Assembly (NCBI GenBank): GCA_015233195.1
Contig: JADFYE010000007.1
Coordinates: forward strand, 8,684-72,683
Direction of reading: 5' to 3'
DNA: 64,000 bases
Origin: Candidatus Omnitrophota bacterium
GTDB lineage: Bacteria > Omnitrophota > Gorgyraeia > Zapsychrales > Zapsychraceae
Part shown: piece after piece, positions 1 through 64,000 of the stretch
How positions within the stretch are numbered: position 1 is the stretch's first letter
Layout of the letters: every line of letters begins with the position of its first letter
Notes under the pieces: model-generated
Seen by the model: the letters and a program-made list of their open reading frames with translations, nothing else
What the model was told of the DNA's origin: nothing
Databases searched by the model: none
Made by a program: the position numbers and the translations under genes

Positions 1-1259
1 TTTCCGTCGGGTTTTGCCAAAGGGATATCTTCATTAATGGTGCGGATTAAATTTTCACGCAAGTCAGTAATGTCTTTGAGACCAAAGAGTTTATTTTGTA
101 CTGAAAGCGGAGCGATCAAAGAAATTATTTCAGGGATCAATGCCAGCGTATTACGGATAGCCAAAATATCTTTAGGGTGTGAATATCCACAACTTAATCT
201 GGAAATATTTTTTTCCAGGTCAGGGATTTTATCCAGATAGACTTTTAATTGAGTTTGGATATTTTTATTGTTTTTTAATGTGGTTACTGCTTCCAAACGC
301 TCGTCTATAAGCTTTTTATTTTTCAACGGATGATAAAACCAGAACCATAAATTTCTTTTACCAAGAGCTGTCCGGGTGTGGTCAATGGTTTGTACTACTT
401 GGTCTAATTCCAGTCCGCGCTGAGCAGCAGGGGAGATAAACGCGAATTCTTCGTCTGTATATTGCACAATCCGGTCAATGTGCAAAAGCGGCTGTTTGTT
501 CATCTCTTTTAGATATTGAAGAAGACCGCCTACAGCACCGATGCATAGAGTTTTATTTTCAATGCCGAATCCGTGCAAATTCAGAATTTTAAAATGTTCG
601 AGGATAGTTTTTTTGCTTATTTCTGGATTAAAACCCCATGCGCCATAAGGACTTAAAGTTATGGTTTTAGAACGCAATACAGGAGATTTGAACAAGGCTT
701 TAAAATGATCGGCATCATGGTCGGGAAAAATGCACTCATAAATCGGAAGCCGGCAAATTAGCTGGGTCAGTTTATTGTCGTCTATTGGAAATTCCTGGGT
801 TTGAATAGTTCCATTTGTAGGGTCAGTAAAAGCTAAACCATAAGTTTTTTTATCTCGCCATACTGCCATAATATAACGTACCGCGTCATCATTCTCGTCG
901 AGATATGTACCGGAAGTTATGATCCGGATAATATCGCGTTTTACTATGCCTTTAGCCAGGGCTGGGTCTTCCATTTGTTCGCAGATTGCGATTTTGTATC
1001 CAGCTTTGACTAAACGGGAAATATATCCTTCACTGGCATGATGGGGAAATCCGCACATCGGCACGTGATTAGCAGAGCCTTTGCCCCGTGAAGTTAAAAC
1101 CAGATCTAATACTCGAGAAACTTCCTTAGCATCGTCGAAAAACATTTCATAAAAATCACCTAAGCGGAAAAAAAGAATACAGTCTTTGTGCTTAGCTTTT
1201 AGCGCGTGATACTGCTTCAACATAGGCGTGGTTTCTGAGGACTGTTGCAAAACGCCCAT
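1..1259 (-). CDS. mutS: DNA mismatch repair protein MutS, N-terminal ~400 aa (gene continues beyond the left edge; absent from the ORF track because no stop lies in the window)
   Basis: Manual minus-strand translation gives ...TPMLKQYHALKAKHKDCILFFRLGDFYEMFFDDAKEVSRVLDLVLTSRGK...PMCGFPHHASEGYISRLVKAGYKIAICEQMEDP..., the MutS domain I signature. In-frame ATGs lie at 1223, 1259, 1376 and 1391. Starting at 1259 leaves an E. coli-like ~11 aa before TPML. No clear SD precedes any of them, so the start is uncertain. Confidence 0.9.
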   Translation of the reverse strand, partial: MGVLQQSSETTPMLKQYHALKAKHKDCILFFRLGDFYEMFFDDAKEVSRVLDLVLTSRGKGSANHVPMCGFPHHASEGYISRLVKAGYKIAICEQMEDPALAKGIVKRDIIRIITSGTYLDENDDAVRYIMAVWRDKKTYGLAFTDPTNGTIQTQEFPIDDNKLTQLICRLPIYECIFPDHDADHFKALFKSPVLRSKTITLSPYGAWGFNPEISKKTILEHFKILNLHGFGIENKTLCIGAVGGLLQYLKEMNKQPLLHIDRIVQYTDEEFAFISPAAQRGLELDQVVQTIDHTRTALGKRNLWFWFYHPLKNKKLIDERLEAVTTLKNNKNIQTQLKVYLDKIPDLEKNISRLSCGYSHPKDILAIRNTLALIPEIISLIAPLSVQNKLFGLKDITDLRENLIRTINEDIPLAKPDG

Positions 1260-1360
1260 CTGCGGCGTTATTCCCTCGTTCTCTTGTGCGGCGTACTTAC
1301 TACTGTACGCCTCCGTGTTCACTCCGGAATGCCTTGCATCTGGGCATTTTCCATCAGTCC
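1239..1360. repeat. Long imperfect hairpin repeat, family D, copy 1 (~122 nt)
   Basis: ggactgttgcaaaacgcccatctgcggcgttattccc...ccggaatgccttgcatctgggcattttccatcagtcc. The termini ggactg/cagtcc are inverted. It is alignable end to end with 8801-8923. It overlaps the 5' end/possible start region of mutS. Confidence 0.8.
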
Positions 1361-1529
1361 CTGGAAAGTCATTCATATGTTTAGAATTCATAAGAAATTA
1401 GTTATAGCATAAGTATTTGATTTTGGAAAGTAACCGTTTACTTCAAACCCTACTTTCCCCCTTATTTTAGGTAAATATATAATTTATACTTTATATGTAG
1501 TGTTGAATAGTTTTGAAGGGGGTAAAAAG

Positions 1530-4500
1530 ATGGGGCAAGTTTTTAAAAAATTCATATGTTGTTTAACACTAGTTATGTTTATATTTACTAGTGTTACTCC
1601 GTCTTATGGTCAAAGCGTGTTGAGCGTTCCTGCGCCAACTACTTTAGTTCAGCTTAGTCAGCCGTTTAATCCTCCAATGCTTACAGGTATCAAGGTTCAC
1701 ACAGACAACCCGTTTAGATTTGAGTTTATTTTGGACGCAGGAAATAATAATGATAAAAATAGCGTAGGGGCACGATACTTCGTGCCCGAATCAGCAGATA
1801 TAAAACAAGAAGCTAATCGCTTGATTAAATATTTCCTCGCCTCACTTACTGTCCCTGAAAAAGATTTATGGGTTAACTTATCGCCTTATGAAAAAGACCG
1901 CATTGTGCCGGAAGCGTTTGGTAAGACTGAAATGGGACGAGACCTTTTGGCACAGGATTATTTATTGAAACAACTTACAGCATCGCTTATGTATCCGGAA
2001 GGGGAGATTGGGCGAAAATTTTGGGATAGAATTTATGCAGAAGCTGCTCAAAAATTCGGTACTACTGATATACCAGTTGATACATTTAACAAAGTCTGGA
2101 TTGTGCCGGAAAAAGCAGTGGTGTATGAAAATGCTGAAGCTGGTACGGCATACGTTGTTGAGAGTCATTTGAAGGTGATGACGGAGAAAGATTATAAAGT
2201 CATTCCTTCGCGTACCGCTCAGGATGACAACACCAATAAAATTATAAAATCAGTCATTATTCCCGCGCTTGAACGCGAGGTTAACACCGGCAAGAATTTT
2301 GCCCAGCTTCGCCAAGTCTATAACTCACTCATCCTCGCTACTTGGTATAAAAAGAAAATTAAAGAAAGTATTCTCTCCCAGGTGTATGTAAACAAAAATA
2401 AAGTCGTAGGCGTAAATATAGACGATACCAAAGCCGCAGAAAAAATCTGGGCACAATACGTCGAGACTTTTAAAAAAGGCGCGTACAATTACATTAAAGA
2501 AGAATATGATCCGGTTAATCAAAAAATCATTCCTAAAAAATATTTTTCCGGCGGGTTTACAGCTTTGAATTTAGACGAGGCAATGATAATAGAATCAAAA
2601 GAAGTCCCGTATGATCCCGATGATCCCAATAATCACAACCAATTACAAAAAATAATTATGGATTTGCTTCCGCGCGATACGCCGCCGTTTACGCCTCTAG
2701 CAAGTGTTACTCCAGTGTCAATTAAATCTATACCGCCAATTCACGCACTGGAGCCGATTCCAGCAACCAATCCTTATGCAGGGGCGGTCGTGGTATCAAA
2801 CATAGAACAAGCAATTAAAAACGAAACACCAAATGTTGTTAATTTTACTCCTCAAGTCACGCCTAAAACAAAAAAAGATAAGTTAAATGAAAAATTAGAG
2901 GCATTGCTTGGGATATCCGCTAATGAAAAGCTTAGAAGTTTTATTAGTGACATGCTAAACGAATTATCTTGGGCGGATAATTTTGATTCATTTCTTATTT
3001 CGCAATCAAAATTATTAAGGAATTTACTTTTAGAGATTGGTTTTACATTTTTCGATTTACCTTTAACTCAAAGGCTTCTGGCGTTGGTGATTGAGTGGGC
3101 AATTAATTTAGGAGAAATTAATATTGATCAAATAAATTGGTTTGATGGTTTTTACACCACAAAACCAGTTTTTGCAATTGCAACTACAGCTTTGTCTGGT
3201 TTAGGTGACATAACCAAAATTGACATGGTCATACAAGGGATAAATCAGGAGCTCGAAAAATTGGGAATAAAAGGAGCTAAATTTAAAGTGTTAGCTTTAA
3301 TAAAAGATAAAAGCAGGATTGATATTTTTAAAGACAAACTTCTTGAGATGAAGTCTTTAAACGTTACCTTTGAATTTGTTGAGGATATTATACCTGAAAA
3401 CTCGCCGTTACTGGCTGATGTAGACGCGTTGATCGCGCTGGTTGAGCCGGTAACAACATTTGTAAAATTTGATGAACATCGCTCTCATGCCAGGTCTTCG
3501 CCACTTTTATGCTGGACAATAAATGAATATGATAAGGATATTAATCCTAATACTCGAGACACAGCGTTTAATTTCACAAATTTAAATACTGGATTTGATA
3601 GCCGTAGTATAGGTTTTTTTATTAATCCTTTCGCTGTAGGTTTGTATAACCAAAATTTAGGATTAAATGTAGAAGGTAGAATACAACAAAAAGAGGAACT
3701 TTTACGTCAATCTCTCAGTGAGATCGGGAATAAAATTAACGTACAGCCAATTAATGTAGAGGAGAAAGCCGCACAAGCGGCTGCGACAACTTGGGGATTT
3801 GTTTATATGCATAGGGACGGAGGGCAATATTTGAGGAATTTATTCCAGTATTTTTCAGAACAAAATATTACGGTATTTACTTTTTTTGGGGCTAACAATA
3901 GGTGGGAAAAAGATATAGATGAATTTGTAAAGTTTAAAGTCATAGTAGACGCCTATCGTTTACCAATTGAGATTTATGATTTAAGCGCAGATCCTAACCA
4001 AATTAAGACGATCGATTTTTCAAAACCAGTAATCCGGGTTATCAATTTAGGGGTACGAGATTTGACGACTAATATTCGTTTTATGGCTGCTTCTGATTTA
4101 CCAGTTGGAGTAACCGGAGATGAGAGCTTTGCCGCCGCAGCAACATTGAGGCTGCCATTTGTTTATGAAATGGCTCCTTGGAAATGGGAGTTAGCTTACA
4201 ACATTTCGCAATGGATGCGCCGTATTAATGGAGAACAAGGTAAGGCAAGTAAATTACTTTGGAATTTTATTATTAGGGAGACAGATAGCGCTGAACAGGA
4301 TTTTTTATGGGGCAACTCTCCTAAAAAATATGATGAATTTAAAAGGTTTGGAGATTTTGTGGAAAGCCGACCGCTTTATCCTGATTTGGTTCGGAAAATG
4401 TTAAGGACCTTAGCTTTTTTGCATTTAATGCAGGATAGACAAAACAAGGGTGTTCCTGCAAGTAAAAAAGCATTAGTCGGGGCTTATAATTTTTGGACAA

Positions 4501-7004
4501 AATGTCGGGATTTCTTAAGGCAGACCTTTCAAAGCGGGGATGAAAAATTAAAAAGCTATAAAGTTTATTTAGATTCAGAAAATGATCAGGCGATGCTGCA
4601 ACAAAATAGTGCTAAATTTCTTAGTGAAGCAGACCAGAAAATGTTGGGTGATTTTATTTTGAAGGCTAATGATGGGCGTAGATACAAGTTATTTTTTTAT
4701 AAAAAGCCGAGCAGTGAGGGAAGCTATAAAATTATTATTCGTGAAATTGATCAGAAAGATCAGGTGATTAGAGGACGAAGGAAAGCTGGATATATAGTGA
4801 TATTTCCATTTAATGAAAAAGGCTATAGAAACAGGAATGGTTTTTTTCAATTAATTATCGAAAGATTTGTTTTATTTCAAAAATCACAACAGGGAAAAAG
4901 AATTAGTAGTTCATTTTTGGAAAATTTGCCAAAAGGAACATCATTGCGAGGGAAAAATATCATCAATGAGGCTACGATAGATCAAATGAAAGATGAAGTT
5001 TTTGCTAAATTAAAAGCTACTGCTTCAGATGATGAACTTGTGCGCCTTGAAGAAAACGAACGTTATATTAATAGGGGAAGCGGGAGAGGTAGGGTTGAAA
5101 GTACAGTTCGTTTTTTTATGAATTATCAAGAGGATAAAAAGGTTGATCTTCATTTAAGTGAGATTTTCAGAAATACTCCAATAGGGAAATCATTGGGTTA
5201 TGGCGGTTTTGAAATATCGGATGTGGTAATTGGGGAACAATATATGGGTAGCTTCTATGTGGCTGAATTATCGTACATTGCTCTTAAACCAGTTGATCAG
5301 GCGATGAATCAACAAGAGATCATAATTAATGAAGAGCTTTCAGTAAAAACATCAGATGTTTTTAATGTGCGTTTAAAAGATAATCCTCAAGAAGGAATTC
5401 TGCAGCCGGCAACAGTTGATCGTCGGGAATTTTTAAAAACTGCTGTGGGACTTGCGGCTATTATGGCTTTGCCGGGCTTTTTAAGAGCGGCAGAACCTAA
5501 AAAGAATTTATTACCTGCCGGAAAAAGCGAACCAACCCTTGCTAAGGCGCGGCAGATTGTTTTAGATCATTTAACTGATATTCTTCACTCAGGTAAAATG
5601 TGGACCAATATTCCTTCAACAGAATATTGGCAGGATAATGTTTTTAAAGGCGATAAAACAATGTATTTGTTTGCAATGGACGATATTGAAATTGCGCTGA
5701 AAGCGGGGTTAAAGCCGTATAATGCAGGAGAAAGTTTGAATGCAAAAGAATTCGCCCGGTTAGCCATTCAGGCGATAAAGGAACAGACTGTTGAAGAAAA
5801 ATTAGATAAGTTTTTTTCAGGCAGTTGGTCGAGATATATGGTTGCCTTAGCGAATAACAGTGAAAATATAGAAATTTATGCGGAAGTTATCCGTCAAAGA
5901 GCTAAAGATATAGATCCGATTTTGGGCGCATTGGTTGCTCAATTGGCAGATAATACCAAGGATTGGCAGGTCAAAGATATAGAAAATGTATGGCAAAAAT
6001 TTAATGATTCATTTTTAATACCAAAAGGATATTATGCCAGCGTTTCATCAGCAACGAATAATCTTAAACATCACAAGTTTTATTTCGCGCTAATTTATAA
6101 GATTGAATCCCGGGAGCAGACAGCTTTATCTTCTGGAAGAAAAATCGAAGTGTTGATAGCGCGAAGGCTTGATATTGTTAATTTTGCGGGAAGCCTAGGG
6201 CATACGCAAAAAGGGTTTGACCGGATATTTATTGATTTAGATTCTATCGATTATCAGATAAAAACATTGGCAGGTTATTCTAGAAAAGATTTAGTATCTG
6301 ACGGTGAGAAAGTTTCAGAGAAAGATTTAATTAGTATTGAAAGCTGGGTAAGACAATTCAATAGCAGAGAGAATTTAAAACAATTAATTGTTGATGATAC
6401 CAAAATGCATGAATTGGCGCATAAGCAGTATGATGATCTGAAGAAAAATTTGACAAAAGGTTTTGGCATATATCAATCGAATTTTGATAATCTTCGTGCG
6501 CGAGATCCTCAAGGCACTGATATTATTCAATCTGAAATTTATGCATATCTGACTGAAATCAAGAATGGGAATTTGCCGGGCTTGTCAATTTTTATCCTAT
6601 GGCGAAGTTTTATGAAGCAAGTCCCGACAGCGGAATTTTTTGCCGGATGTTTTATTTTAAATCAATTAACAGGCGATGAGCTGAACCCTAAAAACGGAAT
6701 GCAGCATGTTTTTGAGAGGGTGGCTGAGCTTTTGAATATGCCTAAAATAGAAATTTCAAAAAAAGCAGAAAAAGTGTTACAAGAATTTTTCGCTGATAAG
6801 GCGATGAACATAAGCGATCACACCGGTGGTATTGATTTCACTGCTGATAAGACGCCTTTGGAAATTAAAAATATAGGTAAAGATATCAAATTCAATATAG
6901 ACGCTGCAATGCTGCAGAAACTCCAAAATACTACAGGGTTTGAGCCATTAATAATTGACATCCAGCCAATGACAGATCTAAAAGCTTTTTTGGAATTGAA
7001 ATAG
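1530..7004 (+). CDS. Giant exported modular protein, paralog 1 (~1824 aa), function unknown
   Basis: Long ORF (track 1500-7004). The ATG at 1530 follows gaagggggt (SD) and opens a signal peptide, MGQVFKKFICCLTLVMFIFTSVTPSYGQ. The N-terminal ~350 aa are shared with 21252-28415 and 61639->64000. Confidence 0.85.
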   Translation: MGQVFKKFICCLTLVMFIFTSVTPSYGQSVLSVPAPTTLVQLSQPFNPPMLTGIKVHTDNPFRFEFILDAGNNNDKNSVGARYFVPESADIKQEANRLIKYFLASLTVPEKDLWVNLSPYEKDRIVPEAFGKTEMGRDLLAQDYLLKQLTASLMYPEGEIGRKFWDRIYAEAAQKFGTTDIPVDTFNKVWIVPEKAVVYENAEAGTAYVVESHLKVMTEKDYKVIPSRTAQDDNTNKIIKSVIIPALEREVNTGKNFAQLRQVYNSLILATWYKKKIKESILSQVYVNKNKVVGVNIDDTKAAEKIWAQYVETFKKGAYNYIKEEYDPVNQKIIPKKYFSGGFTALNLDEAMIIESKEVPYDPDDPNNHNQLQKIIMDLLPRDTPPFTPLASVTPVSIKSIPPIHALEPIPATNPYAGAVVVSNIEQAIKNETPNVVNFTPQVTPKTKKDKLNEKLEALLGISANEKLRSFISDMLNELSWADNFDSFLISQSKLLRNLLLEIGFTFFDLPLTQRLLALVIEWAINLGEINIDQINWFDGFYTTKPVFAIATTALSGLGDITKIDMVIQGINQELEKLGIKGAKFKVLALIKDKSRIDIFKDKLLEMKSLNVTFEFVEDIIPENSPLLADVDALIALVEPVTTFVKFDEHRSHARSSPLLCWTINEYDKDINPNTRDTAFNFTNLNTGFDSRSIGFFINPFAVGLYNQNLGLNVEGRIQQKEELLRQSLSEIGNKINVQPINVEEKAAQAAATTWGFVYMHRDGGQYLRNLFQYFSEQNITVFTFFGANNRWEKDIDEFVKFKVIVDAYRLPIEIYDLSADPNQIKTIDFSKPVIRVINLGVRDLTTNIRFMAASDLPVGVTGDESFAAAATLRLPFVYEMAPWKWELAYNISQWMRRINGEQGKASKLLWNFIIRETDSAEQDFLWGNSPKKYDEFKRFGDFVESRPLYPDLVRKMLRTLAFLHLMQDRQNKGVPASKKALVGAYNFWTKCRDFLRQTFQSGDEKLKSYKVYLDSENDQAMLQQNSAKFLSEADQKMLGDFILKANDGRRYKLFFYKKPSSEGSYKIIIREIDQKDQVIRGRRKAGYIVIFPFNEKGYRNRNGFFQLIIERFVLFQKSQQGKRISSSFLENLPKGTSLRGKNIINEATIDQMKDEVFAKLKATASDDELVRLEENERYINRGSGRGRVESTVRFFMNYQEDKKVDLHLSEIFRNTPIGKSLGYGGFEISDVVIGEQYMGSFYVAELSYIALKPVDQAMNQQEIIINEELSVKTSDVFNVRLKDNPQEGILQPATVDRREFLKTAVGLAAIMALPGFLRAAEPKKNLLPAGKSEPTLAKARQIVLDHLTDILHSGKMWTNIPSTEYWQDNVFKGDKTMYLFAMDDIEIALKAGLKPYNAGESLNAKEFARLAIQAIKEQTVEEKLDKFFSGSWSRYMVALANNSENIEIYAEVIRQRAKDIDPILGALVAQLADNTKDWQVKDIENVWQKFNDSFLIPKGYYASVSSATNNLKHHKFYFALIYKIESREQTALSSGRKIEVLIARRLDIVNFAGSLGHTQKGFDRIFIDLDSIDYQIKTLAGYSRKDLVSDGEKVSEKDLISIESWVRQFNSRENLKQLIVDDTKMHELAHKQYDDLKKNLTKGFGIYQSNFDNLRARDPQGTDIIQSEIYAYLTEIKNGNLPGLSIFILWRSFMKQVPTAEFFAGCFILNQLTGDELNPKNGMQHVFERVAELLNMPKIEISKKAEKVLQEFFADKAMNISDHTGGIDFTADKTPLEIKNIGKDIKFNIDAAMLQKLQNTTGFEPLIIDIQPMTDLKAFLELK
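1764..1789 (+). repeat. GTAG-headed hairpin repeat, family A, inside the paralog 1 CDS (in frame, encodes VGARYFVPE)
   Basis: gtaggggcacgatacttcgtgcccga has stem GGGCACGA/TCGTGCCC. It matches the reverse complement of 61754-61779 at 25 of 26 nt. The paralogs lack ~10 aa at this position. Confidence 0.8.
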
Positions 7005-7061
7005 TTGGATCAGTTGGTTAATATGTTTGATATAATAAGAAAAATTGCAAAAAAGTAAGAC

Positions 7062-7646
7062 ATGAAAAATAAAAATATTTATATTATAGCTGGTCCGAAT
7101 GGGGCGGGAAAAACAACTTTCGCTGTAAAGTTTTTGCCTGATTATGTTAAATGCCCTAACTTCGTAAATGCGGATCTTATTGCTCAGGGGCTGGCTCCAT
7201 TTTCTCCTAATACAGCAGCTATTAAAGCGGGGAAATTGGTTCTTAATCAGATTGATAATTTTGCTGCGCAAGGCGTGGACTTTGCTTTTGAGACAACACT
7301 TTCTGGTAAAACTTATTTGCGCTTGTTTAAAGCGTTGAAAGCAAAAGGATATAAATTGCATCTATTTTTTTTATGGATACCGGATAAGCGGCTGGCTTTG
7401 GCAAGGATTAAAGATAGAGTTCAAGCGGGAGGACATAATATTCCTCCTAATGATGCCCGGCGAAGATTCGTACGCAGTATTTATAATTTTTCTGTGGTTT
7501 ATCGTTTTGTGTTTGATTTTTGGATGTTATTTGATAATTCAGGTACTACGCCTAGACTAATTGCTCGAGAAAAGGATTGCGAACTTTATATTGCTGATAA
7601 AAAGTTATTTGGTATAATTGTTCGTATTAAGGAGATAATTGAATGA
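7062..7646 (+). CDS. Zeta-toxin-like P-loop kinase / AAA ATPase (COG4185-type)
   Basis: Walker A motif in IIAGPNGAGKTTF. The overall pattern ...FVNADLIA...FAFETTLSG...GYKLHLFFLWIPDKRLALARIKDRVQAGGHNIP is typical of the zeta-toxin family. Confidence 0.7.
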   Translation: MKNKNIYIIAGPNGAGKTTFAVKFLPDYVKCPNFVNADLIAQGLAPFSPNTAAIKAGKLVLNQIDNFAAQGVDFAFETTLSGKTYLRLFKALKAKGYKLHLFFLWIPDKRLALARIKDRVQAGGHNIPPNDARRRFVRSIYNFSVVYRFVFDFWMLFDNSGTTPRLIAREKDCELYIADKKLFGIIVRIKEIIE

Positions 7647-7810
7647 AAAAACCTGCGACTCTTCAAGCAAAAGCGATGTGCGCGCTTCGAAAAGCGATAC
7701 GCGGAGTAGTATTACAGCATCAAAAAACTGGTCGTCCGCTTATGATTTGGCGTAATGGAAAAGTTGTCCGCGTGTCAGCTGATGATGTTTTGTTAAATAG
7801 CAGCAAGTAA
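7643..7810 (+). CDS. Small ORF (55 aa) translationally coupled to the zeta-like gene; candidate partner/antitoxin
   Basis: Its ATG overlaps the upstream stop (ATGA at 7643-7646). Translation is MKKPATLQAKAMCALRKAIRGVVLQHQKTGRPLMIWRNGKVVRVSADDVLLNSSK. It falls below the ORF-track size cutoff. I recognise no family. Confidence 0.4.
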   Translation: MKKPATLQAKAMCALRKAIRGVVLQHQKTGRPLMIWRNGKVVRVSADDVLLNSSK

Positions 7811-7919
7811 CCGCTTTCTCGTCTACCCTCTCAACCCCTTGTTTTCCTATAAATATATCAGGCATACTTGTAATAGATTGCAGTTGTGGCTTATATGTTT
7901 TTTAACAAGGAGGGGGGCA

Positions 7920-8717
7920 ATGAAACAGATATTATTTATTATAAGTTTGGTAATGGTTTTTGCAGTACCTGCATACGCTGATAGAGGCGAGCTTACCGAT
8001 TCATTTAGTTTTATTGAAGAAGGACATGACGTAAGTAATGTTTATGTGGGGTTGGCGTATTCAGCGTATGAGAAGAAAGATTTTGATACTGCAAAAACAG
8101 AATGTTTAAAAGCTTTAAGAATTGACCCGAATAATTGCAAAGCTTTAAAATTAATGAAAAAGCTTGATCCAAAAGCTGTAGCAACTAAAGATCGCAGGGC
8201 GCTGCAAAAAGAAGTTAATGATTATAAAAAACAGATTGAAGATCTGCGTATAGAAAATGCTACAATTCTGGTTGAGTCAGGACGCAGGTTAGAACAAGCA
8301 GCAGCTTTAGCAAAACAAAATAAGCAGACAGCGGATAATTATGCTAAAGATATGAGCGCGTTAAAAGCCAGGTTTGATTCTAACGTGGCTGCTTCAGTGA
8401 AATATCAAGAACTGCTTCTCCAAACTAATGCAACACAAGCCAAAAGCAAAGACCAGAAAAATCAGGAATTCTATACTAAGAATGAAGTGTTTAACGCGGT
8501 TGATAGTTATGCGTTGATTCAGAACAATAAATTGCAGGAAATCGGAGATTATACTTTGGCAAGCGCAGGCACATTGCAGAAGAATGCTGATAATGTGGAA
8601 GCGCAGAAAAAGATTGTGGAGGAGTTATCAAATAGTTTAGATAATTATAAAAAGAATATTGAAGAGCAGAGAAAGATTTTATTTCGTCAAACGCACAGGT
8701 TTGAACTTATGAATTGA
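7920..8717 (+). CDS. Exported TPR/coiled-coil protein, unknown function
   Basis: The ATG at 7920 follows aggagggggg. The signal peptide is MKQILFIISLVMVFAVPAYA. There is one TPR-like unit (YEKKDFDTAKTECLKALRIDPNN) followed by a long Q/K/E-rich coiled-coil-like region. Confidence 0.6.
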   Translation: MKQILFIISLVMVFAVPAYADRGELTDSFSFIEEGHDVSNVYVGLAYSAYEKKDFDTAKTECLKALRIDPNNCKALKLMKKLDPKAVATKDRRALQKEVNDYKKQIEDLRIENATILVESGRRLEQAAALAKQNKQTADNYAKDMSALKARFDSNVAASVKYQELLLQTNATQAKSKDQKNQEFYTKNEVFNAVDSYALIQNNKLQEIGDYTLASAGTLQKNADNVEAQKKIVEELSNSLDNYKKNIEEQRKILFRQTHRFELMN

Positions 8718-8759
8718 TGAATATAAATATTCCGAGCCAGTATTGGTTCGGGGCCCATA

Positions 8760-8794
8760 GGCACTAAGTTACGGGATAACTTAGTGCCTTTTTT
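8760..8794 (+). terminator. Rho-independent terminator
   Basis: ggcactaagtt-acgggat-aacttagtgcc followed by tttttt. Confidence 0.7.
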
Positions 8795-8800
8795 ATTTGC

Positions 8801-8923
8801 GAGACTTTTGCAAAACGCCTATCTGCTACGTTATTCGTTCGTTCGCTTGTGCGATGTACTGACGACGTACATCTCCGCACTTACTCGCGAATGCCTTGCA
8901 TCTAGACATTTTTCAACAGTCTC
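8801..8923. repeat. Long imperfect hairpin repeat, family D, copy 2 (~123 nt)
   Basis: gagacttttgcaaaacgcctatctgctacgttattcg...cgaatgccttgcatctagacatttttcaacagtctc. Paired positions differ from copy 1 by compensatory changes: attcC/Ggaat versus attcG/Cgaat, and gccCa/tGggc versus gccTa/tAgac. Confidence 0.8.
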
Positions 8924-8931
8924 TTGTATAA

Positions 8932-10563
8932 ATGCTTAATATCTTATATAAGTATCATATGAAAAGGATATGGGCTTTTTTAAATTCCGGGAAGGGAATA
9001 GGTTGTTTATTTTTTGTGGTCGTGGCAGGGCTTTATTATAAATCGTTTGCTTTTGATTTGACCTATTTTGACGACCAGGTATGGGTGTTGGACTATCAAT
9101 GGTTTTTTGCTAAATGGTCCAATGCTTTAAAGTTTTTTACCGGAGCAGATTTTATATCTGGATGTTTTTACCGTCCGCTTTTAAACCTTACTTTTTTGAT
9201 CGACAGTCAAGTCGGTCATTTTCATTTATGGGCATATCGTTTAACAAATATAATCATTCATGTTAGCGGGGTATGGCTGGTATATAAATTTTTCGAACAT
9301 TTTTTGAAAGATAAAAAACCGGCTTTGATATTAGCTTTGGTTTTTGCGGTTCACCCGACCTTGACTATGGCTGTGGCTTGGCTACCTGGACGGACAGATT
9401 CGCTATTGGGTGTTTTTATTCTTGCTGCGTTTTTGTGTTTTGCCTATTACATAGATAATCCTAAAAAACGGTTTTGGTTAGGTCATGTTTTTTTTATGTT
9501 GTGCGCTTTTTTGACTAAAGAAACAGCGTTGGTTCTGCCTGTGATCTGTTTACTGTATTTATGGATGGTTAAAAAAGAATGGGGAGTTAAAAAGGGTTGG
9601 AGTTTTTGGTTGTTGTGGTTGATAGTTCTACCGGCTTTTCTGATATTACGCAAGTCTATAATGGCTCAGCAGATCACAATTGTTCCTCTGGGCACCTTAA
9701 TCTCGTCATTTTTTGAAAATCTGCCAGCAGTTGTTTTATATTTGGGCAAGACTTTATTGCCTATAAATTTATCGGTCTTACCGATATTGAGGGATGTTAC
9801 TCATTGGTACGGCGTAGTAGTCGCAGCGTTTCTTACGATATTATTTATTTTTACGTCTGAAAAAGATTGGCTTAAAATATCTTTCGGGTTTGTTTGGTTT
9901 TTATTATTTTTGTTACCGTCTTTGGTGATGAGTTTTATAGAGCATGAATACCGTTTGTATTTGCCGCTGCTCGGTATATTGCTGGTGCTTGCCCAGACGG
10001 ATCTTTTCCGTGCCAGCATGAAAAATAAATATGTTTGGGTGTGGGTTTTGATAATAGCTAGCTTAGGTTTAAAAACTTTTTATCACCAGGATAATTTAAA
10101 AAACCGGTTGATTTTTTGGAAAAGCGCGGTTAATGTTGCTCCGCACTCGCCGTTAGCGCACCGTAATTTGGCGGCTATGTATTGTTTGGTAAAAGATTTT
10201 GATAGGGCAGAGCCGGAATTTAAAGAGGCAGCCAGGCTTAATTATAAAGAGCCGATGGTGCATAATAATCTCGGTCTGATTTATATGAATCGGGGTAAAA
10301 ATATAGAAGCAGAGAAAGAGTATTTGTTGGAAATAAAATACAATCAGACTTACGGTAATGTTTATTATAATTATGGGCTTTTGAAATATATGGAAAAACA
10401 ATATCCCGAGGGGGCAAAGCTTTTTGAGCAGGCAATTTTTTATGATCCTAAGCATATGGACGCTGTAAAGATGTTGTTGCAGTATTATCGGTACATAAAA
10501 GATGAGGGTCAAATTAAGCGCATAGAGGATTATTTACGATCAAATGGGGTAAGCGGATTTTAA
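8932..10563 (+). CDS. Polytopic membrane protein with C-terminal TPR repeats (PMT/ArnT-like glycosyltransferase architecture)
   Basis: The first ~400 aa contain about 10 hydrophobic segments. TPR-like repeats follow (LAHRNLAAMYCLVKDFDRAEPEFKEAARLNYKEP, HNNLGLIYMNRGKNIEAEKEY...). An alternative start is at 8959. Confidence 0.5.
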   Translation: MLNILYKYHMKRIWAFLNSGKGIGCLFFVVVAGLYYKSFAFDLTYFDDQVWVLDYQWFFAKWSNALKFFTGADFISGCFYRPLLNLTFLIDSQVGHFHLWAYRLTNIIIHVSGVWLVYKFFEHFLKDKKPALILALVFAVHPTLTMAVAWLPGRTDSLLGVFILAAFLCFAYYIDNPKKRFWLGHVFFMLCAFLTKETALVLPVICLLYLWMVKKEWGVKKGWSFWLLWLIVLPAFLILRKSIMAQQITIVPLGTLISSFFENLPAVVLYLGKTLLPINLSVLPILRDVTHWYGVVVAAFLTILFIFTSEKDWLKISFGFVWFLLFLLPSLVMSFIEHEYRLYLPLLGILLVLAQTDLFRASMKNKYVWVWVLIIASLGLKTFYHQDNLKNRLIFWKSAVNVAPHSPLAHRNLAAMYCLVKDFDRAEPEFKEAARLNYKEPMVHNNLGLIYMNRGKNIEAEKEYLLEIKYNQTYGNVYYNYGLLKYMEKQYPEGAKLFEQAIFYDPKHMDAVKMLLQYYRYIKDEGQIKRIEDYLRSNGVSGF

Positions 10564-10592
10564 TCAAAATCTTAATGCTAATGGATTTTTGA

Positions 10593-10601
10593 TGATATAA
10601 T
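10593..10601 (+). promoter_or_regulatory. Candidate extended -10 promoter (TGaTATAAT)
   Basis: tgatataat lies ~30 nt upstream of the ATG at 10631. Confidence 0.3.
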
Positions 10602-10630
10602 GTTGACGTAAAATTTAAAAAGGAGCAGAT

Positions 10631-11035
10631 ATGGCAGAAGGTCAAACCCAAAGAAAAATTCTCTACCATATAAACAAATACCAGAAAATATTATTTTTTC
10701 CAACGGTATTAGTCTTCATGATCGGGTGCATGATGGCTTGGTTAAGTCTCTTATATTTTGTGTTGGGCGATTATTCCGCAAATCCCGGACTAGGGCAGCT
10801 TCGTTTTATCATTCCTTCATTTTTATTTATTTTGGTAGTTGCGTTTGTTTTAGTGATCGTTTGGCAATGCAAATTGTCAAATAGTGTGGTCGGCGCGTTT
10901 TCCCGGGTCATCCGTGAGATGGATGAAGTTCTGGACGGTAAACGCAAGGGACCGATCATTGTCCGTCAACGCGATGAAATGTTTTATGAGATCGTTCAGC
11001 GGGTGAATGCTTTCATTGAAAAACAGCCGAAATAA
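10631..11035 (+). CDS. Small membrane protein (2 TM), unknown function
   Basis: The ORF has SD aaaggag upstream and two hydrophobic helices. Confidence 0.5.
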   Translation: MAEGQTQRKILYHINKYQKILFFPTVLVFMIGCMMAWLSLLYFVLGDYSANPGLGQLRFIIPSFLFILVVAFVLVIVWQCKLSNSVVGAFSRVIREMDEVLDGKRKGPIIVRQRDEMFYEIVQRVNAFIEKQPK

Positions 11036-11067
11036 TAAATTTCATTCATTAAAGAAAGCGAGGTTTT

Positions 11068-12417
11068 ATGCGTAGGATAGGAGTACTTTTTTTAGGGGCG
11101 ATTATGGTATTTTCTATCAGTTCAAACGTCCATGCCTCGAAAATAATATTAAAAAACGGTAAAGAAAAGAACGGGACTGTCACAGAGCAAAAGGCTGATT
11201 CAGTCCGGATTGATGTAGAGAATCTCGGAGTTCCGATAACATATTATTTAGACGAGATTGAAAAAATTTATGATGATGAAGGCAAAATTGTATATCCTGC
11301 AGATACTACGGCTGCTCCAGTAAATGCTCCAGCATCAAATGTGCCAGTTGCCTTACCTGGAAAAATAAAAGATGGTCCGTATAAAGTTTTTTATGACAGC
11401 GGTAAATTAAAACAAGAAGTTATGCTTAAAGACGGGAAAAGGGATGGTTTATTTAAAGAATATTTTGAAGGCGGGCAGGTTAAAATTGAAGTTATGTATA
11501 AAGATGATGTGAGGGTTAGTGATTATAAGGAATATTTCGAGGATGGTAAGTTAGCTTACCGCGAGCAATATAAAGACGGTAAAGTCGATGGTTTGATGCA
11601 AGAATATTATCAGAATGGTAATTTGATGCGGGAAATAAATTTTGTGGCAGGGAAAAGAGTTGGGGTAGCTAAAGAATATTATGAAGATGGAAAAATAAAA
11701 AATGAAGTGACTTTTGTTGACGATATCCAAAATGGACCTTATTCCGAATATAATGCGAAAGGTATAAAAAGTGTAGACGGGGAATATAAAAAAGGAATTA
11801 AAGACGGCGCGTTCAAATTCTATTCAGATACTGGTATTTTATTTGCCGACTCAACTTATGTGAATAATAAACAGGTTGGCGCGTATACAGAGTATTTCCC
11901 GAGTGGAAAAGTTAGTGTTGAATTAAATTTTGCTGAGGGTTTAAAGAACGGACCATTTCAAGAGTTTAATGACCAGGGTCAGTTAACTTATAAGGGAACT
12001 TATGCTAATGATAAAGTGTCGGGTGTGGTGCAGGAGTTTAAGGATGGGGTTTTGTTGAAAGAGACTACGTATGATAATGGAAAAAGAAACGGGTCTTATA
12101 AAGAGTTTTACACCGACGGAAAGGCTAAAACCGAAATAGTTTTTAAAGATGACGTCCGGCAGGAATACCGGGAATTTTTTGAAGACGGAAAAGTGCAGTA
12201 TGAAGAACAATATAAAGACGGGAAAGTAAGTGGAGAGGTAAAAGAATATTATGCCAGCGGTAAGCTTTTGAGAGATTTGAATTATGTGGACGGGAAAAAA
12301 GATGGAATATATAAAGAGTATGATGAAGCGGGTAAGCTTTTAATCGAGATAGAATTTAAAGATGATAAAGAGATCAGCCGTAAAACGCCTGATGAAAAGG
12401 CGGAAGGAATAAAATAA
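11068..12417 (+). CDS. Exported MORN-repeat-variant (YwqK-like) repeat protein
   Basis: Signal peptide, then many tandem ~23-aa units of the type YKEYFEDGKL..E..YKDGK.DG. Confidence 0.7.
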   Translation: MRRIGVLFLGAIMVFSISSNVHASKIILKNGKEKNGTVTEQKADSVRIDVENLGVPITYYLDEIEKIYDDEGKIVYPADTTAAPVNAPASNVPVALPGKIKDGPYKVFYDSGKLKQEVMLKDGKRDGLFKEYFEGGQVKIEVMYKDDVRVSDYKEYFEDGKLAYREQYKDGKVDGLMQEYYQNGNLMREINFVAGKRVGVAKEYYEDGKIKNEVTFVDDIQNGPYSEYNAKGIKSVDGEYKKGIKDGAFKFYSDTGILFADSTYVNNKQVGAYTEYFPSGKVSVELNFAEGLKNGPFQEFNDQGQLTYKGTYANDKVSGVVQEFKDGVLLKETTYDNGKRNGSYKEFYTDGKAKTEIVFKDDVRQEYREFFEDGKVQYEEQYKDGKVSGEVKEYYASGKLLRDLNYVDGKKDGIYKEYDEAGKLLIEIEFKDDKEISRKTPDEKAEGIK

Positions 12418-12422
12418 TTTTC

Positions 12423-12449
12423 GTAGGGACAGCGTCTTCGACCTGTCCG
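12423..12449 (+). repeat. GTAG-headed hairpin, family A variant (3' of the MORN gene)
   Basis: gtagggacagcgtcttcgacctgtccg sits directly after stop TAA + ttttc, the same context as 28421-28447. Confidence 0.6.
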
Positions 12450-12475
12450 TTCCAAACAAGATATTGGAGGTCAAT

Positions 12476-12862
12476 ATGCTAAAAAAATTAAGTTTATTCG
12501 TGTTAGTTGCTGGTGTTAGTTGTATGTTATCTGGATGCTTTTTATTAGTCGCTGCCGGAGCTGGAGCTGGTACAGCAGTATGGATGTCCAATAAAGTCAC
12601 TCAAACGTTTGAAGCGAATTTTGAAAAAACTACTCAGGCAGCGGATAAAGCTTTAAGTGATTTAAAACTTCCGACTAAGAAAAAGACCATAGAAACTAAT
12701 GTTGTGAAATTAGTCAGTGAATCAACCCAAGGTAAAACCATTTGGATCGATATAACTCCGATATCAGATAAAGTTACACAGGTTGAAGTGCGCGTAGGAG
12801 CTGTAGAAGCTGACAAAAAACTCGCCGGCGACATATTGGCTATGATTAAGAAAAAATTATAA
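12476..12862 (+). CDS. Lipoprotein (DUF3568-like)
   Basis: The ATG at 12476 follows ggagg. The lipobox is LSGC. A GAGAGAG segment follows, as in DUF3568 proteins (family assignment from memory). Confidence 0.55.
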   Translation: MLKKLSLFVLVAGVSCMLSGCFLLVAAGAGAGTAVWMSNKVTQTFEANFEKTTQAADKALSDLKLPTKKKTIETNVVKLVSESTQGKTIWIDITPISDKVTQVEVRVGAVEADKKLAGDILAMIKKKL

Positions 12863-12890
12863 CCGTCCGTAACCCCTGGGGTTGTTTTGG
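12863..12890. repeat. Degenerate copy of palindromic repeat family B
   Basis: ccgtccgtaacccctggggttgttttgg; compare 19447-19475 and 41147-41175. Confidence 0.5.
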
Positions 12891-12904
12891 TTGAAAGGAT
12901 TAAC

Positions 12905-13201
12905 ATGTTAAAAATTATATTGTGTTTTGTAGTTTTATCCTGCGGATTTATTTTTTTAGCACAAGCCGAACAAATTGAGTTGAAAACATATTATCCTTCC
13001 CCTCAAGGGGTATATCAGAAATTACGCCTAGTCCCAATTCCCGAAGAGAAATTACCAGATACCTGTGAAACTGGTACGTTACTTTTTGCAGAGAAAAAAG
13101 AACAGGATAAAAAAATATACACGCTTTTTATTTGTGTTGAAGGATTATGGGGAAAAGTAGTTACTTACGAAGGAGTGAAGCCTGCGCAGGATAATAAATA
13201 A
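12905..13201 (+). CDS. Small exported protein, unknown function
   Basis: The ATG at 12905 opens signal peptide MLKIILCFVVLSCGFIFLAQA. Confidence 0.5.
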   Translation: MLKIILCFVVLSCGFIFLAQAEQIELKTYYPSPQGVYQKLRLVPIPEEKLPDTCETGTLLFAEKKEQDKKIYTLFICVEGLWGKVVTYEGVKPAQDNK

Positions 13202-13212
13202 GGGATGCTAGT

Positions 13213-14226
13213 ATGGGAAAAGATAGTGTAATTAATGTTGATGGCAAAGAAGTAAAATTTAATTTTTATCCTGGCAATAGAAAAACCCCGCCTAGTTTTG
13301 AACTTATTCTTGAAATAAATTTTAGAGCGCATGCGGTATTTCGAAAAGAAACTGGAATAGATATTTTTGGGAAGCAAATAGGTTTTAATAAAGAAATACA
13401 GCTTAATGATCCAATGTTTGATCAGTCTATATATGTTGAGTGTGAGGACCAGGGATTTGTGACGCAGTTTTTAAATTCTTGGGGAGCTAAGAACGCATTG
13501 AAAGAAGTATTACAAAATTTTTCCTCTTTGCAAATTGACGGAACGCGGATGAAGTTGATTAAAAATTCATGCGAGGATTCTGTAAGTAGTCTTTCCGAAT
13601 ACGTTGTTGCAGGAGCACGGGCTTTAGTAATGTTAGCTAATGGTGTGCCGGAATATTCTTTTGGAATGCAGTCAGCGACTCCAGAGACGGATAAGCTGGT
13701 TCAAAAAGATCATATTTATTCTTTCGCTACTATTTTTTTACTTATTGGAGGTATTGGGCTTTTTATATGGTCAACAAGTTTTAACGTGGTCATGCAAGGA
13801 TTACTTTTTAGGCAGTCATTGACGCTAAGCGTGCCTTTAATTGCTCTAGTGGTATTTTTTATTTTTATGCAATATGGGAGTTCATCTAAATCCTTGGCTG
13901 CGCTTATATCAGGTTTTGTGTTTTTAGTGATTGGATGTTTATTGATCGTATATTCCAGTATAGTGATTTTAAATAGTAAAATGGACGTATCATTACCAGA
14001 AAAATATGAGGTAACGGTTATAGGAAAATATATTACGCATAGTAAAAACAACACCACATATCATATTGCGGTTTCTTCTTGGTCAGATAAAATTTCTAAG
14101 TATGCTTTTTCAGTTGGGTCAAGCAGGTATGATCAAATAATGGTTAATGATCCATGTGTGCTTACAACTCGTTCTGGAGCATTTGGTTTCCCGTGGGTGG
14201 TATCATATCAGTGCAGTAAAAAATGA
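13213..14226 (+). CDS. Membrane protein (3-4 TM), unknown function
   Basis: 337-aa ORF with a central hydrophobic block. I recognise no family. Confidence 0.5.
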   Translation: MGKDSVINVDGKEVKFNFYPGNRKTPPSFELILEINFRAHAVFRKETGIDIFGKQIGFNKEIQLNDPMFDQSIYVECEDQGFVTQFLNSWGAKNALKEVLQNFSSLQIDGTRMKLIKNSCEDSVSSLSEYVVAGARALVMLANGVPEYSFGMQSATPETDKLVQKDHIYSFATIFLLIGGIGLFIWSTSFNVVMQGLLFRQSLTLSVPLIALVVFFIFMQYGSSSKSLAALISGFVFLVIGCLLIVYSSIVILNSKMDVSLPEKYEVTVIGKYITHSKNNTTYHIAVSSWSDKISKYAFSVGSSRYDQIMVNDPCVLTTRSGAFGFPWVVSYQCSKK

Positions 14227-14262
14227 ACGTTTGAAAGAGCAATGCGAAAGGAGGATTAGTAT

Positions 14263-14328
14263 ATGGGAGATAAGAGCAAGGGAAAGAAAGATAAAAAAGT
14301 TAAAAAGCCAAAGCAGAATAAAGCATAG
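14263..14328 (+). CDS. Candidate 21-aa lysine-rich micro-ORF
   Basis: The strong SD gaaaggagg lies 7 nt before the ATG. Translation is MGDKSKGKKDKKVKKPKQNKA. Support rests only on the SD and its position. Confidence 0.25.
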   Translation: MGDKSKGKKDKKVKKPKQNKA

Positions 14329-14348
14329 TGTTATTTATTTAATACGTT

Positions 14349-14388
14349 ATACTTTTTTAAGGTCGCAATTTGCGACCTTAAAAAGTAT
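14349..14388. other. Long near-perfect hairpin between convergent genes (possible bidirectional terminator)
   Basis: tatacttttttaaggtcgca-att-tgcgaccttaaaaagtata. The T-run precedes and the A-run follows the GC core, so there is no canonical trailing U-tract. Confidence 0.4.
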
Positions 14389-14401
14389 ATTTGCATCTTA
14401 C

Positions 14402-15922
14402 CTACCACTTCCTATCCAAACTTCTATACTGTATCGCTTCAGCTATATGCTGGGTTTGGAGGTGTTCTTGTCCGTCGAGATCAGCAATGGTGCGGCTCAA
14501 TTTCAATATTTTGTTATATGCGCGGGCGGATAAATTTAGTTCTTCGATAGCGTGTTTCAGCAAGGATTTGCTGTCTTCATTAATTTCGCAATGTTTTTTG
14601 ATTTGCCGGGCTGACATGAATGCGTTAGCAAATGTAAGCTCTTTTTTAAATCGGTTTTTTTGTATTTCCCGCGCATTTTCAGTGCGTTTTTTTATTTCAA
14701 GCGAGGGTTCTTCGTCGCCGGTTTTTAATAATGAAGTAGTATCCAATGCAGGGACATCTAAATGTATGTCAATTCGGTCGAGGATTGGGCCGGATATTCT
14801 GGATAAATATTTTTCAACTTGTAACTGCGAACATCTGCAGGTTTTTTTCTGGTCTGATAAATGTCCACATGGGCAAGGGTTCATGGCGCAGACTAACATA
14901 AATTTTGCCGGGAACTTTAGCACGTTGGCAGCCCGGGCTATAGTTACCACATGGTCTTCCATTGGCTGACGCAAGGATTCAATTACAGTGCGGTTGAATT
15001 CAGGAAACTCGTCGAGAAATAATACTCCGTTATGGCTGAGAGTTATTTCACCTGGTCTAGGAATTGTCCCGCCTCCGACTATGGCAGCGCTGGACGTGGT
15101 GTGGTGCGGAGAACGAAACGGACGATAACTAACTAGTCCGGTATCTTTTTGTAGTAGTCCAGAGATAGAATGTATTTGAGTTGTTTCCATTGATTCTTCC
15201 CAGGTCATGTCCGGTAGTATGGTCGGTATTCTTTGGGCGAGCATACTTTTTCCGCTTCCCGGCGGTCCGATCATCAGAATATTATGTCCCCCGGCAGAAG
15301 CGACTTCAAGACCGCGTTTAACGTGACGCTGTCCTTTAACTTCACTAAAATCTACAAAATATTGGTTGGGTTTTTCAGTTTTAGGAAGGGGAGTGTACGG
15401 CGGCCGATCTGTAATATTTTCAATAACCTGAATAGCTTCATTAAGAGTTCGTACTGGAAAAATTTTAGTTTTGCTGAATATCGCGGCTTCTTCAGCATTT
15501 TCAGCTGGGACGATTAATCCTTCAAAATTATCTGCGTGTGCTGCCATTGATACAGATAAACATCCTTTGACCGGCTTAACTTTTCCGTCTAAAGATAATT
15601 CTCCCAGGATCGCGAATTTATGGAGGTTTGGTAGAATCACGTGTTCTAATCCGGTGAGTATTCCAAGAGCCATAGCTAAATCAAATGACGGACCTTCTTT
15701 TTTTATGTCAGCAGGCGAGAGATTAATGGTGATCTTGCGTGATTCAAACGGATATCCGCTGTTTTTTATAGCAGACCTTACTCGTTCTTTGCTTTCTTTA
15801 ATCGCGTTATCCGGCAGACCGACTATGGTGGTTGCAGGCATGCCTTTGTTGATGTCAGTTTCGATAGTAATTAAAAACGCGTTTAGTCCAATGATGCCGT
15901 AGCTGTAAGATTTGGATAACAT
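14402..15922 (-). CDS. comM: Mg-chelatase-like ATPase YifB/ComM
   Basis: The N-terminal Lon-like domain (GLPDNAIKESKERVRSAIKNSG) and the AAA core (MIGPPGSGKSMLA) are both full length. Confidence 0.9.
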   Translation of the reverse strand: MLSKSYSYGIIGLNAFLITIETDINKGMPATTIVGLPDNAIKESKERVRSAIKNSGYPFESRKITINLSPADIKKEGPSFDLAMALGILTGLEHVILPNLHKFAILGELSLDGKVKPVKGCLSVSMAAHADNFEGLIVPAENAEEAAIFSKTKIFPVRTLNEAIQVIENITDRPPYTPLPKTEKPNQYFVDFSEVKGQRHVKRGLEVASAGGHNILMIGPPGSGKSMLAQRIPTILPDMTWEESMETTQIHSISGLLQKDTGLVSYRPFRSPHHTTSSAAIVGGGTIPRPGEITLSHNGVLFLDEFPEFNRTVIESLRQPMEDHVVTIARAANVLKFPAKFMLVCAMNPCPCGHLSDQKKTCRCSQLQVEKYLSRISGPILDRIDIHLDVPALDTTSLLKTGDEEPSLEIKKRTENAREIQKNRFKKELTFANAFMSARQIKKHCEINEDSKSLLKHAIEELNLSARAYNKILKLSRTIADLDGQEHLQTQHIAEAIQYRSLDRKW

Positions 15923-15924
15923 AA

Positions 15925-15962
15925 AACTCCTTTTAATCCGAAAAATCGGATTTTAAGGAGTT
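15925..15962 (-). promoter_or_regulatory. 5'-UTR hairpin that pairs the comM Shine-Dalgarno with an upstream anti-SD
   Basis: The minus-strand RNA is AACUCCUU-AAAAUCCGAUUUUUCGGAUU-AAAAGGAGUU-UUAUG. CUCCUU pairs with AAGGAG. Confidence 0.35.
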
Positions 15963-16100
15963 GAAAGGGAAAAGCGAGAGGGGTTAAAGAAAAGGTATTG
16001 CTTTTCTTTTCTCAAATAATATAATGTAACCTATCATATGCACGTCAAACCGTCAATAATATAATATCTATAAAATATTTTAGATGCTGGTCTAAGGAGG

Positions 16101-16943
16101 GTGTTCGTGAAGAATCGTAATGTTATGATCGCAGGGATTGCTGTTATAGTTATCGCTATTGTTTGGGTAGGCTTGCTTAAGAAAAAAGAGGTGTCTAATA
16201 AATCCAACGAAGTCGCGGTTGCGTCAACGACTAAAAGCGTGTCGGCGCATGAGATGTATAAACAGGCAGAAGAATTGCAAAAAACTGGAAAACCCGAAGA
16301 AGCAAAAAAACTTTATCAGAATATCATGACTGAACATCCGGATTTTGAACAGATCGAGAATGTTCAGACCCAGGTAGGCGCGCTTAATATCGAGCAGATA
16401 TTTTCGAAAAAGATGATTGAAGGCAAGACCACAGAATATGAAATAATGCCGGGAGATTCTTTAGTTAAGGTCGCGAAAAAATTTAAGACCACCGTTCCGC
16501 TTTTACGTAGGAGCAATGGACTTAAAGGTGATACCATACGTTTAGGTCAGAAATTGAGGGTATGGACTGGAACGTTTACCATTTTGGTTAACAAGTCGCA
16601 AAACACTTTAATGTTAAAAGACGGAAATGATGTGGTCAAGGTTTATAAAGTGTCTACGGGAAAAGAAAATTCCACGCCGGTCGGAATTTTTAAAATAGTT
16701 TTGAAACAGGAAAATCCGGTATGGTTTAGCAAAGAAGGAGTGTTTCCTCCGGAAAGTCCGGATAACCAGTTAGGTTCGCGCTGGATGGGATTTAATATTG
16801 AAAGTTATGGAATCCATGGTACTATAGCGCCGGAAAAATTGGGAGAGCAGGCGACTGCAGGTTGTGTACGCATGCTTAACGCGGACGTGGAAGAATTATA
16901 TGACATTATCCCGACTGGTACGGAAGTAACGATAGTAAATTAA
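16101..16943 (+). CDS. LysM domain-containing L,D-transpeptidase (YkuD family)
   Basis: TM anchor, LysM (YEIMPGDSLVKVAKKF) and the YkuD catalytic motif HGT...ATAGCVRM. The start may be the GTG at 16107. Confidence 0.8.
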   Translation: MFVKNRNVMIAGIAVIVIAIVWVGLLKKKEVSNKSNEVAVASTTKSVSAHEMYKQAEELQKTGKPEEAKKLYQNIMTEHPDFEQIENVQTQVGALNIEQIFSKKMIEGKTTEYEIMPGDSLVKVAKKFKTTVPLLRRSNGLKGDTIRLGQKLRVWTGTFTILVNKSQNTLMLKDGNDVVKVYKVSTGKENSTPVGIFKIVLKQENPVWFSKEGVFPPESPDNQLGSRWMGFNIESYGIHGTIAPEKLGEQATAGCVRMLNADVEELYDIIPTGTEVTIVN

Positions 16944-16960
16944 ATTAGGAGAAATCTATA

Positions 16961-17911
16961 ATGAGCATTTTGGAATTTGAACGACCTATTTATGAAATCG
17001 AAGAGAAAATCCATGAATTACGCGAATTGGGCGAAAAGAATTCAGCTGGCATTTCTCCGGAAATAAAACGGTTGCATAAAAAATTGGAACAGTTGAAAAA
17101 AGATATTTATGGGAGACTGAGCGTTTGGCAGCGTATTCAAGTGGCTCGGCATCCTGACCGTCCATATATGCTGGATTATGTAAGAGCGATGATGACTGAT
17201 TTTGTGGAGTTGCACGGCGATCGTCAATTCGCGGACGATCTGGCAATGATTGCTGGTTTCGCTATGTTTGAAGGTGAGAAAGTCATGGTCATTGGTCAGC
17301 AAAAAGGACGTGACACTAACGAAAATATCAAGCGCAATTTTGGTTGCGCGCATCCTGAAGGATACCGTAAAGCAATGCGTATGATGCGCATGGCAGAAAA
17401 ATTTCAAGTACCGGTTCTGGTTTTTGTGGATACTCCTGGAGCATATCCGGGCGTCGGAGCAGAAGAACGTGGTCAAGCTCAAGCTATTGCTGAAAATTTA
17501 CGGGATATGATGTTGATTGAAACGCCGATCATCGCGACTGTTATTGGAGAAGGCGGCAGCGGCGGGGCATTAGGTATAGGGGTGGCAGATAAAGTTTTTA
17601 TTTTACAGCATGCGTATTATTCAGTAATTTCTCCAGAAGGCTGCGCGTCCATTTTATGGCGCAACGCGGTTAAAGCTCCGGATGCGGCTGAAGCTTTGAA
17701 ATTAATGGGCGAAGATTTAATAAAATTTAAAGTTATCGACGGGATTATCCCTGAGCCATTAGGCGGCGCGCATCGTGACCCAGAAGTGGTTTGCCAAAGC
17801 ATGAAAAAATTATTTTTAGAAAATATTAAGGCGTTGAAAACTTTGTCACCTAAGGATTTGGTTGAACAGCGATACCAACGTTTCCGGCAAATAGGTGAGT
17901 ATCTTGAGTGA
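16961..17911 (+). CDS. accA: Acetyl-CoA carboxylase carboxyltransferase alpha subunit
   Basis: ARHPDRPY...FVDTPGAYPG..AEERGQ..AIA, full length. Confidence 0.9.
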   Translation: MSILEFERPIYEIEEKIHELRELGEKNSAGISPEIKRLHKKLEQLKKDIYGRLSVWQRIQVARHPDRPYMLDYVRAMMTDFVELHGDRQFADDLAMIAGFAMFEGEKVMVIGQQKGRDTNENIKRNFGCAHPEGYRKAMRMMRMAEKFQVPVLVFVDTPGAYPGVGAEERGQAQAIAENLRDMMLIETPIIATVIGEGGSGGALGIGVADKVFILQHAYYSVISPEGCASILWRNAVKAPDAAEALKLMGEDLIKFKVIDGIIPEPLGGAHRDPEVVCQSMKKLFLENIKALKTLSPKDLVEQRYQRFRQIGEYLE

Positions 17912-18936
17912 AAAAAATTGATATAAAAAATTTGTCATCAGAAGAGCTGCAGGAGTTTTTACTTTCTAACGGTCTGCCTAAATTTCGCGCGGAACAAATC
18001 AGGACCTGGATATTTCAAAAAGCTGAACTCAATTTAGATAAGATGGTTAATTTGCCGCTGCCTTTGCGCAAATTATTGGACCAGCACTTTATTTTCTGGT
18101 CTCTCAAATTATGTTCTACCAAAATCTCCAAAGATAAAACCATTAAAAATTTATTTGAATTATCTGACGGGGAATTGATTGAGACAGTTTTGATACCGGC
18201 TGATGGACGCAATACGGTTTGTGTTTCTACCCAGGCTGGGTGTAAATTTGGATGTAAGTTTTGCGCGAGCGGGTTAAAAGGGTGGAAACGGAATTTAACA
18301 GCTGGTGAAATTTGTGAGCAGATTTTGTTAATACAAAAAGAAGCAGGTGTGAGGGTAACGCACGTGGTTTTCATGGGCGTAGGCGAGCCGTTTGATAATT
18401 ATGAAAATGTAATAAAGGCAGTACGTGCTATTAACGCTAAAGACGGTATGGGTATTGCTGCTCGTCGGATAACTATATCAACGTGTGGTGTAGTGCCAGG
18501 GATTGAGCGTTTTGCGGGCGAAGGACTGCAGGTTGAATTAGCAATATCTTTGCATGCTTCTAATGATAAATTACGCGATGAATTTATGCCTATCAATAAA
18601 AAATATCCGCTTAAAGAGCTTATAAAATGCTGTGGTCAATATGTAAAAAAGACTGATCGGCAGATAACGTTTGAATATATTTTGATTAAAGATATTACTT
18701 GTACTGAAAATGCAGCGAGGGAATTAGGGGTTTTGTTGCGTGGGCTTTTGTGCAAATTGAATTTGATTGTTTATAATCCGGTACAGGAGTTTGCGTTTAA
18801 GTCGGTCGGTAAATCAGATATAACCCAATTTCAAAAATGGTTAAAAGCAGAGGGTTTGCATTCTACAGTAAGAGCTTCTCGAGGGACTGACGTGTCTGCT
18901 GCTTGCGGACAACTGCGTACTACTTTTCTATCTTAG
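17908..18936 (+). CDS. rlmN: 23S rRNA/tRNA (adenine-C2)-methyltransferase, radical SAM
   Basis: The CKFGCKFCASG radical-SAM cluster motif, and a C-terminal ...GTDVSAACGQL. Confidence 0.9.
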   Translation: MKKIDIKNLSSEELQEFLLSNGLPKFRAEQIRTWIFQKAELNLDKMVNLPLPLRKLLDQHFIFWSLKLCSTKISKDKTIKNLFELSDGELIETVLIPADGRNTVCVSTQAGCKFGCKFCASGLKGWKRNLTAGEICEQILLIQKEAGVRVTHVVFMGVGEPFDNYENVIKAVRAINAKDGMGIAARRITISTCGVVPGIERFAGEGLQVELAISLHASNDKLRDEFMPINKKYPLKELIKCCGQYVKKTDRQITFEYILIKDITCTENAARELGVLLRGLLCKLNLIVYNPVQEFAFKSVGKSDITQFQKWLKAEGLHSTVRASRGTDVSAACGQLRTTFLS

Positions 18937-19417
18937 CTCCAACCTTTTCCATCATTTTCTTCATATTTGGGTTGTTCATTAATTCTTGGGTCTTGGGATT
19001 ATTTTGTACAGCTTGAATATCTTTGTTCATGACTGCTTTTGAAAATTCCGGATCCTGCAATATCTGCATAATTTCTTTATCATTCATTAGCGCCTGAATA
19101 TCCTGCATTAGACCAGGATCTGCCATTATTTGATTTTTAACCTGATCCATTTGCGCTGAGGTTTCAGCTGGTAGAGCAGGGGTTGTTTGTTGAGGAGGTA
19201 GCGTTGTGTTACTGATGTTTGCTACGTCTTCAGATTTTACGGTAAGCTCGCCCAGAGTATCGGTTTTAATTGTATAAAATCCATTGGTAAGGCTGAGCAC
19301 TTGCCCCTTGATGTCTGAACCGTCTTTTAAATGGATGACGTTTTCGGCGTAGGATAATGGAACGGAAATAGTAACAAAGAAAATAATTGATGATACTAAT
19401 GTTTTAATATGGCGCAT
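18920..19417 (-). CDS. Exported protein, unknown function
   Basis: Signal peptide MRHIKTLVSSIIFFVTISVPLSYA. The C-terminal half is M/Q/N-rich with repetitive helices. Confidence 0.5.
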   Translation of the reverse strand: MRHIKTLVSSIIFFVTISVPLSYAENVIHLKDGSDIKGQVLSLTNGFYTIKTDTLGELTVKSEDVANISNTTLPPQQTTPALPAETSAQMDQVKNQIMADPGLMQDIQALMNDKEIMQILQDPEFSKAVMNKDIQAVQNNPKTQELMNNPNMKKMMEKVGAKIEK

Positions 19418-19446
19418 ATATCTCTCCTAATGTTTAAAAGTTTTAA

Positions 19447-19475
19447 CCTTCCGTAACCCCGGGGGTTACGTATGG
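19447..19475. repeat. Palindromic repeat family B
   Basis: ccttccgtaaccccgggggttacgtatgg. Confidence 0.6.
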
Positions 19476-19501
19476 TTATATAATTGCTTAAAAGTAGCGT
19501 A

Positions 19502-19530
19502 TTGACAATAAAAATGTTGAATGTTATATT
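19502..19530 (+). promoter_or_regulatory. Sigma70-like promoter for the tRNA pair
   Basis: TTGACA-17 nt-TATATT, 24 nt upstream of tRNA-Ala. Confidence 0.5.
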
Positions 19531-19553
19531 GGGACAGCTTTTTTAAGAGATGA

Positions 19554-19626
19554 GGGGCTGTAGCTCAGCTGGGAGAGCGCTTGAATGGCATTCAAGAGGC
19601 CAGGGGTTCGATCCCCCTCAGCTCCA
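19554..19626 (+). tRNA. tRNA-Ala (anticodon GGC)
   Basis: A cloverleaf can be folded by hand. It has acceptor GGGGCTG/CAGCTCC with the G3:U70 Ala identity pair, anticodon loop aTGGCat and T-loop TTCGATC. No CCA is encoded. Confidence 0.9.
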
Positions 19627-19650
19627 TTTAATAGACAAATATTTTTTTAC

Positions 19651-19734
19651 GCCGGGGTGGCGAAATTGGTAGACGCGCTGGTCTCAAAAACCAGTGAGTG
19701 CAAGCTCATGTGGGTTCGATTCCCTTCCCCGGCA
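19651..19734 (+). tRNA. tRNA-Leu (anticodon CAA)
   Basis: Acceptor GCCGGGG/CCCCGGC, anticodon stem ctggt/accag with loop cTCAAaa, a long variable arm and T-loop TTCGATT (one T-stem mismatch). Confidence 0.85.
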
Positions 19735-19792
19735 TTTTTTATTTCCCATCTGTTTATGTAATGTAAATTTATAGTGACACTATAAATCTGCA

Positions 19793-19821
19793 TTGACATT
19801 TGACGCGTTTAATGTTATAAA
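19793..19821 (+). promoter_or_regulatory. Candidate sigma70-like promoter
   Basis: TTGACA-17 nt-TATAAA just upstream of the ATG at 19828. Confidence 0.35.
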
Positions 19822-19827
19822 TCAAGC

Positions 19828-21033
19828 ATGAAATATTACAAGCGCGAAATAGAACCGGTGTTGTTAACGTGCATCAAGTCGTTCCCCGGGGTAGTTTTAA
19901 CCGGACCGCGCCAGTCGGGTAAGTCGACATTACTCAAAAATACCTTTCCTAAGTATCAATATATAACTTTTGATGATATCTCCGTACTAAACTTTGCTAA
20001 AACAGATCCTAAATCCTTTTTAAATAATTTAGAAGAAAAATTTATTTTGGATGAAATTCAGTATTGTCCGGAAATATTGTCATATTTAAAAATTAAGATT
20101 GATGAAAACCCCCAGCTTAATGAGAGGTTTTTGTTAACGGGTTCGCAACAGTTCAGTATGATGAAAAATTTAGCAGAGACTTTAGCAGGCAGGGTGGCGC
20201 TTCTTGAATTATTGTCATTTTCTTATTTTGAGAAAGAACATATAAAATCTGAAATTAAAAGTTCGAATGTGTTTGTTAAGATGTGTGTCGATGGCTCATA
20301 TCCGGGGGTATTGTTAAAAGCCGATAAAGAAAATAAAAGTAATTGGTACAAAAGTTATTTGAGTACTTATTTAGAGCGAGATATAAAGAATTATTATGGT
20401 GTTGGAAATATTTTACAATTTCATAAGTTATTGCAATTATTAGCCGGCAGATGCGCACAAATATTAAATTACTCAGATCTTGCGGTTAGTATAGGTGTTA
20501 CAGTGGCTACTATTCAAAATTGGATTTCTGTTTTAGTTAATTCTAAAATTGTTTATATATTAAAACCGTATCATGAAAATTTCGGAAAAAGAGTTATTAA
20601 AAGTCCGAAAGTATATTTTTTAGATACTGGATTTTTGTGTTATTTATTGGGAATTGAAAGAAAAGAACAGGTGTATAAATCATATTTAGCTGGAAATATA
20701 TTTGAAAATTTTTGTGTTGAAGAAACCATCAAAACTATAATCAATTCTGGTAAAAGGGACAATGTTTTTTTTGTGAGAACTTCAAATCAGTTAGAAGTTG
20801 ATCTATTGCTAGAAATAAAGGACGAACTTATTCCTATTGAATTTAAAATGAGCATGACTCAGAATCCAGAAATGGCAGTTAATTTACAAAAATTTCGTGA
20901 ATTATTTCCTAAGCTAAATTTAGGCCAAGGAATGGTTGTTTCTTTAGATGATGAAAAGCAGCTATTAAAAGGATCAGGATTTTTAGGCGTTAAGGAATAT
21001 TTATCTTTTGTGAAAAAAACATATAAACCCTAA
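19828..21033 (+). CDS. AAA ATPase with DUF4143 (AAA_14 family)
   Basis: Walker A motif LTGPRQSGKSTLL. Length and C-terminal layout are typical of the AAA_14/DUF4143 family. Confidence 0.75.
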   Translation: MKYYKREIEPVLLTCIKSFPGVVLTGPRQSGKSTLLKNTFPKYQYITFDDISVLNFAKTDPKSFLNNLEEKFILDEIQYCPEILSYLKIKIDENPQLNERFLLTGSQQFSMMKNLAETLAGRVALLELLSFSYFEKEHIKSEIKSSNVFVKMCVDGSYPGVLLKADKENKSNWYKSYLSTYLERDIKNYYGVGNILQFHKLLQLLAGRCAQILNYSDLAVSIGVTVATIQNWISVLVNSKIVYILKPYHENFGKRVIKSPKVYFLDTGFLCYLLGIERKEQVYKSYLAGNIFENFCVEETIKTIINSGKRDNVFFVRTSNQLEVDLLLEIKDELIPIEFKMSMTQNPEMAVNLQKFRELFPKLNLGQGMVVSLDDEKQLLKGSGFLGVKEYLSFVKKTYKP

Positions 21034-21251
21034 TTTTTTCCACTTATTTCTCCCCCCATTTTCTTCATTTTTTCATTTCTCGTCGGTAATATATAATATA
21101 TAATATTTTAGGTAAACGGTTTCTCTGTAACCCCTTGCAGCCCTTGTTTTTTGGAAGTTTTGTGGCATATTTGGGGTAGATTTATAAAGGAGGGGCAAGT
21201 CCCTTTATAACGGAAAAGATATATTTGATAAATTATTTAAAGGAGAACGTT

Positions 21252-24200
21252 ATGTTCCGATCTATTTATTTTAAGTCTTGCGCGATTACAGTGTTGATCG
21301 CGTTTCTTATGACAACCGTGTTTCAGACGACAGGCTTTGCCCAAGTGGCAATGTATATGCCTGCGGTTGGCACACAAGTAATGCCCTCAGCATTTTATGA
21401 ACCAGCTAGTGCAGTGGGTATGCAGGTTGATCCTGTAAATCCGTTTCACTTCAATTTCTTCATTGACCGCGGTCAAGACCCGTTAGCCGGTGAAATTGAA
21501 AAGACTGAATATAAAAAATTAGTTAAATATTTTTTAGCCGCATTGACCATCCCTGATAAAAACCAATGGGTCAACCTTTCGCCTTATGAACATAACCGTA
21601 TAGTGCCAACTGATTTCGGTGATACTGAAATGGGTCGCGATCTTTTAGCCCAAGATTATCTTTTAAAACAGTTAACTTCTTCACTTATGTATCCTGAAAA
21701 AGAAATCGGCAAGGTATTTTGGGATAAAATTTACGAAAAAGTCTACGCTAAATACGGACAGAATGCAGAAGTGCCGGTTAATACTTTTAATAAAGTTTGG
21801 ATTACTCCGGATAAAGCGGTTGTGTATGAAGACGGTGATAAAGTTTGGATTATGGAAAGCCATTTGAAGATTATGTTAGAGCAGGATTATATGGCTTTAG
21901 ATAAAAATAAAGACAATTCCCGTTTTGGTTTATCAGCTAATAACAATACTAATTTAAGTGAAACCAGCACTGCCTCGTCTCAAATTGTGCGCGAGATCAT
22001 TGTACCTGCGATTGAAAAGGAAGTTAATACAGGGAAAAATTTTGCTTTATTGCGTCAAGTTTATAAGTCTATGATTCTTTCTGCTTGGTTTAAGAAAAGA
22101 CTTAAAGATCATTTATTATCTCAAGTATATAAAGATAAAGATAAAGTTATAGGCGTGAATTTAGATGATAAACAAGCTAATGAAAAGATTTATCAGCAAT
22201 ATATAGAGTCTTTTAAGACTGGTGTGTTTGACTATATTAAGGAAGAGTACGACCCTGCAAGTCAGACAGTTATTCCTCGTAAATATTTCGCGGGTGGGGG
22301 CGATTTTGCTATGTTAACTACGGATATAGTGAATGTTGTAACTCCGCGATCAGCAACTCCTGCGCAAAGAGCAACATTCGCAGAAGCAGTTAAAGGACTT
22401 GATGGTCGTATAGATATATTAAGTGCTTTGTTTACGGAAAATGATCGGGAGGCTATTGCTGCTACTGCTAAATACAAAAAAGCTCTTGAGACAGTACAGG
22501 CAGTATTGCCTCCTGAAGTGATAGCACATTTAAAGCAGTCGATTATAGATCAGTTAGCAGCAGAGGATGTAAATTTTTCAGAACGCCAAAATGCCATTGA
22601 AGCTGCATTGGTTTTAGCTGTAGCACAGTGGATAGATTTAAATAATAGCTTACACCGTAAAGATGTTGTAGTTATGGATAAGAACGGTAAATTAGCAGTG
22701 GTATCGACTGAGGTGTTATTTAAAAATACACCAGCAGAAATTAATATTGATGAATTAACTAGTTTGGTAATGGGCGGTATCAGATTTTACGCGCATTACG
22801 GTGATGCCGGACTAGCATTAGCTAATAATATAAATTTTGTGTCTGCTATCCAAGCTATGAATCGGGTAGAAGAAAGAGTTATAAGATTAGAAAAAGAGAC
22901 TGATTTGAGTAAATCCGAGGTCTTAATAAGTCAGTTGGAAGATCATTACGACTTGTTTAGGAAGTATTCGGATTTGGTTGTAAAAAATCAGGAACAAGTT
23001 GAAAATGCTTTTGCTGGAAATAAGCAAGTTATTTATCAGTCTGTAACAATAAGGCAGATGTTTAGGAGTTTTGAAAATAATAAATATGATTTAGGCAGAC
23101 GTTCGGGAAAATTATTTCAAAGAATTGATGCTTATAAAAGAACTGCTAAATCAACGTCTAGAACTTCAACAGCTTCGTCTACTACTGGAACTGATGAACG
23201 TACTGCTGAACAAAAAGCTATGGACGCTTGGACGGTAGCTATCTCGCCGATCTTAGATTCTAAAGAGACGGTAACTCCTGAAAAATTAAATCAATTGGCA
23301 GCTCAGATTGCAGATATGGTTTGGGCGCAATTAACACCAGATCAGCAAACTCAATTACCACGACCAGAATTAGAAGGTAAATTAGCAGCTGCTTTAGGAC
23401 AAGTTTTAGATGAATACCAAGCAAAACCAGAGCAGAAGGCTGAAGTAACTGATCTGAAAGTTTTAATACAAAAACTTATTAGTATTTTATTCCCGCAAAA
23501 AGAGTCTGAACCTGCAACTAAACCAGCGGTAAAGGTAGTTGATCTAATAAAGAAGTTGAGTGGATTCGCTAAAGCTGGAAATATGGATGAAAGTGACGTT
23601 CAGTTATTTTTAGGTTTGTTGGATCAGGAAACGTTTATCAGCCTATTCAATAAATATCAGGCGTCTGCAATATATGATGCAATAAAATTTGTAATGAAAA
23701 ATTTGCCTCAAGTGCCAGATGAGGAATTAGTTAAAGCTATTGTTGCAGCAATTAAAACAAAAATAGAACCTGCAGGTAAATCAGAAGAAGAATTAGCTGC
23801 AGAAAAAGCTGCAGAGCAAGCCGCCGCCGCAGCTCAAGCAGTTAAACCAAAGTTAGGAATATGGGGAAAACTAAAAGCTGCAGTAAGAAATGGATATGCG
23901 AATTGGGCAGCAGGAAGACAAGCTAAAGCCGAATTAAGAATGCAAGTTAAAGCCGCAACAGTTACCTGGAAAGAAGTTGCTAGAACCTACCACTTAGATT
24001 ATAAATTTGAATCAGGAACAGCTGGAGATAAATGGGTAGACCAGTTAATGGTTCTTTCTGAAATTCAAAAAAGTGGAGTATCTCGAACAGATCTGTTGGA
24101 AGTTGTAAAAATTACGCTGAATGACGAGTTTATGAAGAACAGGAATAATCTTGAAGGGTCATTCTTATATATTTATAACGAAATTTTGCTAAACATAAAA

Positions 24201-27200
24201 TATTCTATATTACGTGAAAAGGTGTTTTTACAATATTCTGAAGTAATTAATGATTCAGCAGAAAATAAGGTTGAAGCTGTAGCGGATAATATTATTGAAA
24301 CTTTTAAATCTATAGGGTCTAGTCTAGAAATTAATAAACAAATATTAATCGATAACATTAAAGCTAATATTGCTGAACAACAAAATACGATTAAATCAAT
24401 TCCTGAAAATCAGTATGATGCTGTCTATAATCAAGGGTTTGCGGAGTTGGTACGACCGTTGATAGAAGCAGACGCTGCTATGGTTGTAGAAGCAGACGAA
24501 ATGACTGATCTGTTGGTTGCACTTGAACAAAGAGGGATTGTAGCTGATGAGAAAACAATCGCGGAAATTGTTGCAAATATGCCAGAAGTTGATGAACAGC
24601 TAAAAGATTATATTGGTACTGATATTTTGGCTGGTTGGACTATTATTGCTTTAATAAATGGACAAAAAGAAAGTCCGAAACCCGCTGTAACTCCTAAGCC
24701 AGCAGAGGTAGCACCTTCAGCTCGTAGTTTAGTAGAAGGCAGGATAAACAAATTAGTTGGTCAAGAGAGGGTAGATGTATTTTTTGGTTATTTGAGTCAG
24801 CAACCAACGTATAATCTCATATCAGACCACAATTATTCGGAAAATGAAATAAAAGAAGTGATACAAGCGTTACTTACAGCAGGAAAAGAAGTGACCGTGG
24901 TTGGTGTTGTAATGCAACTTATAAGAAACCGACAAGCGCTTATACCAGAGCAATTTAAAGCATTTGTTAATGGTATAGAACAATTAATACCAAACCAATA
25001 TGTAAATCGTAGTGCTTTATTAAATGATTTTTTTGATACTAAAATAAGTCCTCAAAATAAGGAAATGTTAGATCAGCTTTGGGCGGCTTTTGCTGCAGAA
25101 CCTGAAGGACAACAAATGGGTCTTACTCCTGAGGAGGCTAAGGATGCGGTAATAAAAATATTGCTTGATCCTACTAAAACAAAAGATTTTGAAGAAATGT
25201 TAATTAATTTTAATAAATTTCATAGCGAGGTTTTTGCTGCTGCAAAAGCAGAGAGAGCTAAATTACCTCAGAAGTCAGAAAAGTTAAATCAACTTATTGA
25301 TAATTTTTTAGCTCAAACCAAGAGCGTAAAAGATTTTATAAAAGACAATCAGACTTTATGGAATGATTTTATAAACGAGCTTAAAAATTATTATCAGGGA
25401 TCACCGGTGCTGGATATAAAAACGGCTTCTGATGTTGTAGAATACATTTTGGATATGGATTCTGCACCAGCGAGGTTTAAGGAGGATTTTCCAGCGTTTT
25501 TTGAAGCGTTTTTAAAACAATTAAAAGAGGGTGTTCCTGCTGTAAAAGCGGCACGTACACCAGAAGAAGTTTTTACTCAAGGAATGGAAGATTTATTAAT
25601 AGCTGTTCAAGCGGTAGAAAAAGATAGACCAGGAAACGGAGTAATAGTTATAACAGCTTCTAGAGTGAAGAACTTTTTACCGTACTATATGTTAACTGAT
25701 GATAATGTGTCAACTGCAGTGGTTGCTTTAAGGAAGTTCTTTACGGCAAATAAAGCTAAAGCTAAAGCTGACGAGCTGGAAAAGATAAAAGATTTAAAGT
25801 TTTTTAGTTTATTGGGAAAATTTGATAAATCAGAAGTTGATGTACAAAAACAAAATACTGTAAATGTGGTTATAAACGCAATAATATCGAGAATGGAAGT
25901 AATTGATATAGTTGCCCAAAAGGAAAAGTGGGAAACTAAAGATATAATAAGTGAAAGATTGCGTTCAAAAGATCAAGTATTGTCAAAGTCTGCTGGAGTA
26001 GAATTAATAAACCAGATAATGACCTATATTCAAGAAAAAGGTATGCAGCTTACAGAGCAAGAGGTGATTGATGCAATAAAAAGTATTTTTACTTCTGCAG
26101 AAACTACAGAAATGGAAGGCTTTAAGACTAATTATTTAGAATTTTATAAATTAGTGGCTCAACAAGCTATGAAAGACGCGGCCATGATTGTTGTTCCAGA
26201 AAATGTCACAGAGATTATAAGTCTTCTTCGTCAATTATGGGATGGTACAAATATTAATCCTTCCGACCAAGACATTAAGGATGTTTTGGAAAGTATGACA
26301 ATGCCTGCTGGTCTAACGCAGGATAATGATGTTATTGTTGGTATGCTGGCGAATATGTTTTTACAAGCTCAGGAAGCAGGAAATCAACCTGCTGGACAGC
26401 CATCATTATCAAATGATTTAGATGGTTTACAACGCTCTGTAAATGCAAATTCTAAGACTTGGAAAGAAAGAATGGCGCAAGTTGGGCGGTGGGCATTAGG
26501 AGCTACAGGGTTAGGAATGGTTGTGGCAGCGGTTTTAGGTGCAATTGGGTTTTTTAAAAACGTACAACCAGTTGCTCCGGAGGCTGAGAAGCCAGCGGCA
26601 GAGCGCACATTTGATGTTAGTAGATCAAATGCATTAAAAGGTGCAATAAAAGATGGATTGACAGGAAATAACGCAAAAAAAGCAGTTCTTGATTCTTTGA
26701 AAGATAGATATGCAGAATCAGGCACAGCATTTCAGCCGGCAAAGGTAGATGCTAAGGCTCAAGGAATCGCAGATGCTCAATTTGATATTTTACATGCTCG
26801 CAATAGCGATCCAATGTTAGGCAAAAGCTATACTGATGTAGATGGAAAAAAACATGAAGGGCGTAATGCATTCAAAACATTTTTGAGAGACGCTAAGGCG
26901 TCGGGATTTTTTGCTAATATAACGGAAGCTTTTTGGGATGGTATTAATGGGTTAAATGAGGATCAACAGAAAGAATTTTTAGCTGAAATGGCAGCTATTC
27001 AAGGTCAGGTAAAAGAATTATCAGACGGCTTGATAAAAACTTTTGGCGCAGAGCTCGCAGCTTTGCAAGCAGAAGGTCCAAATAAAGAAAATCAGCAGAG
27101 GATACAGGGTCTGAAAGATAGTATCGCTTCATTAAAAGAAAAAAATGATGAAAGTCCAGATGCGATTGTTGGCAAATCTTCAGAGTATTGGCTTACATTA

Positions 27201-28415
27201 AATCGCTTAAAAGAACTTGCAGAGATTTCTAATAAAATGGGAGTTGTAGCAAATATCACTACAGAAGCTTTAGTTCAAGCTGAAGACGCTGGAACAACAA
27301 AAAGTAGTCCTGGTAAAGCAGTGATTTTTTCAAGAGTTTTTGAGGAGGGAACCACCAGCCCTGCAAAAACAGCCGCGGGTAACGCTACAATAGTATATGA
27401 CACACAAGTTCAAGTGGCTAACAATGGTGCGCCGTCTGCATATAAGTATGTTGCAGGGGCAGGTCAAAGATTAAAGGGAGTATTTAATTCCGTAACAGGC
27501 GCAACTTATTCTTTATTGGATAAAGGCGGGAAGGTTGTTACAGGCATGGGCAAAGGATTAAAAACTCTTGCAGGGGTAAAACAAACTACAGCTGGACCAG
27601 TTACTCCAGAAGTCAGTGCTAGGTTGAATGCTTCTTCTAAGTGGATGAAAGCACTTTTAGCTCAAGCAAGGATTGATATTAATGAAAATAATTTTGCTAA
27701 TGTGGCTTTAGCTGATGCAGTACGGGACAGACCCGAACCTGTAAATGTAGGTAGAACAAATCCTTACGGTATAACGGATGCTGATGTTACCAGATTATTA
27801 ATGGCAGTAGGTTATATGCCGGATCAAGGATTGACTCTCGATGATATGGAAGCTATTGTGCATAATGGCAGTGATGAAGATGCAAGATCTCTTTATGAAA
27901 TTGTTTTTGGTGCGCATGTGGTTTTAGCGGGTAATAGCCTTAAGGTTGTTGAGTCTTTTGGAGAGCAGGGAGCAGTTACATTTGAAACACCTGATATAGT
28001 TGCTGTAGGTAGAGGACTAGTTTTTAGAGAAATTTCTAACCCTGGAAAGTCAAAGAAAGAAATACAGAAAAGAGTTGGTGCGATAACGCCAGCCCAGGTG
28101 AGAGACGCTTTATTGGAGGCTATAAAGGAAGAAAGGGCAAAGCGACCAGCAGATAGAGCTATGTTTATCTTTGGTGAGGAAATTAGTTTTTATCCGCAAG
28201 ATGATCCAGTCGGTGGTATCGACATGGATTCAGCAATGTTGAACTTGCAGATTAAACGCGATCCTAATGGCGTACCATTGCCAATGAATTTCCAGGATCC
28301 GGCAATGATGCAGAATTTAAAAGGTTTGATGCCGGTTATTATGGATATAACTAATATGCCGTCGAGTATGCTGCCGAATTTATCAGCAGCAGGTACAGCG
28401 CCGAATCAGGCATAA
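21252..28415 (+). CDS. Giant exported modular protein, paralog 2 (~2387 aa), function unknown
   Basis: The ATG at 21252 follows aaaggag. The signal peptide is MFRSIYFKSCAITVLIAFLMTTVFQTTGFAQ. It shares the N-module with paralogs 1 and 3 and the C-terminal tail with paralog 1. Confidence 0.85.
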   Translation: MFRSIYFKSCAITVLIAFLMTTVFQTTGFAQVAMYMPAVGTQVMPSAFYEPASAVGMQVDPVNPFHFNFFIDRGQDPLAGEIEKTEYKKLVKYFLAALTIPDKNQWVNLSPYEHNRIVPTDFGDTEMGRDLLAQDYLLKQLTSSLMYPEKEIGKVFWDKIYEKVYAKYGQNAEVPVNTFNKVWITPDKAVVYEDGDKVWIMESHLKIMLEQDYMALDKNKDNSRFGLSANNNTNLSETSTASSQIVREIIVPAIEKEVNTGKNFALLRQVYKSMILSAWFKKRLKDHLLSQVYKDKDKVIGVNLDDKQANEKIYQQYIESFKTGVFDYIKEEYDPASQTVIPRKYFAGGGDFAMLTTDIVNVVTPRSATPAQRATFAEAVKGLDGRIDILSALFTENDREAIAATAKYKKALETVQAVLPPEVIAHLKQSIIDQLAAEDVNFSERQNAIEAALVLAVAQWIDLNNSLHRKDVVVMDKNGKLAVVSTEVLFKNTPAEINIDELTSLVMGGIRFYAHYGDAGLALANNINFVSAIQAMNRVEERVIRLEKETDLSKSEVLISQLEDHYDLFRKYSDLVVKNQEQVENAFAGNKQVIYQSVTIRQMFRSFENNKYDLGRRSGKLFQRIDAYKRTAKSTSRTSTASSTTGTDERTAEQKAMDAWTVAISPILDSKETVTPEKLNQLAAQIADMVWAQLTPDQQTQLPRPELEGKLAAALGQVLDEYQAKPEQKAEVTDLKVLIQKLISILFPQKESEPATKPAVKVVDLIKKLSGFAKAGNMDESDVQLFLGLLDQETFISLFNKYQASAIYDAIKFVMKNLPQVPDEELVKAIVAAIKTKIEPAGKSEEELAAEKAAEQAAAAAQAVKPKLGIWGKLKAAVRNGYANWAAGRQAKAELRMQVKAATVTWKEVARTYHLDYKFESGTAGDKWVDQLMVLSEIQKSGVSRTDLLEVVKITLNDEFMKNRNNLEGSFLYIYNEILLNIKYSILREKVFLQYSEVINDSAENKVEAVADNIIETFKSIGSSLEINKQILIDNIKANIAEQQNTIKSIPENQYDAVYNQGFAELVRPLIEADAAMVVEADEMTDLLVALEQRGIVADEKTIAEIVANMPEVDEQLKDYIGTDILAGWTIIALINGQKESPKPAVTPKPAEVAPSARSLVEGRINKLVGQERVDVFFGYLSQQPTYNLISDHNYSENEIKEVIQALLTAGKEVTVVGVVMQLIRNRQALIPEQFKAFVNGIEQLIPNQYVNRSALLNDFFDTKISPQNKEMLDQLWAAFAAEPEGQQMGLTPEEAKDAVIKILLDPTKTKDFEEMLINFNKFHSEVFAAAKAERAKLPQKSEKLNQLIDNFLAQTKSVKDFIKDNQTLWNDFINELKNYYQGSPVLDIKTASDVVEYILDMDSAPARFKEDFPAFFEAFLKQLKEGVPAVKAARTPEEVFTQGMEDLLIAVQAVEKDRPGNGVIVITASRVKNFLPYYMLTDDNVSTAVVALRKFFTANKAKAKADELEKIKDLKFFSLLGKFDKSEVDVQKQNTVNVVINAIISRMEVIDIVAQKEKWETKDIISERLRSKDQVLSKSAGVELINQIMTYIQEKGMQLTEQEVIDAIKSIFTSAETTEMEGFKTNYLEFYKLVAQQAMKDAAMIVVPENVTEIISLLRQLWDGTNINPSDQDIKDVLESMTMPAGLTQDNDVIVGMLANMFLQAQEAGNQPAGQPSLSNDLDGLQRSVNANSKTWKERMAQVGRWALGATGLGMVVAAVLGAIGFFKNVQPVAPEAEKPAAERTFDVSRSNALKGAIKDGLTGNNAKKAVLDSLKDRYAESGTAFQPAKVDAKAQGIADAQFDILHARNSDPMLGKSYTDVDGKKHEGRNAFKTFLRDAKASGFFANITEAFWDGINGLNEDQQKEFLAEMAAIQGQVKELSDGLIKTFGAELAALQAEGPNKENQQRIQGLKDSIASLKEKNDESPDAIVGKSSEYWLTLNRLKELAEISNKMGVVANITTEALVQAEDAGTTKSSPGKAVIFSRVFEEGTTSPAKTAAGNATIVYDTQVQVANNGAPSAYKYVAGAGQRLKGVFNSVTGATYSLLDKGGKVVTGMGKGLKTLAGVKQTTAGPVTPEVSARLNASSKWMKALLAQARIDINENNFANVALADAVRDRPEPVNVGRTNPYGITDADVTRLLMAVGYMPDQGLTLDDMEAIVHNGSDEDARSLYEIVFGAHVVLAGNSLKVVESFGEQGAVTFETPDIVAVGRGLVFREISNPGKSKKEIQKRVGAITPAQVRDALLEAIKEERAKRPADRAMFIFGEEISFYPQDDPVGGIDMDSAMLNLQIKRDPNGVPLPMNFQDPAMMQNLKGLMPVIMDITNMPSSMLPNLSAAGTAPNQA

Positions 28416-28420
28416 ATTTC

Positions 28421-28447
28421 GTAGGGGCGGGTTTATAACCCGCCCGA
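28421..28447 (+). repeat. GTAG-headed hairpin repeat, family A (intergenic, directly 3' of paralog 2)
   Basis: gtaggggcgggtttataacccgcccga, stem GGGCGGG/CCCGCCC. Confidence 0.75.
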
Positions 28448-28457
28448 TGAAAAACAT

Positions 28458-28496
28458 AATCCCCGTTGAATGATTCTATTCTTCGGGGATTTTTTA
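28458..28496 (+). terminator. Rho-independent terminator
   Basis: aatccccg...cggggatt followed by ttttt. Confidence 0.65.
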
Positions 28497-28510
28497 TTAA
28501 ACATTTTAGG

Positions 28511-28538
28511 TTGACAATATAACCTTTTATGTTATATT
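28511..28538 (+). promoter_or_regulatory. Promoter with embedded inverted repeat (candidate HigA operator)
   Basis: TTGACA-16 nt-TATATT. The inverted repeat TATAAC-N7-GTTATA (28518-28536) spans the spacer and -10. Confidence 0.45.
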
Positions 28539-28552
28539 TAAATCAGCGATAT

Positions 28553-28852
28553 ATGATAGAAAAAGATGATTTTTACAATTTGGAAACTTTTGATATTTAT
28601 AATGGCAAAAGATCAAAAAAGGCACTTAAAACATTGCCGGATAACTTGTGGGTCATTGCGTATCGTAAGTTTACGTTTTTAAATAGGGCGGATAAATTGG
28701 AACAATTGCGTATACCGCCGAATAACAGATTGGAAGCTTTAAAGGGTGAGCGTAAAGGACAGTATAGTATACGAATAAACGATAAATATAGAATGTGTTT
28801 TGAGTGGTATAAAGACCATCCAGCTCGAATTGAAATTGTGGATTATCATTAG
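28553..28852 (+). CDS. higB: Type II toxin HigB (RelE/ParE superfamily, killer-protein type)
   Basis: ...RIPPNNRLEALKGERKGQYSIRINDKYRMCFEWYKD..IEIVDYH. The track start at 28529 lies inside the promoter, so 28553 is preferred. Confidence 0.8.
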   Translation: MIEKDDFYNLETFDIYNGKRSKKALKTLPDNLWVIAYRKFTFLNRADKLEQLRIPPNNRLEALKGERKGQYSIRINDKYRMCFEWYKDHPARIEIVDYH

Positions 28853-28861
28853 GAGAAAAAT

Positions 28862-29179
28862 ATGTTACCAGAATTAAGACCACCAACCCATCCCGGCGAA
28901 ATGCTTTTAAAAGAATTTATGGAGCCGTACGAAATTAGCCAGATGAAAATGGCTGAACTGCTTGAAATTAGTTATAAACATGTGAATGAGTTGGTTAATC
29001 AAAAAGTTCCGTTAAGCGTGGAAGTAGCTAATAGAATTGCTAATTTATTTGGTATGCCGGTAGAGATGTGGGTTGGTTTTCAGGCTGATTGGGACGCGTG
29101 GCATGCGAAATTCAGACCAAGTAAAATAGCCTTGAAATGTTATAAAAAAGGCGAACAATTACACTTAGCACATTCATAA
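28862..29179 (+). CDS. higA: Antitoxin HigA (XRE-type HTH)
   Basis: HPGEMLLKEFMEPYEISQMKMAELLEISYKHVNELVNQK, immediately downstream of higB. Confidence 0.8.
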   Translation: MLPELRPPTHPGEMLLKEFMEPYEISQMKMAELLEISYKHVNELVNQKVPLSVEVANRIANLFGMPVEMWVGFQADWDAWHAKFRPSKIALKCYKKGEQLHLAHS

Positions 29180-29249
29180 CAAATGGCGTCTGATCTCATA
29201 TATACAAAAGTTGTGAGATCTTATACTATTTTTCCTATTTTTTAATCTC

Positions 29250-29981
29250 ATGCAAAAAATAATCCCCAACACAAAATATCTCGGTAAGAATATTCAATGG
29301 TTCGGCGAGGTGTCGTCTACCATGGATATTGTTAAAGCACAGGCTGTATCCGGCGCTGTAGAAGGTTTGGTAATTGGCGCGGATAAACAGACTGCTGGAC
29401 GAGGAAGGTTTAACCGCAAATGGGAATCGCCTTCTAATACAGGACTTTATTTTTCGTTTGTCCTTCGACCGCGTTTATCCTCTAAAGAAATGTTTGTGGT
29501 TACATTTTTATCTTCTCTTGCAGTTTGTGAAGTATGCAGAGAGTTAGGTGTGAATGCTTCAATCAAATGGCCAAATGATGTTTTGATCGAGGGGAAAAAG
29601 GTTTGCGGGATTTTAACTCAAGCGGAATTTAAGAGGATGGATTTAGATTTTTTGGTGGTTGGCGTGGGATTGAATGTTAATACCTTGGAAAAAGATATTC
29701 CTGCCGGGGGATGTTCTTTATTGTCGGTCACTGGTAAGGAGTTTGACCGGGAAGAGGTTTTGGTAAAACTTTTGGATCGGATAGAATTTTGGTATGAGCG
29801 GGTAAAAGTTGAAGGCGTTGCGCCGGTTGTAAATTCGTGGAAAGGGATGTGTGTTACTTTAAATTCTCATGTTACAATAGCTGATTCAAATAAAATTATT
29901 GAAGGGTTAGCAATAGACATTGCGGACGACGGTGGTCTTTTGGTAAAACAAAATAATAATGAAATTATCAAAATTTTGTAA
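29250..29981 (+). CDS. birA: Biotin-[acetyl-CoA-carboxylase] ligase (group I, no HTH)
   Basis: GRGRFNRKWESP motif and KWPNDVLIEGKKVCGIL. Confidence 0.85.
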   Translation: MQKIIPNTKYLGKNIQWFGEVSSTMDIVKAQAVSGAVEGLVIGADKQTAGRGRFNRKWESPSNTGLYFSFVLRPRLSSKEMFVVTFLSSLAVCEVCRELGVNASIKWPNDVLIEGKKVCGILTQAEFKRMDLDFLVVGVGLNVNTLEKDIPAGGCSLLSVTGKEFDREEVLVKLLDRIEFWYERVKVEGVAPVVNSWKGMCVTLNSHVTIADSNKIIEGLAIDIADDGGLLVKQNNNEIIKIL

Positions 29982-29982
29982 T

Positions 29983-30792
29983 ATGGCTACGATAAAAACT
30001 AATCACAAGATTACTTGGAATTATGAGGTCGAAGGGGAAGGTAGGGACCTGCTTTTTATCCATGGCTGGGGCGTTGACCATCGTATTTGGCGGCAGCAGA
30101 CAAAATATTTTTCGGATAAATACCGGGTAATAAGTGTAGATCTCCCCGGACATGGGGCGAGTGATTGGCATAGTGATCTTACTTTATCTGAGATTGCTGA
30201 AGATTTAGTTTTGGTTTTGGAATCTTTATCTTGCCGGGATGTTGACGTAGTTGGTAGTTCTTTGGGCGGGATGGTGGCGCTTAAAAGTTTTGAAATTGAT
30301 CCAGCGATGTTTGGGTCTTTAATTTTTGTCGGATCTCTACCCAGGTTTTCCAAAACTCCGGAGTATCCGTATGGTGTTGACGTCCAGCAGATGCTTAAAG
30401 TTGCCCGTCAATTGCAGATGAATTTTCCAGATGTCTTGCATTCATTTTTTAAATCTATGTTTACGTTGGAAGAACGTCAGTCCCGCAGGTTCAAAATGAT
30501 GGAACGTTTTCGTCAGGAAAGTGGACCGCCAAATGTACACGCTATTACAGAATATCTTGAAATAATTTTTGACGAGGATCTGCGCAGTATTTTAATGTAT
30601 GTTAATGTTCCGGTTGCGTTTTTTTACGGCGCAGGGGATGTTATTTGTCCGCCGGCAGCTATGGATCAGATGAGAAAATTAGTTCCGGCTGCAAAATATC
30701 AATGTTTTGAAAAAGCCGGACATTTTCCGTTTTTAATCGAGGCTGAACCGTTTAATAACGAATTGGAAAGTTTTTTGCGGGTGAGGGAATAG
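29983..30792 (+). CDS. Alpha/beta hydrolase, BioH-like (possible pimeloyl-ACP methyl ester esterase)
   Basis: LLFIHGWGVDHRIWRQQ...VDLPGHGAS...GSSLGGMVAL nucleophile elbow. It is adjacent to birA. The BioH role is inferred from context. Confidence 0.55.
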   Translation: MATIKTNHKITWNYEVEGEGRDLLFIHGWGVDHRIWRQQTKYFSDKYRVISVDLPGHGASDWHSDLTLSEIAEDLVLVLESLSCRDVDVVGSSLGGMVALKSFEIDPAMFGSLIFVGSLPRFSKTPEYPYGVDVQQMLKVARQLQMNFPDVLHSFFKSMFTLEERQSRRFKMMERFRQESGPPNVHAITEYLEIIFDEDLRSILMYVNVPVAFFYGAGDVICPPAAMDQMRKLVPAAKYQCFEKAGHFPFLIEAEPFNNELESFLRVRE

Positions 30793-30795
30793 GTA

Positions 30796-30960
30796 ATGTC
30801 TAAAATAATAAATGATAATAACGCAGTAAATAAAATTTTTAAAAAGCAAAAAAGTTTTGATTGGAATGCTGAGAATAAATTAGCCGAAGAAGATGTTAAG
30901 AGTGGTAAAGTTAAGAAGTTTAAAAAGAAAATAGCTGCGATTAAATGGTTAAAGAAATAA
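30796..30960 (+). CDS. Candidate small basic ORF (54 aa)
   Basis: The ATG lies 4 nt after the previous stop. Translation is MSKIINDNNAVNKIFKKQKSFDWNAENKLAEEDVKSGKVKKFKKKIAAIKWLKK. No homology is recognised. Confidence 0.25.
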   Translation: MSKIINDNNAVNKIFKKQKSFDWNAENKLAEEDVKSGKVKKFKKKIAAIKWLKK

Positions 30961-30967
30961 AAATAAT

Positions 30968-31006
30968 CCCTTCTCCCGCCTCTGGGGAGAAGGTTAGGAT
31001 GAGGGG
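30968..31006 (+). repeat. Hairpin + G-rich tail repeat, family C, copy 1
   Basis: cccttctccc-gcctct-ggggagaagg-ttaggatgagggg. Confidence 0.8.
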
Positions 31007-31081
31007 TTAGTTTTTTAAAAATACGAATTTTATGTTTAATTGAATTAATCATTAATTGGTTTAAAATTATTTAATTTATTT

Positions 31082-31119
31082 CCCCTCACCCTGCCCTCTC
31101 CCCAGAGGCTGGAGAGGGG
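31082..31119 (-). repeat. Family C repeat, copy 2 (inverted relative to copy 1)
   Basis: cccctcaccctgccctctccccagaggctggagagggg. Its reverse complement aligns with copy 1. The two copies bracket a 75-nt AT-rich core. Confidence 0.8.
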
Positions 31120-31188
31120 AATCATTCTTATATTTGACAAAAAGCATAAAACAAGCTATTTTTTACTCTATACTAATTAGGAGCAGTG

Positions 31189-33693
31189 ATGTCATACAAC
31201 ACCAATGAAATTCAAAGAATAGAAGAAAAGTGGCAGAAATTTTGGGACGAGAAGAAAATCTTCAAGTCTGAAATGGATGCTGCAAAAGAGAAATATTATG
31301 TTTTGGAAATGTTCCCATATCCGTCTGGGAAAATCCATATGGGACATGTTCGCAATTATACTATCGCTGATGTGATCGCCCGTTTCCGCATGATGCAAGG
31401 CTATAATGTTCTGCATCCTATGGGCTATGATGCTTTTGGTCAGCCTGCAGAAAATGCGGCAATCAAACGCGGCGTTGATCCTGCAGAGTGGACGTATGGG
31501 TGTATTGATGAGATGACCCACGAGTTGAAACGTATGGGTTTTTCTTATGACTGGGACCGCGGACTTTCAACTTGCGACGCTGAATATTATAAATGGAACC
31601 AATGGATATTTTTGAAAATGTACGAGAAGGGGTTGGCGTATAAAAAAGAATCTCCGGTTAACTGGTGCCCGAGTTGTGATACGACATTGGCGAATGAAGA
31701 AGTAATTAACGGCGCGTGTTGGAGATGTAAAAGTGAAGTTAAACAGAAAGATCTTAGCCAGTGGTATTTAAAAATTACAGATTACAGTGAGCGTTTACTC
31801 GAGGATTTAGATACTTTGAAGCATTGGCCGGAACGTGTTGTAACAATGCAGAAAAATTGGATCGGCAAGAGCTTTGGGGTCGAAATATTTTTTAAAGTTA
31901 AAGATTCAAATGAAGTTATAAAAGTTTTTACGACCAGACCTGACACTATTTTTGGCGCTACTTATGTTGTGTTAGCGCCGGAACATCCTCTAGTAGATAA
32001 ATTTACAACGTCTGCGAATAAGGCTGCGGTTGAGGCTTTTAAAAAACAAGTAGCTGCTCTAAGTAAGAGTGAACGTGTTTCAGGCACAGATGCCTCTTCG
32101 GAGTCTCGGCATGATGCGCCTCTTGCCGGCGCCTCAGGCGTGTTTACCGGCGGCTATGCAATTAACCCAGTTAATAATGAGATCATTCCAATTTGGCTTG
32201 CTGATTATGTATTAATGGAATACGGCACAGGCGCGATCATGGCTGTTCCGACACACGACCAGCGCGATTTCGAATTTGCTAATAAACACCAATTACCAAT
32301 GCGGATTGTTATTCAGGACCCTGCTCGTCCAGATTTAAAAGTTGAGCAAATGGATGCTGCTTATGTTGAAGAAGGTAAGTTAGTTAATTCCGCGCAGTTC
32401 AACGGTATAAATAATGTTGAAGCAATGCGGGCTATAGGCGAGTGGATGGAAAAAACTAATATAGGCAAGACTACAATTCATTGGCGTTTACGGGATTGGC
32501 TGATTTCTCGTCAAAGGTATTGGGGTACGCCGATACCTATGATTTATTGCGATTGTTGTGGGGTCGTGCCTGTTCCTGAAAAAGATTTGCCTGTTGCATT
32601 GCCTGAAAAAATTAAAATTACTGGTCAGGGCGGCAGTCCTCTCGCGTATTGCCAAGATTTTGTGAATGTTAAATGTCCGAAATGCGGTAAGCCTGCTCGT
32701 CGTGAAACTGATACTATGGCTACATTTTTTGATTCGTCTTGGTATTATTTACGCTATTGCTCGGCGCAAGATACGTCGCAGGTGTTTGATAAAAAAGGGG
32801 CAAAATATTGGATGGCAGTTGACCAATATATCGGCGGCATTGAACACGCGATTTTGCATTTGTTGTATTCACGTTTCTTCACCAAATTTTTTAAAGATAT
32901 AGGTTTGGTAAGTGTAGACGAGCCTTTTGTGCGTTTGCTTACTCAAGGCATGGTTTTAAAAGACGGTGAAGTCATGTCTAAATCCCGCGGTAACACGGTT
33001 GACCCGGATACGATAATAGTTAAATACGGAGCTGATCCATTACGGGTTTGTATTTTATTTGCTGCCCCGCCTGAAGACCAGTTAGAGTGGAGCGACGGTG
33101 CGGTAGACGGTTCATGGAAATTTTTGAATCGTTTAGATCGTTTAGTTGAAGATAAATTTAAAGGTGTGAAAGTAAATTATACGATTAAAGATTTATCAGG
33201 TGCGGCTGAAGAATTGGAACGGGAACGCCACGCGACCATTAAAAAAGTTACCAGCGACTTGGAAACTTATAAATTTAATACTGGCGTAAGCGCCATGATG
33301 ATTTTAATTAACGCAATTGAAAAATTTGCTCCGAAAGATGAAATTGAACAAGCAGTATTCGACCAGACTTTAAGATCATTCGTTTTATTGCTTGCGCCGT
33401 ATGCTCCGCATTTATGTGAAGAATTGTGGCAAAAGATGGGCGGTACAGAGGCGAGTATAATTAAAGCTAAATGGCCGCAATATGACGAGTCTGCATTAAA
33501 ACGGTCGGTAGTTGAGGTGGTTGTTCAGATTAATGGTAAGCTCAGGTCTAAAATAGATGTGCCTATAGAATTTACGTCTGATCAAGTCCGCGATCTGGCA
33601 ATGCAAAATGAAATAGTGCATAAGTGGGTCGAAGGCAAACCAATTCGTAAATTTATCTACGTGCCGGAGAAACTTATAAATATTGTTATTTAA
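31189..33693 (+). CDS. leuS: Leucyl-tRNA synthetase
   Basis: HMGH and KMSKS (VMSKSRGN) class I motifs, CP1 editing domain, full length. The ATG at 31189 lies 5 nt after aggag. Confidence 0.95.
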   Translation: MSYNTNEIQRIEEKWQKFWDEKKIFKSEMDAAKEKYYVLEMFPYPSGKIHMGHVRNYTIADVIARFRMMQGYNVLHPMGYDAFGQPAENAAIKRGVDPAEWTYGCIDEMTHELKRMGFSYDWDRGLSTCDAEYYKWNQWIFLKMYEKGLAYKKESPVNWCPSCDTTLANEEVINGACWRCKSEVKQKDLSQWYLKITDYSERLLEDLDTLKHWPERVVTMQKNWIGKSFGVEIFFKVKDSNEVIKVFTTRPDTIFGATYVVLAPEHPLVDKFTTSANKAAVEAFKKQVAALSKSERVSGTDASSESRHDAPLAGASGVFTGGYAINPVNNEIIPIWLADYVLMEYGTGAIMAVPTHDQRDFEFANKHQLPMRIVIQDPARPDLKVEQMDAAYVEEGKLVNSAQFNGINNVEAMRAIGEWMEKTNIGKTTIHWRLRDWLISRQRYWGTPIPMIYCDCCGVVPVPEKDLPVALPEKIKITGQGGSPLAYCQDFVNVKCPKCGKPARRETDTMATFFDSSWYYLRYCSAQDTSQVFDKKGAKYWMAVDQYIGGIEHAILHLLYSRFFTKFFKDIGLVSVDEPFVRLLTQGMVLKDGEVMSKSRGNTVDPDTIIVKYGADPLRVCILFAAPPEDQLEWSDGAVDGSWKFLNRLDRLVEDKFKGVKVNYTIKDLSGAAEELERERHATIKKVTSDLETYKFNTGVSAMMILINAIEKFAPKDEIEQAVFDQTLRSFVLLLAPYAPHLCEELWQKMGGTEASIIKAKWPQYDESALKRSVVEVVVQINGKLRSKIDVPIEFTSDQVRDLAMQNEIVHKWVEGKPIRKFIYVPEKLINIVI

Positions 33694-33735
33694 AGGTTGT
33701 TGCATTATAATTGAAACATCGCAGTTCCTTTTCAA

Positions 33736-33777
33736 CCCCTGTTGATCCTTCCCTGGATCTAATTACAGGGGTTTTTT
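33736..33777 (+). terminator. Rho-independent terminator after leuS
   Basis: cccctgt...acagggg followed by tttttt. The T-tract abuts the comEA ATG. Confidence 0.6.
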
Positions 33778-34116
33778 ATGTTTAGCTTCAACAAGCAGGA
33801 AATTATCACCATAATTGTAATTTGTTCCGTGATTGTAATCGGTTCGATTTTGCGTTTTACGTCTACGCGTTTTCCTCGCCATTGGCAAAAAACTGAGTTA
33901 ATGTCAGGTAATACTTGTTTCGTTAAGGTGAACGTTAACCGCGCCTCTGTCAAAGATTTGGACAATGTTCCCAATTTAGGTTTAAGCACTGCTGGTCGGA
34001 TAATTTCTTATCGTAATAGTCATGGTCCATTCAAAGCAGTTGATGAAATAAAAAATATCCCGCGCGTCCGCGAAAAAGATTTCGCTCTATTCGCAAAATA
34101 TCTAGAGGTTAGGTGA
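33778..34116 (+). CDS. comEA: ComEA-like helix-hairpin-helix DNA-binding protein
   Basis: TM anchor, then VNVNRASVKDLDNVPNLGLSTAGRIISYRNSHGPFKAVDEIKNIPRV. Confidence 0.8.
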   Translation: MFSFNKQEIITIIVICSVIVIGSILRFTSTRFPRHWQKTELMSGNTCFVKVNVNRASVKDLDNVPNLGLSTAGRIISYRNSHGPFKAVDEIKNIPRVREKDFALFAKYLEVR

Positions 34117-35615
34117 TGAAACAAATTTATACTCATCGTCCATTCGTCCCGATCACCATAATGTTTTGCATAGGAATAATCGCTGGATATTATTTATCTG
34201 TTCCGATCTGGGCGTGGGTGGTTTTGGCAGTGACGATGCTTTTGGGGTGCATGCTATCTTTATCTTATCCATTCGGTAAATTCTTAATATTACTTTTGAT
34301 ATTTTTTTGCGGGGCCGCACATACGAAAATATTACTGCAAGCAAATCAGGCTGACCAATTAACCCAAAATTTATGGAAGGGGCAGGAAGTTTATATTGAA
34401 GGCTTTGTATCGTCGGACCCAGTAATAAAACATCTGCGCAATATAGATAAAACTATATTTACGCTGACATTATTTAAGCCGATGCGGGGCGAGGTTTTGG
34501 TTAATATTTTTTCTGCCCAACAGGTTTCGTATGGCGATAGCCTTAGATTAAAAGGTAAATTGAGCCGACCAATGAATTTTGGACAGGGGAGTAAATTTTC
34601 GTACCGGACGTATTTAGAAAATTCCGGCATACTTTATTGTTTAAACGTTAAGAAAGACGTAGAGATAAAAAAGTCAGGGCGTATTCAAGGGAATGGTTTG
34701 GTAAGGTTTGCGTATAATACCCGTCAGTATTTTCGCAGGATTTTTGATAAAAATTTTTCTGAGAACGAATCCGGTCTGGTCAGAGCATTGATGCTGGGCG
34801 ATCGCACTGGAGTTCCTTATTTTATATCAGATATTTTTAGAAAGACCGGCACTACGCATATTTTAGCGATCAGCGGATTTAATATCGCAGTTTTAGCATT
34901 AATGTTTTTGGTGATTTTGAAATTCGCGCCTATTCACCGTAACATAATTATGACCACAGTAATAGTCTTGCTGATATTTTATATGGTAATGTCTGGATTA
35001 TCTGCCTCAGTTGTAAGGGCGTCATTAATGGCTTCAATAGTCTTGCTATCGTTTATTATAGAGCGACCGAAAGATCATTTGAACGTTGTGGCAGCCGCCG
35101 CGTTTGCAGCATTAGCAGTCACGCCTTTGGTATTATTTGATATTGGCTTTCAATTATCTTTTGGATGCGTAATATTTTTAATTATACTTCCGCCCAGGAT
35201 TAAAGTTTTGACCACGAAATATTGGGGTGAGCCTAAAACTAAATTCGGAAAATGGATTCTTGAAGCTTTAATTTTGTCGTTTTCAGTTTGGATCGGGATA
35301 TTACCGGCTATAGTCTATTATTTCAATTCCATATCATTTGTTTCAATATTTGCTAATTTATTGATACCAACCATGATGTCAGGCGCAATGTTTTTGGCAA
35401 TGGGTGTGATGGTATTCTCTTTTATATCAGCATATGTTATGAATTGTTTTGTGATAGTTTTAAAATTGTTGTTGAACGTTACTATAGGCGTTACATTTCT
35501 TTTTGCGCAATGCCCGGCAGGATTTGTTCAGATTAGAGAGCAAAGTCTTTGGTTTGTAGGAGTTTACTATTTAATGCTGTTCTTTGTGGTGGGTATATTG
35601 TATAAAAATGAATAA
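34113..35615 (+). CDS. comEC: ComEC/Rec2 competence channel (DUF4131 + competence domains; no metallo-beta-lactamase domain)
   Basis: Polytopic; LMLGDRTGVPYFISDIFRKTGTTHILAISGFNI signature. The start overlaps the comEA stop. Confidence 0.8.
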   Translation: MMKQIYTHRPFVPITIMFCIGIIAGYYLSVPIWAWVVLAVTMLLGCMLSLSYPFGKFLILLLIFFCGAAHTKILLQANQADQLTQNLWKGQEVYIEGFVSSDPVIKHLRNIDKTIFTLTLFKPMRGEVLVNIFSAQQVSYGDSLRLKGKLSRPMNFGQGSKFSYRTYLENSGILYCLNVKKDVEIKKSGRIQGNGLVRFAYNTRQYFRRIFDKNFSENESGLVRALMLGDRTGVPYFISDIFRKTGTTHILAISGFNIAVLALMFLVILKFAPIHRNIIMTTVIVLLIFYMVMSGLSASVVRASLMASIVLLSFIIERPKDHLNVVAAAAFAALAVTPLVLFDIGFQLSFGCVIFLIILPPRIKVLTTKYWGEPKTKFGKWILEALILSFSVWIGILPAIVYYFNSISFVSIFANLLIPTMMSGAMFLAMGVMVFSFISAYVMNCFVIVLKLLLNVTIGVTFLFAQCPAGFVQIREQSLWFVGVYYLMLFFVVGILYKNE

Positions 35616-35683
35616 TTTAGGGCAATTGTTTTGTGTTTGCTTTATTATATAAATTGGTTAATTATAAAAATCGGGAGAAGTAA

Positions 35684-36553
35684 ATGAAAAAAGATGTTTT
35701 AATTCGATTGAAAATTAAGTTTGATGAGATTTTGAAATTATTTCCTAAATCACAGGTTGAGTTTTGGTATGCTCGGGATTTGATGGCAGTGCTGGGCTAT
35801 GAACGGTGGGAAAATTTTATTAAAGTTATTAATAAAGCAATAAAGGCGTGTGATAAATCGGGAGGTGAAGTTTTTAACCATTTTCGTGGTGTCACGAAAA
35901 TGGTTAGTATCGGTTCTGGCGCAGAACGACCAATAGACGATATTATGCTTACGCGTTACGCATGTTATTTGATTGCTCAAAATGGAGATTCGCAGAAAGA
36001 GCAGATCGCGTTTGCGCAGACATATTTTGCTATACAGACACGGAAACAAGAAATAATAGAAGAACGAATACGATTTCAAGAAAGATTGGAAGCACGTAGA
36101 AAATTACGTGAATCAGAAACTGAGCTTTCAAAAAATATTTATGAACGAGGGGTTGATGATCAGGGTTTTGGACGGATACGATCCAAAGGAGATGCTGCTT
36201 TGTTTGGAGGATATACTACACAAGAGATGAAAAATCGTTTGGGCATTTCTGAATATCGTCCTTTAGCGGATTTTTTGCCGACAGTGACTATTGCGGCTAA
36301 GAATTTGGCGACTGAAATTACTAATCATAATGTTAAGACGTATAACTTATTAGGAGAAACAGCTATTACGGATGAACATGTTCAAAATAATAGTAGTGTT
36401 AGAGGCATGTTGGGTGAAAGAGGAATTAAACCTGAAGAGTTACCTTCTGAGGAAGATTTAAAGCGATTGGAGCGTAGAGTAACTGTATTGAAAAAGCAAA
36501 TGATTAAACAAGCTCAACTTCCTACAATTAAAAAAATTAATCATAAAAAGTAG
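35684..36553 (+). CDS. dinD: DNA damage-inducible protein D
   Basis: FWYARDLMAVLGYERWENF...YACYLIAQNGDSQKEQIAFAQTYFAIQTRKQE matches the DinD family pattern. Confidence 0.7.
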   Translation: MKKDVLIRLKIKFDEILKLFPKSQVEFWYARDLMAVLGYERWENFIKVINKAIKACDKSGGEVFNHFRGVTKMVSIGSGAERPIDDIMLTRYACYLIAQNGDSQKEQIAFAQTYFAIQTRKQEIIEERIRFQERLEARRKLRESETELSKNIYERGVDDQGFGRIRSKGDAALFGGYTTQEMKNRLGISEYRPLADFLPTVTIAAKNLATEITNHNVKTYNLLGETAITDEHVQNNSSVRGMLGERGIKPEELPSEEDLKRLERRVTVLKKQMIKQAQLPTIKKINHKK

Positions 36554-36618
36554 AGAGGCAAATCATCTTTTCTGGAGCTTAATTGACAAAGACTATAGTC
36601 TATGCTAAAGTTCTCGCA

Positions 36619-37593
36619 ATGAAAAAATATACTATCTTACTTATATTATTAGTATCATTGTTTCTCGCCCAGAATGCTTCTGCTTTTTGGATGTGGACGC
36701 CGCAGACCAATAAGTGGGTAAATCCTAAATATTCGGTCAAAGACACCCCTAAAGAACAGTTGGATTATGGCAAGCAATTCTATGATTCAAAGCAGTATGT
36801 TGAAGCTGTGCGCGAGTTTAAAAAGCTTATCAAGAATTATCCTAAATCCCGTGATGCGGCTAACGCCCAATATTTCATAGGTCTGTGCTATGAAGATCAA
36901 AGCAGGCTGTATTCCGCGTTTAAAGAATATCAGATGGTGTTAGAAAAATATCCATTCAGCGATATGGCTCCACAGATTATTGAACGGGAATACAAGATCG
37001 GGCAGAAATTAATGGATAACCCGAATAAGGGTACTATTATCGACGCTGTAGCTGGAGAAAAATATGATATTGTAAAAGTTTTTCAGACCATTATTAAAAA
37101 TGAACCATACGGTAAATATGCCGCGCCTTCGCAATATAAAATTGGTTTGTATTTAATGGGTAAAGGATTGACGCAAGAGGCTCGGGATGAATTTGAAAAG
37201 GTGGTTAATGATTATCCTGAAAGTGAATGGGTTAAGGCTGCGAAATATCAGATAGCAGTAGCAGATGCGAAGCGCTCGACTAAAGCGCAGTATGACCAGA
37301 AAGTTACCGGCTCAGCTGTAGAAGAGTTTAAGACTTTTGTAAAAGAATATCCAGACGCTGAATTAACTCAAGTAGCGCAAGATCAAATATTAGCTTTACG
37401 GGATAAAGAAGCTGAAAATAGTTTTGTGGTTGCTGAGTTTTATGAAAAACAAAAGAATTTTCCTGCAGCTAAGGTGTATTATGAAGCGATAGTGCAGGAC
37501 TATAAAGATTCTCCATGGGCAATTAAAGCTTTAAGAAAATTGCGGGATATTGGAGATAAAGATAACCAACAGAAAGTTCAGGGAAAGAAATGA
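36619..37593 (+). CDS. bamD: BamD-like outer membrane protein assembly factor (TPR)
   Basis: Signal peptide, then YfiO-type TPR repeats (QFYDSKQYVEAVREFKKLIKNYPKSRDAANAQYFIGLCY...). It has no lipobox Cys. Confidence 0.6.
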   Translation: MKKYTILLILLVSLFLAQNASAFWMWTPQTNKWVNPKYSVKDTPKEQLDYGKQFYDSKQYVEAVREFKKLIKNYPKSRDAANAQYFIGLCYEDQSRLYSAFKEYQMVLEKYPFSDMAPQIIEREYKIGQKLMDNPNKGTIIDAVAGEKYDIVKVFQTIIKNEPYGKYAAPSQYKIGLYLMGKGLTQEARDEFEKVVNDYPESEWVKAAKYQIAVADAKRSTKAQYDQKVTGSAVEEFKTFVKEYPDAELTQVAQDQILALRDKEAENSFVVAEFYEKQKNFPAAKVYYEAIVQDYKDSPWAIKALRKLRDIGDKDNQQKVQGKK

Positions 37594-38132
37594 AACGGTT
37601 ATTTTTTTTCATGGGTTTAGTTGGGATATTTTCTTTAATAGCTGGATGCGGGTATACCACCTCAGGAGCATTATCGCCTAACCATCGTACCTTGTTTGTG
37701 AAAAATTTTGAAAATAAAGTCGAGTTTTCCGAGAACAATAATTCCGCGGCGTATTTTCCGTTGTTAGAGGTAAAAGCGCATGACAGAATAGTGGATAGGT
37801 TTTTATTTGATGGACATTTGAAGATAGTGCCTGAAGAATCAGCAGATTTGATTTTGACGGGTACGCTTAGAAATTATGAAAAAAAACCATTACGTTATAC
37901 GGATAACGAGGATGTTCAGGAATACCGGGTATATGTTACAGTAGATTTGAAAATGGTGGAACGCGAAACCGGGACAGTCGTATGGGACGAGCCGGGTTTT
38001 GTCGGAGAAGGGACTTATTTATTACAAGGCACAGTTTCTTCTAATGTGGCTGGTTCGGAGCAAGGAGCTGTTGATTTGGCAGTACAGGACTTGGCACGTC
38101 GGGTTGTTGAACGAACAGTCGAAGCTTGGTAA
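37590..38132 (+). CDS. lptE: LptE-like LPS-assembly lipoprotein
   Basis: Lipobox LIAGCGY and ~180 aa. The lptE-holA adjacency is the same as in E. coli. Confidence 0.6.
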   Translation: MKRLFFFMGLVGIFSLIAGCGYTTSGALSPNHRTLFVKNFENKVEFSENNNSAAYFPLLEVKAHDRIVDRFLFDGHLKIVPEESADLILTGTLRNYEKKPLRYTDNEDVQEYRVYVTVDLKMVERETGTVVWDEPGFVGEGTYLLQGTVSSNVAGSEQGAVDLAVQDLARRVVERTVEAW

Positions 38133-38140
38133 GGAAAATG

Positions 38141-38171
38141 TTGTAAAACGCCCATCTGCGGCGTTATTCTC
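38141..38171. repeat. Truncated copy of family D repeat (5' arm only)
   Basis: ttgtaaaacgcccatctgcggcgttattctc matches 29 of 31 nt of the 5' arm of copy 1. Confidence 0.7.
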
Positions 38172-38210
38172 TATTTTCGATAATTTAATGGGGGGAGTTG
38201 CGAACTTTAT

Positions 38211-38235
38211 GCCCTGGGGGATTTTTTCCCAGGGC
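38211..38235 (+). terminator. Hairpin, possible terminator/attenuator between lptE and holA
   Basis: gccctggg-ggatttttt-cccagggc followed by tttattatt. Confidence 0.35.
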
Positions 38236-38257
38236 TTTATTATTAAGCGGGGGCGGT

Positions 38258-38920
38258 ATGATATATTTTTTGATTGGTGATAAGGTTGATGAAAAGGACG
38301 CAAAATTAGCTGAGATCAAGAAGTCGGTTTTGGGTACTTCGATCGAAGCTGAGAATTTTGATTATGAAATGTTTTATGCTGATGATTTGGATTCTGATCA
38401 GTTAAAAAAATCACTTATTTCTATTTCTGCAGTTGCCCGCCAGCGCGTAATTGTCATAAAAAATATTAAAAAATTAAATAAAGCTCTACAGGAAACTTTA
38501 TTGTCTTGTCTAGACCAGAAATTGGATCAAGTACATTTGATATTTGATTGTGACGGCGAGCCTGAAAAAGGCGCGTTTTGGACTAAACTAATGTCAGGCG
38601 CTAAAATATTCAGGTTTGGCGCTGTAGAAAAGAAAAGCAGTGTTTTTGATATGGGTAATGCGATTTTGGCAAATAATTCAGTCAGGGCTTTACAGCTTAT
38701 GGAAGAAATTTTATCGGAAAAAGGTCAGGACCCATTGAAAATGATGGGGGCGGTTTTGTGGTCTTGGAAAAACGGTCGTTCTAGAATGGCGGTTGAACAA
38801 TATAAGAAAGGCCTCCAGTATATACAGGAGGCCGATCTTAATATTAAGCGGAGCCGTTTAGCTCCAGAATACGCGATGGAATTTCTAATCGTTAAGCTAT
38901 GCTCTTTAACAGCTTGCTGA
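38258..38920 (+). CDS. holA: DNA polymerase III delta subunit (short form)
   Basis: It starts MIYFLIGDKVDEKDAKLAEIKK, typical of HolA, and sits downstream of lptE. At ~220 aa it is shorter than canonical HolA. Confidence 0.55.
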   Translation: MIYFLIGDKVDEKDAKLAEIKKSVLGTSIEAENFDYEMFYADDLDSDQLKKSLISISAVARQRVIVIKNIKKLNKALQETLLSCLDQKLDQVHLIFDCDGEPEKGAFWTKLMSGAKIFRFGAVEKKSSVFDMGNAILANNSVRALQLMEEILSEKGQDPLKMMGAVLWSWKNGRSRMAVEQYKKGLQYIQEADLNIKRSRLAPEYAMEFLIVKLCSLTAC

Positions 38921-39155
38921 AACGTGATTTGCGGCGGCTAGCTGTGTTATCTTTGAGGATATTAGTCTTTGCGGCTTTATCAATTTTTTTGTGCAAAATC
39001 TTTAAAGTTTCTTTAGCTTCGTCGAGTTTTTTCTCTTGAACCGCTTTTAAGAAACTTTTTTCAGTTTTTTTGATCACAGTTTTTTGGTCAAGATTATTCA
39101 TCTTGCGTGTGTGACTTTTGCGTAGATCTTTAATACCTGCTTTTCTTTGTGGCAC
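38892..39155 (-). CDS. rpsT: 30S ribosomal protein S20
   Basis: The GTG start at 39155 lies 8 nt after GGAG. Translation is PQRKAGIKDLRKSHTRKMNNLDQKT...DKAAKTNILKDNTASRRKSRFSKLL. Confidence 0.85.
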   Translation of the reverse strand: MPQRKAGIKDLRKSHTRKMNNLDQKTVIKKTEKSFLKAVQEKKLDEAKETLKILHKKIDKAAKTNILKDNTASRRKSRFSKLLKSIA

Positions 39156-39236
39156 TGTAAAACTCCTTTCTTGAAAACATTTCCGCCAGGGGTTTCCTGC
39201 GGAAGAGAGGCACAAATATAGCAAAAAGGATTTCGG

Positions 39237-40853
39237 ATGTCAACCAATAAATTTGAGCTGCCTAAGACTAAAGTTCGGGAACGCTGGAACCTTGCTTTCA
39301 TAAAAGGAAAGGATTCCTTTGGTTCAATTATGCGGTCAACAATTTTTATGTCAGGAGCGACTTTGATCTCTCGCGTTTTAGGCTTTGTGAGGGATATAGT
39401 TTTAGCAAAATTATTAGGTACTGGATTTCAGGCGGATGCGTTTTATACTGGATTTAAGATCCCGAATTTGTTCCGTTCGTTGGTTGGCGAAGGCGCAATG
39501 AATTCCGCAGTAGTGCCTACCTTATCCGGTTATTTAGAAAAGCGTAACCGCGCGACATTTTGGAATTTTGTCAGCGTGTTTTTGAAAGTGCTGGCTATAG
39601 TGTTATTTTTGTTAACTGCTTTAGGGATAATATTCTCGTCGGGTTTGGTGCGAATCATGGTCCCTGGTTTTATGTCAGATCCGGTAAAATTTAAAATGAC
39701 TGTGCAGTTGACTCAGATTATGTTTCCGTATTTGTTTTTAACCGGGTTGCTGGCGTATTTTATGGCGATATTGTTTACGTTCCGGGCGTTTTGGGTTCCG
39801 ACTTTTAGTCCGACGTATTTGAATATTTGTATGATAGCTGGGGCGCTGTTATGTTCGGGAATGAAAGAGCCAGTTTATGGCATAGCGATAGCAGTTGTGG
39901 TCGGTGGAATATGGCAGGTTCTCGCGCATATTCCGGAATTAAAGAAAGTGGGTTTTAGATATAAAAAACCTAGGAGATTGTCGCATCCGGGGGTTAAAAA
40001 CGTGGGAAGACTTTTGATTCCAAGAGTTCTCGGCAGCGGGGTTTATCAATTATCGATTGTAGTAGATTCATTTTGCGCGTCGTTAAGCACGATAGTTGGG
40101 ATGGGAGGAGTTTCAGCTATTTATTATGCTAATCGGATCGTACAGTTTCCTATGGGGTTGTTTGGTATAGCTTTAGCGTCGGCAGTATTACCGTCTTTGT
40201 CTTTGTTAGCCAGCCGTAAGGACACGGATTCTTTTCGTAAGACTTTGGCATTTTCCCTCGAGAATATGTATTTTGTAATGGCACCTATGGCAGTTTTGAT
40301 AATGGTGCTGGCGTTTCCAATGACTAAAGTTTTATTTCAACGCGGGTTATTCGACGCGTATTCGACGGATATAACCGCTTGGGCTTTGGCATTTTCTGCT
40401 CTAGGTTTGTTTACTTTCGGCGGGGTAAAAGTTCTGGTCGCTGCGTTTCATTCTTTACAAGACACTAAAACCCCGGTGTGGGTGGCGTTTTATTGTTTGA
40501 TCATAAATGTTATTTTAAATTTTGTTTTAATGTATCCGCTTAAAGTCGGCGGAATTGCCTTAGCCAGTTCTATCGCCGGCACATTTAATTTTGCTGCGTT
40601 GTTTATTATTATGCGAAAACGTTTAGGCGGTTTTCAGTCGCAGTTACGTTGGTATTGGATTAAGGTAACGTTTGCTTGCATATTGCAGGGTTTTTTGGTT
40701 TGGTGGTTATGGCAAAAATGGGAATTGTCGTGGATGTGGGTTAAATTAGGATCTGTGATATTGATAAGCTTAGTGTTTTATCAGGCGTTGTGTATGTGGT
40801 TTAAAGTAGAGGCAGCAGAGAAAGCATGGAAACAGATATTAAGGAAAAAGTAA
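39237..40853 (+). CDS. murJ: Lipid II flippase MurJ
   Basis: ATLISRVLGFVRDIVLAKLLG... and ~14 TM. The ATG at 39237 has aagga 6 nt upstream. An alternative start is at 39330. Confidence 0.85.
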   Translation: MSTNKFELPKTKVRERWNLAFIKGKDSFGSIMRSTIFMSGATLISRVLGFVRDIVLAKLLGTGFQADAFYTGFKIPNLFRSLVGEGAMNSAVVPTLSGYLEKRNRATFWNFVSVFLKVLAIVLFLLTALGIIFSSGLVRIMVPGFMSDPVKFKMTVQLTQIMFPYLFLTGLLAYFMAILFTFRAFWVPTFSPTYLNICMIAGALLCSGMKEPVYGIAIAVVVGGIWQVLAHIPELKKVGFRYKKPRRLSHPGVKNVGRLLIPRVLGSGVYQLSIVVDSFCASLSTIVGMGGVSAIYYANRIVQFPMGLFGIALASAVLPSLSLLASRKDTDSFRKTLAFSLENMYFVMAPMAVLIMVLAFPMTKVLFQRGLFDAYSTDITAWALAFSALGLFTFGGVKVLVAAFHSLQDTKTPVWVAFYCLIINVILNFVLMYPLKVGGIALASSIAGTFNFAALFIIMRKRLGGFQSQLRWYWIKVTFACILQGFLVWWLWQKWELSWMWVKLGSVILISLVFYQALCMWFKVEAAEKAWKQILRKK

Positions 40854-42106
40854 AAGCATTGCCAACGACCAGCGGCGTGTATTTGATGAAAAACGTTGAA
40901 GGGAAGATCATTTATATTGGCAAAGCCATAAATTTACGTAAGAGGGTTCAGTCATATTTCCGTGCGTCATCTTCGCAATTAAGCAAGACTGATCTTCTGG
41001 TTGCTGATATAAGAGACATTGATTATATTCCTACATTAAGCGAAGCTGAGGCGCTGATTCTTGAGGCTGGCTTAATAAAAAAACATGCTCCGAGATACAA
41101 TATCGATCTTCGGGATGACAAATCCTATCCATATATTGAAATCAAACCCTCCGTAACCCCCGGGGTTACGGAGGGTTATTCTAAAATTTTGGTGACGCGA
41201 CCGAGGGAGAAATTAAAGGGTTCGATTTATTATGGACCGTATGTTAATGTTTCTTTGGTAAGAGAGGCTTTGAATTTATTGCGTAAAATATTTCCGTACT
41301 GTAACAAGATTAATTGTGGTAACAAAGAATGTTTGGATTATCATATGGGATTGTGTCCTGCTCCCTGTGCTGGAAAAATTTCTGCTAAAGATTATCAGGA
41401 TAATATAAAAAATATTTGTTTGGTGTTAGACGGGGAAAAGGATGCGTTATATAGGCGTTTGCAGAAAAAAATGGCAGAGCTGGGAGAGAAAAAAGAATAT
41501 GAAGAGGCGGCTAAAGTCCGTGACCAATTACGAGCAGTTTCAGCTTTATATTCTGGTTCAGCTAGTCTTAATTTTTATAAAGAGGCAGAACAATTGCAAC
41601 GGACGCTGGAATTGCCCAGACTGCCAGAGAGGATCGAAGCATTTGATATTTCAAATATCATGGGCAACCAGCCGGTTGGCTCAATGGTGTCTTTCTTAAA
41701 CGGCAAACCGTACAAGAGCAATTATCGTAAATTTAAAATTAAGACTGTTGAGGGAATAGACGACTTTCAAATGATGGCTGAAGTAGTTTATAGACGATAT
41801 AAAAGACTAAAAATAGAGCATAAAATTTTTCCAGATCTAATACTTATTGATGGTGGAAAAGGTCAATTAGCTGCGGCAGAAGCTGAGCTTAAAAAATTAG
41901 AAGTAGAAATTCCGATCGCGTCCTTAGCTAAAAAAGAAGAAGAGATTTTCTTGCCTCGACGCAGAAATTCAATTAAATTAGCTAAAGATTCTTTGGCTTT
42001 ACATTTATTACAAAGGGTGAGAGACGAGGCGCATAGATTCGCGGTTACGTTTCATAGGTTGAGACGCAGAAAAGTAAGCTTGAGTATGAGTAGAGGAAAT
42101 AAATAG
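40826..42106 (+). CDS. uvrC: Excinuclease ABC subunit C, short form lacking the C-terminal (HhH)2 domain
   Basis: GIY-YIG (SGVYLMKN...IIYIGKA), UVR motif (YEEAAKVRDQL) and the RNase H-like endonuclease domain are present. At 426 aa it is well short of the usual ~600. Confidence 0.8.
   Translation: METDIKEKVKALPTTSGVYLMKNVEGKIIYIGKAINLRKRVQSYFRASSSQLSKTDLLVADIRDIDYIPTLSEAEALILEAGLIKKHAPRYNIDLRDDKSYPYIEIKPSVTPGVTEGYSKILVTRPREKLKGSIYYGPYVNVSLVREALNLLRKIFPYCNKINCGNKECLDYHMGLCPAPCAGKISAKDYQDNIKNICLVLDGEKDALYRRLQKKMAELGEKKEYEEAAKVRDQLRAVSALYSGSASLNFYKEAEQLQRTLELPRLPERIEAFDISNIMGNQPVGSMVSFLNGKPYKSNYRKFKIKTVEGIDDFQMMAEVVYRRYKRLKIEHKIFPDLILIDGGKGQLAAAEAELKKLEVEIPIASLAKKEEEIFLPRRRNSIKLAKDSLALHLLQRVRDEAHRFAVTFHRLRRRKVSLSMSRGNK
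41147..41175. repeat. Perfect 29-nt palindrome (family B) inside uvrC, read through in frame as PSVTPGVTEG
   Basis: ccctccgtaacccccggggttacggaggg. The related copies at 19447 and 12863 are intergenic. Confidence 0.8.
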
Positions 42107-42134
42107 AGACAGGAGCTGTTTTTTAAAAAACCAC

Positions 42135-42149
42135 TTCCCAAACTGGGAA
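42135..42149. promoter_or_regulatory. Inverted repeat upstream of the second higB (candidate operator)
   Basis: TTCCCA-aac-TGGGAA lies 20 nt before the GTG at 42169. Confidence 0.3.
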
Positions 42150-42168
42150 ATTGTGTTATACTCTTACC

Positions 42169-42468
42169 GTGAGAATAATCGCTCGATCTACATTAAGAAA
42201 TTTTTGGTTGAAGCCAGAGCATTCAGACTCGGAGCAGGCGTTAAGAGCTTGGTTTGAAGAGGCTGAAAAAGCCGATTGGAAGCGACCAAATGATGTTAAA
42301 AAACATTATAGTTCTGCGAGTATTATTGGAAATGATAGGGTTGTATTTAATATTTGTGGTAACAAGTATAGGCTGGTTGTTGCGATTAAATATGATTTTA
42401 AAATAGTTTATATAAGATTTATAGGAACACATAAAAAGTACGATAAAATTAATGTCGAGGAGATATAA
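42169..42468 (+). CDS. higB: HigB-type mRNA interferase toxin (PF09907-like family)
   Basis: RIIARSTLRNFW...AWFEEAEKADWKRPNDVKKHYSSASIIGNDRVVFNICGNKYRLVVAIKYDFKIVYIRFIGTHKKYDKI. Confidence 0.8.
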   Translation: MRIIARSTLRNFWLKPEHSDSEQALRAWFEEAEKADWKRPNDVKKHYSSASIIGNDRVVFNICGNKYRLVVAIKYDFKIVYIRFIGTHKKYDKINVEEI

Positions 42469-42470
42469 TT

Positions 42471-42824
42471 ATGACTATTAAGCCTATAAAAACAGAAAAA
42501 GATTATCGGTTGGCTTTAAAAGAGATTGAATATTTATGGGAGGCAAAGCCGAACACGAAAGAGGGGGATGTATTAGATATTTTAACGACCTTAGTTGAAG
42601 CGTATGAACTTAAACATCATTCTATATATCCGCCTACTCCGGTTGAAGCTATTAAATTCCGGATGGAGCAAATGGGATTAAAAAATTCGGATATTGCGCC
42701 TTATTTGGGCGGACAAAATAGAGTTTCTGAAGTTTTGAGAAAGAAGCGAAGGCTCACAATAACGATGATCAAAAAATTACATGAAGCTTTATTTATCCCG
42801 TATGAATCTTTAATTTTAGGATAA
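42471..42824 (+). CDS. higA: HigA-type antitoxin (COG5499-like HTH)
   Basis: It lies 3 nt downstream of the toxin. It has a C-terminal HTH (SDIAPYLGGQNRVSEVLRKKRRLTITMIKKL). Confidence 0.7.
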   Translation: MTIKPIKTEKDYRLALKEIEYLWEAKPNTKEGDVLDILTTLVEAYELKHHSIYPPTPVEAIKFRMEQMGLKNSDIAPYLGGQNRVSEVLRKKRRLTITMIKKLHEALFIPYESLILG

Positions 42825-42837
42825 AACAAGGAGAGAC

Positions 42838-43434
42838 ATGGCAGTTAGTAATATTGGTATGCCGGATCAGGCAACGTGGGAGAATTTGTTTGATATTAAA
42901 AAAGTTTTCGCTACGCTTAAATTAAATGGTCGGATTCAAGAAGTGGTTGAGTTTGGCTGCGGGTATGGGACGTTCACGATTTCGGCGGCGGAGATTATAA
43001 GCGGAACAATTCATGCTATCGATAGCGATCCTGAAATGATCCGGGTGACGTCAGAGGCAGTTAAAAAACACCAGCTTGAAAATGTTGAAGTTATCCAGCG
43101 GGATTTTGTGTTGAGCGGGTCAGGTATGAAAAATTTGAGTATGGATTATGTAATGCTTTTCAATGTTCTTAACGCTGAAAATCAAAACGCGTTATTCAAA
43201 GACGCGAAACGGGTTCTTAAAAAATGGGGATATATCGGAGTGGTCATTTGGAATGGGGATCCGGAAACGCCGGGTGCATTAGAAATGGAAGCCGCTCCTT
43301 CTCCGGAGCAATGCAGGATTTGGGCGCGCGCGGTCGGGTTGAGTTTTGAATTAAAGTGTGAGCTTAAACCATATTTTTATGGAATGCTATTTGTCAAAGG
43401 TAATACGCTTAAGTGGAAGGACCGGCAAATTTAA
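42838..43434 (+). CDS. Class I SAM-dependent methyltransferase
   Basis: Motif [13 protein letters not shown]. Confidence 0.7.
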
Positions 43435-43661
43435 TGGATCAAAAACATCCGAATGATTTTTTACACGGCGTGACCTTGGAAATGATATTAAACCAGCTGG
43501 TCGAGAAATACGGCTGGGAAAAATTGGCTCAACGGATAAAGATTAATTGTTTTAGTAAAGACCCAAGTATTAAATCCAGTTTAACTTTTTTGCGTCGGAC
43601 GCCTTGGGCGAGGGCAAAGGTTGAAAATTTGTATTTAGAAACGGATTGGGAACAGGTATGA
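43434..43661 (+). CDS. VF530/DUF2132 family small DNA-binding protein
   Basis: [36 protein letters not shown]...[15 protein letters not shown]. Confidence 0.65.
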
Positions 43662-43969
43662 AATTTGAAATAGATGTTAAAAAACATAAATTGACAAAAT
43701 TTCAATGGCGCGTATTAGAACTAACTTTTACAATACCTTTAGGTGAGACGAGGACTTATCAATGGGTGGCTAAGCAGTTGGGTAAACCTGGAGCAGTGCG
43801 TGCTGTAGGGAATGCTTTACGACGAAATCCATATCCTTTGATCATACCTTGTCATCGGGTAGTTAAGAGTAATGGAGATGTGGGCGGATATGAAGGCGGA
43901 TCTCCTCTTAGAAAGATTGCTTTATTAGAATTAGAAAAGCAGATAGCTGATGAATTTAAAAATTTATAG
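43658..43969 (+). CDS. Methylated-DNA-protein-cysteine methyltransferase (MGMT DNA-binding/active-site domain only)
   Basis: The active-site PCHRVV motif is present. It has ~100 aa. Confidence 0.75.
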
Positions 43970-43981
43970 ATCGGAGTTGGC

Positions 43982-45058
43982 ATGAATATTCGTGAATTAT
44001 TTGTAAAAATGGTAAGCACAAAAGCGTCAGATCTTTATTTGCGTACTAAAGCTATCCCAAGATTTAGAATTAATGGAAAGATTGAGCTGCTGGGCAATTC
44101 TCCGATAACTAAAGAAGAAATGACTGGGGTGACTCATTTGCTTTTGGCAAATGATGAGCGGCGTAAAAAATTTGAAGCTCAAAAGAGTTTGGATTTTATG
44201 CATTTTGAACCTGATATTGGAAGGTTTAGAATTAATATTTTTTTACAGCGTAATACTCCTTCTATTGTGGCGCGGCATATTTTTACTGCTATTGATACGT
44301 TTGAAGAGTTACATCTGCCAGATATGGTTTGCAGTAAATTTGCTGACTCGATGCAGGGTTTGTGTTTGGTTTGTGGTCCTGCAGGCAACGGTAAATCTAC
44401 GACAGTGGCAAGTATTCTTGAACACGTAAATCGGAATCAACCAAAACATATCATTACTCTCGAAGAGCCAATAGAATTTTTGTTTGAGGATAAGAAGTCT
44501 ATCATTAATCAGCGGGAAATAGGCAGTGATGTTATGTCGTATCCTGACGCGCTGCGTAATGTTACCCAGCAAAGTCCGGATATAATTTATATTGGTAATA
44601 TTCGTGATTATTCGACCATGAAAGCCGCAGTTACTGCAACTGAATTGGGAGCTTGTGTTTATACAACTTTTCATACGGTTAACGCGGTGCAGACGATAAT
44701 GCGGATTGTTAATTTTTTTCCGCCACATCAGCATGATGAAGTACGGATGCAATTATCATTAATTCTTAAGGGGTCAATATCTTTGCGTTTGCTTCCGCGC
44801 AAAGACGGACAAGGGCGCGTTCCAGCGTATGAGACCATGGTGGTCACGCCTACAGTCGCCCGGTTGATTCATGAAAATAAAATTAAAGAAATTCAGACTT
44901 TTATTGATGAGGGGTCATTGTTCGGCATGTGTTCTTTTCAGCAATCTTTAATCCAGCTGGTTAAAGATGGTTTGGTAGATGTGGACGTTGCCCGCGCCTA
45001 TGCTGACAGTTCGGATGATTTTGATTTGGAGATAAAAGGAATAAAAAGATTAAGATAG
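43982..45058 (+). CDS. pilT: PilT-family type IV pilus retraction ATPase
   Basis: Walker A motif GPAGNGKSTT, Walker B motif IIYIGNIRD, and a PilT-like N-terminus (ASDLYLRTKAIPRFRINGK). Confidence 0.8.
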   Translation: MNIRELFVKMVSTKASDLYLRTKAIPRFRINGKIELLGNSPITKEEMTGVTHLLLANDERRKKFEAQKSLDFMHFEPDIGRFRINIFLQRNTPSIVARHIFTAIDTFEELHLPDMVCSKFADSMQGLCLVCGPAGNGKSTTVASILEHVNRNQPKHIITLEEPIEFLFEDKKSIINQREIGSDVMSYPDALRNVTQQSPDIIYIGNIRDYSTMKAAVTATELGACVYTTFHTVNAVQTIMRIVNFFPPHQHDEVRMQLSLILKGSISLRLLPRKDGQGRVPAYETMVVTPTVARLIHENKIKEIQTFIDEGSLFGMCSFQQSLIQLVKDGLVDVDVARAYADSSDDFDLEIKGIKRLR

Positions 45059-45146
45059 TATATTAATATAATAAGAAATATGTAATTTTTGTACAAATGC
45101 AACTAGTTGTAATTAAACAACTTACAATTTCCGCATTAAATTTCGT

Positions 45147-45175
45147 TTGACCTTAAAAAGCTATTTTGCTATATT
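45147..45175 (+). promoter_or_regulatory. Sigma70-like promoter for the purine operon
   Basis: TTGACC-17 nt-TATATT, ~50 nt upstream of purB. Confidence 0.45.
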
Positions 45176-45226
45176 ATACCGTTCAAGAAACCTACCAAAA
45201 ACCCACATAACAGAGAGGGATTTTTT

Positions 45227-46522
45227 ATGATAGATAGATATACGCTATCGAAAATGGGCAATATTTGGACTGAGAAAAGAAAGTTCGAAATATTTCTCGA
45301 TATTGAAATTTTAGCTTGCGAGGCAAACTGCAAATTAGGGCTTATCCCCAAAAAATCCATGGAAAAAATCAAGAAAAGCGCGAAATTTGACAGCGAAGAA
45401 ATTAAGCGTTTAGAAGAAAAGACTAAGCATGATGTGGTCGCTTTCATAAATAATGTTGGTCAGTCTTTAGGCTCAGACGCGCAATATTTGCATGTTGGGT
45501 TAACTTCATCTGATCTTTTGGATACAACGTTATCAGTACAGTGCGTTGAAGCCAGTGATATTTTGATAGCAAATGTTAAAAAATTACTTTTTGCTTTGAA
45601 ACAAAAAGCTAAGAAATATAAAGATACTCCGTGTGTAGCGCGTACTCATGGTGTCCACGCTGAACCTACGACTTTTGGTTTGAAGATCGCGGTTTGGTAC
45701 GATGAAATGAAACGAAATTTAGAGCGTTTGGAGCAGGCTCGTGAAATGATGCGGATCGGAAAATTGTCGGGCGCTGTTGGTACTTACGCTAACATTGATC
45801 CATCGGTTGAAGAATTTGTTTGCGAAAAGCTTGGTCTTAAACCAGCAAATATTGCTACTCAGATTATTCAGCGTGACCATCATTGCCAATTCATTTCTAC
45901 TATCGCGTTAGTTGGTTCTACTTTAAATAAGATTGCTACTGAGATCCGGCTGCTTCAGAAAACCGAAGTGCTGGAAGTTGAAGAGCCGTTTTTCAAAGGG
46001 CAGGTTGGATCATCAGCTATGCCGCATAAACGTAATCCCGTAACTTGCGAACGTATTTCCGGGTTATCCCGTATTTTACGTTCAAACGCTCAAGCTGCTT
46101 TTGAAAATATTTGTTTATGGCATGAACGCGATATCAGCCACTCGTCGGTAGAACGGATAATTATACCGGACAGCACGATCGCGTTGGATTACATGTTGTA
46201 TAAATTGATCCCGCTTATCGAGGGGCTTTTGGTATATCCAAAGAATATGATCAAAAGTTTGGGTATTACTCGGGGGTTGATTTATTCACAGCGAGTGCTT
46301 TTGGAACTTATGAAAAAAGGGCTGACCCGCGAAGCTGCTTACGATATTATTCAGCGCTGTGCTATGCAGGTTTGGCAGGAGACTTCGGATTTTAAAGAAG
46401 TGTTGATGCGCGACCGTCATGTGCGTAAACATCTTAAAGAATCAGAGATTGAATGTTGTTTTGATATTAAATATTATACTCGGCATACAGATAAAATTTT
46501 TAAACGGGTAGGGTTAAGATAA
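45227..46522 (+). CDS. purB: Adenylosuccinate lyase
   Basis: Fumarate-lyase signature GSSAMPHKRNP, full length. Confidence 0.95.
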   Translation: MIDRYTLSKMGNIWTEKRKFEIFLDIEILACEANCKLGLIPKKSMEKIKKSAKFDSEEIKRLEEKTKHDVVAFINNVGQSLGSDAQYLHVGLTSSDLLDTTLSVQCVEASDILIANVKKLLFALKQKAKKYKDTPCVARTHGVHAEPTTFGLKIAVWYDEMKRNLERLEQAREMMRIGKLSGAVGTYANIDPSVEEFVCEKLGLKPANIATQIIQRDHHCQFISTIALVGSTLNKIATEIRLLQKTEVLEVEEPFFKGQVGSSAMPHKRNPVTCERISGLSRILRSNAQAAFENICLWHERDISHSSVERIIIPDSTIALDYMLYKLIPLIEGLLVYPKNMIKSLGITRGLIYSQRVLLELMKKGLTREAAYDIIQRCAMQVWQETSDFKEVLMRDRHVRKHLKESEIECCFDIKYYTRHTDKIFKRVGLR

Positions 46523-47226
46523 TGGAAAAAAGAAACCGTATTTACGAAGGCAAAGCCAAGATCGTTTATTTAACCGACGATCCTGATTTGGTAATTCAAT
46601 ATTTCAAGGATGATGCCACAGCTTTTAATGCGGCTAAACGCGGTACAGTTGCGGAAAAAGGTATTGCGAATAACCGTATCTCGTCGAAGATGTTTGAATA
46701 TTTGGAATCCAACGGGGTTAATACCCACTTTGTGAAACGGCTTAGTGACCGGGAAATGTTGATAAAAAAAGTAGCGATCGTTCCTTTGGAGGTTATTGTC
46801 CGTAACAAAGCGGCTGGAACTTTTTCTCGTCGTTATGGTGTGGATGAAGGCTCAGAATTAGCTTGTACGGTTTTTGAATTATCGTATAAACGGGATGATC
46901 TGGGCGATCCTTTGATTAATGAATATCATGCTTTAGCTTTGAAATTAGCGACTGAAGCAGAGCTGAAGACGATCCGCGATCTGACTTTTAAGATCAATGA
47001 TCTAATGAAAAAGTTTTTTGATAATCTGGGATTGGAATTGATTGATTTTAAGTTGGAATTCGGTCGTTTTAAAGGCGGGATTATTTTAGCTGACGAGATA
47101 TCGCCTGATACTTGCCGGATTTGGGAAAAAGGTACAGGACGCAAATTGGATAAAGACCGTTTCCGTCATGATCTGGGCGATATTGAACAGGCTTATCAGG
47201 AAGTTTTGAGCAGGGTGGAGAAATAA
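46522..47226 (+). CDS. purC: SAICAR synthetase
   Basis: YEGKAK.VY...LEVIVRN...DEISPD..R.W. Confidence 0.95.
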   Translation: MEKRNRIYEGKAKIVYLTDDPDLVIQYFKDDATAFNAAKRGTVAEKGIANNRISSKMFEYLESNGVNTHFVKRLSDREMLIKKVAIVPLEVIVRNKAAGTFSRRYGVDEGSELACTVFELSYKRDDLGDPLINEYHALALKLATEAELKTIRDLTFKINDLMKKFFDNLGLELIDFKLEFGRFKGGIILADEISPDTCRIWEKGTGRKLDKDRFRHDLGDIEQAYQEVLSRVEK

Positions 47227-47350
47227 AAGAAGTAGTAAAGGTGTAGAGGTGTAAAGGTATAAATGTTTGATAGCGGCTTCGCCGAGGTTGAGATATAAAA
47301 TTATTTTTAAAAGTGAATAGAAAATATAAGATAAAAGAAGGCAGAGAGTT

Positions 47351-47388
47351 CCCTCTCCAGCCTTTGGGGAGAGGGTTAGGGTGAGGGG
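47351..47388 (+). repeat. Family C repeat, copy 3
   Basis: ccctctccagcctttggggagagggttagggtgagggg. Confidence 0.8.
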
Positions 47389-47443
47389 ATTAAAATAAAA
47401 CAAAACCTCTCATCCTTTTCTTTTTGTTAAAGGGTAAATAATT

Positions 47444-50347
47444 ATGATTTGGCGGATTGAAATTTTTAATAAAGAAGGTGTTTTTGACGTTCAGGGCGAC
47501 GGAGTTATGCGATCCGTGGTTGACCTTGGAATACATTCGGTGCATAAAGTTGAAGTTACTCAAGTTTATTCTATTGAGGGAGAACTTGACCATAACGCGG
47601 TTACCAAAATTTGCAAAGAACTTTTAACTGACCCTATAACTCAGGATTTTAAGTTTACAGTACAAAAAGATTTTTTACCTACTGTTAATTTGGAAGAGCT
47701 TAGGGTCATTGAAATCGCTTATAATCCTGGAGTAATGGATCCGGTTGAGTATTCGGTGATTAAAGGTATTCGCGACCTTGGGCTGGGAGAGGCTTCTGGT
47801 GTAAAGACTGCTAAAGAATACAAGATATTCGGACATATTACTGACGGGCAAGCTGATACTTTAGTTAATAAGGTTTTAGCGAATAAAATTATTCAGCATC
47901 AGGTAGACCACGCTCAAATACGCAGTGATCATTTTGCCACTATGGGGAATGCAGAACATGAAGTTATATCAGTAGATTTGATCGACGCAAAAGATAAAGC
48001 TTTGATGAAGTTGAGCAAAGATGGTCAGTTGTTTTTAAATATTGAAGAAATGAAAACCATCCAAGCGTATTTTAAGAAGTTAGGACGGAATCCTACTGAC
48101 TGTGAACTTGAAACCACTGCCCAGACCTGGAGCGAACATTGTTTTCATAAAACTTTCAGAGGGAATATTGAATTTGAATATAAAGAAAAAGGTAAAACTA
48201 AAAAACGGCTGATAAAGAATTTGCTTAAATCCACAATCGTAAAAGCTACGCAGGAATTGGATAAAAAATGGTGTGTGTCAGTATTTCATGATAATGCGGG
48301 TGTTATTGAATTTGATAAAGAATCGAACGTGTGTTTTAAAGTTGAAACGCATAATCATCCGTCGGCGTTGGAACCATTTGGTGGTGCGAATACTGGTATC
48401 GGCGGGGTTATCCGCGACATTTTAGGAACTGGTTTGGGCGCTAAACCGATCTGTTCGACTGATGTGTTTTGTTTTGCTCCTCCAGATACGGATTGGAAAG
48501 ATGTGCCTGCGGGAACTTTACATCCGAAACGGGTAATGAAAGGTGTGGTCAGCGGGGTACGCGATTATGGAAATAAAATGGGTATTCCGACGATAAATGG
48601 CGCGATAATTTTTGATCCGCTATACATTGGTAATCCTCTGGTGTATTGCGGTAATGTTGGGATCATGCCGAAAAATAAAGTATTTAAAAAGGTGAATAAA
48701 GGCGATTGCATTGTGGTTGCTGGCGGGCGCACTGGACGGGACGGTATACACGGCGCGACCTTTTCATCAGGAGAATTAACGACTGATTCCGAAGTGGTGT
48801 CATCAGGCGCGGTACAGATTGGCGACCCGATCCAGGAGAAAAAAGTTTTAGATGCTATGTTGATCGCGCGTGACCGGGGTTTGTATTCGGCAGTAACTGA
48901 TTGCGGAGCAGGTGGTTTGTCGAGCGCGGTTGGTGAAATGGGTCAGACTTTAGGCGCGTGGGTAGACCTTGATAAAGTTCCGTTAAAATATCAGGGACTT
49001 AATTACGACGAGATATGGATATCTGAATCGCAGGAACGGATGGTGTTCAGCGTACCGGAAAAAAATGTGGATGAGATGTTGAAAGTGTTCGCGTCTGAAA
49101 ATGTTGAAGCTACAGTTATCGGATATTTTACGGGCAAGAAAAAATTGGAATTGTATTACCGCGGCTCACAGGTTTGCGACATAGACATGGAATTTTTGCA
49201 CGAGGGCAATCCGAGAATTACTAAAAAAGCCAAATGGACAGCTCCTAAATTAAAAGCTAAAAAACTTCCGGCAAAAATTGATCTTAACGAAAAATTGCTT
49301 GAGGTTATGGGGCATTATAATATTTGTTCAAAAGAGTGGGTTATCCGTCAGTACGATCATGAAGTTCAAGGGGGAAGCATTATTAAACCTTTGATTGGTA
49401 AAAATTGCGATGGTCCGTCTGACGCGAGCGTTATAACTCCTAAATTGGGATCGAAAAAAGGAATTGCGATATCGAATGGGATTAATGCCCGGTATGGAAT
49501 GATTGATCCATATTGGATGGCAGGAAATTGTATAGACGAGGCAGTCCGTCAAATTGTAGCTGTAGGCGGGGCAATTGACCGTATTGCAATTTTGGATAAT
49601 TTTTGCTGGGGAAATCCGGATAAGCCTGATCGCTTGGGTTCTTTAGTCCGTGCTGCCGAGGGTTGTTATAAATTCGCGGTTGGTTATGGCGTGCCATTTA
49701 TTTCCGGGAAAGATAGTTTGTATAATGAATACGCGCAGAATAAAAAGACCACTGCTATTCCAGGTACATTGTTAATATCAGCAATTGGTATTGTAGACGA
49801 TGTTTCGAAGACCGTGACCATGAATTTCAAGAAACCTGGCAGTTTGATTTATGTGGTCGGTGAGACCAGAGATGAAATGGGCGGAGCAGTATATTTGGAT
49901 ACTTGCGGTGATATGGGCGTGAATGTTCCGCAAGTTGATCCTAAAGCAGCCATTAAAACTTTTAAAGCTTTGAATCAGGCTACAGCAAAGGGTTTGGTTA
50001 ATGCTATGCATGATTGTTCAGACGGTGGATTAGCGGTTACTTTAGCAGAAATGGCATTTGCTGGAAATTTAGGGGTTACCGCTCGAATAGATAAAGTGGT
50101 TTATAAAGGCAAAGAAAAAAGAGATGATGTTGTAATGTTTTCTGAGACGCCTTCGCGTTTGGTAGTAGAAGTATCGCCGGAGAAACAGAAAAAATTTGAG
50201 GCAGAATTAAAAGGGGTTAAATATAGTGTTATCGGGCGGGTGGAAAACTCGCCGGAGTTTGTTATATACGGATTTAAACAAAATGTGGTGGTTAACCTTT
50301 TTATCCAGGATCTTTGCGAAGCCTGGAAACAACCTTTGAGGTGGTAA
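47444..50347 (+). CDS. purL: FGAM synthase II (PurL) fused to two N-terminal PurS-like domains
   Basis: The PurL core begins around ...TWSEHCFHKTF. The preceding ~180 aa form two PurS-like ~80-aa units. Confidence 0.85.
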   Translation: MIWRIEIFNKEGVFDVQGDGVMRSVVDLGIHSVHKVEVTQVYSIEGELDHNAVTKICKELLTDPITQDFKFTVQKDFLPTVNLEELRVIEIAYNPGVMDPVEYSVIKGIRDLGLGEASGVKTAKEYKIFGHITDGQADTLVNKVLANKIIQHQVDHAQIRSDHFATMGNAEHEVISVDLIDAKDKALMKLSKDGQLFLNIEEMKTIQAYFKKLGRNPTDCELETTAQTWSEHCFHKTFRGNIEFEYKEKGKTKKRLIKNLLKSTIVKATQELDKKWCVSVFHDNAGVIEFDKESNVCFKVETHNHPSALEPFGGANTGIGGVIRDILGTGLGAKPICSTDVFCFAPPDTDWKDVPAGTLHPKRVMKGVVSGVRDYGNKMGIPTINGAIIFDPLYIGNPLVYCGNVGIMPKNKVFKKVNKGDCIVVAGGRTGRDGIHGATFSSGELTTDSEVVSSGAVQIGDPIQEKKVLDAMLIARDRGLYSAVTDCGAGGLSSAVGEMGQTLGAWVDLDKVPLKYQGLNYDEIWISESQERMVFSVPEKNVDEMLKVFASENVEATVIGYFTGKKKLELYYRGSQVCDIDMEFLHEGNPRITKKAKWTAPKLKAKKLPAKIDLNEKLLEVMGHYNICSKEWVIRQYDHEVQGGSIIKPLIGKNCDGPSDASVITPKLGSKKGIAISNGINARYGMIDPYWMAGNCIDEAVRQIVAVGGAIDRIAILDNFCWGNPDKPDRLGSLVRAAEGCYKFAVGYGVPFISGKDSLYNEYAQNKKTTAIPGTLLISAIGIVDDVSKTVTMNFKKPGSLIYVVGETRDEMGGAVYLDTCGDMGVNVPQVDPKAAIKTFKALNQATAKGLVNAMHDCSDGGLAVTLAEMAFAGNLGVTARIDKVVYKGKEKRDDVVMFSETPSRLVVEVSPEKQKKFEAELKGVKYSVIGRVENSPEFVIYGFKQNVVVNLFIQDLCEAWKQPLRW

Positions 50348-50349
50348 AA

Positions 50350-51054
50350 ATGGTAGAATCAAAGCTTGCGAAAAAAGTACCAGATTTTCAGATGGAAGAC
50401 CCATGGCGGGTTTTTCGGATTATGTCAGAGTTTGTTTATGGGTTTGAACATTTATCGAATTTAGGACCAGCAGTTACTGTGTTTGGTTCTGCCCGGACTA
50501 AGAATGATGATAAAATGTATAAGTTGGCGGAAAAAGTTTCAAAACAGTTAGCAGAAAAAGGATATACAGTTATTACTGGCGGCGGTCCAGGGATCATGGA
50601 AGCTGGCAACAAAGGCGCGTGTGAGGGCGGCGGTATTTCGGTTGGGCTTAATATTGAATTGCCGTTTGAGCAAAAACCAAATCCGTATATAAATCACCTG
50701 GTTAATTTTCATTATTTCTTTTGCCGCAAAGTCATGTTTTTGAAATATGCCTGGGCAGTAATTATTTTTCCAGGAGGGTTTGGTACTATGGACGAGCTTT
50801 TTGAATGTTTGACTTTAGTGCAGACTGAACGGATTGAAACTGTACCAGTTATTTTTATGGGCGGTGATTTTTGGACTGGACTTATTGATTGGATGGAAGA
50901 TAAATTGGTGGGAGATCATAAAATAGATCCTAAAGATATGAAGGTGTTTAATGTGGTCGATTCAGCCGAAGAAGCAGTGGCTATCGTCGATAAATTTTGT
51001 AAACAAGAAATGAAACGTAAAAAACGTAATAATAGCTCATGGAAAAAAATGTAA
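50350..51054 (+). CDS. LOG/TIGR00730 family nucleotide 5'-monophosphate nucleosidase-like protein
   Basis: GGGPGIMEAGNKGA and PGGFGTMDELFE motifs. Confidence 0.8.
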   Translation: MVESKLAKKVPDFQMEDPWRVFRIMSEFVYGFEHLSNLGPAVTVFGSARTKNDDKMYKLAEKVSKQLAEKGYTVITGGGPGIMEAGNKGACEGGGISVGLNIELPFEQKPNPYINHLVNFHYFFCRKVMFLKYAWAVIIFPGGFGTMDELFECLTLVQTERIETVPVIFMGGDFWTGLIDWMEDKLVGDHKIDPKDMKVFNVVDSAEEAVAIVDKFCKQEMKRKKRNNSSWKKM

Positions 51055-51854
51055 AAGTTTTAGTGTTGCGTACCGCAGGCACAAATTGTGACGGAGAAAC
51101 CGCGAATGCTTTTGCTCATTTTGGAGCAACAGTTGAAAGAGTTCATATCAAACGTTTGCGCAACCGGGAAGTATTGCTCAAAGATTATCATATTTTAGCT
51201 ATACCCGGCGGATTTACTTATGGAGATGACATTGAATCTGGACGGATTTTGGCTAATGAATTAAGGATACATTTAGGTGATGATTTGGCACAGTTTATTA
51301 ATGATAAAAAATTGATCGTCGGGATATGTAATGGATTTCAGATTTTGGTTAAAGCGGGTATATTGCCAGGTAATTTGGATAAGGGACAAGCTGCGGCTGC
51401 AGCCGGGTTTAAACAAACTGTTACTTTGACCAATAATGATTCTGGAAAATTTGAAGACCGCTGGTCTTATTTGAAAGTTTCGGGTGAGAGTGTGTGGACA
51501 AAGAATTTACCGAAGGTGGTTTATTTTCCAGTAGCTCATGCTGAAGGTAAGTTTGTTCCGTCTGATAATGCAGTGCTGGAAGCTTTGAAACATAATCAGC
51601 AGGTCGCGTTTACATATTGTTCGTCTGAAGGAAATGCGCCGGTATATCCAGAAGCGCCGAATGGTTCAATCGAGCACATCGCAGGAATCACGGATGTTAC
51701 TGGACGTATCTTAGGTTTGATGCCTCATCCAGAACGGCATTTTTATTTTGAGAATAGTCCAGGGTGGAATGGACAGACGAAAAAGGGATTGTTAGGCGAT
51801 GGCGCGCAGGTATTTAAAAATGGAATTGAGTATATAAAAGGAAATCTTTTATGA
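51039..51854 (+). CDS. purQ: FGAM synthase I (glutaminase subunit PurQ)
   Basis: LRTAGTNCDGET..., nucleophile in GICNGFQ, HPE near the C-terminus. Confidence 0.9.
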   Translation: MEKNVKVLVLRTAGTNCDGETANAFAHFGATVERVHIKRLRNREVLLKDYHILAIPGGFTYGDDIESGRILANELRIHLGDDLAQFINDKKLIVGICNGFQILVKAGILPGNLDKGQAAAAAGFKQTVTLTNNDSGKFEDRWSYLKVSGESVWTKNLPKVVYFPVAHAEGKFVPSDNAVLEALKHNQQVAFTYCSSEGNAPVYPEAPNGSIEHIAGITDVTGRILGLMPHPERHFYFENSPGWNGQTKKGLLGDGAQVFKNGIEYIKGNLL

Positions 51855-52852
51855 CGAAGAGCGTTACTTATAAGACGAGCGGTGTTGATATTGCGAAAGC
51901 TAATGAGTTTGTGGATAACATTGGTCCGGCAGTCAAGAGTACTTTTGTTAAAGGGATGATAAACCGCAAAGGTTCGTTTGGCGGGTTGTTTGAATTAAAC
52001 AGCAAAGCTTATAAAAATCCAGTTATGGTTTCATCTACAGACGGAGTTGGAACAAAATTATTGATCGCTAAATTATTGAACAAGCATGATACAGTCGGGA
52101 TTGATTTGGTCGCCATGAATGTGAATGATATTTTGTGTGTGGGCGCTAAACCGTTGTTCTTTTTGGATTATATTGCGTGCGGTAAAGTTCAGGTGAAAGT
52201 TTTAACTGATGTAGTTAAAGGTATTGCTGAAGGGTGCCGTCAATCCGGATGTTCTTTAGTGGGGGGAGAAACTGCAGAAATGCCGGGCATGTATGCAGAG
52301 GATGATTATGATTTGGCAGGGTTCACAGTGGGTGTGGTCGAGAAATCTAAGATAGTGGACGGCACAAAAATCAAAGCTGGTGATGTTTTGTTTGGCTTGC
52401 CTTCGACTGGCGCGCATTCTAACGGATATTCAATGGTGCGAAAAGTTTTATCTCAAGAGGATATGAAAAAAATGAAGGACGTGGTGTTAGCTCCGACAAA
52501 AATTTACGCTAAAGAAGTTGCTGCAGTATTGGCTAAATTTGACGTGCGTGGCATGGCGCATATTACAGGCGGCGCGTATTATGAAAAATTACCGAGGGTG
52601 CTGCCTAAAGGGCTTTGCGCGAAAGTAGACACATCGAGCTGGGAAGTTCCGGAATTATTTAAGATCATTCAGAAAAAAGGGAATGTGGCAAAAAGCGAAA
52701 TGTACCGCACTTTTAATATGGGGATTGGTTATGTGTTTGTGATCGCGAAAAAAGATGCGGCTGCGTTTGGAAAATTTTTGAATGTAAAAAAGATCAAGCA
52801 TTATATTATTGGGGAAGTGGTGAAGGATGGCAGGAGAGTGATATTAGAATAA
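51851..52852 (+). CDS. purM: AIR synthetase
   Basis: DGVGTK...GGETAEMPG. Confidence 0.95.
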   Translation: MTKSVTYKTSGVDIAKANEFVDNIGPAVKSTFVKGMINRKGSFGGLFELNSKAYKNPVMVSSTDGVGTKLLIAKLLNKHDTVGIDLVAMNVNDILCVGAKPLFFLDYIACGKVQVKVLTDVVKGIAEGCRQSGCSLVGGETAEMPGMYAEDDYDLAGFTVGVVEKSKIVDGTKIKAGDVLFGLPSTGAHSNGYSMVRKVLSQEDMKKMKDVVLAPTKIYAKEVAAVLAKFDVRGMAHITGGAYYEKLPRVLPKGLCAKVDTSSWEVPELFKIIQKKGNVAKSEMYRTFNMGIGYVFVIAKKDAAAFGKFLNVKKIKHYIIGEVVKDGRRVILE

Positions 52853-52947
52853 TTGTTTGCAGCTCATTTCGGGAATACGGACCGTGCTCAAACAGCGCTG
52901 GCGCTCAACTGCGCGCGGTCATATTCCCTGCATTCGTACAAACAATT
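52851..52947. repeat. ~97-nt long imperfect palindrome (same architecture as family D, different sequence)
   Basis: aattgtttg...gggaatacggaccg...cggtcatattccc...caaacaatt. Confidence 0.6.
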
Positions 52948-52975
52948 ATTTTATAGATAAAAGGTAAGGTTTTTT

Positions 52976-53012
52976 CCCTCTCCAGCCTTTGGGGAGAGGG
53001 TAGGGTGAGGGG
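52976..53012 (+). repeat. Family C repeat, copy 4 (its G-rich tail ends 6 nt before the purD ATG)
   Basis: ccctctccagcctttggggagagggtagggtgagggg. Confidence 0.8.
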
Positions 53013-53018
53013 TAATAG

Positions 53019-54290
53019 ATGAAAATTTTAGTCATTGGTTCGGGTGGACGGGAACACGCGTTGGTGTGGAAAATTAAACAAAGTCCGCACGCGGAAAAAA
53101 TATTTTGCGCGCCGGGTAATGGTGGCATAGCGGCATTGGCTGAATGCATTGATATAAAAGCTGATGATGTTGCCGGGATATTGGCTTTTGCCAAAAAAGA
53201 AAAAATAGATTTAACTGTGGTGGGACCTGAAGTGCCTTTGGTATTAGGAATAGTAGATGCGTTTGAACAGGCTGGGCTATGTATATTCGGACCGACGCAG
53301 AATGCCGCGGAATTAGAGGGCAGTAAGATTTTCGCCAAAGAATTTATGAAGGAGATGGGGATACCTACGGCAGAGTTTGCTGCGTTTGATAATATTGTTG
53401 AAGCAAAAGAATATTTGAAAACCAGTGCTTTTCCAGTGGTGGTAAAAGCTGACGGATTAGCAGCAGGTAAAGGTGTTGTAATCTGCAAGAATGAGCAGGA
53501 AGCGATTGCAGCTTTAGATCAGATAATGGGCGAGAAGATTTTTAAGGATGCTGGCGCTAAAGTTGTGATTGAAGAATTTTTAGAGGGAGAGGAAGTTTCA
53601 GTATTAGCTATAAGTGATGGAACGCATTTTGTAATGTTGGACTCAGCGCAGGATCATAAACGGATTTTTGATAATGATCAGGGACCGAATACCGGCGGGA
53701 TGGGCGCGTATTCTCCGGCTCCGGTTTTAACCGCTGAATTAAAAGATGAGGTTGCTAAAAAAGTTATAGCTCCTACAGTTCGAGGTATGCAGCGGCGGGC
53801 TTCGCCTTTTGTTGGGGTTATTTACGCGGGGCTGATGATAACGCCGCGTGGTCCGATGGTATTGGAATATAACGCGCGTTTTGGCGATCCTGAAACCCAG
53901 GCAGTTTTGCCTCGTTTAAAAACTGATCTGGTAGATGTGTTAATGGCTGCGTGTAATGATACTTTAGATAAAATACATTTGGAATGGGATTCTCGTCCAG
54001 CAGTGTGTGTGGTAATGGCAGCAAAAGGATACCCTGGAGATTACCCTAAAGGTGATATGATTTTAGGATTGGATGCCGCGGCTAAAATTAAAGATGCGGT
54101 TGTGTTTCATGCCGGAACAGTGAGCAAAGATGGGGGAGTGGTTACTGCAGGCGGCAGAGTTTTAGGCGTGACAGCTTTAGGCGTTGATATTAAAAGCGCG
54201 ATCGCTCAGGCTTACGAAGCAGTTTCAAAAATCTCGTGGGGCGGCGCGTATTTTAGAAAAGATATAGGACATAAAGCTATTAATAGATAA
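53019..54290 (+). CDS. purD: Phosphoribosylamine-glycine ligase
   Basis: MKILVIGSGGREHAL..., ATP-grasp fold, full length. Confidence 0.95.
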   Translation: MKILVIGSGGREHALVWKIKQSPHAEKIFCAPGNGGIAALAECIDIKADDVAGILAFAKKEKIDLTVVGPEVPLVLGIVDAFEQAGLCIFGPTQNAAELEGSKIFAKEFMKEMGIPTAEFAAFDNIVEAKEYLKTSAFPVVVKADGLAAGKGVVICKNEQEAIAALDQIMGEKIFKDAGAKVVIEEFLEGEEVSVLAISDGTHFVMLDSAQDHKRIFDNDQGPNTGGMGAYSPAPVLTAELKDEVAKKVIAPTVRGMQRRASPFVGVIYAGLMITPRGPMVLEYNARFGDPETQAVLPRLKTDLVDVLMAACNDTLDKIHLEWDSRPAVCVVMAAKGYPGDYPKGDMILGLDAAAKIKDAVVFHAGTVSKDGGVVTAGGRVLGVTALGVDIKSAIAQAYEAVSKISWGGAYFRKDIGHKAINR

Positions 54291-54302
54291 AAAGGAGACG
54301 AT

Positions 54303-54791
54303 ATGTCGCATATTCTTGTTTCTATCATGATGGGCAGTAAAAATGATCTTTCGGTTATGGAAGACACGCTAAAGACTTTTAAAGAGTTTGGCGTGGGTTA
54401 TGAAGCTAAAGTTTTATCCGCGCATCGTACTCCTAAAGAAACAGTTGAATATGCTGAGAAATTAAAAAGCCGGGGGATAAAAGTAGTGATCTGCGGTGCT
54501 GGAGCATCTGCTGCTCTCGCCGGTACAGTTGCAGCGCATTCTGATCTGCCGGTATTAGGCGTGCCGATTGATGCTACTTGTTTTCATGGCTGGGATGCTT
54601 TACTTTCTACAGTGCAAATGCCTCCGGGAATTCCAGTAGCTTCTTTAGCTGTTGGTAAAATGGGGGCGAGAAACGCGGCATTATTCGCGTTAAGAATTTT
54701 AGCTTTACAGGATGATAGATTAGCGGATAAACTGGTGGCGTTCAAAGAAGAACAACGTAAAACCATTTTAGATACAAAAATTGAGCTGTGA
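54303..54791 (+). CDS. purE: N5-CAIR mutase
   Basis: IMMGSKNDL...SAHRTP... Confidence 0.9.
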   Translation: MSHILVSIMMGSKNDLSVMEDTLKTFKEFGVGYEAKVLSAHRTPKETVEYAEKLKSRGIKVVICGAGASAALAGTVAAHSDLPVLGVPIDATCFHGWDALLSTVQMPPGIPVASLAVGKMGARNAALFALRILALQDDRLADKLVAFKEEQRKTILDTKIEL

Positions 54792-55846
54792 AAACTAAAG
54801 TATTAAAAGTACATGCGGATTTTCCAGCGCGTGAAGTTATCGCTGAAGCGGCTAAGGCGTTAAGAGACGGTAAAGTTGTAATTTTCCCGACTGAAACTGT
54901 ATATGGCGTGGGTGTTGATTGTACTAATCAAAAAGCCATGGCGCGTCTTAAAGAAATCAAGCGTCGGACTGATAATAAACCTTTTGCTTTACTGTTGCCT
55001 TATATGGAAAGCGTTGCCCGGCATACAGCTGAAAATGCTGCTCTTTATAAATTGTTGACGAAATTTTGGCCTGGTCCATTAACTATAGTGGTTCCAAGCA
55101 AGCAGGGCGGGAATATTGGTTTGCGGATGCCGCGCCATACTGTGGCGCTAAATTTGATACGAGCAGCGGGTTGTGATATTGCTGCGCCGTCGGCTAATTT
55201 TGAAGGTAATCCCCCGCCGGTAAATTGCTCTCAGGCTTTACGGGATCTGGAGGGCTTGGTTGATCTGGCTCTAGATAGCGGCGAATCAGAGGTAAAACAA
55301 AGCTCGACAGTAGTGGATTTGACTTTTTCGCAGCCGAAAATTTTGAGGGAAGGCGTGATTACTTTAGAGGAAATTCAAAAAGTCATGAAAACCAAAACGA
55401 TTTTATTTGTTTGCACCGGTAATAGCTGCCGGTCAGTTATGGCAGAATATATTTTAAAAGACGCGCTTAAAAAAAATAAGCGGGACGATGTTGAGGTAAT
55501 GTCTGCAGGTACAGCAGTTTTTGTTAATGCTCCGGCGAGTAGTAATACTTTAGAGGTTTTACAGGCTGAAGGAATAGACGCTGGGGAGCATGTTTCTCAA
55601 CCAGTTGACAGTGCTTTGTTAAAACGAGCGGATTTGATTTTGACCATGACCAATGGTCATAGGCAGCAGATTATTGATAAAATACCGGAAGTCGCGTCTA
55701 GGGTTTTTTTACTTAGAGAATTTTCGGATAAAAATCCGACTGGAAATATGGACGTGGATGATCCGATGGGTGGGTCATTGCAAGAGTATAAAATGTGTTT
55801 GAGCGTTATTAAAGAAGCAGTGAATAAAATTATTGGATTAATATAA
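54788..55846 (+). CDS. tsaC: Fusion: YrdC/TsaC-type threonylcarbamoyl-AMP synthase + low-molecular-weight protein phosphatase
   Basis: The N-terminal half has VIFPTETVYGVGVD (YrdC). The C-terminal half has ILFVCTGNSCRSVMAE (the CX5R(S/T) P-loop). Confidence 0.8.
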   Translation: MKTKVLKVHADFPAREVIAEAAKALRDGKVVIFPTETVYGVGVDCTNQKAMARLKEIKRRTDNKPFALLLPYMESVARHTAENAALYKLLTKFWPGPLTIVVPSKQGGNIGLRMPRHTVALNLIRAAGCDIAAPSANFEGNPPPVNCSQALRDLEGLVDLALDSGESEVKQSSTVVDLTFSQPKILREGVITLEEIQKVMKTKTILFVCTGNSCRSVMAEYILKDALKKNKRDDVEVMSAGTAVFVNAPASSNTLEVLQAEGIDAGEHVSQPVDSALLKRADLILTMTNGHRQQIIDKIPEVASRVFLLREFSDKNPTGNMDVDDPMGGSLQEYKMCLSVIKEAVNKIIGLI

Positions 55847-55855
55847 AGGATAAAC

Positions 55856-56308
55856 ATGAAAGTATACATTGGCGCGGATCACCGCGGTTTTGATTATAAA
55901 ACCAAGATTAAAAAGATTTTGGAAAAATTGGGACATGAAGTTTTTGACGTCGGAACTAATGATCCGGAATGCAGCTGCGATTATCCGCGATTCGCTTATG
56001 AAGTAGCGACTAAAGTGGCAAAATTTAAAAATTCTCGGGGAATATTGGTTTGTATGTCTGGGATTGGACAATCGATCGCGGCAAATAAAGTTAAAGGCGC
56101 GTATGCCGCGTTAGTATACAGCGTCCAATCAGCACGGTTGTCTCGTCAGCATAACAATGCCAATATTTTAGTGATCGGGATGGAATCAATAAAAGCCAAA
56201 GATCTTAAGACGGTGGTTGAAGTGTGGATGAATGAAAAATTTGAAGGCGGTAGACACCAGAGAAGGTTTAATTTAATAAAGAAAATTGAAGCAGGAAAAG
56301 CTATTTAA
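55856..56308 (+). CDS. rpiB: Ribose-5-phosphate isomerase B
   Basis: MKVYIGADHRGFDYK...GILVCMSGIG.SIAANK. Confidence 0.9.
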   Translation: MKVYIGADHRGFDYKTKIKKILEKLGHEVFDVGTNDPECSCDYPRFAYEVATKVAKFKNSRGILVCMSGIGQSIAANKVKGAYAALVYSVQSARLSRQHNNANILVIGMESIKAKDLKTVVEVWMNEKFEGGRHQRRFNLIKKIEAGKAI

Positions 56309-56322
56309 TTTAGGAGAAGAAT

Positions 56323-57570
56323 ATGAGTTTGCATAAAGTTGATCTGGAGATTTTTGAGGCGATTAGTAAAGAATTAAATCGTCAGAAAAATAATTTGGAA
56401 TTGATCGCGTCGGAAAACATCGTGTCTGAGGCGGTGTTAGCAGCACAGGGTTCAGTGTTGACAAACAAGTACGCGGAAGGTTATCCTGCTGCCCGCTGGT
56501 ACAATGGTTGTGAATTTGTCGACGAGGCTGAGCAGTTGGCAATCGATCGCGCGAAACAATTATTCAAAGCTGAGCATGTTAATGTCCAGGCTCATTCTGG
56601 TTCACAGGCAAACATGGCAGTATATTTGGCAGCTTTGGAATATGGTGATACTGTTTTGGCTATGGACTTGGCATGCGGCGGACATTTGACTCACGGACTT
56701 AACATAAATTTTTCCGGTAAATCATATAAATTTATTGGCTATAAAGTTAATTCTAAGACGGAACAACTGGATTATGATGAAATTGCCGCTCTGGCAAAAG
56801 AGCATAAACCAAAGATGATAGTTGCTGGCGCGTCAGCTTATTCTCGGACGATAGATTTTAAAAAGTTCCGTGAGATTTGCGATTCAGTAGGTGCAATGTT
56901 GTTTGTAGATATGGCGCATATTGCAGGTTTGGTTGCTGTAGGACTACATCCCTCTCCAGTGCCGTACGCTGAATTTGTTACTACGACTACCCACAAAACT
57001 TTGCGAGGTCCTCGCGGCGGCATGATACTTTGCAAAGAAGCTTTTGCGAAAAAATTAAATTCGCGTATATTTCCGGGAATTCAGGGTGGACCGTTGATGC
57101 ATGTCATTGCTGCAAAAGCTGTAGCATTTAAAGAAGCTTTGAGTCCGGAGTTTAAAAATTATCAAATGCAAGTTTTAGCGAATGCAAAAGTTTTTGCCAA
57201 AGAATTAGAAACGCTTGGTTATCGTATTGTTGCGGGAGGCACAGATAATCATTTATTTATGGTTGATCTGCGACCGAAGAATATTTCTGGAAAAGATGCG
57301 GCAACATTGTTGGATCAGGTGAGAATTACGGTTAATAAAAATCTGATTCCTTTTGATCCACAGCCTCCGACTGTAACCAGCGGAATTAGAGTAGGGACAC
57401 CGGCTGTTACTACACGGGGCATGAAGGAAGCGGAAATGAAACAAATCGCGCGTTTGATCGACCAGGCGGTAATTAATCGGGACAATAAAGCTAAATTAGA
57501 TGAAGTTAAATTGCAGGTCGAGAAATTGACCAAACAATTCCCGATTTATGAAAATTTAAAAATAAATTAA
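56323..57570 (+). CDS. glyA: Serine hydroxymethyltransferase
   Basis: LIASEN...[14 protein letters not shown]. Confidence 0.95.
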
Positions 57571-57573
57571 TTT

Positions 57574-58032
57574 ATGAAATGTCCGACGTGTCATTATAGT
57601 GAAACTAAAGTTGTTGATTCGCGTTTAGGTGGCGACGGTAATTCTATCCGGCGCAGACGAGAATGTTTAAAATGTCAGTTTCGTTTTACTACTTATGAAT
57701 ACGTTGAGCATGTGCCTTTGTTAGTGGTTAAACGGGATGGTCGGCGTCAAGCATTTGATAGGGAAAAAATAATTTCCGGTTTGGTTAAAGCTTGCGAAAA
57801 ACGTCCGGTAAGTATTGAAAAAATTGATAATATTACCAATGAGATTGAACGGACTATTCAGAAGAAATACGACCAGGAAGTTAATTCTAAGGATATTGGT
57901 GAAATGGTAATGGAACAGTTGATGCCGGTAGATGAAGTGGCTTATGTAAGGTTTGCGTCGGTGTATAGGCAGTTTCGTGACGTGAACCAATTTATGAAAG
58001 AATTGCAGGAGATGAAGGAAAAAGGCAAGTAA
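57574..58032 (+). CDS. nrdR: Transcriptional repressor NrdR
   Basis: [17 protein letters not shown] zinc ribbon plus ATP-cone. Confidence 0.9.
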
Positions 58033-58443
58033 ATGATTCGTGTTGAATTAAGTAAAATTATTATTGATGAGAAAAGATCTGACCAGGTTATTGTCTTAAA
58101 GGAAAAAGACGGCGACCGGCAGTTCCCGATCATTATTGGTTTAGTTGAAGCATCCAGTATAAAAATGGAGCTCTCAAAGATCAAGCCGCCGCGTCCTTTG
58201 ACCCATGATTTTTTGTATAGTGTTACTGCAGCGTTGGACGCTAAAGTAGAATCTTTGGCTATTGATAAAATGGTTAAAGGCACTTTCTTCGGTAAGCTGA
58301 TCTTGATCTCAAAAGAAGGGGAACGTAAAGTGGTGGATTGTCGTCCATCCGACGGGATAGCTTTGGCTGCCCGCGCGTCTGCCCCAATATATGTTTCTGA
58401 AGAAGTGATGCAAAACGCGGATATTTTTAGAGTTGAAGAATAA
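58033..58443 (+). CDS. Bifunctional nuclease (BFN/DUF151) family protein
   Basis: RQFPIIIG..EA..I......PPRPLTHDF...CRPSDGIALAAR..APIYV. Confidence 0.75.
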   Translation: MIRVELSKIIIDEKRSDQVIVLKEKDGDRQFPIIIGLVEASSIKMELSKIKPPRPLTHDFLYSVTAALDAKVESLAIDKMVKGTFFGKLILISKEGERKVVDCRPSDGIALAARASAPIYVSEEVMQNADIFRVEE

Positions 58444-58447
58444 AAAT

Positions 58448-59893
58448 ATGGCTTTTTTATCCGATTATCCACATTTGTTTACCCTTCGTGAACTTGCCCT
58501 CCAAAAGAAAATATCAATTTACATGGTCGGTGGTTTTGTCCGCGATTTAATTTTAAAACGCGTTAATCTGGATTTTGATTTTGCAGTTGAAAAGAACGCG
58601 CTTAAATTAGCTGAAGCTTTTGCGGATAAAATAAAAGGCGCTTATGTTTTGTTAGATGATGAAAATGTATGCGGTCGAGTGGTTAAAAAACAAAAAGGGA
58701 TTATTTATACTTACGATTTCGCCCAGTTTCGCGCGCCTACCTTAAAACAGGATTTAGCTCATCGAGATTTTTCAATCAACACTTTGTTGATTGATATAAA
58801 TAATATTTCTTTAGATGAAGATTTAACCGCGCAGATAAAAGATCAGAATAAAGGATTGGTTGATCTTAAAAAGAAAACAATCCGCATGGTGTCGCCAAAG
58901 ATATTTGTCGAGGATCCGTTGCGGGTTTTGCGCGCTTATAGCATCTGCGCGGTATTAAATTTTAAGATCGACCCTAACACCCTTAAACAAATTCAAAAAG
59001 ATATGAAGCTGCTCCATAAGGTTTCTATGGAACGCGTTCGGGAAGAATTCTTTAAAATATTAGGTTCACCGAGTGCAGCTTTGGTTTTGAAAGAGATGGA
59101 TAAGATTGGTTTGTTATCTGAGATTATTCCGCAAATTCAGGTTATGAAAGGGTGTAAACAAGGAGGGTATCATCATTTGGATGTATGGAAACATTCAATG
59201 GAGGCGCTGCGGCAATATGAAATTTTAGCTGAAAATTTTACCGGAACAGAAATGGGTGCTTATTTAAATAAACCTTTGAGTGGTACGCATACTTATAATG
59301 CCATGATTAAATTGGCGTGTCTATTACATGATATTGGTAAGCCTGATACTCGAAAGAAAGAAATAAATGGATTTTCTTTTCATGGTCATGAGAATGCTGG
59401 CAAAGGGATGGCTCGTCATATAGCTAAGATGTTAAAATTGTCGACTGAAGAGCGGCATTGGCTGGAAGATTTGGTGGCGTTTCATTTACGTCCGGGTTAT
59501 TTAGCAAATTTTAAAGTACCAAGTTCGCGGGCGATATTCAGATTTTTGCGAGACGCTGGTTATAAAGCGCCGGCTATAACCATTTTAACTATGGCGGATC
59601 AATTAGCGACCAGAGGACCTTTGACTACGCAGGAATCAATGGATCATTTAGCGCAAATATGCGGGGATTTGATTAAAGAATATTTTAGAAAACAAAATGA
59701 AAAACCTTTGGTGAAGTTTATTAATGGGCATGATATTATGAAGGCGTTGAAATTAAAGCCGTCTCCTGAAGTGGGTAAGATTTTGCGGGAGGTTGAAGAA
59801 GCGCAGGCGTTGGGGAAAATTAAAACAAAAGAAGAAGCGGTGGAGCTGGCGAGAAAAATTTGCGTATCTCAGCGGAGCGAATGTGAAAATTAA
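58448..59893 (+). CDS. cca: CCA-adding enzyme / poly(A) polymerase-family nucleotidyltransferase with HD domain
   Basis: YMVGGFVRDLIL head domain and the HD motif CLLHDIGKP. Confidence 0.8.
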   Translation: MAFLSDYPHLFTLRELALQKKISIYMVGGFVRDLILKRVNLDFDFAVEKNALKLAEAFADKIKGAYVLLDDENVCGRVVKKQKGIIYTYDFAQFRAPTLKQDLAHRDFSINTLLIDINNISLDEDLTAQIKDQNKGLVDLKKKTIRMVSPKIFVEDPLRVLRAYSICAVLNFKIDPNTLKQIQKDMKLLHKVSMERVREEFFKILGSPSAALVLKEMDKIGLLSEIIPQIQVMKGCKQGGYHHLDVWKHSMEALRQYEILAENFTGTEMGAYLNKPLSGTHTYNAMIKLACLLHDIGKPDTRKKEINGFSFHGHENAGKGMARHIAKMLKLSTEERHWLEDLVAFHLRPGYLANFKVPSSRAIFRFLRDAGYKAPAITILTMADQLATRGPLTTQESMDHLAQICGDLIKEYFRKQNEKPLVKFINGHDIMKALKLKPSPEVGKILREVEEAQALGKIKTKEEAVELARKICVSQRSECEN

Positions 59894-60659
59894 AAATTGT
59901 GAATTAGAAATTGTTAAAGGCGATATTGCGCAATTTAAAGCTGATTATATTGTGGATGAGGCTGTTTTTGGTTTAGACGGTAAAATTGATGAGCATAAAA
60001 TTCGTGAAGCGAGCGCGAAAGCTTTGACATTAGCAAATGAAAAGGGTGCGTCGTCTATTGCTTTTCCCGCATTAGGCTGCGGCAGCGGATTTCCCTTAGT
60101 GGGAGCAGCAAAGATTATGGCGCAGGAAGTTTTGAAATTTTTAAAATTAAATAAAGAAACTTCTTTAAAGAAAATTTTATTTTGTCTTTTAGACGATAAA
60201 ACCTACCAAACCTTTTTTAATACAGTGTCTGGTTATGTCACGCATTTTCAGGATACTTTAGGAGACGGTCCTTATGTTACTGCTGATATAATTATTGAGA
60301 TAGAAGCCGGCATTGTTTTGATCGAGCGTTCGAATCCGCCGTTTGGGTTTGCTTTGCCAGGCGGGTTTGTGGATTATGGAGAGTCAGTTGAGACTGCGGC
60401 ACGTCGTGAAGCAAAGGAAGAAACTAATCTCGAAGTAACAGAGCTAAAACAATTTCATACTTATTCAGCGCCTGATCGTGATCCGCGTTTTCACACAGTT
60501 ACTGTAACGTTTACAGCTAAGGGAGTGGGTACGCCTAAGGCTGGTGATGATGCAGCAGCTCTACGGATTGTGAAGTTTGAGGATTTGATGAGTTATGATT
60601 ACGCGTTTGATCACAAAAATGTTATTAAAGATTTTTTAGACCATAAAGGGACAATATGA
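59883..60659 (+). CDS. Fusion: Macro-like domain + NUDIX hydrolase
   Basis: The GTG at 59883 overlaps the cca stop. It has a Macro-like N-half (IVKGDIAQFKADYIV...IAFPALGCGSGFP) and the NUDIX box GGFVDYGESVETAARREAKEETNL. Confidence 0.7.
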   Translation: MKIKNCELEIVKGDIAQFKADYIVDEAVFGLDGKIDEHKIREASAKALTLANEKGASSIAFPALGCGSGFPLVGAAKIMAQEVLKFLKLNKETSLKKILFCLLDDKTYQTFFNTVSGYVTHFQDTLGDGPYVTADIIIEIEAGIVLIERSNPPFGFALPGGFVDYGESVETAARREAKEETNLEVTELKQFHTYSAPDRDPRFHTVTVTFTAKGVGTPKAGDDAAALRIVKFEDLMSYDYAFDHKNVIKDFLDHKGTI

Positions 60660-61543
60660 ATTCACACGCAAGTCACGAAAAGAATAAAGCCGCGGGCAGT
60701 TCAGTTATCGCCGCGTTAGGTTTAACTGGCATGAAGATTGTGGTGGGAGTTATGACCGGAAGTCTGGGTATTATAGCTGAAGCTGCGCATTCGGGCTTGG
60801 ATCTGGTCGCTGCAGTTATTACTGCGTTTGCGGTTAAAAAATCAGCTGAGCCTGCAGACCGCGAACATCCTTATGGTCACGGTAAGTTTGAAAATCTTTC
60901 GGCTTTTGTTGAGACGCTGTTATTACTTTTTACAGCAGGATGGATCATAATGACAGCTATTAAACATATAATTGCTGGCAAAGTTGAGATTGAGGTAACG
61001 TTCTGGTCATTTGCAGTTATGATCGTTTCGATAATTGTGGATATTTCCCGCTCGAGGATGTTGTACCGGGTAGCAAAAAAATATAACAGTCAGGCGCTGG
61101 AAGCTGACGCGTTGCATTTTAGTACGGATATTTGGAGTTCTGCTGTAGTCGTTTTTGGTTTATTTTGTGTGTTGTTGAGCGATTGGGTAAAGGGCTGGGA
61201 TTTCCTGCATTATGCTGATTCGGTCGCTGCGCTTATAATCGCGATTATAGTTATTCAAGTAAGCATGAAATTAGGCAAGCAGACCATTGATTCTTTATTA
61301 GATGTTGCGCCTAAAGGTTTGGATTTAAAGATCAAAACTACAGTTGAAGCTTTGCCGTATGTTAAAAACTGCCATAAAATCCGCATTCGTTCCCTCGGAC
61401 ATCAGTATTTTATTGAACTGCATGTTGTAATGGACGGAAGCATAGCTCTGCGTGAAGCGCACGCCTTGACCGAGGAGATTGAAAAAGTAATTGAAGGCAT
61501 TCTCCCCGACGCCGACGTTACAGTCCATCCCGAAGCGAATTAA
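60656..61543 (+). CDS. Cation diffusion facilitator family transporter
   Basis: Six TM, EAAHSGLDLVAAVI and HFSTDIWSS metal-site motifs, and a C-terminal cytoplasmic domain. Confidence 0.85.
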   Translation: MNSHASHEKNKAAGSSVIAALGLTGMKIVVGVMTGSLGIIAEAAHSGLDLVAAVITAFAVKKSAEPADREHPYGHGKFENLSAFVETLLLLFTAGWIIMTAIKHIIAGKVEIEVTFWSFAVMIVSIIVDISRSRMLYRVAKKYNSQALEADALHFSTDIWSSAVVVFGLFCVLLSDWVKGWDFLHYADSVAALIIAIIVIQVSMKLGKQTIDSLLDVAPKGLDLKIKTTVEALPYVKNCHKIRIRSLGHQYFIELHVVMDGSIALREAHALTEEIEKVIEGILPDADVTVHPEAN

Positions 61544-61638
61544 AATCATTTCGTTTTGCTTTTCCCTCTTGTTACATGGCATACTTTCCTTACTAACTCT
61601 AAATATTAATAATACTAATTAATCTTAAATTTCAAGTT

Positions 61639-64000
61639 ATGGCGCATCAGCAGAATTTTTTTATTAACCGGGGTGTATTATTTATTGTATTAGTTACTTT
61701 TTTTGTAACTAATATTATGCCGGTTTCGTATGCCCAGACTGTTATGCCGGTTATCGGGCACGAATTATCGTGCCCCTACAAATCTACCGTTTTTACACCA
61801 GTCTTGATTAAAGGCGTGACTGTTTATCCTAAAGAACCTTTGCGTTTTAACTTTATCGTCGATTCTGGCACATCAAAAGACGCGGATGATGCTATTAAAA
61901 AACAAGCGCAAAAAATGGTGAATTATTTTTTGGCTGCATTAACTGTTCCGCAAAAGGATTTATGGGTCAATCTTTCTCCGAATGAACCAGATAGAATAAT
62001 TCCGCAAGAATTAAGCAAAACTAATTTAGGCGTTGATCTTTTAGCGCAGGATTATTTGTTAAAACAATTAACTGCCTCGCTCCTGGATCCTGATGGAGAA
62101 GCAGGACGAAAGTTTTGGGAAGCGATATATGCGAAAGTATATGCATTACACCTTCCCCCCAACAAAAGTACGGGGGTGGGGAAGGGTAGGGAAGGGGGGA
62201 AAGATTTTGATATTCCAGCCGATATTTTTAACAAAGTCTGGATCGTACCGGAGAGCGCAACGATATACGAAAATGGCAATGGTTCGACAAGCTCACCAGG
62301 GGCTACGGTTTATATCGTCGAAAGTCGACTGAAAGTAATGACTGATGTTGACTATTCTGAACACCTTCCCCCCAACAAAAGTACGGGGGTGGGGAAGGGT
62401 AGGGTAGGGGGGATCACAGCAGATATAATAAAACAAATTATACTCCCTGAAATCGAACGTGAAGTTAATGAAGGCGAGGGATTTGCTCAGCTTCGCCAAA
62501 TCTATCACGCCTTGATTCTCGCTAAATGGTATAAAGAAACAGTCCGCAATAGTATTCTATCGCAAGTGTACGTTGATAAAAATAAAACTTCCGGCGCAGG
62601 TAATGTGGATCCTCGAGCTAAAGAGCAAATTTACCAGGAGTATTTGGCTGCTTTTAAAAAAGGAGCATTCGCGAAAATCAAAGAAGAATACGACCCGCAA
62701 GAGCAGAAAATCATTCCCAGGAAATATTTTTCAGGCGGATTTACTGACGATGGACAAATGAAAATGAAACTTGCAGATCAAGCCGCGCTAACAAAAATTC
62801 ATACGGGGCGCACATTTCAAATGCCGGTTAAACTTAATCCAGAAACAGACCGCGCCTCATTAGCCGAAGAAAAAGACTGCAAGGAAGCTTTAAAATGGAA
62901 GAGAGCAGTTCCGGGAATTAAATTTTGGACGGCAGATCAGATCGTTCAGAAGAGTAAAGAAGCACTTAAACGGAAGCCAGTAAATCTTGGTTTTTTAGAG
63001 GCCAGTATTCTTATGTTAGATGAAGAGGACAAGAGGAGAGTTTTGCGTGAAATGCCGAAGTATGGACATGATCTCATTTTAACAGGACGAATGCTGGATT
63101 TGGCTAGTCGAAGGACTATGTTTGATGATGATCAAAAATATAGATTTTTTAAGTCATTTTTGGTTTTTGATGAGATGTGGTCAAAGGTCAAATCTATAAA
63201 AGGTATGACGGGCAGATTTGAATTTCTTTTTCCTAAGTCGGTCAAATATTATGCTCACAATTATGATGGAATTAAATCAGCGGATAAATTTTTAGCCATT
63301 GCTAAAAAAATAAAACTTTGGGGACACGGGTTTGGTAATTTTCATATGAGTGAGGCTGCTTATCATGGGGGTTATACGTTAGATCATCAATGGGCGATGC
63401 TTGAGGTAATGTTGACCCGGTGGGAAAGAGGAGCATTTGAAGTGTTTAAAGATTTTGGTTCATTTTTATCAACAGAAGGATACGGTCCGTATTTTATGAT
63501 TGACCGGAATCATAGTAGGAAGAATGTTTCGTTGGAACAATTAAATCAAGAAGCTTTATTTGTTGTGCCGCTGGGTTTGGACCTGGAATTTTTCCGTCAG
63601 GGATTATTGGTTGCAGTTGAGAAAAATTTGATCTCCCGTGAAAAAGCAGTGGATGTGTATACCCGTATTGTGACGATGAAGGAAGTGGTGGATTATGAAA
63701 CAAAAGCGGATGCTCGCGCCATGTTCACGCCTGAGTGGCATAGTAAGAGGAATATTGATAAGCCGGTTAAAGTAAATTCAAAAATAGATCGCGCCATGAT
63801 AATTGATGATGAGGATATGATACATCTTCAAGAAAAATATAAGAGAATGACCGCGCTTGTAAAAGTGTTTGGCGAATATCTCCCTGAAACCTACACAGGT
63901 CAGAAAATAAGAGTGGCTGAACTCCTATATAAAATGGAAAAAGAGATGCCGGAGCTGATTAAGAAATTATCAATGTCGGCTGATCTTAAAGGTGAGATAT
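61639..64000 (+). CDS. Giant exported modular protein, paralog 3 (first ~787 aa; continues beyond the right edge; absent from the ORF track)
   Basis: I translated frame 1 by hand from the ATG at 61639 and found no stop to position 64000. The signal peptide is MAHQQNFFINRGVLFIVLVTFFVTNIMPVSYAQ. It shares the N-module with paralogs 1 and 2 (LWVNLSPNEPDRIIP, DLLAQDYLLKQLTASL, FNKVWIVPE, EREVNEGEGFAQLRQIY, IKEEYDPQEQKIIPRKYFSGGF). Confidence 0.85.
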   Translation, partial: MAHQQNFFINRGVLFIVLVTFFVTNIMPVSYAQTVMPVIGHELSCPYKSTVFTPVLIKGVTVYPKEPLRFNFIVDSGTSKDADDAIKKQAQKMVNYFLAALTVPQKDLWVNLSPNEPDRIIPQELSKTNLGVDLLAQDYLLKQLTASLLDPDGEAGRKFWEAIYAKVYALHLPPNKSTGVGKGREGGKDFDIPADIFNKVWIVPESATIYENGNGSTSSPGATVYIVESRLKVMTDVDYSEHLPPNKSTGVGKGRVGGITADIIKQIILPEIEREVNEGEGFAQLRQIYHALILAKWYKETVRNSILSQVYVDKNKTSGAGNVDPRAKEQIYQEYLAAFKKGAFAKIKEEYDPQEQKIIPRKYFSGGFTDDGQMKMKLADQAALTKIHTGRTFQMPVKLNPETDRASLAEEKDCKEALKWKRAVPGIKFWTADQIVQKSKEALKRKPVNLGFLEASILMLDEEDKRRVLREMPKYGHDLILTGRMLDLASRRTMFDDDQKYRFFKSFLVFDEMWSKVKSIKGMTGRFEFLFPKSVKYYAHNYDGIKSADKFLAIAKKIKLWGHGFGNFHMSEAAYHGGYTLDHQWAMLEVMLTRWERGAFEVFKDFGSFLSTEGYGPYFMIDRNHSRKNVSLEQLNQEALFVVPLGLDLEFFRQGLLVAVEKNLISREKAVDVYTRIVTMKEVVDYETKADARAMFTPEWHSKRNIDKPVKVNSKIDRAMIIDDEDMIHLQEKYKRMTALVKVFGEYLPETYTGQKIRVAELLYKMEKEMPELIKKLSMSADLKGEI
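61754..61779 (-). repeat. GTAG-headed hairpin, family A, inverted orientation, inside the paralog 3 CDS (encodes IGHELSCPY)
   Basis: The reverse complement of tcgggcacgaattatcgtgcccctac is gtaggggcacgataattcgtgcccga, which matches 1764-1789 at 25 of 26 nt. Confidence 0.8.
62149..62199 (+). repeat. 51-nt hairpin + G-rich tail repeat, family E, copy 1, in frame in paralog 3 (HLPPNKSTGVGKGREGG)
   Basis: caccttccccccaacaaaagtacgggggtggggaagggtagggaagggggg, stem CCTTCCCC/GGGGAAGG. Confidence 0.85.
62362..62412 (+). repeat. Family E, copy 2, in frame in paralog 3 (HLPPNKSTGVGKGRVGG)
   Basis: It is identical to copy 1 except for one nt (a/t), lies 213 nt downstream, and is in the same codon phase. 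Confidence 0.85.

Follow-up and report, generated by a model that had tools for sequence, protein, structure and literature searches.

Omnitrophota are widespread, mostly uncultured nanobacteria with a presumed predatory or parasitic lifestyle, and very long multi-domain proteins are one of their known traits. Whether such proteins work as single chains or as cut pieces is a question on which a four-residue motif, D-x-A-M, bears. The motif recurs in three very large paralogous proteins encoded in the stretch of Omnitrophota DNA analyzed here (64,000 nucleotides, referred to as the window), and we asked what it does there. The three proteins are as follows:

1500 to 7004, + strand: paralog 1, 1834 aa from a GTG start; the public protein (P0001) begins at the ATG at 1530
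21225 to 28415, + strand: paralog 2, 2396 aa; N-module, mostly helical unique cargo, subtype 2 C-module
61639 to 64000, + strand: paralog 3, visible for 787 aa before the window ends; its N-module runs to YFSGG (62725) and is followed by cargo

Paralog 1 is 100% identical to HQL25_03695 of a Candidatus Omnitrophica metagenome-assembled genome (MAG). All three proteins belong to a very large Omnitrophota-restricted superfamily with thousands of members, which is defined by an N-module, a C-module, and the delimiter D-x-A-M and has no Pfam or NCBIfam model. Paralog 1 had no family match in Pfam, NCBIfam, PADLOC, or PHROGs, querying the PDB with a sequence profile of the aligned N- and C-modules returned 0 hits, and a literature search on the superfamily or the motif found nothing. 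Members are ordered as a signal peptide, a conserved N-module of ~350 aa, a variable cargo array, and a conserved C-module of ~65 aa; in paralog 1, the array consists of modules A, B, and C. The AlphaFold model of one whole member (P0075) has a mean pLDDT of 53. Genes neighboring family members are housekeeping genes. A zeta-toxin-like kinase (7062 to 7646) lies downstream of paralog 1, and a biotin protein ligase (29250 to 29981) lies downstream of paralog 2.

Cysteine makes up 0.12% of residues in the family versus 1.2 to 1.4% in neighboring open reading frames (ORFs), and paralogs 1 to 3 contain 1 to 5 Cys in total. In a glyceraldehyde-3-phosphate dehydrogenase (GAPDH) module from L036, the catalytic Cys alone is kept. 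This strong purging, with retention of only the catalytic GAPDH residue, suggests that family proteins act outside the producer's cytoplasm; the site of action could be the periplasm, the cell surface, or the inside of a host or prey cell.

The two conserved ends of the paralogs, and the motif copies associated with them, are located as follows:

1530 to 2573, + strand: N-module of paralog 1; its N-terminus resembles a signal peptide, and a conserved domain of ~320 aa follows, with YFSGG (2541) at its end
2574 to 2585, + strand: DEAM, junction of the N-module and module A in paralog 1
22302 to 22313, + strand: DFAM, end of the N-module in paralog 2
6804 to 7001, + strand: C-module (subtype 1) of paralog 1, with GGIDF (6825), then DAAMLQKLQN, then PLIIDIQPM
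6900 to 6911, + strand: DAAM, within the conserved C-module of paralog 1; family consensus DPAMLQQLQNAPGF
28152 to 28163, + strand: DRAM, junction ahead of the C-module of paralog 2
28227 to 28238, + strand: DSAM, in the subtype 2 C-module of paralog 2 (GGIDM-DSAM-LNLQIKRD)
28296 to 28307, + strand: DPAM, in the subtype 2 C-module of paralog 2

At least 3758 proteins have an N-terminus with ~60% identity to the N-module of paralog 1, and the N-module alignment contains many invariant columns. An earlier reading of the window from the sequence only had placed the first D-x-A-M of paralogs 1 and 2 exactly where their shared N-module ends, and similarity between the two proteins does stop there, at aa 359 (the D of DEAM) in the first and aa 360 to 367 (DFAM begins at 360) in the second. 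Canonical D-x-A-M is absent from the end of the paralog 3 N-module. Across the family, the interval from aa 300 to 420 holds 113 of 411 sites. The subtype 1 C-module matches 1380 cluster representatives (E ≤ 1e-3) and forms the C-terminal end in every match listed. For the motif copies around the C-module of paralog 2, conservation differs by position: that of DRAM (28152) is occupied by DLAM in L034, DSAM in L068, and DKAM in L058, that of DSAM (28227) is not conserved as DxAM among other subtype 2 members, and DPAM (28296) showed no conservation among them. Proteins of 70 to 150 aa that consist of only a C-module and start at the motif Met were considered as cleaved or free products; they are most likely gene calls on contig fragments and were thus not counted as evidence.

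All 12 D-x-A-M sites that the sequence-only reading had listed in the three paralogs were recovered, and the motif does account for 5 of the 6 A-M dipeptides in paralog 1 and 6 of the 10 in paralog 2. That reading had guessed that chance would give less than one site per protein. Composition alone predicts 0.15 (paralog 1) and 0.42 (paralog 2), and 3000 shuffles averaged 0.14 and 0.41 versus the 5 and 6 observed; no shuffle attained the observed count in either protein. The corresponding Poisson P values are 6e-7 and 5e-6, where 2 to 3 sites per protein lie at homologous positions (the N-junction and the C-module) and are not fully independent. A family-wide test removes this objection, as 599 sites were observed versus 33 expected in 239 members and 411 versus 19 in 120 homologs. 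The same count gave 21 versus 20.0 expected in 520 neighboring non-family ORFs of the same genomes, and other ORFs of the window showed no enrichment (4 versus 1.4). Among gapped three-residue patterns with substantial counts, only D.AM (the same motif) was strongly enriched.

The sites that divide the cargo arrays, together with the cargo features discussed below, are as follows:

4584 to 4595, + strand: DQAM, junction of modules A and B in paralog 1
4593 to 5303, + strand: module B, a cargo block of ~237 aa in paralog 1 that also occurs in other family members
5295 to 5306, + strand: DQAM, junction of modules B and C in paralog 1
5415 to 5474, + strand: internal Tat-like signal of module C, RREFLK (5421) plus a hydrophobic stretch, 39 aa past the Met of DQAM
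5502 to 6794, + strand: folded core of module C in paralog 1, with a conserved HExxH (HELAH, 6408)
6795 to 6806, + strand: DKAM, junction of module C and the C-module in paralog 1
24471 to 24482, + strand: DAAM, internal junction in paralog 2
26175 to 26186, + strand: DAAM, internal junction in paralog 2
63787 to 63798, + strand: DRAM, the sole canonical site in the portion of paralog 3 that the window covers

A near-variant, DARAM, occurs at 63706 to 63720 in paralog 3. The stretches of ~70 aa downstream of the two DAAM sites in paralog 2, which had been suggested to repeat each other, are only marginally similar (23% identity over 80 aa, E = 0.01 in a single comparison).

The proposal that D-x-A-M is a linker signature at module boundaries is borne out by several features that agree with one another. 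Pfam envelopes contain only 1 of 42 sites, where 7.2 would be expected. Among 256 cargo blocks shared between proteins, 7% have an interior site versus 28% at random, while 23% have a site no more than 45 aa from the start (10.5% at random) and 22% have one that close to the end (8.5% at random). Since only about one-quarter of block edges have a site at this distance, the motif is a frequent rather than an obligatory border. Spacing between sites is bimodal, with only 7 of 300 intervals falling between 50 and 100 aa, and tandem sites 7 to 15 aa apart occur in disordered linkers. In the flanks of the sites, T, P, S, A, G, and N are plentiful, and W, Y, H, F, and L are scarce.

Modules B and C of paralog 1 were found again in other proteins, bracketed by DxAM each time. 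Module B aligned to residues 879 to 1102 of P0008 (flanked by sites at 860 and 1128), 386 to 605 of P0019 (site at 623), and 406 to 623 of P0027 (site at 616). Homologs of module C lie between sites 1403 and 1924 in P0004, between 1189 and 1697 in P0006, and next to site 1119 in P0002, and a search for free-standing homologs of module C (with window positions 5304 to 6803) recovered one partial protein only. It is clear that modules have moved between proteins with a copy of the motif on either side. The motif or its variants also recur at homologous junctions when family members are aligned, as at the border of module C and the C-module, where 8 of 10 aligned sequences carry D[KQGA]AM or NQAM.

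Predicted structures give a mixed picture. The four modeled sites of paralog 1 all lie in low-confidence segments, three with pLDDT below 50 and one, the DAAM block, with a mean of ~62. DQAM (4584) falls inside a segment with pLDDT below 50 (model residues 17 to 47), and DQAM (5295) falls in a disordered stretch of ~100 aa (model residues 233 to 335, pLDDT 21 to 34). The module C core that follows (model residues 336 to 766) is mostly above 90, and DKAM (6795) sits one residue past the last helix of this domain, after which pLDDT drops below 50. At several sites, however, AlphaFold begins a helix directly after the D, for example at DAAM (6900; model helix 803 to 811, pLDDT 53 to 62), which counts against a linker that is processed. 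Comparison of the paralog 1 model, including module C, with the PDB using Foldseek yielded no match at E ≤ 0.001.

What the motif separates are complete, formerly independent proteins joined head to tail. Examples of cargo include adenylate kinase (ADK), phosphoglycerate kinase (PGK), GAPDH, enolase, histidine kinases, methyltransferases, GNATs, and Tat or Sec pre-proteins. To compare ancestral ends and starts, we used the non-family ORFs of the fetched loci. When aligned, a free-standing enolase begins 3 aa from the Met of one DQAM, the end of GAPDH lies 5 aa ahead of a DQAM, histidine kinase C-termini project to between -6 and +4 aa from the motif D (seven comparisons), and profile position 1 of ADK and PGK falls 9 and 20 aa past the motif Met. 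Hydrophobic, signal-peptide- or transmembrane-like stretches occur within 70 aa after the Met at 5.3% of sites versus 2.0% for other internal Met residues, and some of them are canonical Sec and Tat signal peptides whose first residue is the Met. A Tat signal consists of S/T-R-R-x-F-L-K, then a hydrophobic region and A-x-A; the Tat-like signal of module C gave a weak match to Pfam TAT_signal (PF10518; E = 0.022, 15.1 bits against a cutoff of 22.7), and RR-x-F/I-L/I is present in 9 of 9 module C homologs. Collectively, the M of the motif is the retained initiator Met of the downstream protein, and D-x-A is a tripeptide set 0 to 20 residues past the natural C-terminus of the upstream protein.

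Several properties indicate that selection acts on this sequence as a peptide and not as DNA. Codon use within the motif varies freely (GAC 52% and GAT 48%, with all four Ala codons used), nucleotides flanking the three fixed codons carry no information, and Shine-Dalgarno-like sequences are found ahead of only 2 of the 12 DxAM ATGs in the window versus 16 of 26 real starts (62%); in the loci, the corresponding values are 14% of DxAM ATGs and 21% of other internal ATGs. Sequence requirements are sharp: the first position takes D, far less often N (enrichment is 18x for D, 1.6x for S, and 0.8x for T), position 3 is A alone, and position 4 is M, far less often Q (D.AQ is enriched 2.4x, D.AV and D.AL 0.9x each); homologous junctions also carry DKAQ, DNAQ, and NQAM. 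At the x position, Q, H, R, and A are favored, while V, I, T, G, and D are avoided. The claim that hydrophobic and then acidic residues usually follow the Met does not extend to the family, where two hydrophobic residues follow 38 of 617 sites (6.2%) versus 6.0% for any Met; in proteins of the source MAG they follow 8 of 18 sites, so this genome has a motif extension of its own.

The motif also varies in a concerted, genome-specific way. In one MAG, CAZCLW, N[PA]AML occupies 19 junctions in three paralogs and D.AM occurs once (Fisher p = 2e-14), whereas the D:N ratios in other genomes are 50:2, 23:0, 22:0, and 18:0. Asn is lower in this MAG than in the other genomes. The switch to N-x-A-M points to a co-evolving reader that acts in trans. 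A search for N-module residues that track the D-to-N change found only conservative differences (I/V, L/M, L/I, and K/R), which makes the N-module not the obvious reader.

On these patterns, D-x-A-M has the behavior expected of a recognition signal not described before, with cutting as its most probable role. More specifically, we tentatively favor, as little short of an even bet, the reading that this joint between whole-protein modules is read in trans and is a putative site at which a polyprotein-like array is processed. Each genome would encode a factor that recognizes it; the likeliest reader would be a site-specific endopeptidase that cuts at or beside the A-M bond of D-x-A-M, and such a cut would release each module as a protein of its own that starts with a native-like Met, in the manner of polyprotein or multi-effector maturation. 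Autoproteolysis had been suggested earlier, and nothing points to it specifically. No protease candidate was found in the 64-kb window, and a search for family genes naturally split at the motif, with one ORF closing on D-x-A and the following one opening at the Met, found only frameshifts, masked sequence, and one split away from the motif. Two further observations count against processing: canonical D-x-A-M is missing from 30 of the 239 members, and the DPAM of the subtype 1 C-module sits in a conserved segment. If the cut came before export, moreover, it would have to be explained separately why the N- and C-modules are universal and why modules that lack a signal are purged of Cys. It is possible, but on balance doubtful, that these are true Omnitrophota polyproteins, that is, Sec-targeted, Cys-purged chains of complete proteins, among them glycolytic enzymes, kinases, and Tat or Sec substrates with signal peptides of their own, that would be cut between A and M of [D/N]-x-A-M by a protease co-evolving genome by genome.

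The main rival to cleavage is that the chain stays intact and the motif is a recognition or structural element, such as the start of a first helix, a hinge, or a ligand for a chaperone, secretion adaptor, or modifying enzyme. A structural helix-start motif also fits the data because x avoids beta-branched residues and Gly and because helices start at the site: in the models, a helix begins at or one residue after the D at residue 802 of paralog 1 and 677 of P0075, and a helix spans the site at residue 30 of paralog 1. The preference at x for Q, R, A, and H over V, I, T, and G, the embedding of DPAM in the conserved C-module, and a genome-specific switch that suits any trans-acting binder, not a protease alone, lean the same way. 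A generic helix N-cap, however, would take S, T, D, and N alike, unlike the preference for D seen at position 1, and structure leaves the strict Ala and Met ahead of unrelated folds unexplained. Tandem sites in disordered linkers also speak against it, and Sec or Tat signals placed after the Met, including the RR of the nine module C homologs, would be hard to use in an uncut chain that has its own Sec signal. We regard an intact chain as possible but less than probable.

The remaining explanations place the signal in the nucleic acid or in history. A DNA-level junction for cassette capture or recombination, comparable to the VENN region in CdiA, would account for modules shuffled with the motif at both ends and for a mild shift in wobble positions (GAC 52% versus 32% gene-wide; GCC plus GCG 72% versus 57%). 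It is nevertheless very unlikely, since synonymous positions vary freely, the nucleotides hold no information beyond the three fixed codons, a stretch of 12 nucleotides, four of them free, gives homologous recombination too little to work on, and both the D-to-N switch in one genome and the M-to-Q substitutions obey amino acid logic. That the ATGs are working internal translation starts, from which each module is also made alone from the long mRNA, would agree with the match of the Met to ancestral start codons and signal-peptide N-termini. This idea is highly improbable given the scarcity of Shine-Dalgarno-like sequences ahead of these ATGs relative to real starts and even to other internal ATGs; furthermore, the GTG and TTG equivalents (D.AV and D.AL) are not enriched, yet D.AQ is, and the required upstream D and A have no nucleotide-level explanation. 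The sequence-only reading had also raised fossil start codons of fused genes. Half of this stands, in that the Met does stem from ancestral start codons, as the enolase start, ADK, PGK, and the Sec and Tat signals attest; the word fossil does not, in view of the ~18-fold enrichment at which D, A, and M persist across modules with only 25% identity, the side-chain logic of substitutions, and the genome-wide N-x-A-M switch. A neutral relic of gene fusions, or a compositional or chance effect without present function, is barely credible: enrichment of 18- to 21-fold with none in controls contradicts it, as do the shuffles, and the motif is kept at homologous junctions of modules that are 22 to 30% identical while the surrounding linker varies in length and sequence. 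The concerted variants of individual genomes tell against a relic as well, and D-x-A belongs to neither ancestral protein.

If the polyprotein reading is true, D-x-A-M would be a "cleavage code" for large, possibly giant, modular proteins of Omnitrophota, and the released modules could be effectors that use the Sec or Tat machinery of a host or prey. A delimiter that brackets whole captured proteins in thousands of members is in itself a concrete hypothesis that metaproteomes and mutagenesis can test. It also provides a rule for dividing family proteins into units for structure prediction, and the N-x-A-M switch in one MAG offers a comparative handle on the reader.

Among known systems, viral polyproteins have protease sites that co-evolve with the protease, such as the Q-G bond cut by picornavirus 3C or the sites of potyvirus NIa. 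The Omnitrophota proteins resemble them in that complete functional units are concatenated in one ORF with a short, sharply conserved motif at the junctions, and the motif variant is genome-specific. They differ in coming from a cellular organism with many paralogous arrays per genome that have common N- and C-modules. In the multifunctional autoprocessing RTX (MARTX) toxins of Vibrio and relatives, conserved ends flank a shuffled effector array whose linkers are processing sites. The likeness extends to large exported proteins with conserved N- and C-regions and variable, enzyme-like modules, which in the Omnitrophota family are also separated by unstructured linkers at module borders. MARTX proteins, however, use type I secretion and Leu-X boundaries rather than an N-terminal Sec-type signal and D-x-A-M, and the Omnitrophota modules are whole ORFs that keep the initiator Met and even their own signal peptides. 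Paralogs 1 to 3 had no GGxGxD match or Pfam hit for RTX repeats, and Peptidase_C80, the cysteine protease domain with which MARTX toxins process themselves between effectors, is absent, as is any Pfam family at E ≤ 0.1 save the weak TAT_signal.

In polymorphic toxins, VENN (CdiA) and PxxxxDPxGL (Rhs) lie where an invariant trafficking region meets cargo that can be exchanged; in Rhs, cleavage also takes place at the motif, and the VENN region is thought to aid exchange of toxin domains. D-x-A-M is likewise a short conserved peptide between a constant part and exchangeable cargo, but there are several delimiters per protein, the cargo is internal, the extreme C-terminus is conserved, and the DNA around the motif is not. 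VENN, DPxGL, and LYVD were not found in the three paralogs, and no immunity-like gene was found directly downstream of paralogs 1 and 2. Type IX secretion system (T9SS) cargo shares the N-terminal signal peptide and a conserved module of ~65 to 80 aa that is always at the extreme C-terminus; the phylum differs, the C-module is predicted at low confidence and not as a beta-sandwich, and the T9SS C-terminal domain (Por_Secre_tail) was matched in neither NCBIfam nor Pfam. Finally, Omnitrophota encode giants with lengths of 30,000 aa or more (Archaeovorin and Dockerin-type). The authors who described them propose post-translational cleavage, state that the cleavage points are unknown, which blocked further analysis, and make no mention of the N-module, the C-module, or DxAM (West-Roberts et al., bioRxiv 10.1101/2023.11.21.568195). 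Paralogs 1 and 2, at 1834 and 2396 aa, are unlike these giants, and dockerin, thrombospondin, and Archaeovorin-type Pfam domains were not found, but the two groups come from the same phylum and overlap in single-ORF domains, namely, HATPase_c, HAD_2, HEAT_2, GGDEF, radical SAM, and GNAT.

Three giant-protein open reading frames (ORFs) in the window carry the D-x-A-M (DxAM) motif, where x is any residue:

1500-7004, + strand: paralog 1, ORF of 1,834 aa
21225-28415, + strand: paralog 2, ORF of 2,396 aa
61639 to beyond the window end, + strand: paralog 3, a long ORF

All motif coordinates listed for these proteins by the sequence-only reading were correct, as were its counts of A-M dipeptides that fall within the motif (5 of 6 in paralog 1 and 6 of 10 in paralog 2). 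Its estimate that chance would yield well below one motif per protein agreed with the value from each protein's own composition (0.15 for paralog 1 and 0.42 for paralog 2; Poisson P = 6e-7 and 5e-6, respectively), and 3,000 residue shuffles, the check it had suggested, gave means of 0.14 and 0.41, with no shuffle attaining the observed 5 and 6. The first sites do lie where the shared N-terminal domain (N-module) ends, as had been claimed: similarity between paralogs 1 and 2 stops at the D of DEAM in the former and at DFAM in the latter. The proposed run of hydrophobic and then acidic residues after the Met stood as a local habit of the source MAG (8 of 18 sites) but not as a family rule, where its frequency of 6.2% equals the rate for any Met. 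Likeness between the two stretches that follow DAAM in paralog 2, previously read as mutual repeats, was only marginal.

Enrichment extended to the whole family. The 120 best homologs contained 411 motifs versus 19 expected, and a pooled set of 239 members contained 599 versus 33; D.AM was the only strongly enriched gapped three-residue pattern with substantial counts. As controls, the remaining ORFs of the window held 4 motifs (1.4 expected) and 520 non-family ORFs from 77 fetched genomic loci held 21 (20.0 expected), versus 223 in the family ORFs of those loci (18.6 expected). The specificity of the motif is sharp:

Residue preferences at the motif
Position 1 (pooled 239 members): D enriched 18x, N 4.7x, S 1.6x, T 0.8x, E 1.0x
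Position x: Q, H, R, and A favored; V, I, T, D, and G nearly excluded
Position 3: A alone
Position 4: M enriched 18x, Q 2.4x, everything else ≤1.1x

A canonical site is absent from 30 of the 239 members, so the motif is common rather than obligatory.

The superfamily that carries the motif is undescribed. The first ~350 aa of paralog 1 share ~60% identity with the N termini of at least 3,758 proteins, and all 77 loci recovered with the N-module came from Omnitrophota MAGs or obviously misbinned MAGs, with several copies per genome. Behind the N-module lies highly diverse cargo, mostly enzyme-like domains, including methyltransferases, GNATs, HATPase_c, HAD, PRTases, M48, ABC1, radical SAM, adenylate kinase, and PGK. 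A conserved ~65-aa C-terminal domain (C-module; consensus ...GGIDLxxxxMxLQxQNxGxxIKFHxDPAMLxQLQNAPGFVPVIINIQPMxxLxxFLG) closes almost all of the shorter members checked (≤1,250 aa); an exhaustive phmmer search matched it in 1,380 cluster representatives, at the C-terminal end in every listed match. A second subtype occurs in paralog 2 and nine fetched loci:

28152-28412 (paralog 2, + strand) and loci L034, L043, L056-L059, L063, L068, and L076: subtype-2 C-module, consensus GGIDLNPALLDLQIKRDxxGVPLPxxQQP...GFxPVIxNIxPV

The DPAM embedded in subtype 1 is missing from subtype 2, among whose carriers paralog 2 stands out by having DSAM and DPAM inside the module. Subtype 1 (e.g., 6825-6911) resembles an internal duplication of the unit h-D-h-x-P-A-x-M-x-L-Q-x-Q-N (GGIDLTPANMNLQTQN versus IKFHLDPAMLQQLQN), and the N-module end (YFSGG-x6-DxAM) is mirrored by the C-module start (DxAM-x8-GGIDL). 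Paralogs 1 to 3 belong to no Pfam, NCBIfam, PADLOC, or PHROGs family; their sole domain match was a subthreshold TAT_signal inside paralog 1, which has the same sequence as a hypothetical protein encoded by a Candidatus Omnitrophica MAG. Within its N-module, paralog 3 carries two identical 43-nt in-frame insertions (62149-62191 and 62362-62404; CACCTTCCCCCCAACAAAAGTACGGGGGTGGGGAAGGGTAGGG), both in loops that vary among homologs. Each contains an inverted repeat (CCTTCCCC...GGGGAAGG), translates as HLPPNKSTGVGKGR, and resembles a small palindromic repeat element that the coding region tolerates; the homolog P0024 has VIPAKAGIQ twice, apparently at the same two places.

The motif sits at the borders between modules. 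Among 42 internal sites in 14 homologs whose Pfam domains were clear, 1 fell inside a domain envelope versus 7.2 expected. Across 256 cargo blocks common to different members, sites favored the edges: 7% of blocks had a site in the interior (28% under random placement), 23% had one no more than 45 aa from the start (10.5% at random), and 22% had one no more than 45 aa from the end (8.5% at random). Consecutive sites were spaced bimodally: gaps were ≤50 aa (tandem sites and mini-modules) or ≥100 aa, and just 7 of 300 intervals fell between these limits. The flanks had an excess of T, P, S, A, G, and N and a deficit of W, Y, H, F, and L. An AlphaFold model of paralog 1 (aa 1000 to 1834) did not place the motif inside domain cores, the outcome named earlier as counting against a junction role. 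Module C, part of the cargo of this protein, was a confident domain (pLDDT mostly >90), with DKAM starting one residue past its last helix; three of the four sites were modeled in segments of pLDDT <50, and DAAM, at model residue 802, lay within a block averaging 62. A whole-protein model of the homolog P0075 was poor overall, and its four sites again fell in the lowest-confidence stretches. Other proteins contain modules B and C of paralog 1 at different positions, each time with DxAM on both sides.

The modules were once complete proteins, which began at the Met of the motif; D-x-A is part of neither ancestral protein. A free-standing enolase aligns end to end with a module of locus L036 and has its first residue projecting 3 aa from the Met of a DQAM, and a free-standing GAPDH ends 5 aa upstream of the next DQAM there. 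In seven comparisons, the C termini of free-standing histidine kinases map between -6 and +4 aa relative to the D of DxAM; for adenylate kinase and PGK, profile position 1 falls 9 and 20 aa past the Met, respectively. A hydrophobic stretch (signal peptide- or TM-like) occurs within 70 aa after the Met at 26 of 487 sites versus 2.0% of other internal Met residues, and at many of the 26 a canonical Sec or Tat signal peptide begins at the Met (e.g., DNAM-STRREFIGD... and DLAM-KAKTSRRDFLETS...). Module C has a twin-arginine-like signal whose RR motif is kept in 9 of 9 homologs. This module (5304-6803) is a confidently predicted ~430-aa domain (pLDDT >90) with a conserved HExxH (HELAH at 6408) and has neither a Pfam family nor a PDB fold match; because of this combination with an upstream, conserved twin-arginine-like signal, it may represent a new Tat-exported metallopeptidase-like domain. 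GAPDH, enolase, PGK, and adenylate kinase, as housekeeping cytoplasmic enzymes, are unexpected modules of signal peptide-bearing proteins (L036 and homologs P0087 and P0082). Cys makes up 0.12% of family proteins versus 1.2 to 1.4% of neighboring ORFs, a >10-fold depletion, and the L036 GAPDH module (aa 829 to 1163) keeps the catalytic Cys alone (SCTTNA), versus five Cys in a free-standing Omnitrophota GAPDH. The modules thus seem to have kept catalytic competence and shed the Cys they could do without, and the depletion points to proteins that act in or pass through a space outside the producer's cytoplasm.

Selection acts on the peptide. Asp codons at the motif are split between GAC (52%) and GAT (48%), all four Ala codons are present, and nucleotides beyond the fixed codons hold no information. 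Shine-Dalgarno-like sequences precede 16 of 26 real ATG starts but 2 of 12 DxAM ATGs in the window, and 14% of DxAM ATGs versus 21% of other internal ATGs in the loci. Homologous module C junctions include the variants NQAM, DKAQ, and DNAQ. One MAG (contigs CAZCLW...; loci L033, L038, and L050, with three family genes) uses N-[PA]-A-M-L at 19 of 20 junctions and D.AM once, versus D:N ratios of 50:2, 23:0, 22:0, and 18:0 in four other genomes (Fisher p = 2e-14). Its Asn content is below that of the other genomes, so the switch runs against composition. Such a concerted change at many nonhomologous junctions is as predicted by coevolution with one factor and suggests a genome-specific, trans-acting reader of the motif; no N-module residues tracking the switch were found. 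Together, the codon variation, junction variants, Shine-Dalgarno deficit, position specificity, and D-to-N switch disfavor a recombination signal in the DNA, translation initiated internally at the motif ATGs, and a neutral fossil of gene fusion. The earlier idea of fossil start codons therefore survives for the Met as an ancestral start but not for a neutral relic.

Junction position, module identity, and peptide specificity make up the observed anatomy of the motif; as to function, we tentatively favor cleavage, at somewhat under even chances. Complete proteins concatenated and parted by a short motif would fit a site-specific processing signal, as would the sharp, genome-specific specificity, and each downstream unit would be left with its native Met N terminus plus any Sec or Tat signal of its own. 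A chain that stays uncut and already has a Sec signal at its N terminus could hardly use such internal signals, which argues for processing. No candidate protease was found, including among the paralogs' neighbors in the window, which are housekeeping genes (among them LeuRS, BirA, AccA, RlmN, MurJ, BamD, LptE, UvrC, and purine synthesis), and no secretion or protease operon adjoins the paralogs there. The main rival, an uncleaved recognition or helix-start element, seems rather unlikely to us, but some sites have an AlphaFold helix starting just past the D, position x avoids beta-branched residues, and the C-module DPAM is embedded in conserved sequence. A zeta-toxin-like kinase ORF (PF06414, E = 5.5e-10; 7062-7646) lies directly downstream of paralog 1. 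Every 2-kb bin of the window has positive GC skew and almost every ORF lies on the + strand, so the entire 64 kb appears to be leading-strand, co-oriented sequence.

The N-module, C-module, and motif are not mentioned in two papers on Omnitrophota long proteins, one of which, on giant proteins, states that cleavage points are unknown (10.1101/2023.11.21.568195). D-x-A-M is a delimiter and putative processing motif of modular exported proteins. Polymorphic toxins have comparable demarcation motifs, but paralogs 1 to 3 have neither the VENN nor the DPxGL motif of those toxins, and no downstream immunity gene was seen behind the window paralogs. Nor did they match the C-terminal domain of T9SS cargo. 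The closest working analogues are MARTX toxins, whose RTX repeats and C80 protease domain were not found in paralogs 1 to 3, and viral polyproteins; if cleavage is true, the family would represent a new type of bacterial polyprotein system.

Follow-up and report, generated by a model that had tools for sequence, protein, structure and literature searches.

Four short hairpins in a 64-kb stretch of DNA from an Omnitrophota bacterium (the window, to which all in-window counts are limited) are, with a probability that we place at roughly 0.78, REP elements of the canonical long type linked to TnpA-REP (RAYT) subclass 2.4. RAYT-linked REP elements are a known phenomenon, and Omnitrophota is a new host lineage for it. 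The hairpins, numbered as copies 1 to 4, and the three paralogous genes that carry or adjoin three of them are listed in Table 1.

Table 1 REP copies and paralogous host genes in the 64-kb window
Feature	Position	Strand	Description
REP copy 1	1764..1789	+	unpaired GTAG foot, stem GGGCACGA/TCGTGCCC, loop TACT, tail GA; in frame, paralog 1
REP copy 2	12423..12449	+	GTAG, stem GGACAG(c)GTC/GACCTGTCC, one bulge; intergenic, sense orientation
REP copy 3	28421..28447	+	GTAG, stem GGGCGGGTT/AACCCGCCC, loop TAT, tail GA; intergenic, sense orientation
REP copy 4	61754..61779	-	same element as copy 1, loop TAAT; in frame, paralog 3, just past the signal peptide
Paralog 1	1530..7004	+	host gene of copy 1; large secreted protein, ~1824 aa
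Paralog 2	21252..28415	+	~2387 aa; no REP within; copy 3 after the stop codon
Paralog 3	61639..64000	+	host gene of copy 4; continues past the window end

The window copies have GC-rich stems of 8-9 pairs with an unpaired GTAG directly 5' of the stem, and this GTAG stands at the very foot of the stem in 4/4 copies, in agreement with a GT[AG]G foot. The stem base is GGG...CCC, that is, three G-C pairs, in copies 1, 3 and 4, and GGA...TCC, two G-C pairs and then an A-T pair, in copy 2. Copies 2 and 3 share the head TTTCGTAGGG and carry stems other than that of copies 1 and 4. Folding of the copies as ssDNA predicted hairpins of -10.1, -6.4, -11.5 and -10.1 kcal/mol for copies 1 to 4 in order, with corresponding z-scores of -4.5, -2.6, -4.5 and -5.1; copy 2 is the weakest of the four. 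A search of the 64-kb window for GTAGGG combined with a hairpin returned these 4 sites only, against a mean of 0.11 sites in 100 dinucleotide-preserving shuffles. Certain features of the set speak against a REP assignment: the four copies are singletons with three stems among them, whereas classical REP families consist of many near-identical copies and inverted pairs, and copy 2 has a weak stem with GG-A at its base instead of GGG.

Copy 1 (GTAGGGGCACGATACTTCGTGCCCGA) and copy 4 (GTAGGGGCACGATAATTCGTGCCCGA when read as the reverse complement) lie in opposite orientations and match at 25 of 26 nt, as an earlier note on this DNA had reported and recomputation reproduced, with the sole mismatch in the loop. 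The two elements thus differ by 1 nt within host paralogs that are just ~50% identical, which speaks against an ancestral peptide. Alignment of the 3 paralogs with 120 homologues placed the two sites ~45 alignment positions apart, and they are therefore non-homologous, in keeping with the same note. The alignment also showed that paralog 1 has ~11 residues more than its paralogs and homologues at the insert site, close to the ~10 extra residues claimed previously. In the ORF starting at 1530, copy 1 supplies residues 79-87, VGARYFVPE, and in the ORF starting at 61639 copy 4 supplies residues 39-47, IGHELSCPY; since an in-frame signal peptide precedes the REP in paralog 3, copy 4 is located inside the coding sequence. 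Copies 2 and 3, which had been described as variants with other stems lying after stop codons, indeed each start 5 nt past a TAA stop, that of the ORF 11068-12417 and that of paralog 2 (ORF 21225-28415), respectively.

Copies 1 and 4 share a 24-nt core, GTAGGGGCACGA-N4-TCGTGCCC, that is not private to the source genome. Among species-representative genomes it was found at no fewer than 129 sites, spread over about a dozen phyla and at least 98 assemblies, and the flanks were unrelated in every case. Among the core sites listed, 61 are double-foot (GTAG...CTAC) and 68 single-foot, and the same loop variant is shared by 52% of within-assembly pairs versus 14% of between-assembly pairs, which supports amplification within genomes. 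The genomes listed with the core include one from Omnitrophota (L060). A near-identical form of copy 3, GTAGGGGCGGGTTTGAAACCCGCCCGA, is present in another genome, and a scan of a metagenome collection with the window-specific variant GTAGGGGCACGATANTTCGTGCCCGA gave a single match, on an unrelated high-GC contig (L122), the window copies themselves being absent from that collection. Inverted REP doublets occur in two loci of a viral collection (L128 and L134); no RAYT genes were found near the element in viral-collection loci.

A role of the hairpins as intrinsic (Rho-independent) terminators was rejected, as no T run follows them (the sequence is GTTCCAAAC after copy 2 and GATGAAAAAC after copy 3), and a scan detected no terminator-like site at copy 3. 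Rfam covariance models at gathering score matched two tRNAs only in the window and left the hairpins unmatched. Copies 2 and 3 and the L060 copy all lie 5-14 nt past a stop codon in sense orientation, and the hairpin is retained while the stems differ, as might be expected if the hairpins were locally evolved functional structures (mRNA 3'-end protectors, ribosome-pausing hairpins or protein-binding sites), selected in place and neither mobile nor amplified. We consider this decidedly unlikely in view of the near-identity of copies 1 and 4 on opposite strands, inside coding sequences and at non-homologous sites, and of the recurrence of the core across many phyla between unrelated flanks and also inside RAYT genes; the lack of a T run and of an Rfam family match likewise argues against it, and a local function would still be compatible with a REP origin.

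The core palindrome lies in frame within Y1/HUH transposase-like (Y1_Tnp/RAYT-like) ORFs at three of the core sites listed (in L005, L017 and L109), directly past the HUH motif, and is encoded at that place in 111 of the best 120 homologues of the RAYT-like gene. These occurrences support the RAYT association put forward in the earlier note, the link being established for the GGGCACGA stem (copies 1 and 4) only. The peptide at the palindrome is RGTxxRAPT in 92 and/or VGARxxVPL in 23 of the same best 120 homologues. Since these two peptides are one DNA sequence read in two reading frames, the palindrome is conserved at the DNA level in RAYT-like genes. In the Pfam scan the L017 ORF exceeds the Y1_Tnp cut-off, which the L005 ORF does not reach, and neither of the two reaches the RAYT cut-off of NCBIfam. 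Matches of E. coli RayT to the palindrome-bearing ORFs were weak, with E = 1.5e-6 for L005 and 0.011 for L017.

The scores of these enzymes also bear on the idea that the hairpins are remnants or miniature derivatives of a palindrome-associated insertion sequence of the IS200/IS605 type, moved by TnpA-IS200 and not by RAYT. The RAYT-like ORFs do score weakly against the IS200 transposase model, and the ends of IS200/IS605 elements are likewise hairpins that a related Y1 enzyme recognises on ssDNA (PMC6006769, PMC8266576); however, the RAYT model gave 65-70 bits (L005 and L017 ORFs) versus 20 bits for the IS200 model (L017 ORF), and a GTAG foot directly at a stem starting with GGG is the signature of a REP. 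Each site in the window holds a single hairpin of 26-27 nt with no distinct second end, no adjoining tnpA/tnpB and no neighbouring Y1 or TnpB-like ORF, and an IS200/IS605 origin is thus scarcely probable.

Within the 64-kb window, phmmer searches with E. coli RayT and subclass-2.4-type proteins found no RAYT, and a profile HMM of 121 RAYT sequences yielded no RAYT-like ORF among the window ORFs (best E = 0.03, 8.6 bits), as the earlier reading of the sequence had also concluded. The lack of a RAYT gene in this stretch is a point against the REP assignment.

None of the three paralogs matched a Pfam family in a Pfam scan, and a structure model of the first 400 residues of paralog 1 (pLDDT 70.7) matched no PDB fold. 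In the model, copy 1 falls in a coil predicted at low confidence (pLDDT below 50), and its site appears to be a tolerant loop. This loop follows the FILDxGD strand of giant secreted proteins that form a massively expanded Omnitrophota family of roughly 1,700 members. Of 115 homologues from Omnitrophota, about a quarter have in-frame palindromic repeats in the loop, and these REP-type inserts represent five or more repeat families. In one homologue, from a different Omnitrophota genome (L123), the loop that holds copy 1 has an inverted GTAGGG-hairpin pair, likewise in frame. A sample of ~67 kb taken from four further Omnitrophota genomes had GTAGGG REPs at a single site only, which is a point against the REP assignment.

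The REP-encoded peptides VGARYFVPE and IGHELSCPY occur in 0/120 host-protein homologues and are therefore not ancestral protein motifs; the earlier note had named ancestral conservation at the protein level as one outcome that would overturn its reading. Although copies 1 and 4 both lie in the N-terminal domain of one paralogous family, the reading of their match as a conserved peptide motif of that family, or as gene conversion between paralogs, and not as a DNA element, was rejected as virtually without probability, being refuted by strand and position (opposite strands, unrelated peptides, non-homologous sites), with neither peptide in the homologues and related copies in intergenic DNA. 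Copies 1 and 4 are instead clean cases of REPs surviving within genes, in both orientations, and for annotation VGARYFVPE, IGHELSCPY, RGTxxRAPT and VGARxxVPL are to be regarded as translated repeats, not as protein motifs.

Small palindromic repeats might land preferentially in the loop after the FILDxGD strand and not merely be tolerated there, which we regard as unlikely; if they did, the inserts would be a source of surface-loop diversity, or 5'-CDS hairpins tuning translation or secretion. A related idea, likewise unlikely, starts from the REP that a subclass 2.4 RAYT gene carries within its own coding sequence: moving one such gene into a new genome could seed the same REP there, and the presence of an identical 24-nt core in Omnitrophota and about a dozen phyla in all would then be explained. 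The recurrent inserts provide a natural data set for asking whether intragenic REP insertion is shaped by tolerance only or also by target choice.

For the REP elements as assigned here, we infer RAYT activity in the source genome and a transposition mechanism by analogy with studied enzymes. A RAYT-family Y1/HUH enzyme, encoded elsewhere in the genome or formerly in the lineage, would bind the folded ssDNA hairpin, recognise the GTAG foot, and cut and rejoin the strand to produce new copies. Mobilisation of REPs by RAYTs has been demonstrated only as in vitro cleavage and strand transfer with three proteobacterial enzymes, and never in vivo in any organism (PMC8266576). An intragenic copy would be expected to survive only if the frame is kept, the TAG of GTAG is not read as a stop and the insertion falls in a tolerant loop, and copies 1 and 4, which sit in flexible loops of large secreted proteins, are in this situation. 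Copies 2 and 3 are probably transcribed into mRNA 3' ends, because they start 5 nt past stop codons in sense orientation; by analogy with other bacteria, in which REPs at mRNA 3' ends affect mRNA stability and translation termination, they may have an effect on their mRNAs.

With these results the range of GTAG-type REPs, and by implication that of RAYT activity, comes to include Omnitrophota, a phylum about which little is known and which is represented mostly by metagenomes; the current understanding of REPs is unchanged. Literature searches on the palindrome or its peptides, and on REPs in Omnitrophota, returned nothing relevant.

Among the systems with which the window copies can be compared, the REPINs of Pseudomonas, reportedly described by Bertels and Rainey in 2011 as inverted REP doublets, are REP-derived units thought to be moved by RAYTs, and resemble the doublets in L123, L128 and L134. 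No inverted REPs close together were found in the window, where each copy stands alone, 10 kb or more from the next, and three different stems occur among the four. The Rickettsia palindromic elements (RPEs), which Ogata et al. are said to have described in 2000 and which PMC3733652 mentions, share with copies 1 and 4 the property of being palindromic repeats in frame in protein-coding genes, in their case many, that are not destroyed by them. Most RPEs are ~100-150 bp long and belong to an alpha-proteobacterial lineage, unlike the window copies. The REPs of E. coli have longer bulged stems than the window copies, occur in hundreds of copies and are arranged as BIMEs. The GTAG foot and the hairpin are common to E. 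coli REP/BIME and the window copies. E. coli RayT (YafM, TnpA-REP subclass 2.2) is a Y1/HUH enzyme that binds and cleaves folded single-stranded REP in vitro (PMC8266576).

The GTAG-tagged REP superfamily comprises 24 family consensus sequences, and intragenic members were previously reported by Di Nocera, De Gregorio and Rocco in 2013, the in-frame ones mostly in Opitutus terrae (Verrucomicrobia, PVC group) (PMC3733652). As described there, the superfamily and the window copies have in common the GTAG tag, stems of 6-13 bp, short loops and a location mostly downstream of coding regions, with some copies in frame and adding short peptides. The host genes differ, those of the window copies encoding giant secreted proteins of a family specific to Omnitrophota. 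GTAG REPs are known beyond the gamma-proteobacteria, for which the earlier note called the hallmark established; descriptions exist from several phyla, intragenic copies included.

The palindrome-bearing RAYT-like genes and their palindrome match TnpA-REP subclass 2.4 and its REPs, described by Quentin, Siguier, Chandler and Fichant in 2018 (PMC6006769). These REPs have a CTAC or free tail, whereas the window copies end in CCCGA, and in the accessible part of the description Omnitrophota are not named among their hosts. The window further differs in having three stems among its four copies and no cognate tnpA-REP within it. The GT[AG]G foot at the hairpin base and the stem base of three G-C pairs are shared with the window copies, and the occurrence of single-foot and double-foot (GTAG...CTAC) forms and the patchy spread over many phyla are shared with the 24-nt core (PMC6006769). 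In head, stem architecture and dispersal the elements fit published GTAG REPs (PMC3733652, PMC6006769), which supports the REP-type reading that the earlier note had proposed.

Scanning both strands of the window for GTAGG revealed exactly four sites at which GTAGGG is followed by a hairpin (copies 1-4), compared with a mean of 0.11 such sites in 100 dinucleotide-preserving shuffles. The window has a G+C content of 38.7%. Folding of copies 1-4 as single-stranded DNA gave energies of -10.1, -6.4, -11.5 and -10.1 kcal/mol, respectively, with z-scores of -4.5, -2.6, -4.5 and -5.1. Copies 1 and 4 are identical at 25 of 26 nt, as the earlier note had read them, and the sole mismatch lies in the loop. 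Copies 2 and 3, which it had placed right after stop codons, each begin 5 nt past a TAA, in the common context TAA-N-TTTC-GTAGGG. As no T run is present 3' of these two hairpins, they are not intrinsic terminators. A search of the window against Rfam returned only two tRNAs, with no match at the hairpins.

Coordinates of the hairpins, host genes, RAYT-like ORFs and other repeats (positions are those of the window unless a locus from another genome or contig is named)
Feature	Locus	Position	Strand	Remarks
GTAGGG hairpin, copy 1	window	1764-1789	+	strand scan; GTAGGGGCACGATACTTCGTGCCCGA
GTAGGG hairpin, copy 2	window	12423	+	stem GGACAG(c)GTC/GACCTGTCC
GTAGGG hairpin, copy 3	window	28421	+	stem GGGCGGGTT/AACCCGCCC
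GTAGGG hairpin, copy 4	window	61779 (61754-61779)	-	strand scan; reverse complement GTAGGGGCACGATAATTCGTGCCCGA
Paralog 1	window	1530-7004		host of copy 1
Paralog 2	window	21252-28415		
Paralog 3	window	61639 to window end		host of copy 4
CCCTCTCC-type intergenic repeat	window	30969-31007	+	
CCCTCTCC-type intergenic repeat	window	31082-31118	-	
CCCTCTCC-type intergenic repeat	window	47351-47389	+	
CCCTCTCC-type intergenic repeat	window	52976-53012	+	
RAYT-like ORF with internal palindrome	L005			Deltaproteobacteria MAG
RAYT-like ORF with internal palindrome	L017			Chloroflexia MAG
RAYT-like ORF with internal palindrome	L109			Rhodothermales MAG
Loop insert, inverted GTAGGG hairpin pair	L123	10280-10350		GTAGGGGACGGTTCTAAACCGTCCC, 5 nt, GGGCGGGTTATGAATCCGTCCCTAC
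Loop insert	L124	about 10247-10280		GTCATTGCAAGGAGCGAAGCGACGAAGCAATC
Loop insert	L125	about 10230-10257		GTCATTCCCGCGAAAGCGGGAATCCAT
Second GTGG-footed copy of GTCATTCCCGCGAAAGCGGGAATCCAT hairpin	L125	10732	-	deeper in gene
Loop insert, C-rich/G-rich element	L126 (homologue P0005)	about 10205-10245		

When a single genome for each GTDB species was scanned with the query GTAGGGGCACGA-N4-TCGTGCCC, at least 120 stretches matched, giving at least 129 sites in at least 98 assemblies. Carriers among the matches listed include Acidobacteriota, Chloroflexota, Thermodesulfobacteriota and other Deltaproteobacteria, Atribacterota, Bacteroidota, Bacillota, Cyanobacteria, Verrucomicrobiota, KSB1, Gemmatimonadales, Thermoleophilia and one Omnitrophota genome (L060), and the flanking DNA is unrelated at every one of these sites. 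Of the 129 listed sites, 61 have GTAG at each end and form a perfect palindrome of 28 nt, and the other 68 carry a single GTAG. The same loop variant is shared by 52% of within-assembly pairs versus 14% of between-assembly pairs of listed sites, a pattern that amplification within genomes would produce. GTAG hairpins with different stems are also present at core-bearing loci; one of these hairpins, GTAGGGGCGGGTTTGAAACCCGCCCGA, is almost identical to copy 3. On a Chloroflexota chromosome (L056, 6358-6953), the palindrome occurs three times with a 284-nt period within a longer tandem repeat.

A metagenome scan with the window-specific variant gave a sole match, on an unrelated high-GC contig (L122). 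There (365-390) a histidine-kinase gene ends at the TAG contained in the foot of this REP, and a second GTAG hairpin lies about 40 nt beyond the first. In a collection of viral contigs, the core was found in 17 stretches (L127-L143), two of which (L128 and L134) carry it as inverted pairs with a spacing of about 40 nt; the search of these stretches found no RAYT gene near the core.

Homology and profile searches of the window ORFs found no RAYT gene in the 64 kb, bearing out the earlier note. All ORFs of the fetched core-bearing loci were searched with E. coli RayT (MG1655), and RAYT-like ORFs were detected. Three of them contain the palindrome in frame, directly behind the HUH motif MPNHxHGI. 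Against Pfam Y1_Tnp (cut-off 23), the L017 ORF scores above the cut-off (30.4 bits) and the L005 ORF below it (18.3 bits). Neither reaches the NCBIfam REP_Tyr_transpos cut-off of 80; with that model they score 65-70 bits. The family is very large: searching with the L005/L017 alignment gave E < 1e-5 for 7,999 of 8,000 scored candidates. At the palindrome position, an RGTxxRAPT-like peptide is found in 92 of the 120 best hits and a VGARxxVPL-like peptide in 23; nine have neither pattern, and those inspected have degenerate versions. The two peptides are the two open frames of one palindrome, GTAGGGGCACG...CGTGCCCCTAC, whose third frame reads TAG as a stop codon. The palindrome within RAYT-like genes is therefore conserved as DNA, not as protein. 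In some homologues (P0208, P0134, P0141 and P0149), the internal REP region has grown into long tandem peptide repeats, such as about 25 repeats of PPHGM in a Thermosynechococcus protein, which suggests that the REP site inside RAYT genes is unstable.

The closest proteins to the large ORFs of the window come from Candidatus Omnitrophica/Omnitrophota MAGs, with a best identity of only 62-65%; the protein-database search with these ORFs returned no identical protein. Paralogs 1-3 each have a signal peptide and are 48-52% identical pairwise over their N-terminal 400 residues. Their N-terminal domain is common to more than 1,600 proteins; no Pfam family matched the paralogs, and a model of the domain (pLDDT 70.7) matched no fold in the PDB. 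Residues 79-87 of paralog 1 (VGARYFVPE) are the translation of copy 1 and belong to the loop that joins the FEFILDA strand to the next helix; residues 70-88 are modelled as coil, with pLDDT below 50 at 78-84. The extra residues proposed at this site amount to about 11 relative to the paralogs and most homologues. Copy 4 is translated as residues 39-47 (IGHELSCPY) of paralog 3, right behind the signal peptide; because this lies in frame upstream, copy 4 is truly within coding sequence. The two sites are indeed non-homologous: in the alignment, copy 4 precedes the copy 1 site by about 45 positions. An ancestral peptide, which would have contradicted the proposed insertions, should recur among homologues; neither peptide occurs in any of 120. 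The element is therefore no ancestral protein motif, and it arose long after the paralogs had diverged.

The copy 1 loop, which follows the FILDxGD strand, has standard length in 71 of 115 homologues (among P0001-P0120) and is extended in 32. The extensions are mostly peptides typical of translated palindromic repeats from at least five families (VIARSEATKQS, VIPAKAGIH, GHGVETQNFASLR, GSKPSxxGRVxNPxLRE, SSPNAxVGDL and LPHRGEGKGGG), and repeat inserts were confirmed in the DNA of four homologues (L123-L126). Repeats have thus been inserted in frame into this loop again and again across the protein family, making it a hot spot. Tolerance is the simplest explanation: where a disordered loop is shared by thousands of family members, an insertion has many chances to survive. 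Genuine preference for this target is a less likely alternative. In L123 (10274-10290), the REP head GTAGGGGAC also forms the V-G-D codons of the conserved LDxGD motif, and in paralog 3 (61753-61779) the REP-encoded G...LS.P aligns with the conserved G, L-S and P of the family, with a net change of about +2 residues. Such overlap could reflect replacement via microhomology, or simply the fact that GGG and CCC are codons for Gly and Pro, which are loop residues. The intragenic copies are best explained as insertions that would have survived through a kept frame, avoidance of the stop-containing frame and a flexible location.

Other repeats occur in the window. Paralog 3 contains two in-frame copies (62148-62199 and 62361-62412, 44 nt identical) of ACACCTTCCCCCCAACAAAAGTACGGGGGTGGGGAAGGGTAGGG..., coding HLPPNKSTGVGKGR(E/V)GG, with no counterpart in paralogs 1 and 2. 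A C-rich arm is followed by a loop, a G-rich arm and additional G-runs, a layout that might fold into a hairpin or G-quadruplex. This architecture is shared by the L126 loop insert and by the four-copy intergenic family CCCTCTCC-loop-GGAGAGGG(T)TAGGGTGAGGGG, which includes one inverted pair (30969/31118) around about 100 bp. A GC-rich perfect palindrome with core CGTAACCCCGGGGTTACG is found at 19452-19470, just upstream of a tRNA-Ala/tRNA-Leu pair (19554-19734), and at 41145-41177, where its arms reach 15 bp.

REPs usually lie downstream of coding regions, as do copies 2 and 3 and the Omnitrophota copy in L060, 14 nt past a stop codon. The location of copies 2 and 3 just past stop codons suggests that transcripts carry them at their 3' ends. 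Liang, Rudd and Deutscher reportedly found in 2015 that translation termination in E. coli is disturbed by REPs situated no more than about 15 nt from the stop codon.

From the comparison across genomes, we conclude that the four hairpins are most probably REP elements, spread now or formerly by a RAYT-type Y1 enzyme. The GTAG REP/RAYT interpretation is supported by their REP-type structure and by the finding of the stem in RAYT genes elsewhere. This is a known kind of element; what is new is its presence in Omnitrophota and in these host genes. The GTAG-tagged REP superfamily, with members in several phyla, was defined by Di Nocera et al. 2013 (PMC3733652), who also reported REPs within genes for known proteins, most commonly in Opitutus terrae. 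TnpA-REP enzymes bind folded single-stranded REPs, depend on GTAG and have DNA cleavage and joining activity in vitro, the route of REP spread in cells being not known (PMC8266576, Corneloup et al. 2021). According to Quentin et al. 2018 (PMC6006769), subclass 2.4 TnpA-REP is associated with canonical long REPs having a 5' GT[AG]G foot and three G-C pairs at the stem bottom, and double-foot REPs have the foot's reverse complement at the other end. The window elements have this structure, the palindrome-bearing RAYT-like genes correspond to the situation described in that paper, and the stem built into these subclass-2.4-type genes is the very stem of copies 1 and 4.

Follow-up and report, generated by a model that had tools for sequence, protein, structure and literature searches.

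A conserved C-terminal tail coupled to an N-terminal domain in a large family of modular Omnitrophota proteins: a candidate recognition tag

Two long genes in the 64-kb stretch of DNA that we analyzed (the window) encode proteins that end in a common tail module of ~60-70 aa. The family to which this tail belongs is very large, specific to Omnitrophota and so far undescribed; its members are modular proteins predicted to be exported. It occupies a strictly terminal position and is conserved at the protein level on unrelated cargo; it is coupled to a conserved N-terminal domain (N-domain) and diverges together with it, is spread in multiple copies within a restricted lineage, and lies outside the tag families that we tested. 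These properties make the tail a good candidate for a new tag that serves in trafficking or recognition. The reading that we favor, with a probability of about 0.45, is that of a two-part frame in which the tail would act as a recognition element together with the N-domain.

Ultra-small size and host-dependent or predatory traits have been reported for Omnitrophota (PMC10066038). The phylum is uncultivated, and work on its action on other cells has so far centred on giant genes. The family, which numbers at least 5,800 clusters and is present several times per genome, may be the main exported or effector repertoire of the phylum. Neither searches for its motif strings nor the preprints on giant genes in Omnitrophota and the survey in Nature Microbiology gave an account of it; this literature search covered only a minority of subscription papers.

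A tail shared by two paralogs and by thousands of other proteins

The features of the window are collected in Table 1. By BLASTP, paralogs 1 and 2 have just two regions in common: the first ~350 aa, which are 50% identical (E 4e-104), and the tail, where identity is 33% over 73 aligned columns (E 0.015; ~30-36% across comparisons). Taken alone, the tail match is marginal. The tail consists of D-x-A-M, 5-15 aa, GGID(L/F) and then F-x-(D/N)-P-A-M-L-x-x-L-Q-N-A-P-G-F-x-P-V-I-I-x-I-x-P, followed by F-L-G and a short variable end. The initial annotation had placed both tails exactly at the base level: the Asp codon of D-K-A-M begins at position 6795 and the stop codon ends at 7004 (ORF 1500..7004), while 28152 corresponds to the Asp of D-R-A-M (ORF 21225..28415). 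The end peptides that it quoted have the right letters, but the true ends lie further on, with KAFLELK before the stop in paralog 1 and SMLPNLSAAGTAPNQA before the stop in paralog 2.

Table 1. Features of the family genes in the window
Feature	Position	Strand	Content or basis
Paralog 1 gene, MBF0483793.1 (HQL25_03695), 1824 aa	1530..7004	+	Signal peptide, N-domain, three D-x-A-M-delimited cargo modules, tail
Paralog 1 Sec-type signal peptide, MGQVFKKFICCLTLVMFIFTSVTPSYG/QS	1530..1610	+	Read from sequence by inspection
Paralog 1 conserved N-domain, ends ...KKYFSGG	1611..2573	+	Homologs; AF2 model of homolog P0003
Paralog 1 D-E-A-M boundary, directly past N-domain	2574..2585	+	D-x-A-M enrichment and clustering (aa 359)
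Paralog 1 internal D-Q-A-M boundary	4584..4595	+	Motif scan
Paralog 1 internal D-Q-A-M boundary	5295..5306	+	42 aa upstream of an internal Tat-like signal
Paralog 1 C-terminal tail	6795..7004	+	D-K-A-M ... GGIDF ... DAAMLQKLQNTTGFEPLIIDIQPMTDLKAFLELK, plus stop; independent family profile
Paralog 2 gene, MBF0483809.1 (HQL25_03785), 2387 aa	21252..28415	+	Frame as in paralog 1, cargo unrelated
Paralog 2 Sec-type signal peptide, MFRSIYFKSCAITVLIAFLMTTVFQTTGFA/QV	21252..21341	+	Read from sequence by inspection
Paralog 2 conserved N-domain	21342..22301	+	50% identical to paralog 1; local N-domain HMM, 502 bits
Paralog 2 D-F-A-M boundary, directly past N-domain	22302..22313	+	Motif scan (aa 360)
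Paralog 2 internal D-A-A-M boundary	24471..24482	+	Motif scan
Paralog 2 internal D-A-A-M boundary	26175..26186	+	Motif scan
Paralog 2 C-terminal tail, divergent copy	28152..28415	+	D-R-A-M ... GGIDM ... QDPAMMQNLKGLMPVIMDITNM, 16 variable aa, stop; profile, BLASTP
Third paralog, signal peptide and N-domain	start about 61603-61639, to 64000	+	Local N-domain HMM

Given a pairwise E value of just 0.015, one could argue that two unrelated C-termini resemble each other by chance or low complexity. We searched the six-frame translation of the window with an independent tail profile, made from 140+ tails of other proteins and leaving out the window's own sequences. The profile gave 90.8 bits (E 9e-28) for paralog 1 and 29.8 bits (E 8e-9) for paralog 2, with no third match better than E 0.15. 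The likeness of both tails is not due to chance, an explanation that these scores and the thousands of homologous tails refute and whose probability is negligible. The tail of paralog 1 is 50-60% identical to canonical tails, and that of paralog 2 is a divergent copy of the family tail. A six-frame scan for GG[IVL]D[FLMIV] matched both tails and a single other site, on the minus strand at ~2737, which sits among stop codons and outside any ORF.

A profile of the two tails, when run in a word-indexed search, returned one fragment only (P0001), and an exhaustive search of representatives was then needed. This search, counted in clusters at 50% identity, detected the tail in 5,817 protein clusters at E<=1e-3 and in 2,294 at E<=1e-10. 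The tail that had been proposed from two proteins is thus real and, far from being absent elsewhere, recurs in thousands of family members. Its suspected C-terminal bias turned out to be strict: among the best 150 of the 5,817 matches, a sample skewed to canonical tails like the pattern-based one, 150/150 end at most 26 aa from the C-terminus (median 6). At the DNA level, the tail ends at most 19 codons from the stop in 82/82 independent genome loci, and in 73 of them the reading frame upstream stays open for 300 aa or more. The tail is carried by MAGs of Candidatus Omnitrophota, in which a genome has at least 5-7 copies; the window is itself part of an Omnitrophica MAG and holds three family members within 64 kb. 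A phage origin of the tail was rejected, as we did not find it in IMG/VR contigs.

The constant frame and its variable cargo

Complete members are built of a Sec signal peptide, an N-domain of ~320 aa, cargo delimited by D-x-A-M and the tail. Sec-type signal peptides with n, h and c regions and an AQA/Q-type site were recognized by eye in all the complete members inspected (paralogs 1 and 2 and 10 relatives). The N-domain, which ends in (R/K)KYF(S/A)GG across the family, has 1,325 homologs at E<=1e-3 in Omnitrophica MAGs (best identity 62%) and no sequence match in Pfam, NCBIfam or PDB. With our local N-domain HMM, paralog 1 reached 556 bits, and both paralogs have the signal peptide with the N-domain, D-x-A-M at both junctions and the terminal tail match. 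Searches of the whole of both proteins against Pfam and NCBIfam gave nothing beyond a sub-threshold internal TAT_signal. The window also contains a third paralog, missed in the initial annotation (398 bits, E 4e-121), which runs past the window edge and has its tail outside.

In complete members the tail always comes with the N-domain, and the two co-diverge. The N-domain is present in 39 of the 62 tail proteins of at least 400 aa, and 29 genome ORF segments contain N-domain and tail both within the flank. Short proteins with only the tail, or N-domain proteins devoid of it, were rejected as exceptions: one apparent case (L082), examined at the DNA level, is a single gene cut by two frameshifts, and another locus (L002) is fragmented likewise in an assembly rich in frameshifts. 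In locus L001, an ORF of 147 aa that has a canonical tail (P0207) follows directly on a complete family gene, and this one does look separate. N-domain and tail distances are tightly correlated (Pearson 0.91, Spearman 0.80, Mantel p ~5e-4), a correlation that could reflect shared descent of the frame instead of joint function. The coupling and the co-divergence had both been overlooked in the initial annotation.

D-x-A-M is 25-fold enriched (341 observed vs 13.7 expected). It clusters 0-60 aa past the N-domain and is found at module junctions, including 5-20 aa ahead of GGID (aa 1766 in paralog 1 and aa 2310 in paralog 2); one further copy inside the tail reads D-P-A-M in 86% of cases. The motif lacks an extended context, and its position 4 tolerates Q, L and V. 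Although it had been described as an element of the tail, and is indeed present in both tails, it is a general module-boundary motif and not specific to them. We rejected internal translation starts at D-x-A-M, since no Shine-Dalgarno-like sequence lies upstream and its codons vary synonymously.

As the initial annotation stated, the tail sits on otherwise unrelated regions: 524 of 528 cargo pairs show no BLASTP similarity, and only 4/528 show any. In the same comparison, N-domains were up to ~84% identical (distance 0.16-0.18) and tails ~65-84%. Regarding the nature of the cargo, it comprises in 69 relatives mostly enzymes using ATP, GTP or acetyl-CoA, together with repeat scaffolds (Pkinase, ABC1, PP2C, GGDEF, HATPase_c, GNAT, HAD, PPDK_N and HEAT domains), while the cargo regions of paralogs 1 and 2 gave nothing usable against PDB sequences. 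Such cytoplasm-type enzymes are as expected for proteins acting inside a cell, and could equally mean proteins that are membrane-anchored in the producer.

Possible roles of the tail

The proposal that the tail is a sorting or secretion tag stands in its descriptive part (thousands of carriers, terminal position, unrelated cargo); the function itself we infer, as HMM matches, folds and adjacent genes gave no indication of it. The inferred role is that of a sorting or secretion signal with a dedicated partner and cleavage at D-x-A-M. The signal peptide would take the protein across the inner membrane, and the tail, poorly structured alone, would then be the recognition element for one shared partner, which may be an envelope translocon, an anchoring factor or a delivery factor. 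If tail and N-domain were recognized together, any cargo between both ends would be handled alike. The D-x-A-M linkers would be module junctions and the best candidates for processing sites.

The AF2 model of P0003, a homolog that represents a minimal member, is confident over residues ~40-325, with an alpha/beta N-domain containing long helices, and gives the tail a pLDDT of 35-56. Foldseek found no match to this model at E<=1e-3 in the PDB (the top matches, NheA/MakA of the ClyA toxin type, were not significant, with E 0.035 and TM 0.12-0.15) and nothing in BFVD. Modeled alone with 85 sequences, the tail reached a mean pLDDT of 61 and a pTM of 0.25, a confidence too low for a fold search; no strands were called, only short helices, the first of them within the ~11 cargo residues upstream of DKAM. 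When the tail profile was compared with PDB sequences, the sole match was a chance one to DnaK (E 0.89). No stable fold is predicted for the tail, which fits a signal that would fold on binding. As for candidate partners, the window neighbors of the family genes are housekeeping, toxin-antitoxin and TPR/PMT_2 genes. Neither in the window nor in 78 related loci does a dedicated secretion or processing gene lie next to tail genes; the first downstream genes of these loci have nothing in common except another paralog in 6 of them.

The same observations could be read in other ways. Instead of being sorted by a translocon, paralogs might assemble head-to-tail or on a surface structure, in a cohesin-dockerin-like manner, if the tail were a docking module whose binding adds a strand to another member's N-domain or to a shared scaffold. 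This is unlikely, even though both partners are present in every complete member and diverge in tight correlation, and the tail, predicted to be unstructured alone, alternates strand-prone and helix-prone segments. In the AF2 model of P0003, the tail is not docked against the N-domain of its own chain. A weak likeness to the dimerization domain COMM (PF07258), known as a eukaryotic family and likewise a C-terminal element of ~65 aa, was detected in 16/42 tails; it covers ~27 aa at 13-16 bits, below the gathering cut-off of 22.4, is absent from the tails of paralogs 1 and 2, and no COMMD chain appeared in the PDB profile search, so that we rejected the assignment and would treat the resemblance as a lead only. 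A weak match of the tail to Aconitase_2_N was also rejected as sub-threshold. Alternatively, the tail with its D-x-A-M/D-P-A-M might be a removable propeptide or self-processing element, cut at D-x-A-M, that would keep the cargo inactive or export-competent. The enrichment of the motif exactly at module junctions, and modules past it that can resemble native precursor N-termini (as in P0259, "DRAM-NTRRNFIR..."), agree with this possibility; we consider it rather improbable, given that the motif has so little sequence context and that the frame showed neither a protease nor an autoprocessing domain (Pfam/NCBIfam on both paralogs, domain scan of relatives). It would be compatible with a sorting tag and does not exclude it.

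One could also argue that the constant ends operate at the DNA level, as handles for the exchange of cargo cassettes, the tail peptide itself being without function. Such exchange would leave hypervariable cargo in a constant frame, and both the separate tail ORF in L001 and a protein with a duplicated 28 aa tail start (P0169) could be taken as its traces. However, conservation of the tail is at the protein level, since the D-x-A-M codons vary synonymously and the longest exact DNA match between the window paralogs, whose tails are themselves so divergent in protein, is just 13-17 bp; moreover, the protein sequences of canonical tails from different MAGs are still ~65-85% identical, which argues for selection on the peptide and makes a recombination handle very improbable. 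Returning to the two-part recognition frame, we can also envisage it with its D-x-A-M modules as the substrates of an undescribed system by which host-dependent Omnitrophota would deliver effectors. Whole cytoplasm-type enzymes would have been captured in-frame, some keeping the junction Met or even their own Tat signal peptide, and after export through recognition of the constant ends they would be released by cleavage at D-x-A/M as separate polypeptides, perhaps on or within a host or prey cell. We regard this extension as doubtful.

Comparison with known systems

The initial annotation claimed no membership of a known family, and in agreement with this no known sorting-signal HMM matched 42 tails (NCBIfam and Pfam, E<=10). 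The T9SS cargo of Bacteroidota resembles the family in its N-terminal Sec signal peptide, unrelated cargo, conserved extreme C-terminus and many paralogs per genome. T9SS CTDs are at once sorting signals and removable processing elements, but they form autonomous Ig-like beta-sandwiches of ~70-100 aa, a structure that AF2 does not confidently predict for the Omnitrophota tail, and T9SS cargo has neither the ~320 aa N-domain nor the D-x-A-M linkers. CTD models (TIGR04183/PF18962/type B) matched none of the 42 tails nor the whole of paralogs 1 and 2, and no T9SS machinery (PorU/PorV/SprA etc.) was found among the annotated ORFs of the 64-kb window. Omnitrophota are not among the lineages known to have T9SS.

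Sortase, exosortase, rhombosortase and archaeosortase tags (LPXTG, PEP-CTERM, GlyGly-CTERM, PGF-CTERM) were rejected as well, with no match to NCBIfam sorting models at E<=10. Their layout of motif, TM helix and basic cluster was not found in 148 tails: the Kyte-Doolittle 19-residue maximum is at least 1.6 in just two of them, the longest hydrophobic run has a median of 5 and a maximum of 8, the last 8 residues hold a mean of 0.65 K/R, and past FLG there are 1-29 variable polar residues. The Sec-type signal peptides set the family apart from T1SS substrates, exported in one step without a signal peptide, and the single GGID per protein from RTX proteins, with their tandem GGxGxDxUx nonapeptide arrays.

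Like the family, XVIPCD-type T4SS effectors and Dot/Icm substrates are described as combining a characteristic C-terminal element with diverse enzymatic domains. These substrates are recognized in the cytoplasm and are not known to carry a Sec signal peptide, whereas all the complete Omnitrophota members inspected have one. In these systems one coupling factor reads diverse effectors (background in PMC11253643).

Polymorphic toxins, whose architecture has been reviewed (PMC3482391), share further traits with the family: TpsA/CdiA and Rhs proteins have a signal peptide, an N-terminal domain of a few hundred residues and extreme variability elsewhere, and both groups place a very short motif at the junction between constant and variable parts, here D-x-A-M. 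A TPS domain was rejected for our N-domain, as Pfam gave no match on paralogs 1 and 2 and the AF2 model is alpha/beta with long helices and not a beta-helix. TpsA/CdiA proteins have a TPS domain and a VENN junction, and Rhs proteins a PxxxxDPxGL junction. Downstream of the family genes, the 78 loci contain no conserved immunity-like gene, and the genes there form no family besides further paralogs. Polymorphic toxins vary at the C-terminus, whereas the Omnitrophota family keeps this end constant and varies the middle, with cargo of mostly signaling or metabolic enzyme folds and not classic toxins. The N-domain and tail profiles and the D-x-A-M junction motif are now available for mining MAGs, and the frame offers a route to co-varying machinery and a means of searching existing proteomes again for sites of processing. 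Should the tail prove to be a genuine sorting signal, it would stand for a new pathway of secretion or attachment, distinct from the known CTD and sortase-type systems.

The C-terminal tail and its carriers

The two long proteins par1 and par2 are HQL25_03695 and HQL25_03785, NCBI 'hypothetical proteins' from a Candidatus Omnitrophica MAG (88.5 kb contig). By pairwise BLASTP they share just two regions: the N-terminal ~350 aa (50% identity, E 4e-104) and the C-terminal tail, whose similarity is marginal taken alone (33% identity across 73 columns, E 0.015). Searching with the N-terminal region gave 1,325 homologs at E<=1e-3, nearly all of them encoded in Omnitrophica/Omnitrophota MAGs, and several (P0003, P0010, P0015, P0095 and P0104) end with the same tail. 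We then used a seven-tail profile in an exhaustive search of 1.84 billion representative proteins, obtaining 5,817 matches at E<=1e-3, of which 2,294 reached E<=1e-10. When the profile was rebuilt without any window sequence and run against the six-frame translation of the window, it recovered par1 with 90.8 bits (E 9e-28), par2 with 29.8 bits (E 8e-9), and nothing else. Hence, given this family context of homologs and profile scores, the tail similarity is real, and a chance resemblance is excluded. The initial annotation had noticed a common tail in both paralogs and proposed scanning for further carriers: the independent profile confirms the former, and the thousands of matches show that the tail is not absent from other family members. 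The peptides quoted there were correct in their letters, while the true ends lie further on, by KAFLELK in par1 and by SMLPNLSAAGTAPNQA in par2.

The canonical tail reads D-x-A-M, 5-15 aa, GGIDLTPANMNLQTQNxGxxIKFHLDPAMLQQLQNAPGFVPVIINIQPMTDLRxFLGL and then 1-29 variable polar residues, par1 having a fairly typical copy and par2 a divergent one. Among the best 150 of the 5,817 profile matches, the tail ended at most 26 residues from the C-terminus in every case (median 6), with no canonical tail at an internal position; internal matches were few, partial and very weak (1-17 bits). An independent DNA-level sample from GTDB species genomes (142 confirmed matches, 80 kept) gave the same picture: a stop codon followed at most 19 codons past the tail in 82/82 cases, and in 73 of these the frame stayed open for 300 aa or more upstream. 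The supposed C-terminal bias therefore stands, as opposed to a random internal occurrence. The family is multi-copy and confined to Omnitrophota, barring a few differently labelled genomes: almost all tail-bearing genome matches are titled Candidatus Omnitrophota, the others being some 'uncultured Planctomycetales' (binchicken MAGs) and one Alphaproteobacteria. Up to 7 tail loci were found per MAG, though this search demanded an exact 8-9 residue pattern, and no tail was found in IMG/VR viral contigs.

Constant ends and variable cargo

Complete members have a fixed order: a Sec-type signal peptide with an AQA/Q-like site (judged by eye), an N-domain of ~320 aa ending in ...(R/K)KYF(S/A)GG, a cargo of 0 to >2,100 aa, and the tail. 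The minimal member, the database homolog P0003 (438 aa), consists of signal peptide, N-domain, a linker of ~30 aa and tail. Database proteins with only one of these ends are often fragments, many of them because family genes are split by frameshifts, as at the related locus L082 (5992-8964), where N-domain, middle and tail ORFs lie in three successive frames and form one gene with two frameshifts (a pseudogene, a sequencing error or a programmed shift). The assembly of locus L002 is likewise rich in frameshifts. Unlike these fragments, P0207 is a separate ORF of 147 aa with a canonical tail (L001 7998-8441), following at a distance of ~200 bp a complete family gene (3810-7793) whose own tail is divergent; P0207 resembles a displaced or orphan cassette. 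In P0169 (1108 aa, a metagenome fragment), an identical 28 aa stretch, LPLVDHAMGTKIQKILNSNKGGIDLTPA, is present at the fragment start and in the terminal tail, reflecting either an insertion or duplication inside the tail or an assembly artefact.

Regarding the cargo, BLASTP similarity was detected in only 4 of the 528 pairs formed by 33 proteins with both ends, so that the initial description of the tail as sitting on unrelated C-terminal regions holds. In many pairs with dissimilar cargo, identity is up to ~84% between the N-domains (distance 0.16-0.18) and ~65-84% between the tails. The distances of the N-domains correlate strongly with those of the tails (Pearson 0.91, Spearman 0.80, Mantel p ~5e-4). 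Therefore, both ends travel and diverge jointly while the middle gets replaced. The tail is thus a peptide module that occurs strictly at the C-terminus, shows strong protein-level conservation on unrelated cargo, and is obligatorily paired and co-diverging with the N-domain behind the signal peptide. Pfam domains in the cargo of 69 relatives comprise HEAT repeats, PPDK_N, HAD hydrolases, ABC1 and Ser/Thr kinases, PP2C, GGDEF, HATPase_c, receiver domain, GNAT, DndE, SLOG and GT2, folds that normally act in the cytoplasm with nucleotide cofactors. For par1 and par2, the cargo gave no sequence match in Pfam, NCBIfam or PDB. Window 5415-5492 (par1 ORF aa 1306-1331) encodes a textbook twin-arginine signal, VDRREFLKTAVGLAAIMALPGFLRAA/EP, 42 aa past a D-Q-A-M junction and deep in a protein that already bears an N-terminal Sec signal; it scored 15.1 bits against Pfam TAT_signal, under the cut-off. 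Similar internal signals, with Met placed as in a native precursor, occur in P0259 (DRAM-NTRRNFIR...), P0250 (MTRRKFITGL...), P0007 (MKRVVSRRKFLK...) and P0258 (MATVSSRRTLLG...). Their sequences suggest that modules may be captured whole genes, or may be released as separate polypeptides.

D-x-A-M is strongly enriched in 145 kaa of family sequence (341 observed vs 13.7 expected), with scrambled versions at the expected rate. Its four clusters lie 0-60 aa after the N-domain, 5-20 aa before GGID (median spacing 12), once within the tail (as D-P-A-M) and internally in long members. It had been listed as an element of the tail, and it does precede GGID, but it is not specific to it. Position 4 also tolerates Q, L and V, [DN]x[AS][MQLVI] being present upstream in 118 of 144 tails, and no extended sequence context was detected around the motif. 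The motif shows synonymous codon variation and lacks a Shine-Dalgarno-like sequence upstream; from this and from its positions, we regard it as marking junctions at the protein level within polar linkers, and the sequences make it the best candidate for a processing site.

Genomic context

The window represents ordinary chromosomal sequence (purine biosynthesis, LeuRS, MurJ, LptE, a BamD-like lipoprotein, UvrC and a PilT/T2SSE-like ATPase), with at least three family members scattered among its housekeeping genes, the third being seen by its signal peptide and N-domain as the gene leaves the window.

Family features and flanking genes in the window
Feature	Position	Strand	Remark
par1 ORF	1500..7004	+	very long; database version from Met 1530
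par1 D-x-A-M	aa 359, 1029, 1266, 1766		
par1 tail	6795-7004	+	D-K-A-M Asp codon through stop codon
Zeta_toxin/AAA_33-like kinase	7062-7646		after par1
AAA_14/DUF4143 ATPase	19828-21033		before par2
par2 ORF	21225..28415	+	very long; database version from Met 21252
par2 D-x-A-M	aa 360, 1083, 1651, 2310		
par2 tail	28152-28415	+	D-R-A-M Asp codon through stop
HigB-like toxin + HTH antitoxin	28529-29179		after par2
Third paralog	61603-64000, start ~61639	+	signal peptide + N-domain, 398 bits vs local HMM; exceeds right end

The genes flanking the paralogs are of types typical of variable regions, and an AAA_14/DUF4143 gene also adjoins the L082 member. Shortly downstream of family genes, a PMT_2 glycosyltransferase-like membrane protein with TPR repeats is encoded both in the window (8932-10563) and in an unrelated MAG (L001 8647-10407), which may be local synteny. 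The sole secretion-related gene in the window, the T2SSE/PilT-like ATPase (43982-45058, +), stands alone among housekeeping genes and adjoins no paralog. Across 78 related loci, the gene next downstream was another paralog in 6 and otherwise belonged to no common family; neither these loci nor the window have a co-located dedicated secretion or processing gene.

Possible roles and comparison with known systems

We tentatively favor, with a probability of about 0.45, that the tail serves for recognition or sorting: it would be read by one common partner and act jointly with the N-domain, and the modules would be separated at D-x-A-M. This is close to the sorting or secretion tag first proposed, of which the conserved C-terminal module on unrelated cargo stands; the function itself is deduced, no machinery is co-located, and no Pfam or NCBIfam sorting-signal model matched any of 42 tails at E<=10. 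The tail could instead be a docking or assembly element binding the N-domain or a scaffold, which we consider unlikely. In the AF2 model of P0003 the N-domain, with two beta-hairpins and long helices, is confident (residues ~40-325 mostly at pLDDT 85-97), and the tail has pLDDT 35-56 and is undocked from it. Somewhat less likely still is a removable pro-region or processing element, a role compatible with sorting. A purely DNA-level recombination handle is very improbable, since the window paralogs share at most 13-17 bp of identity and the D-x-A-M codons show synonymous variation.

COMM_domain was the sole recurrent match to the tails (13-16 bits vs a cut-off of 22.4, ~27 residues) and was absent for those of the window, and no COMMD protein appeared in the PDB profile search. 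The P0003 N-domain model (homolog of window 1611-2573) had no significant structural neighbour in Foldseek; the best matches to P0003, the ClyA-family pore-forming toxins NheA and MakA, were not significant (E 0.035, TM 0.12-0.15).

The family, which matters for its size and regularity and for the biology of the phylum, is not described in the searched literature, including an Omnitrophota survey (PMC10066038) and two giant-gene preprints (10.1101/2023.11.21.568195, 10.64898/2026.06.07.730766). The giant proteins of these preprints have overlapping cargo domains (PPDK_N, HEAT_2, HATPase_c, GGDEF and HAD_2), so the modules of this family may also make up the Omnitrophota giants.

As for known systems, the tail has neither a transmembrane-length hydrophobic stretch nor a terminal basic cluster, which rules out a sortase, exosortase or rhombosortase-type tag. 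Unlike T1SS/RTX substrates, family members bear signal peptides and only one GGID. Modelled alone (AF2, 85 sequences; mean pLDDT 61, pTM 0.25), the tail does not look like a T9SS-type beta-sandwich. Save for the signal peptide, the family has none of the testable defining features of T9SS, polymorphic toxin or TpsA/CdiA proteins, and it belongs to none of these classes. The reading as a conserved terminal trafficking-type tag on polymorphic, putatively exported proteins is partly supported. T9SS cargo (signal peptide, cargo, CTD) is the family's nearest counterpart in logic. There is also a resemblance to polymorphic toxin and TpsA/CdiA proteins, which consist of a trafficking domain conserved at the N-terminus, a junction marked by a short motif and a remainder that varies (PMC3482391).
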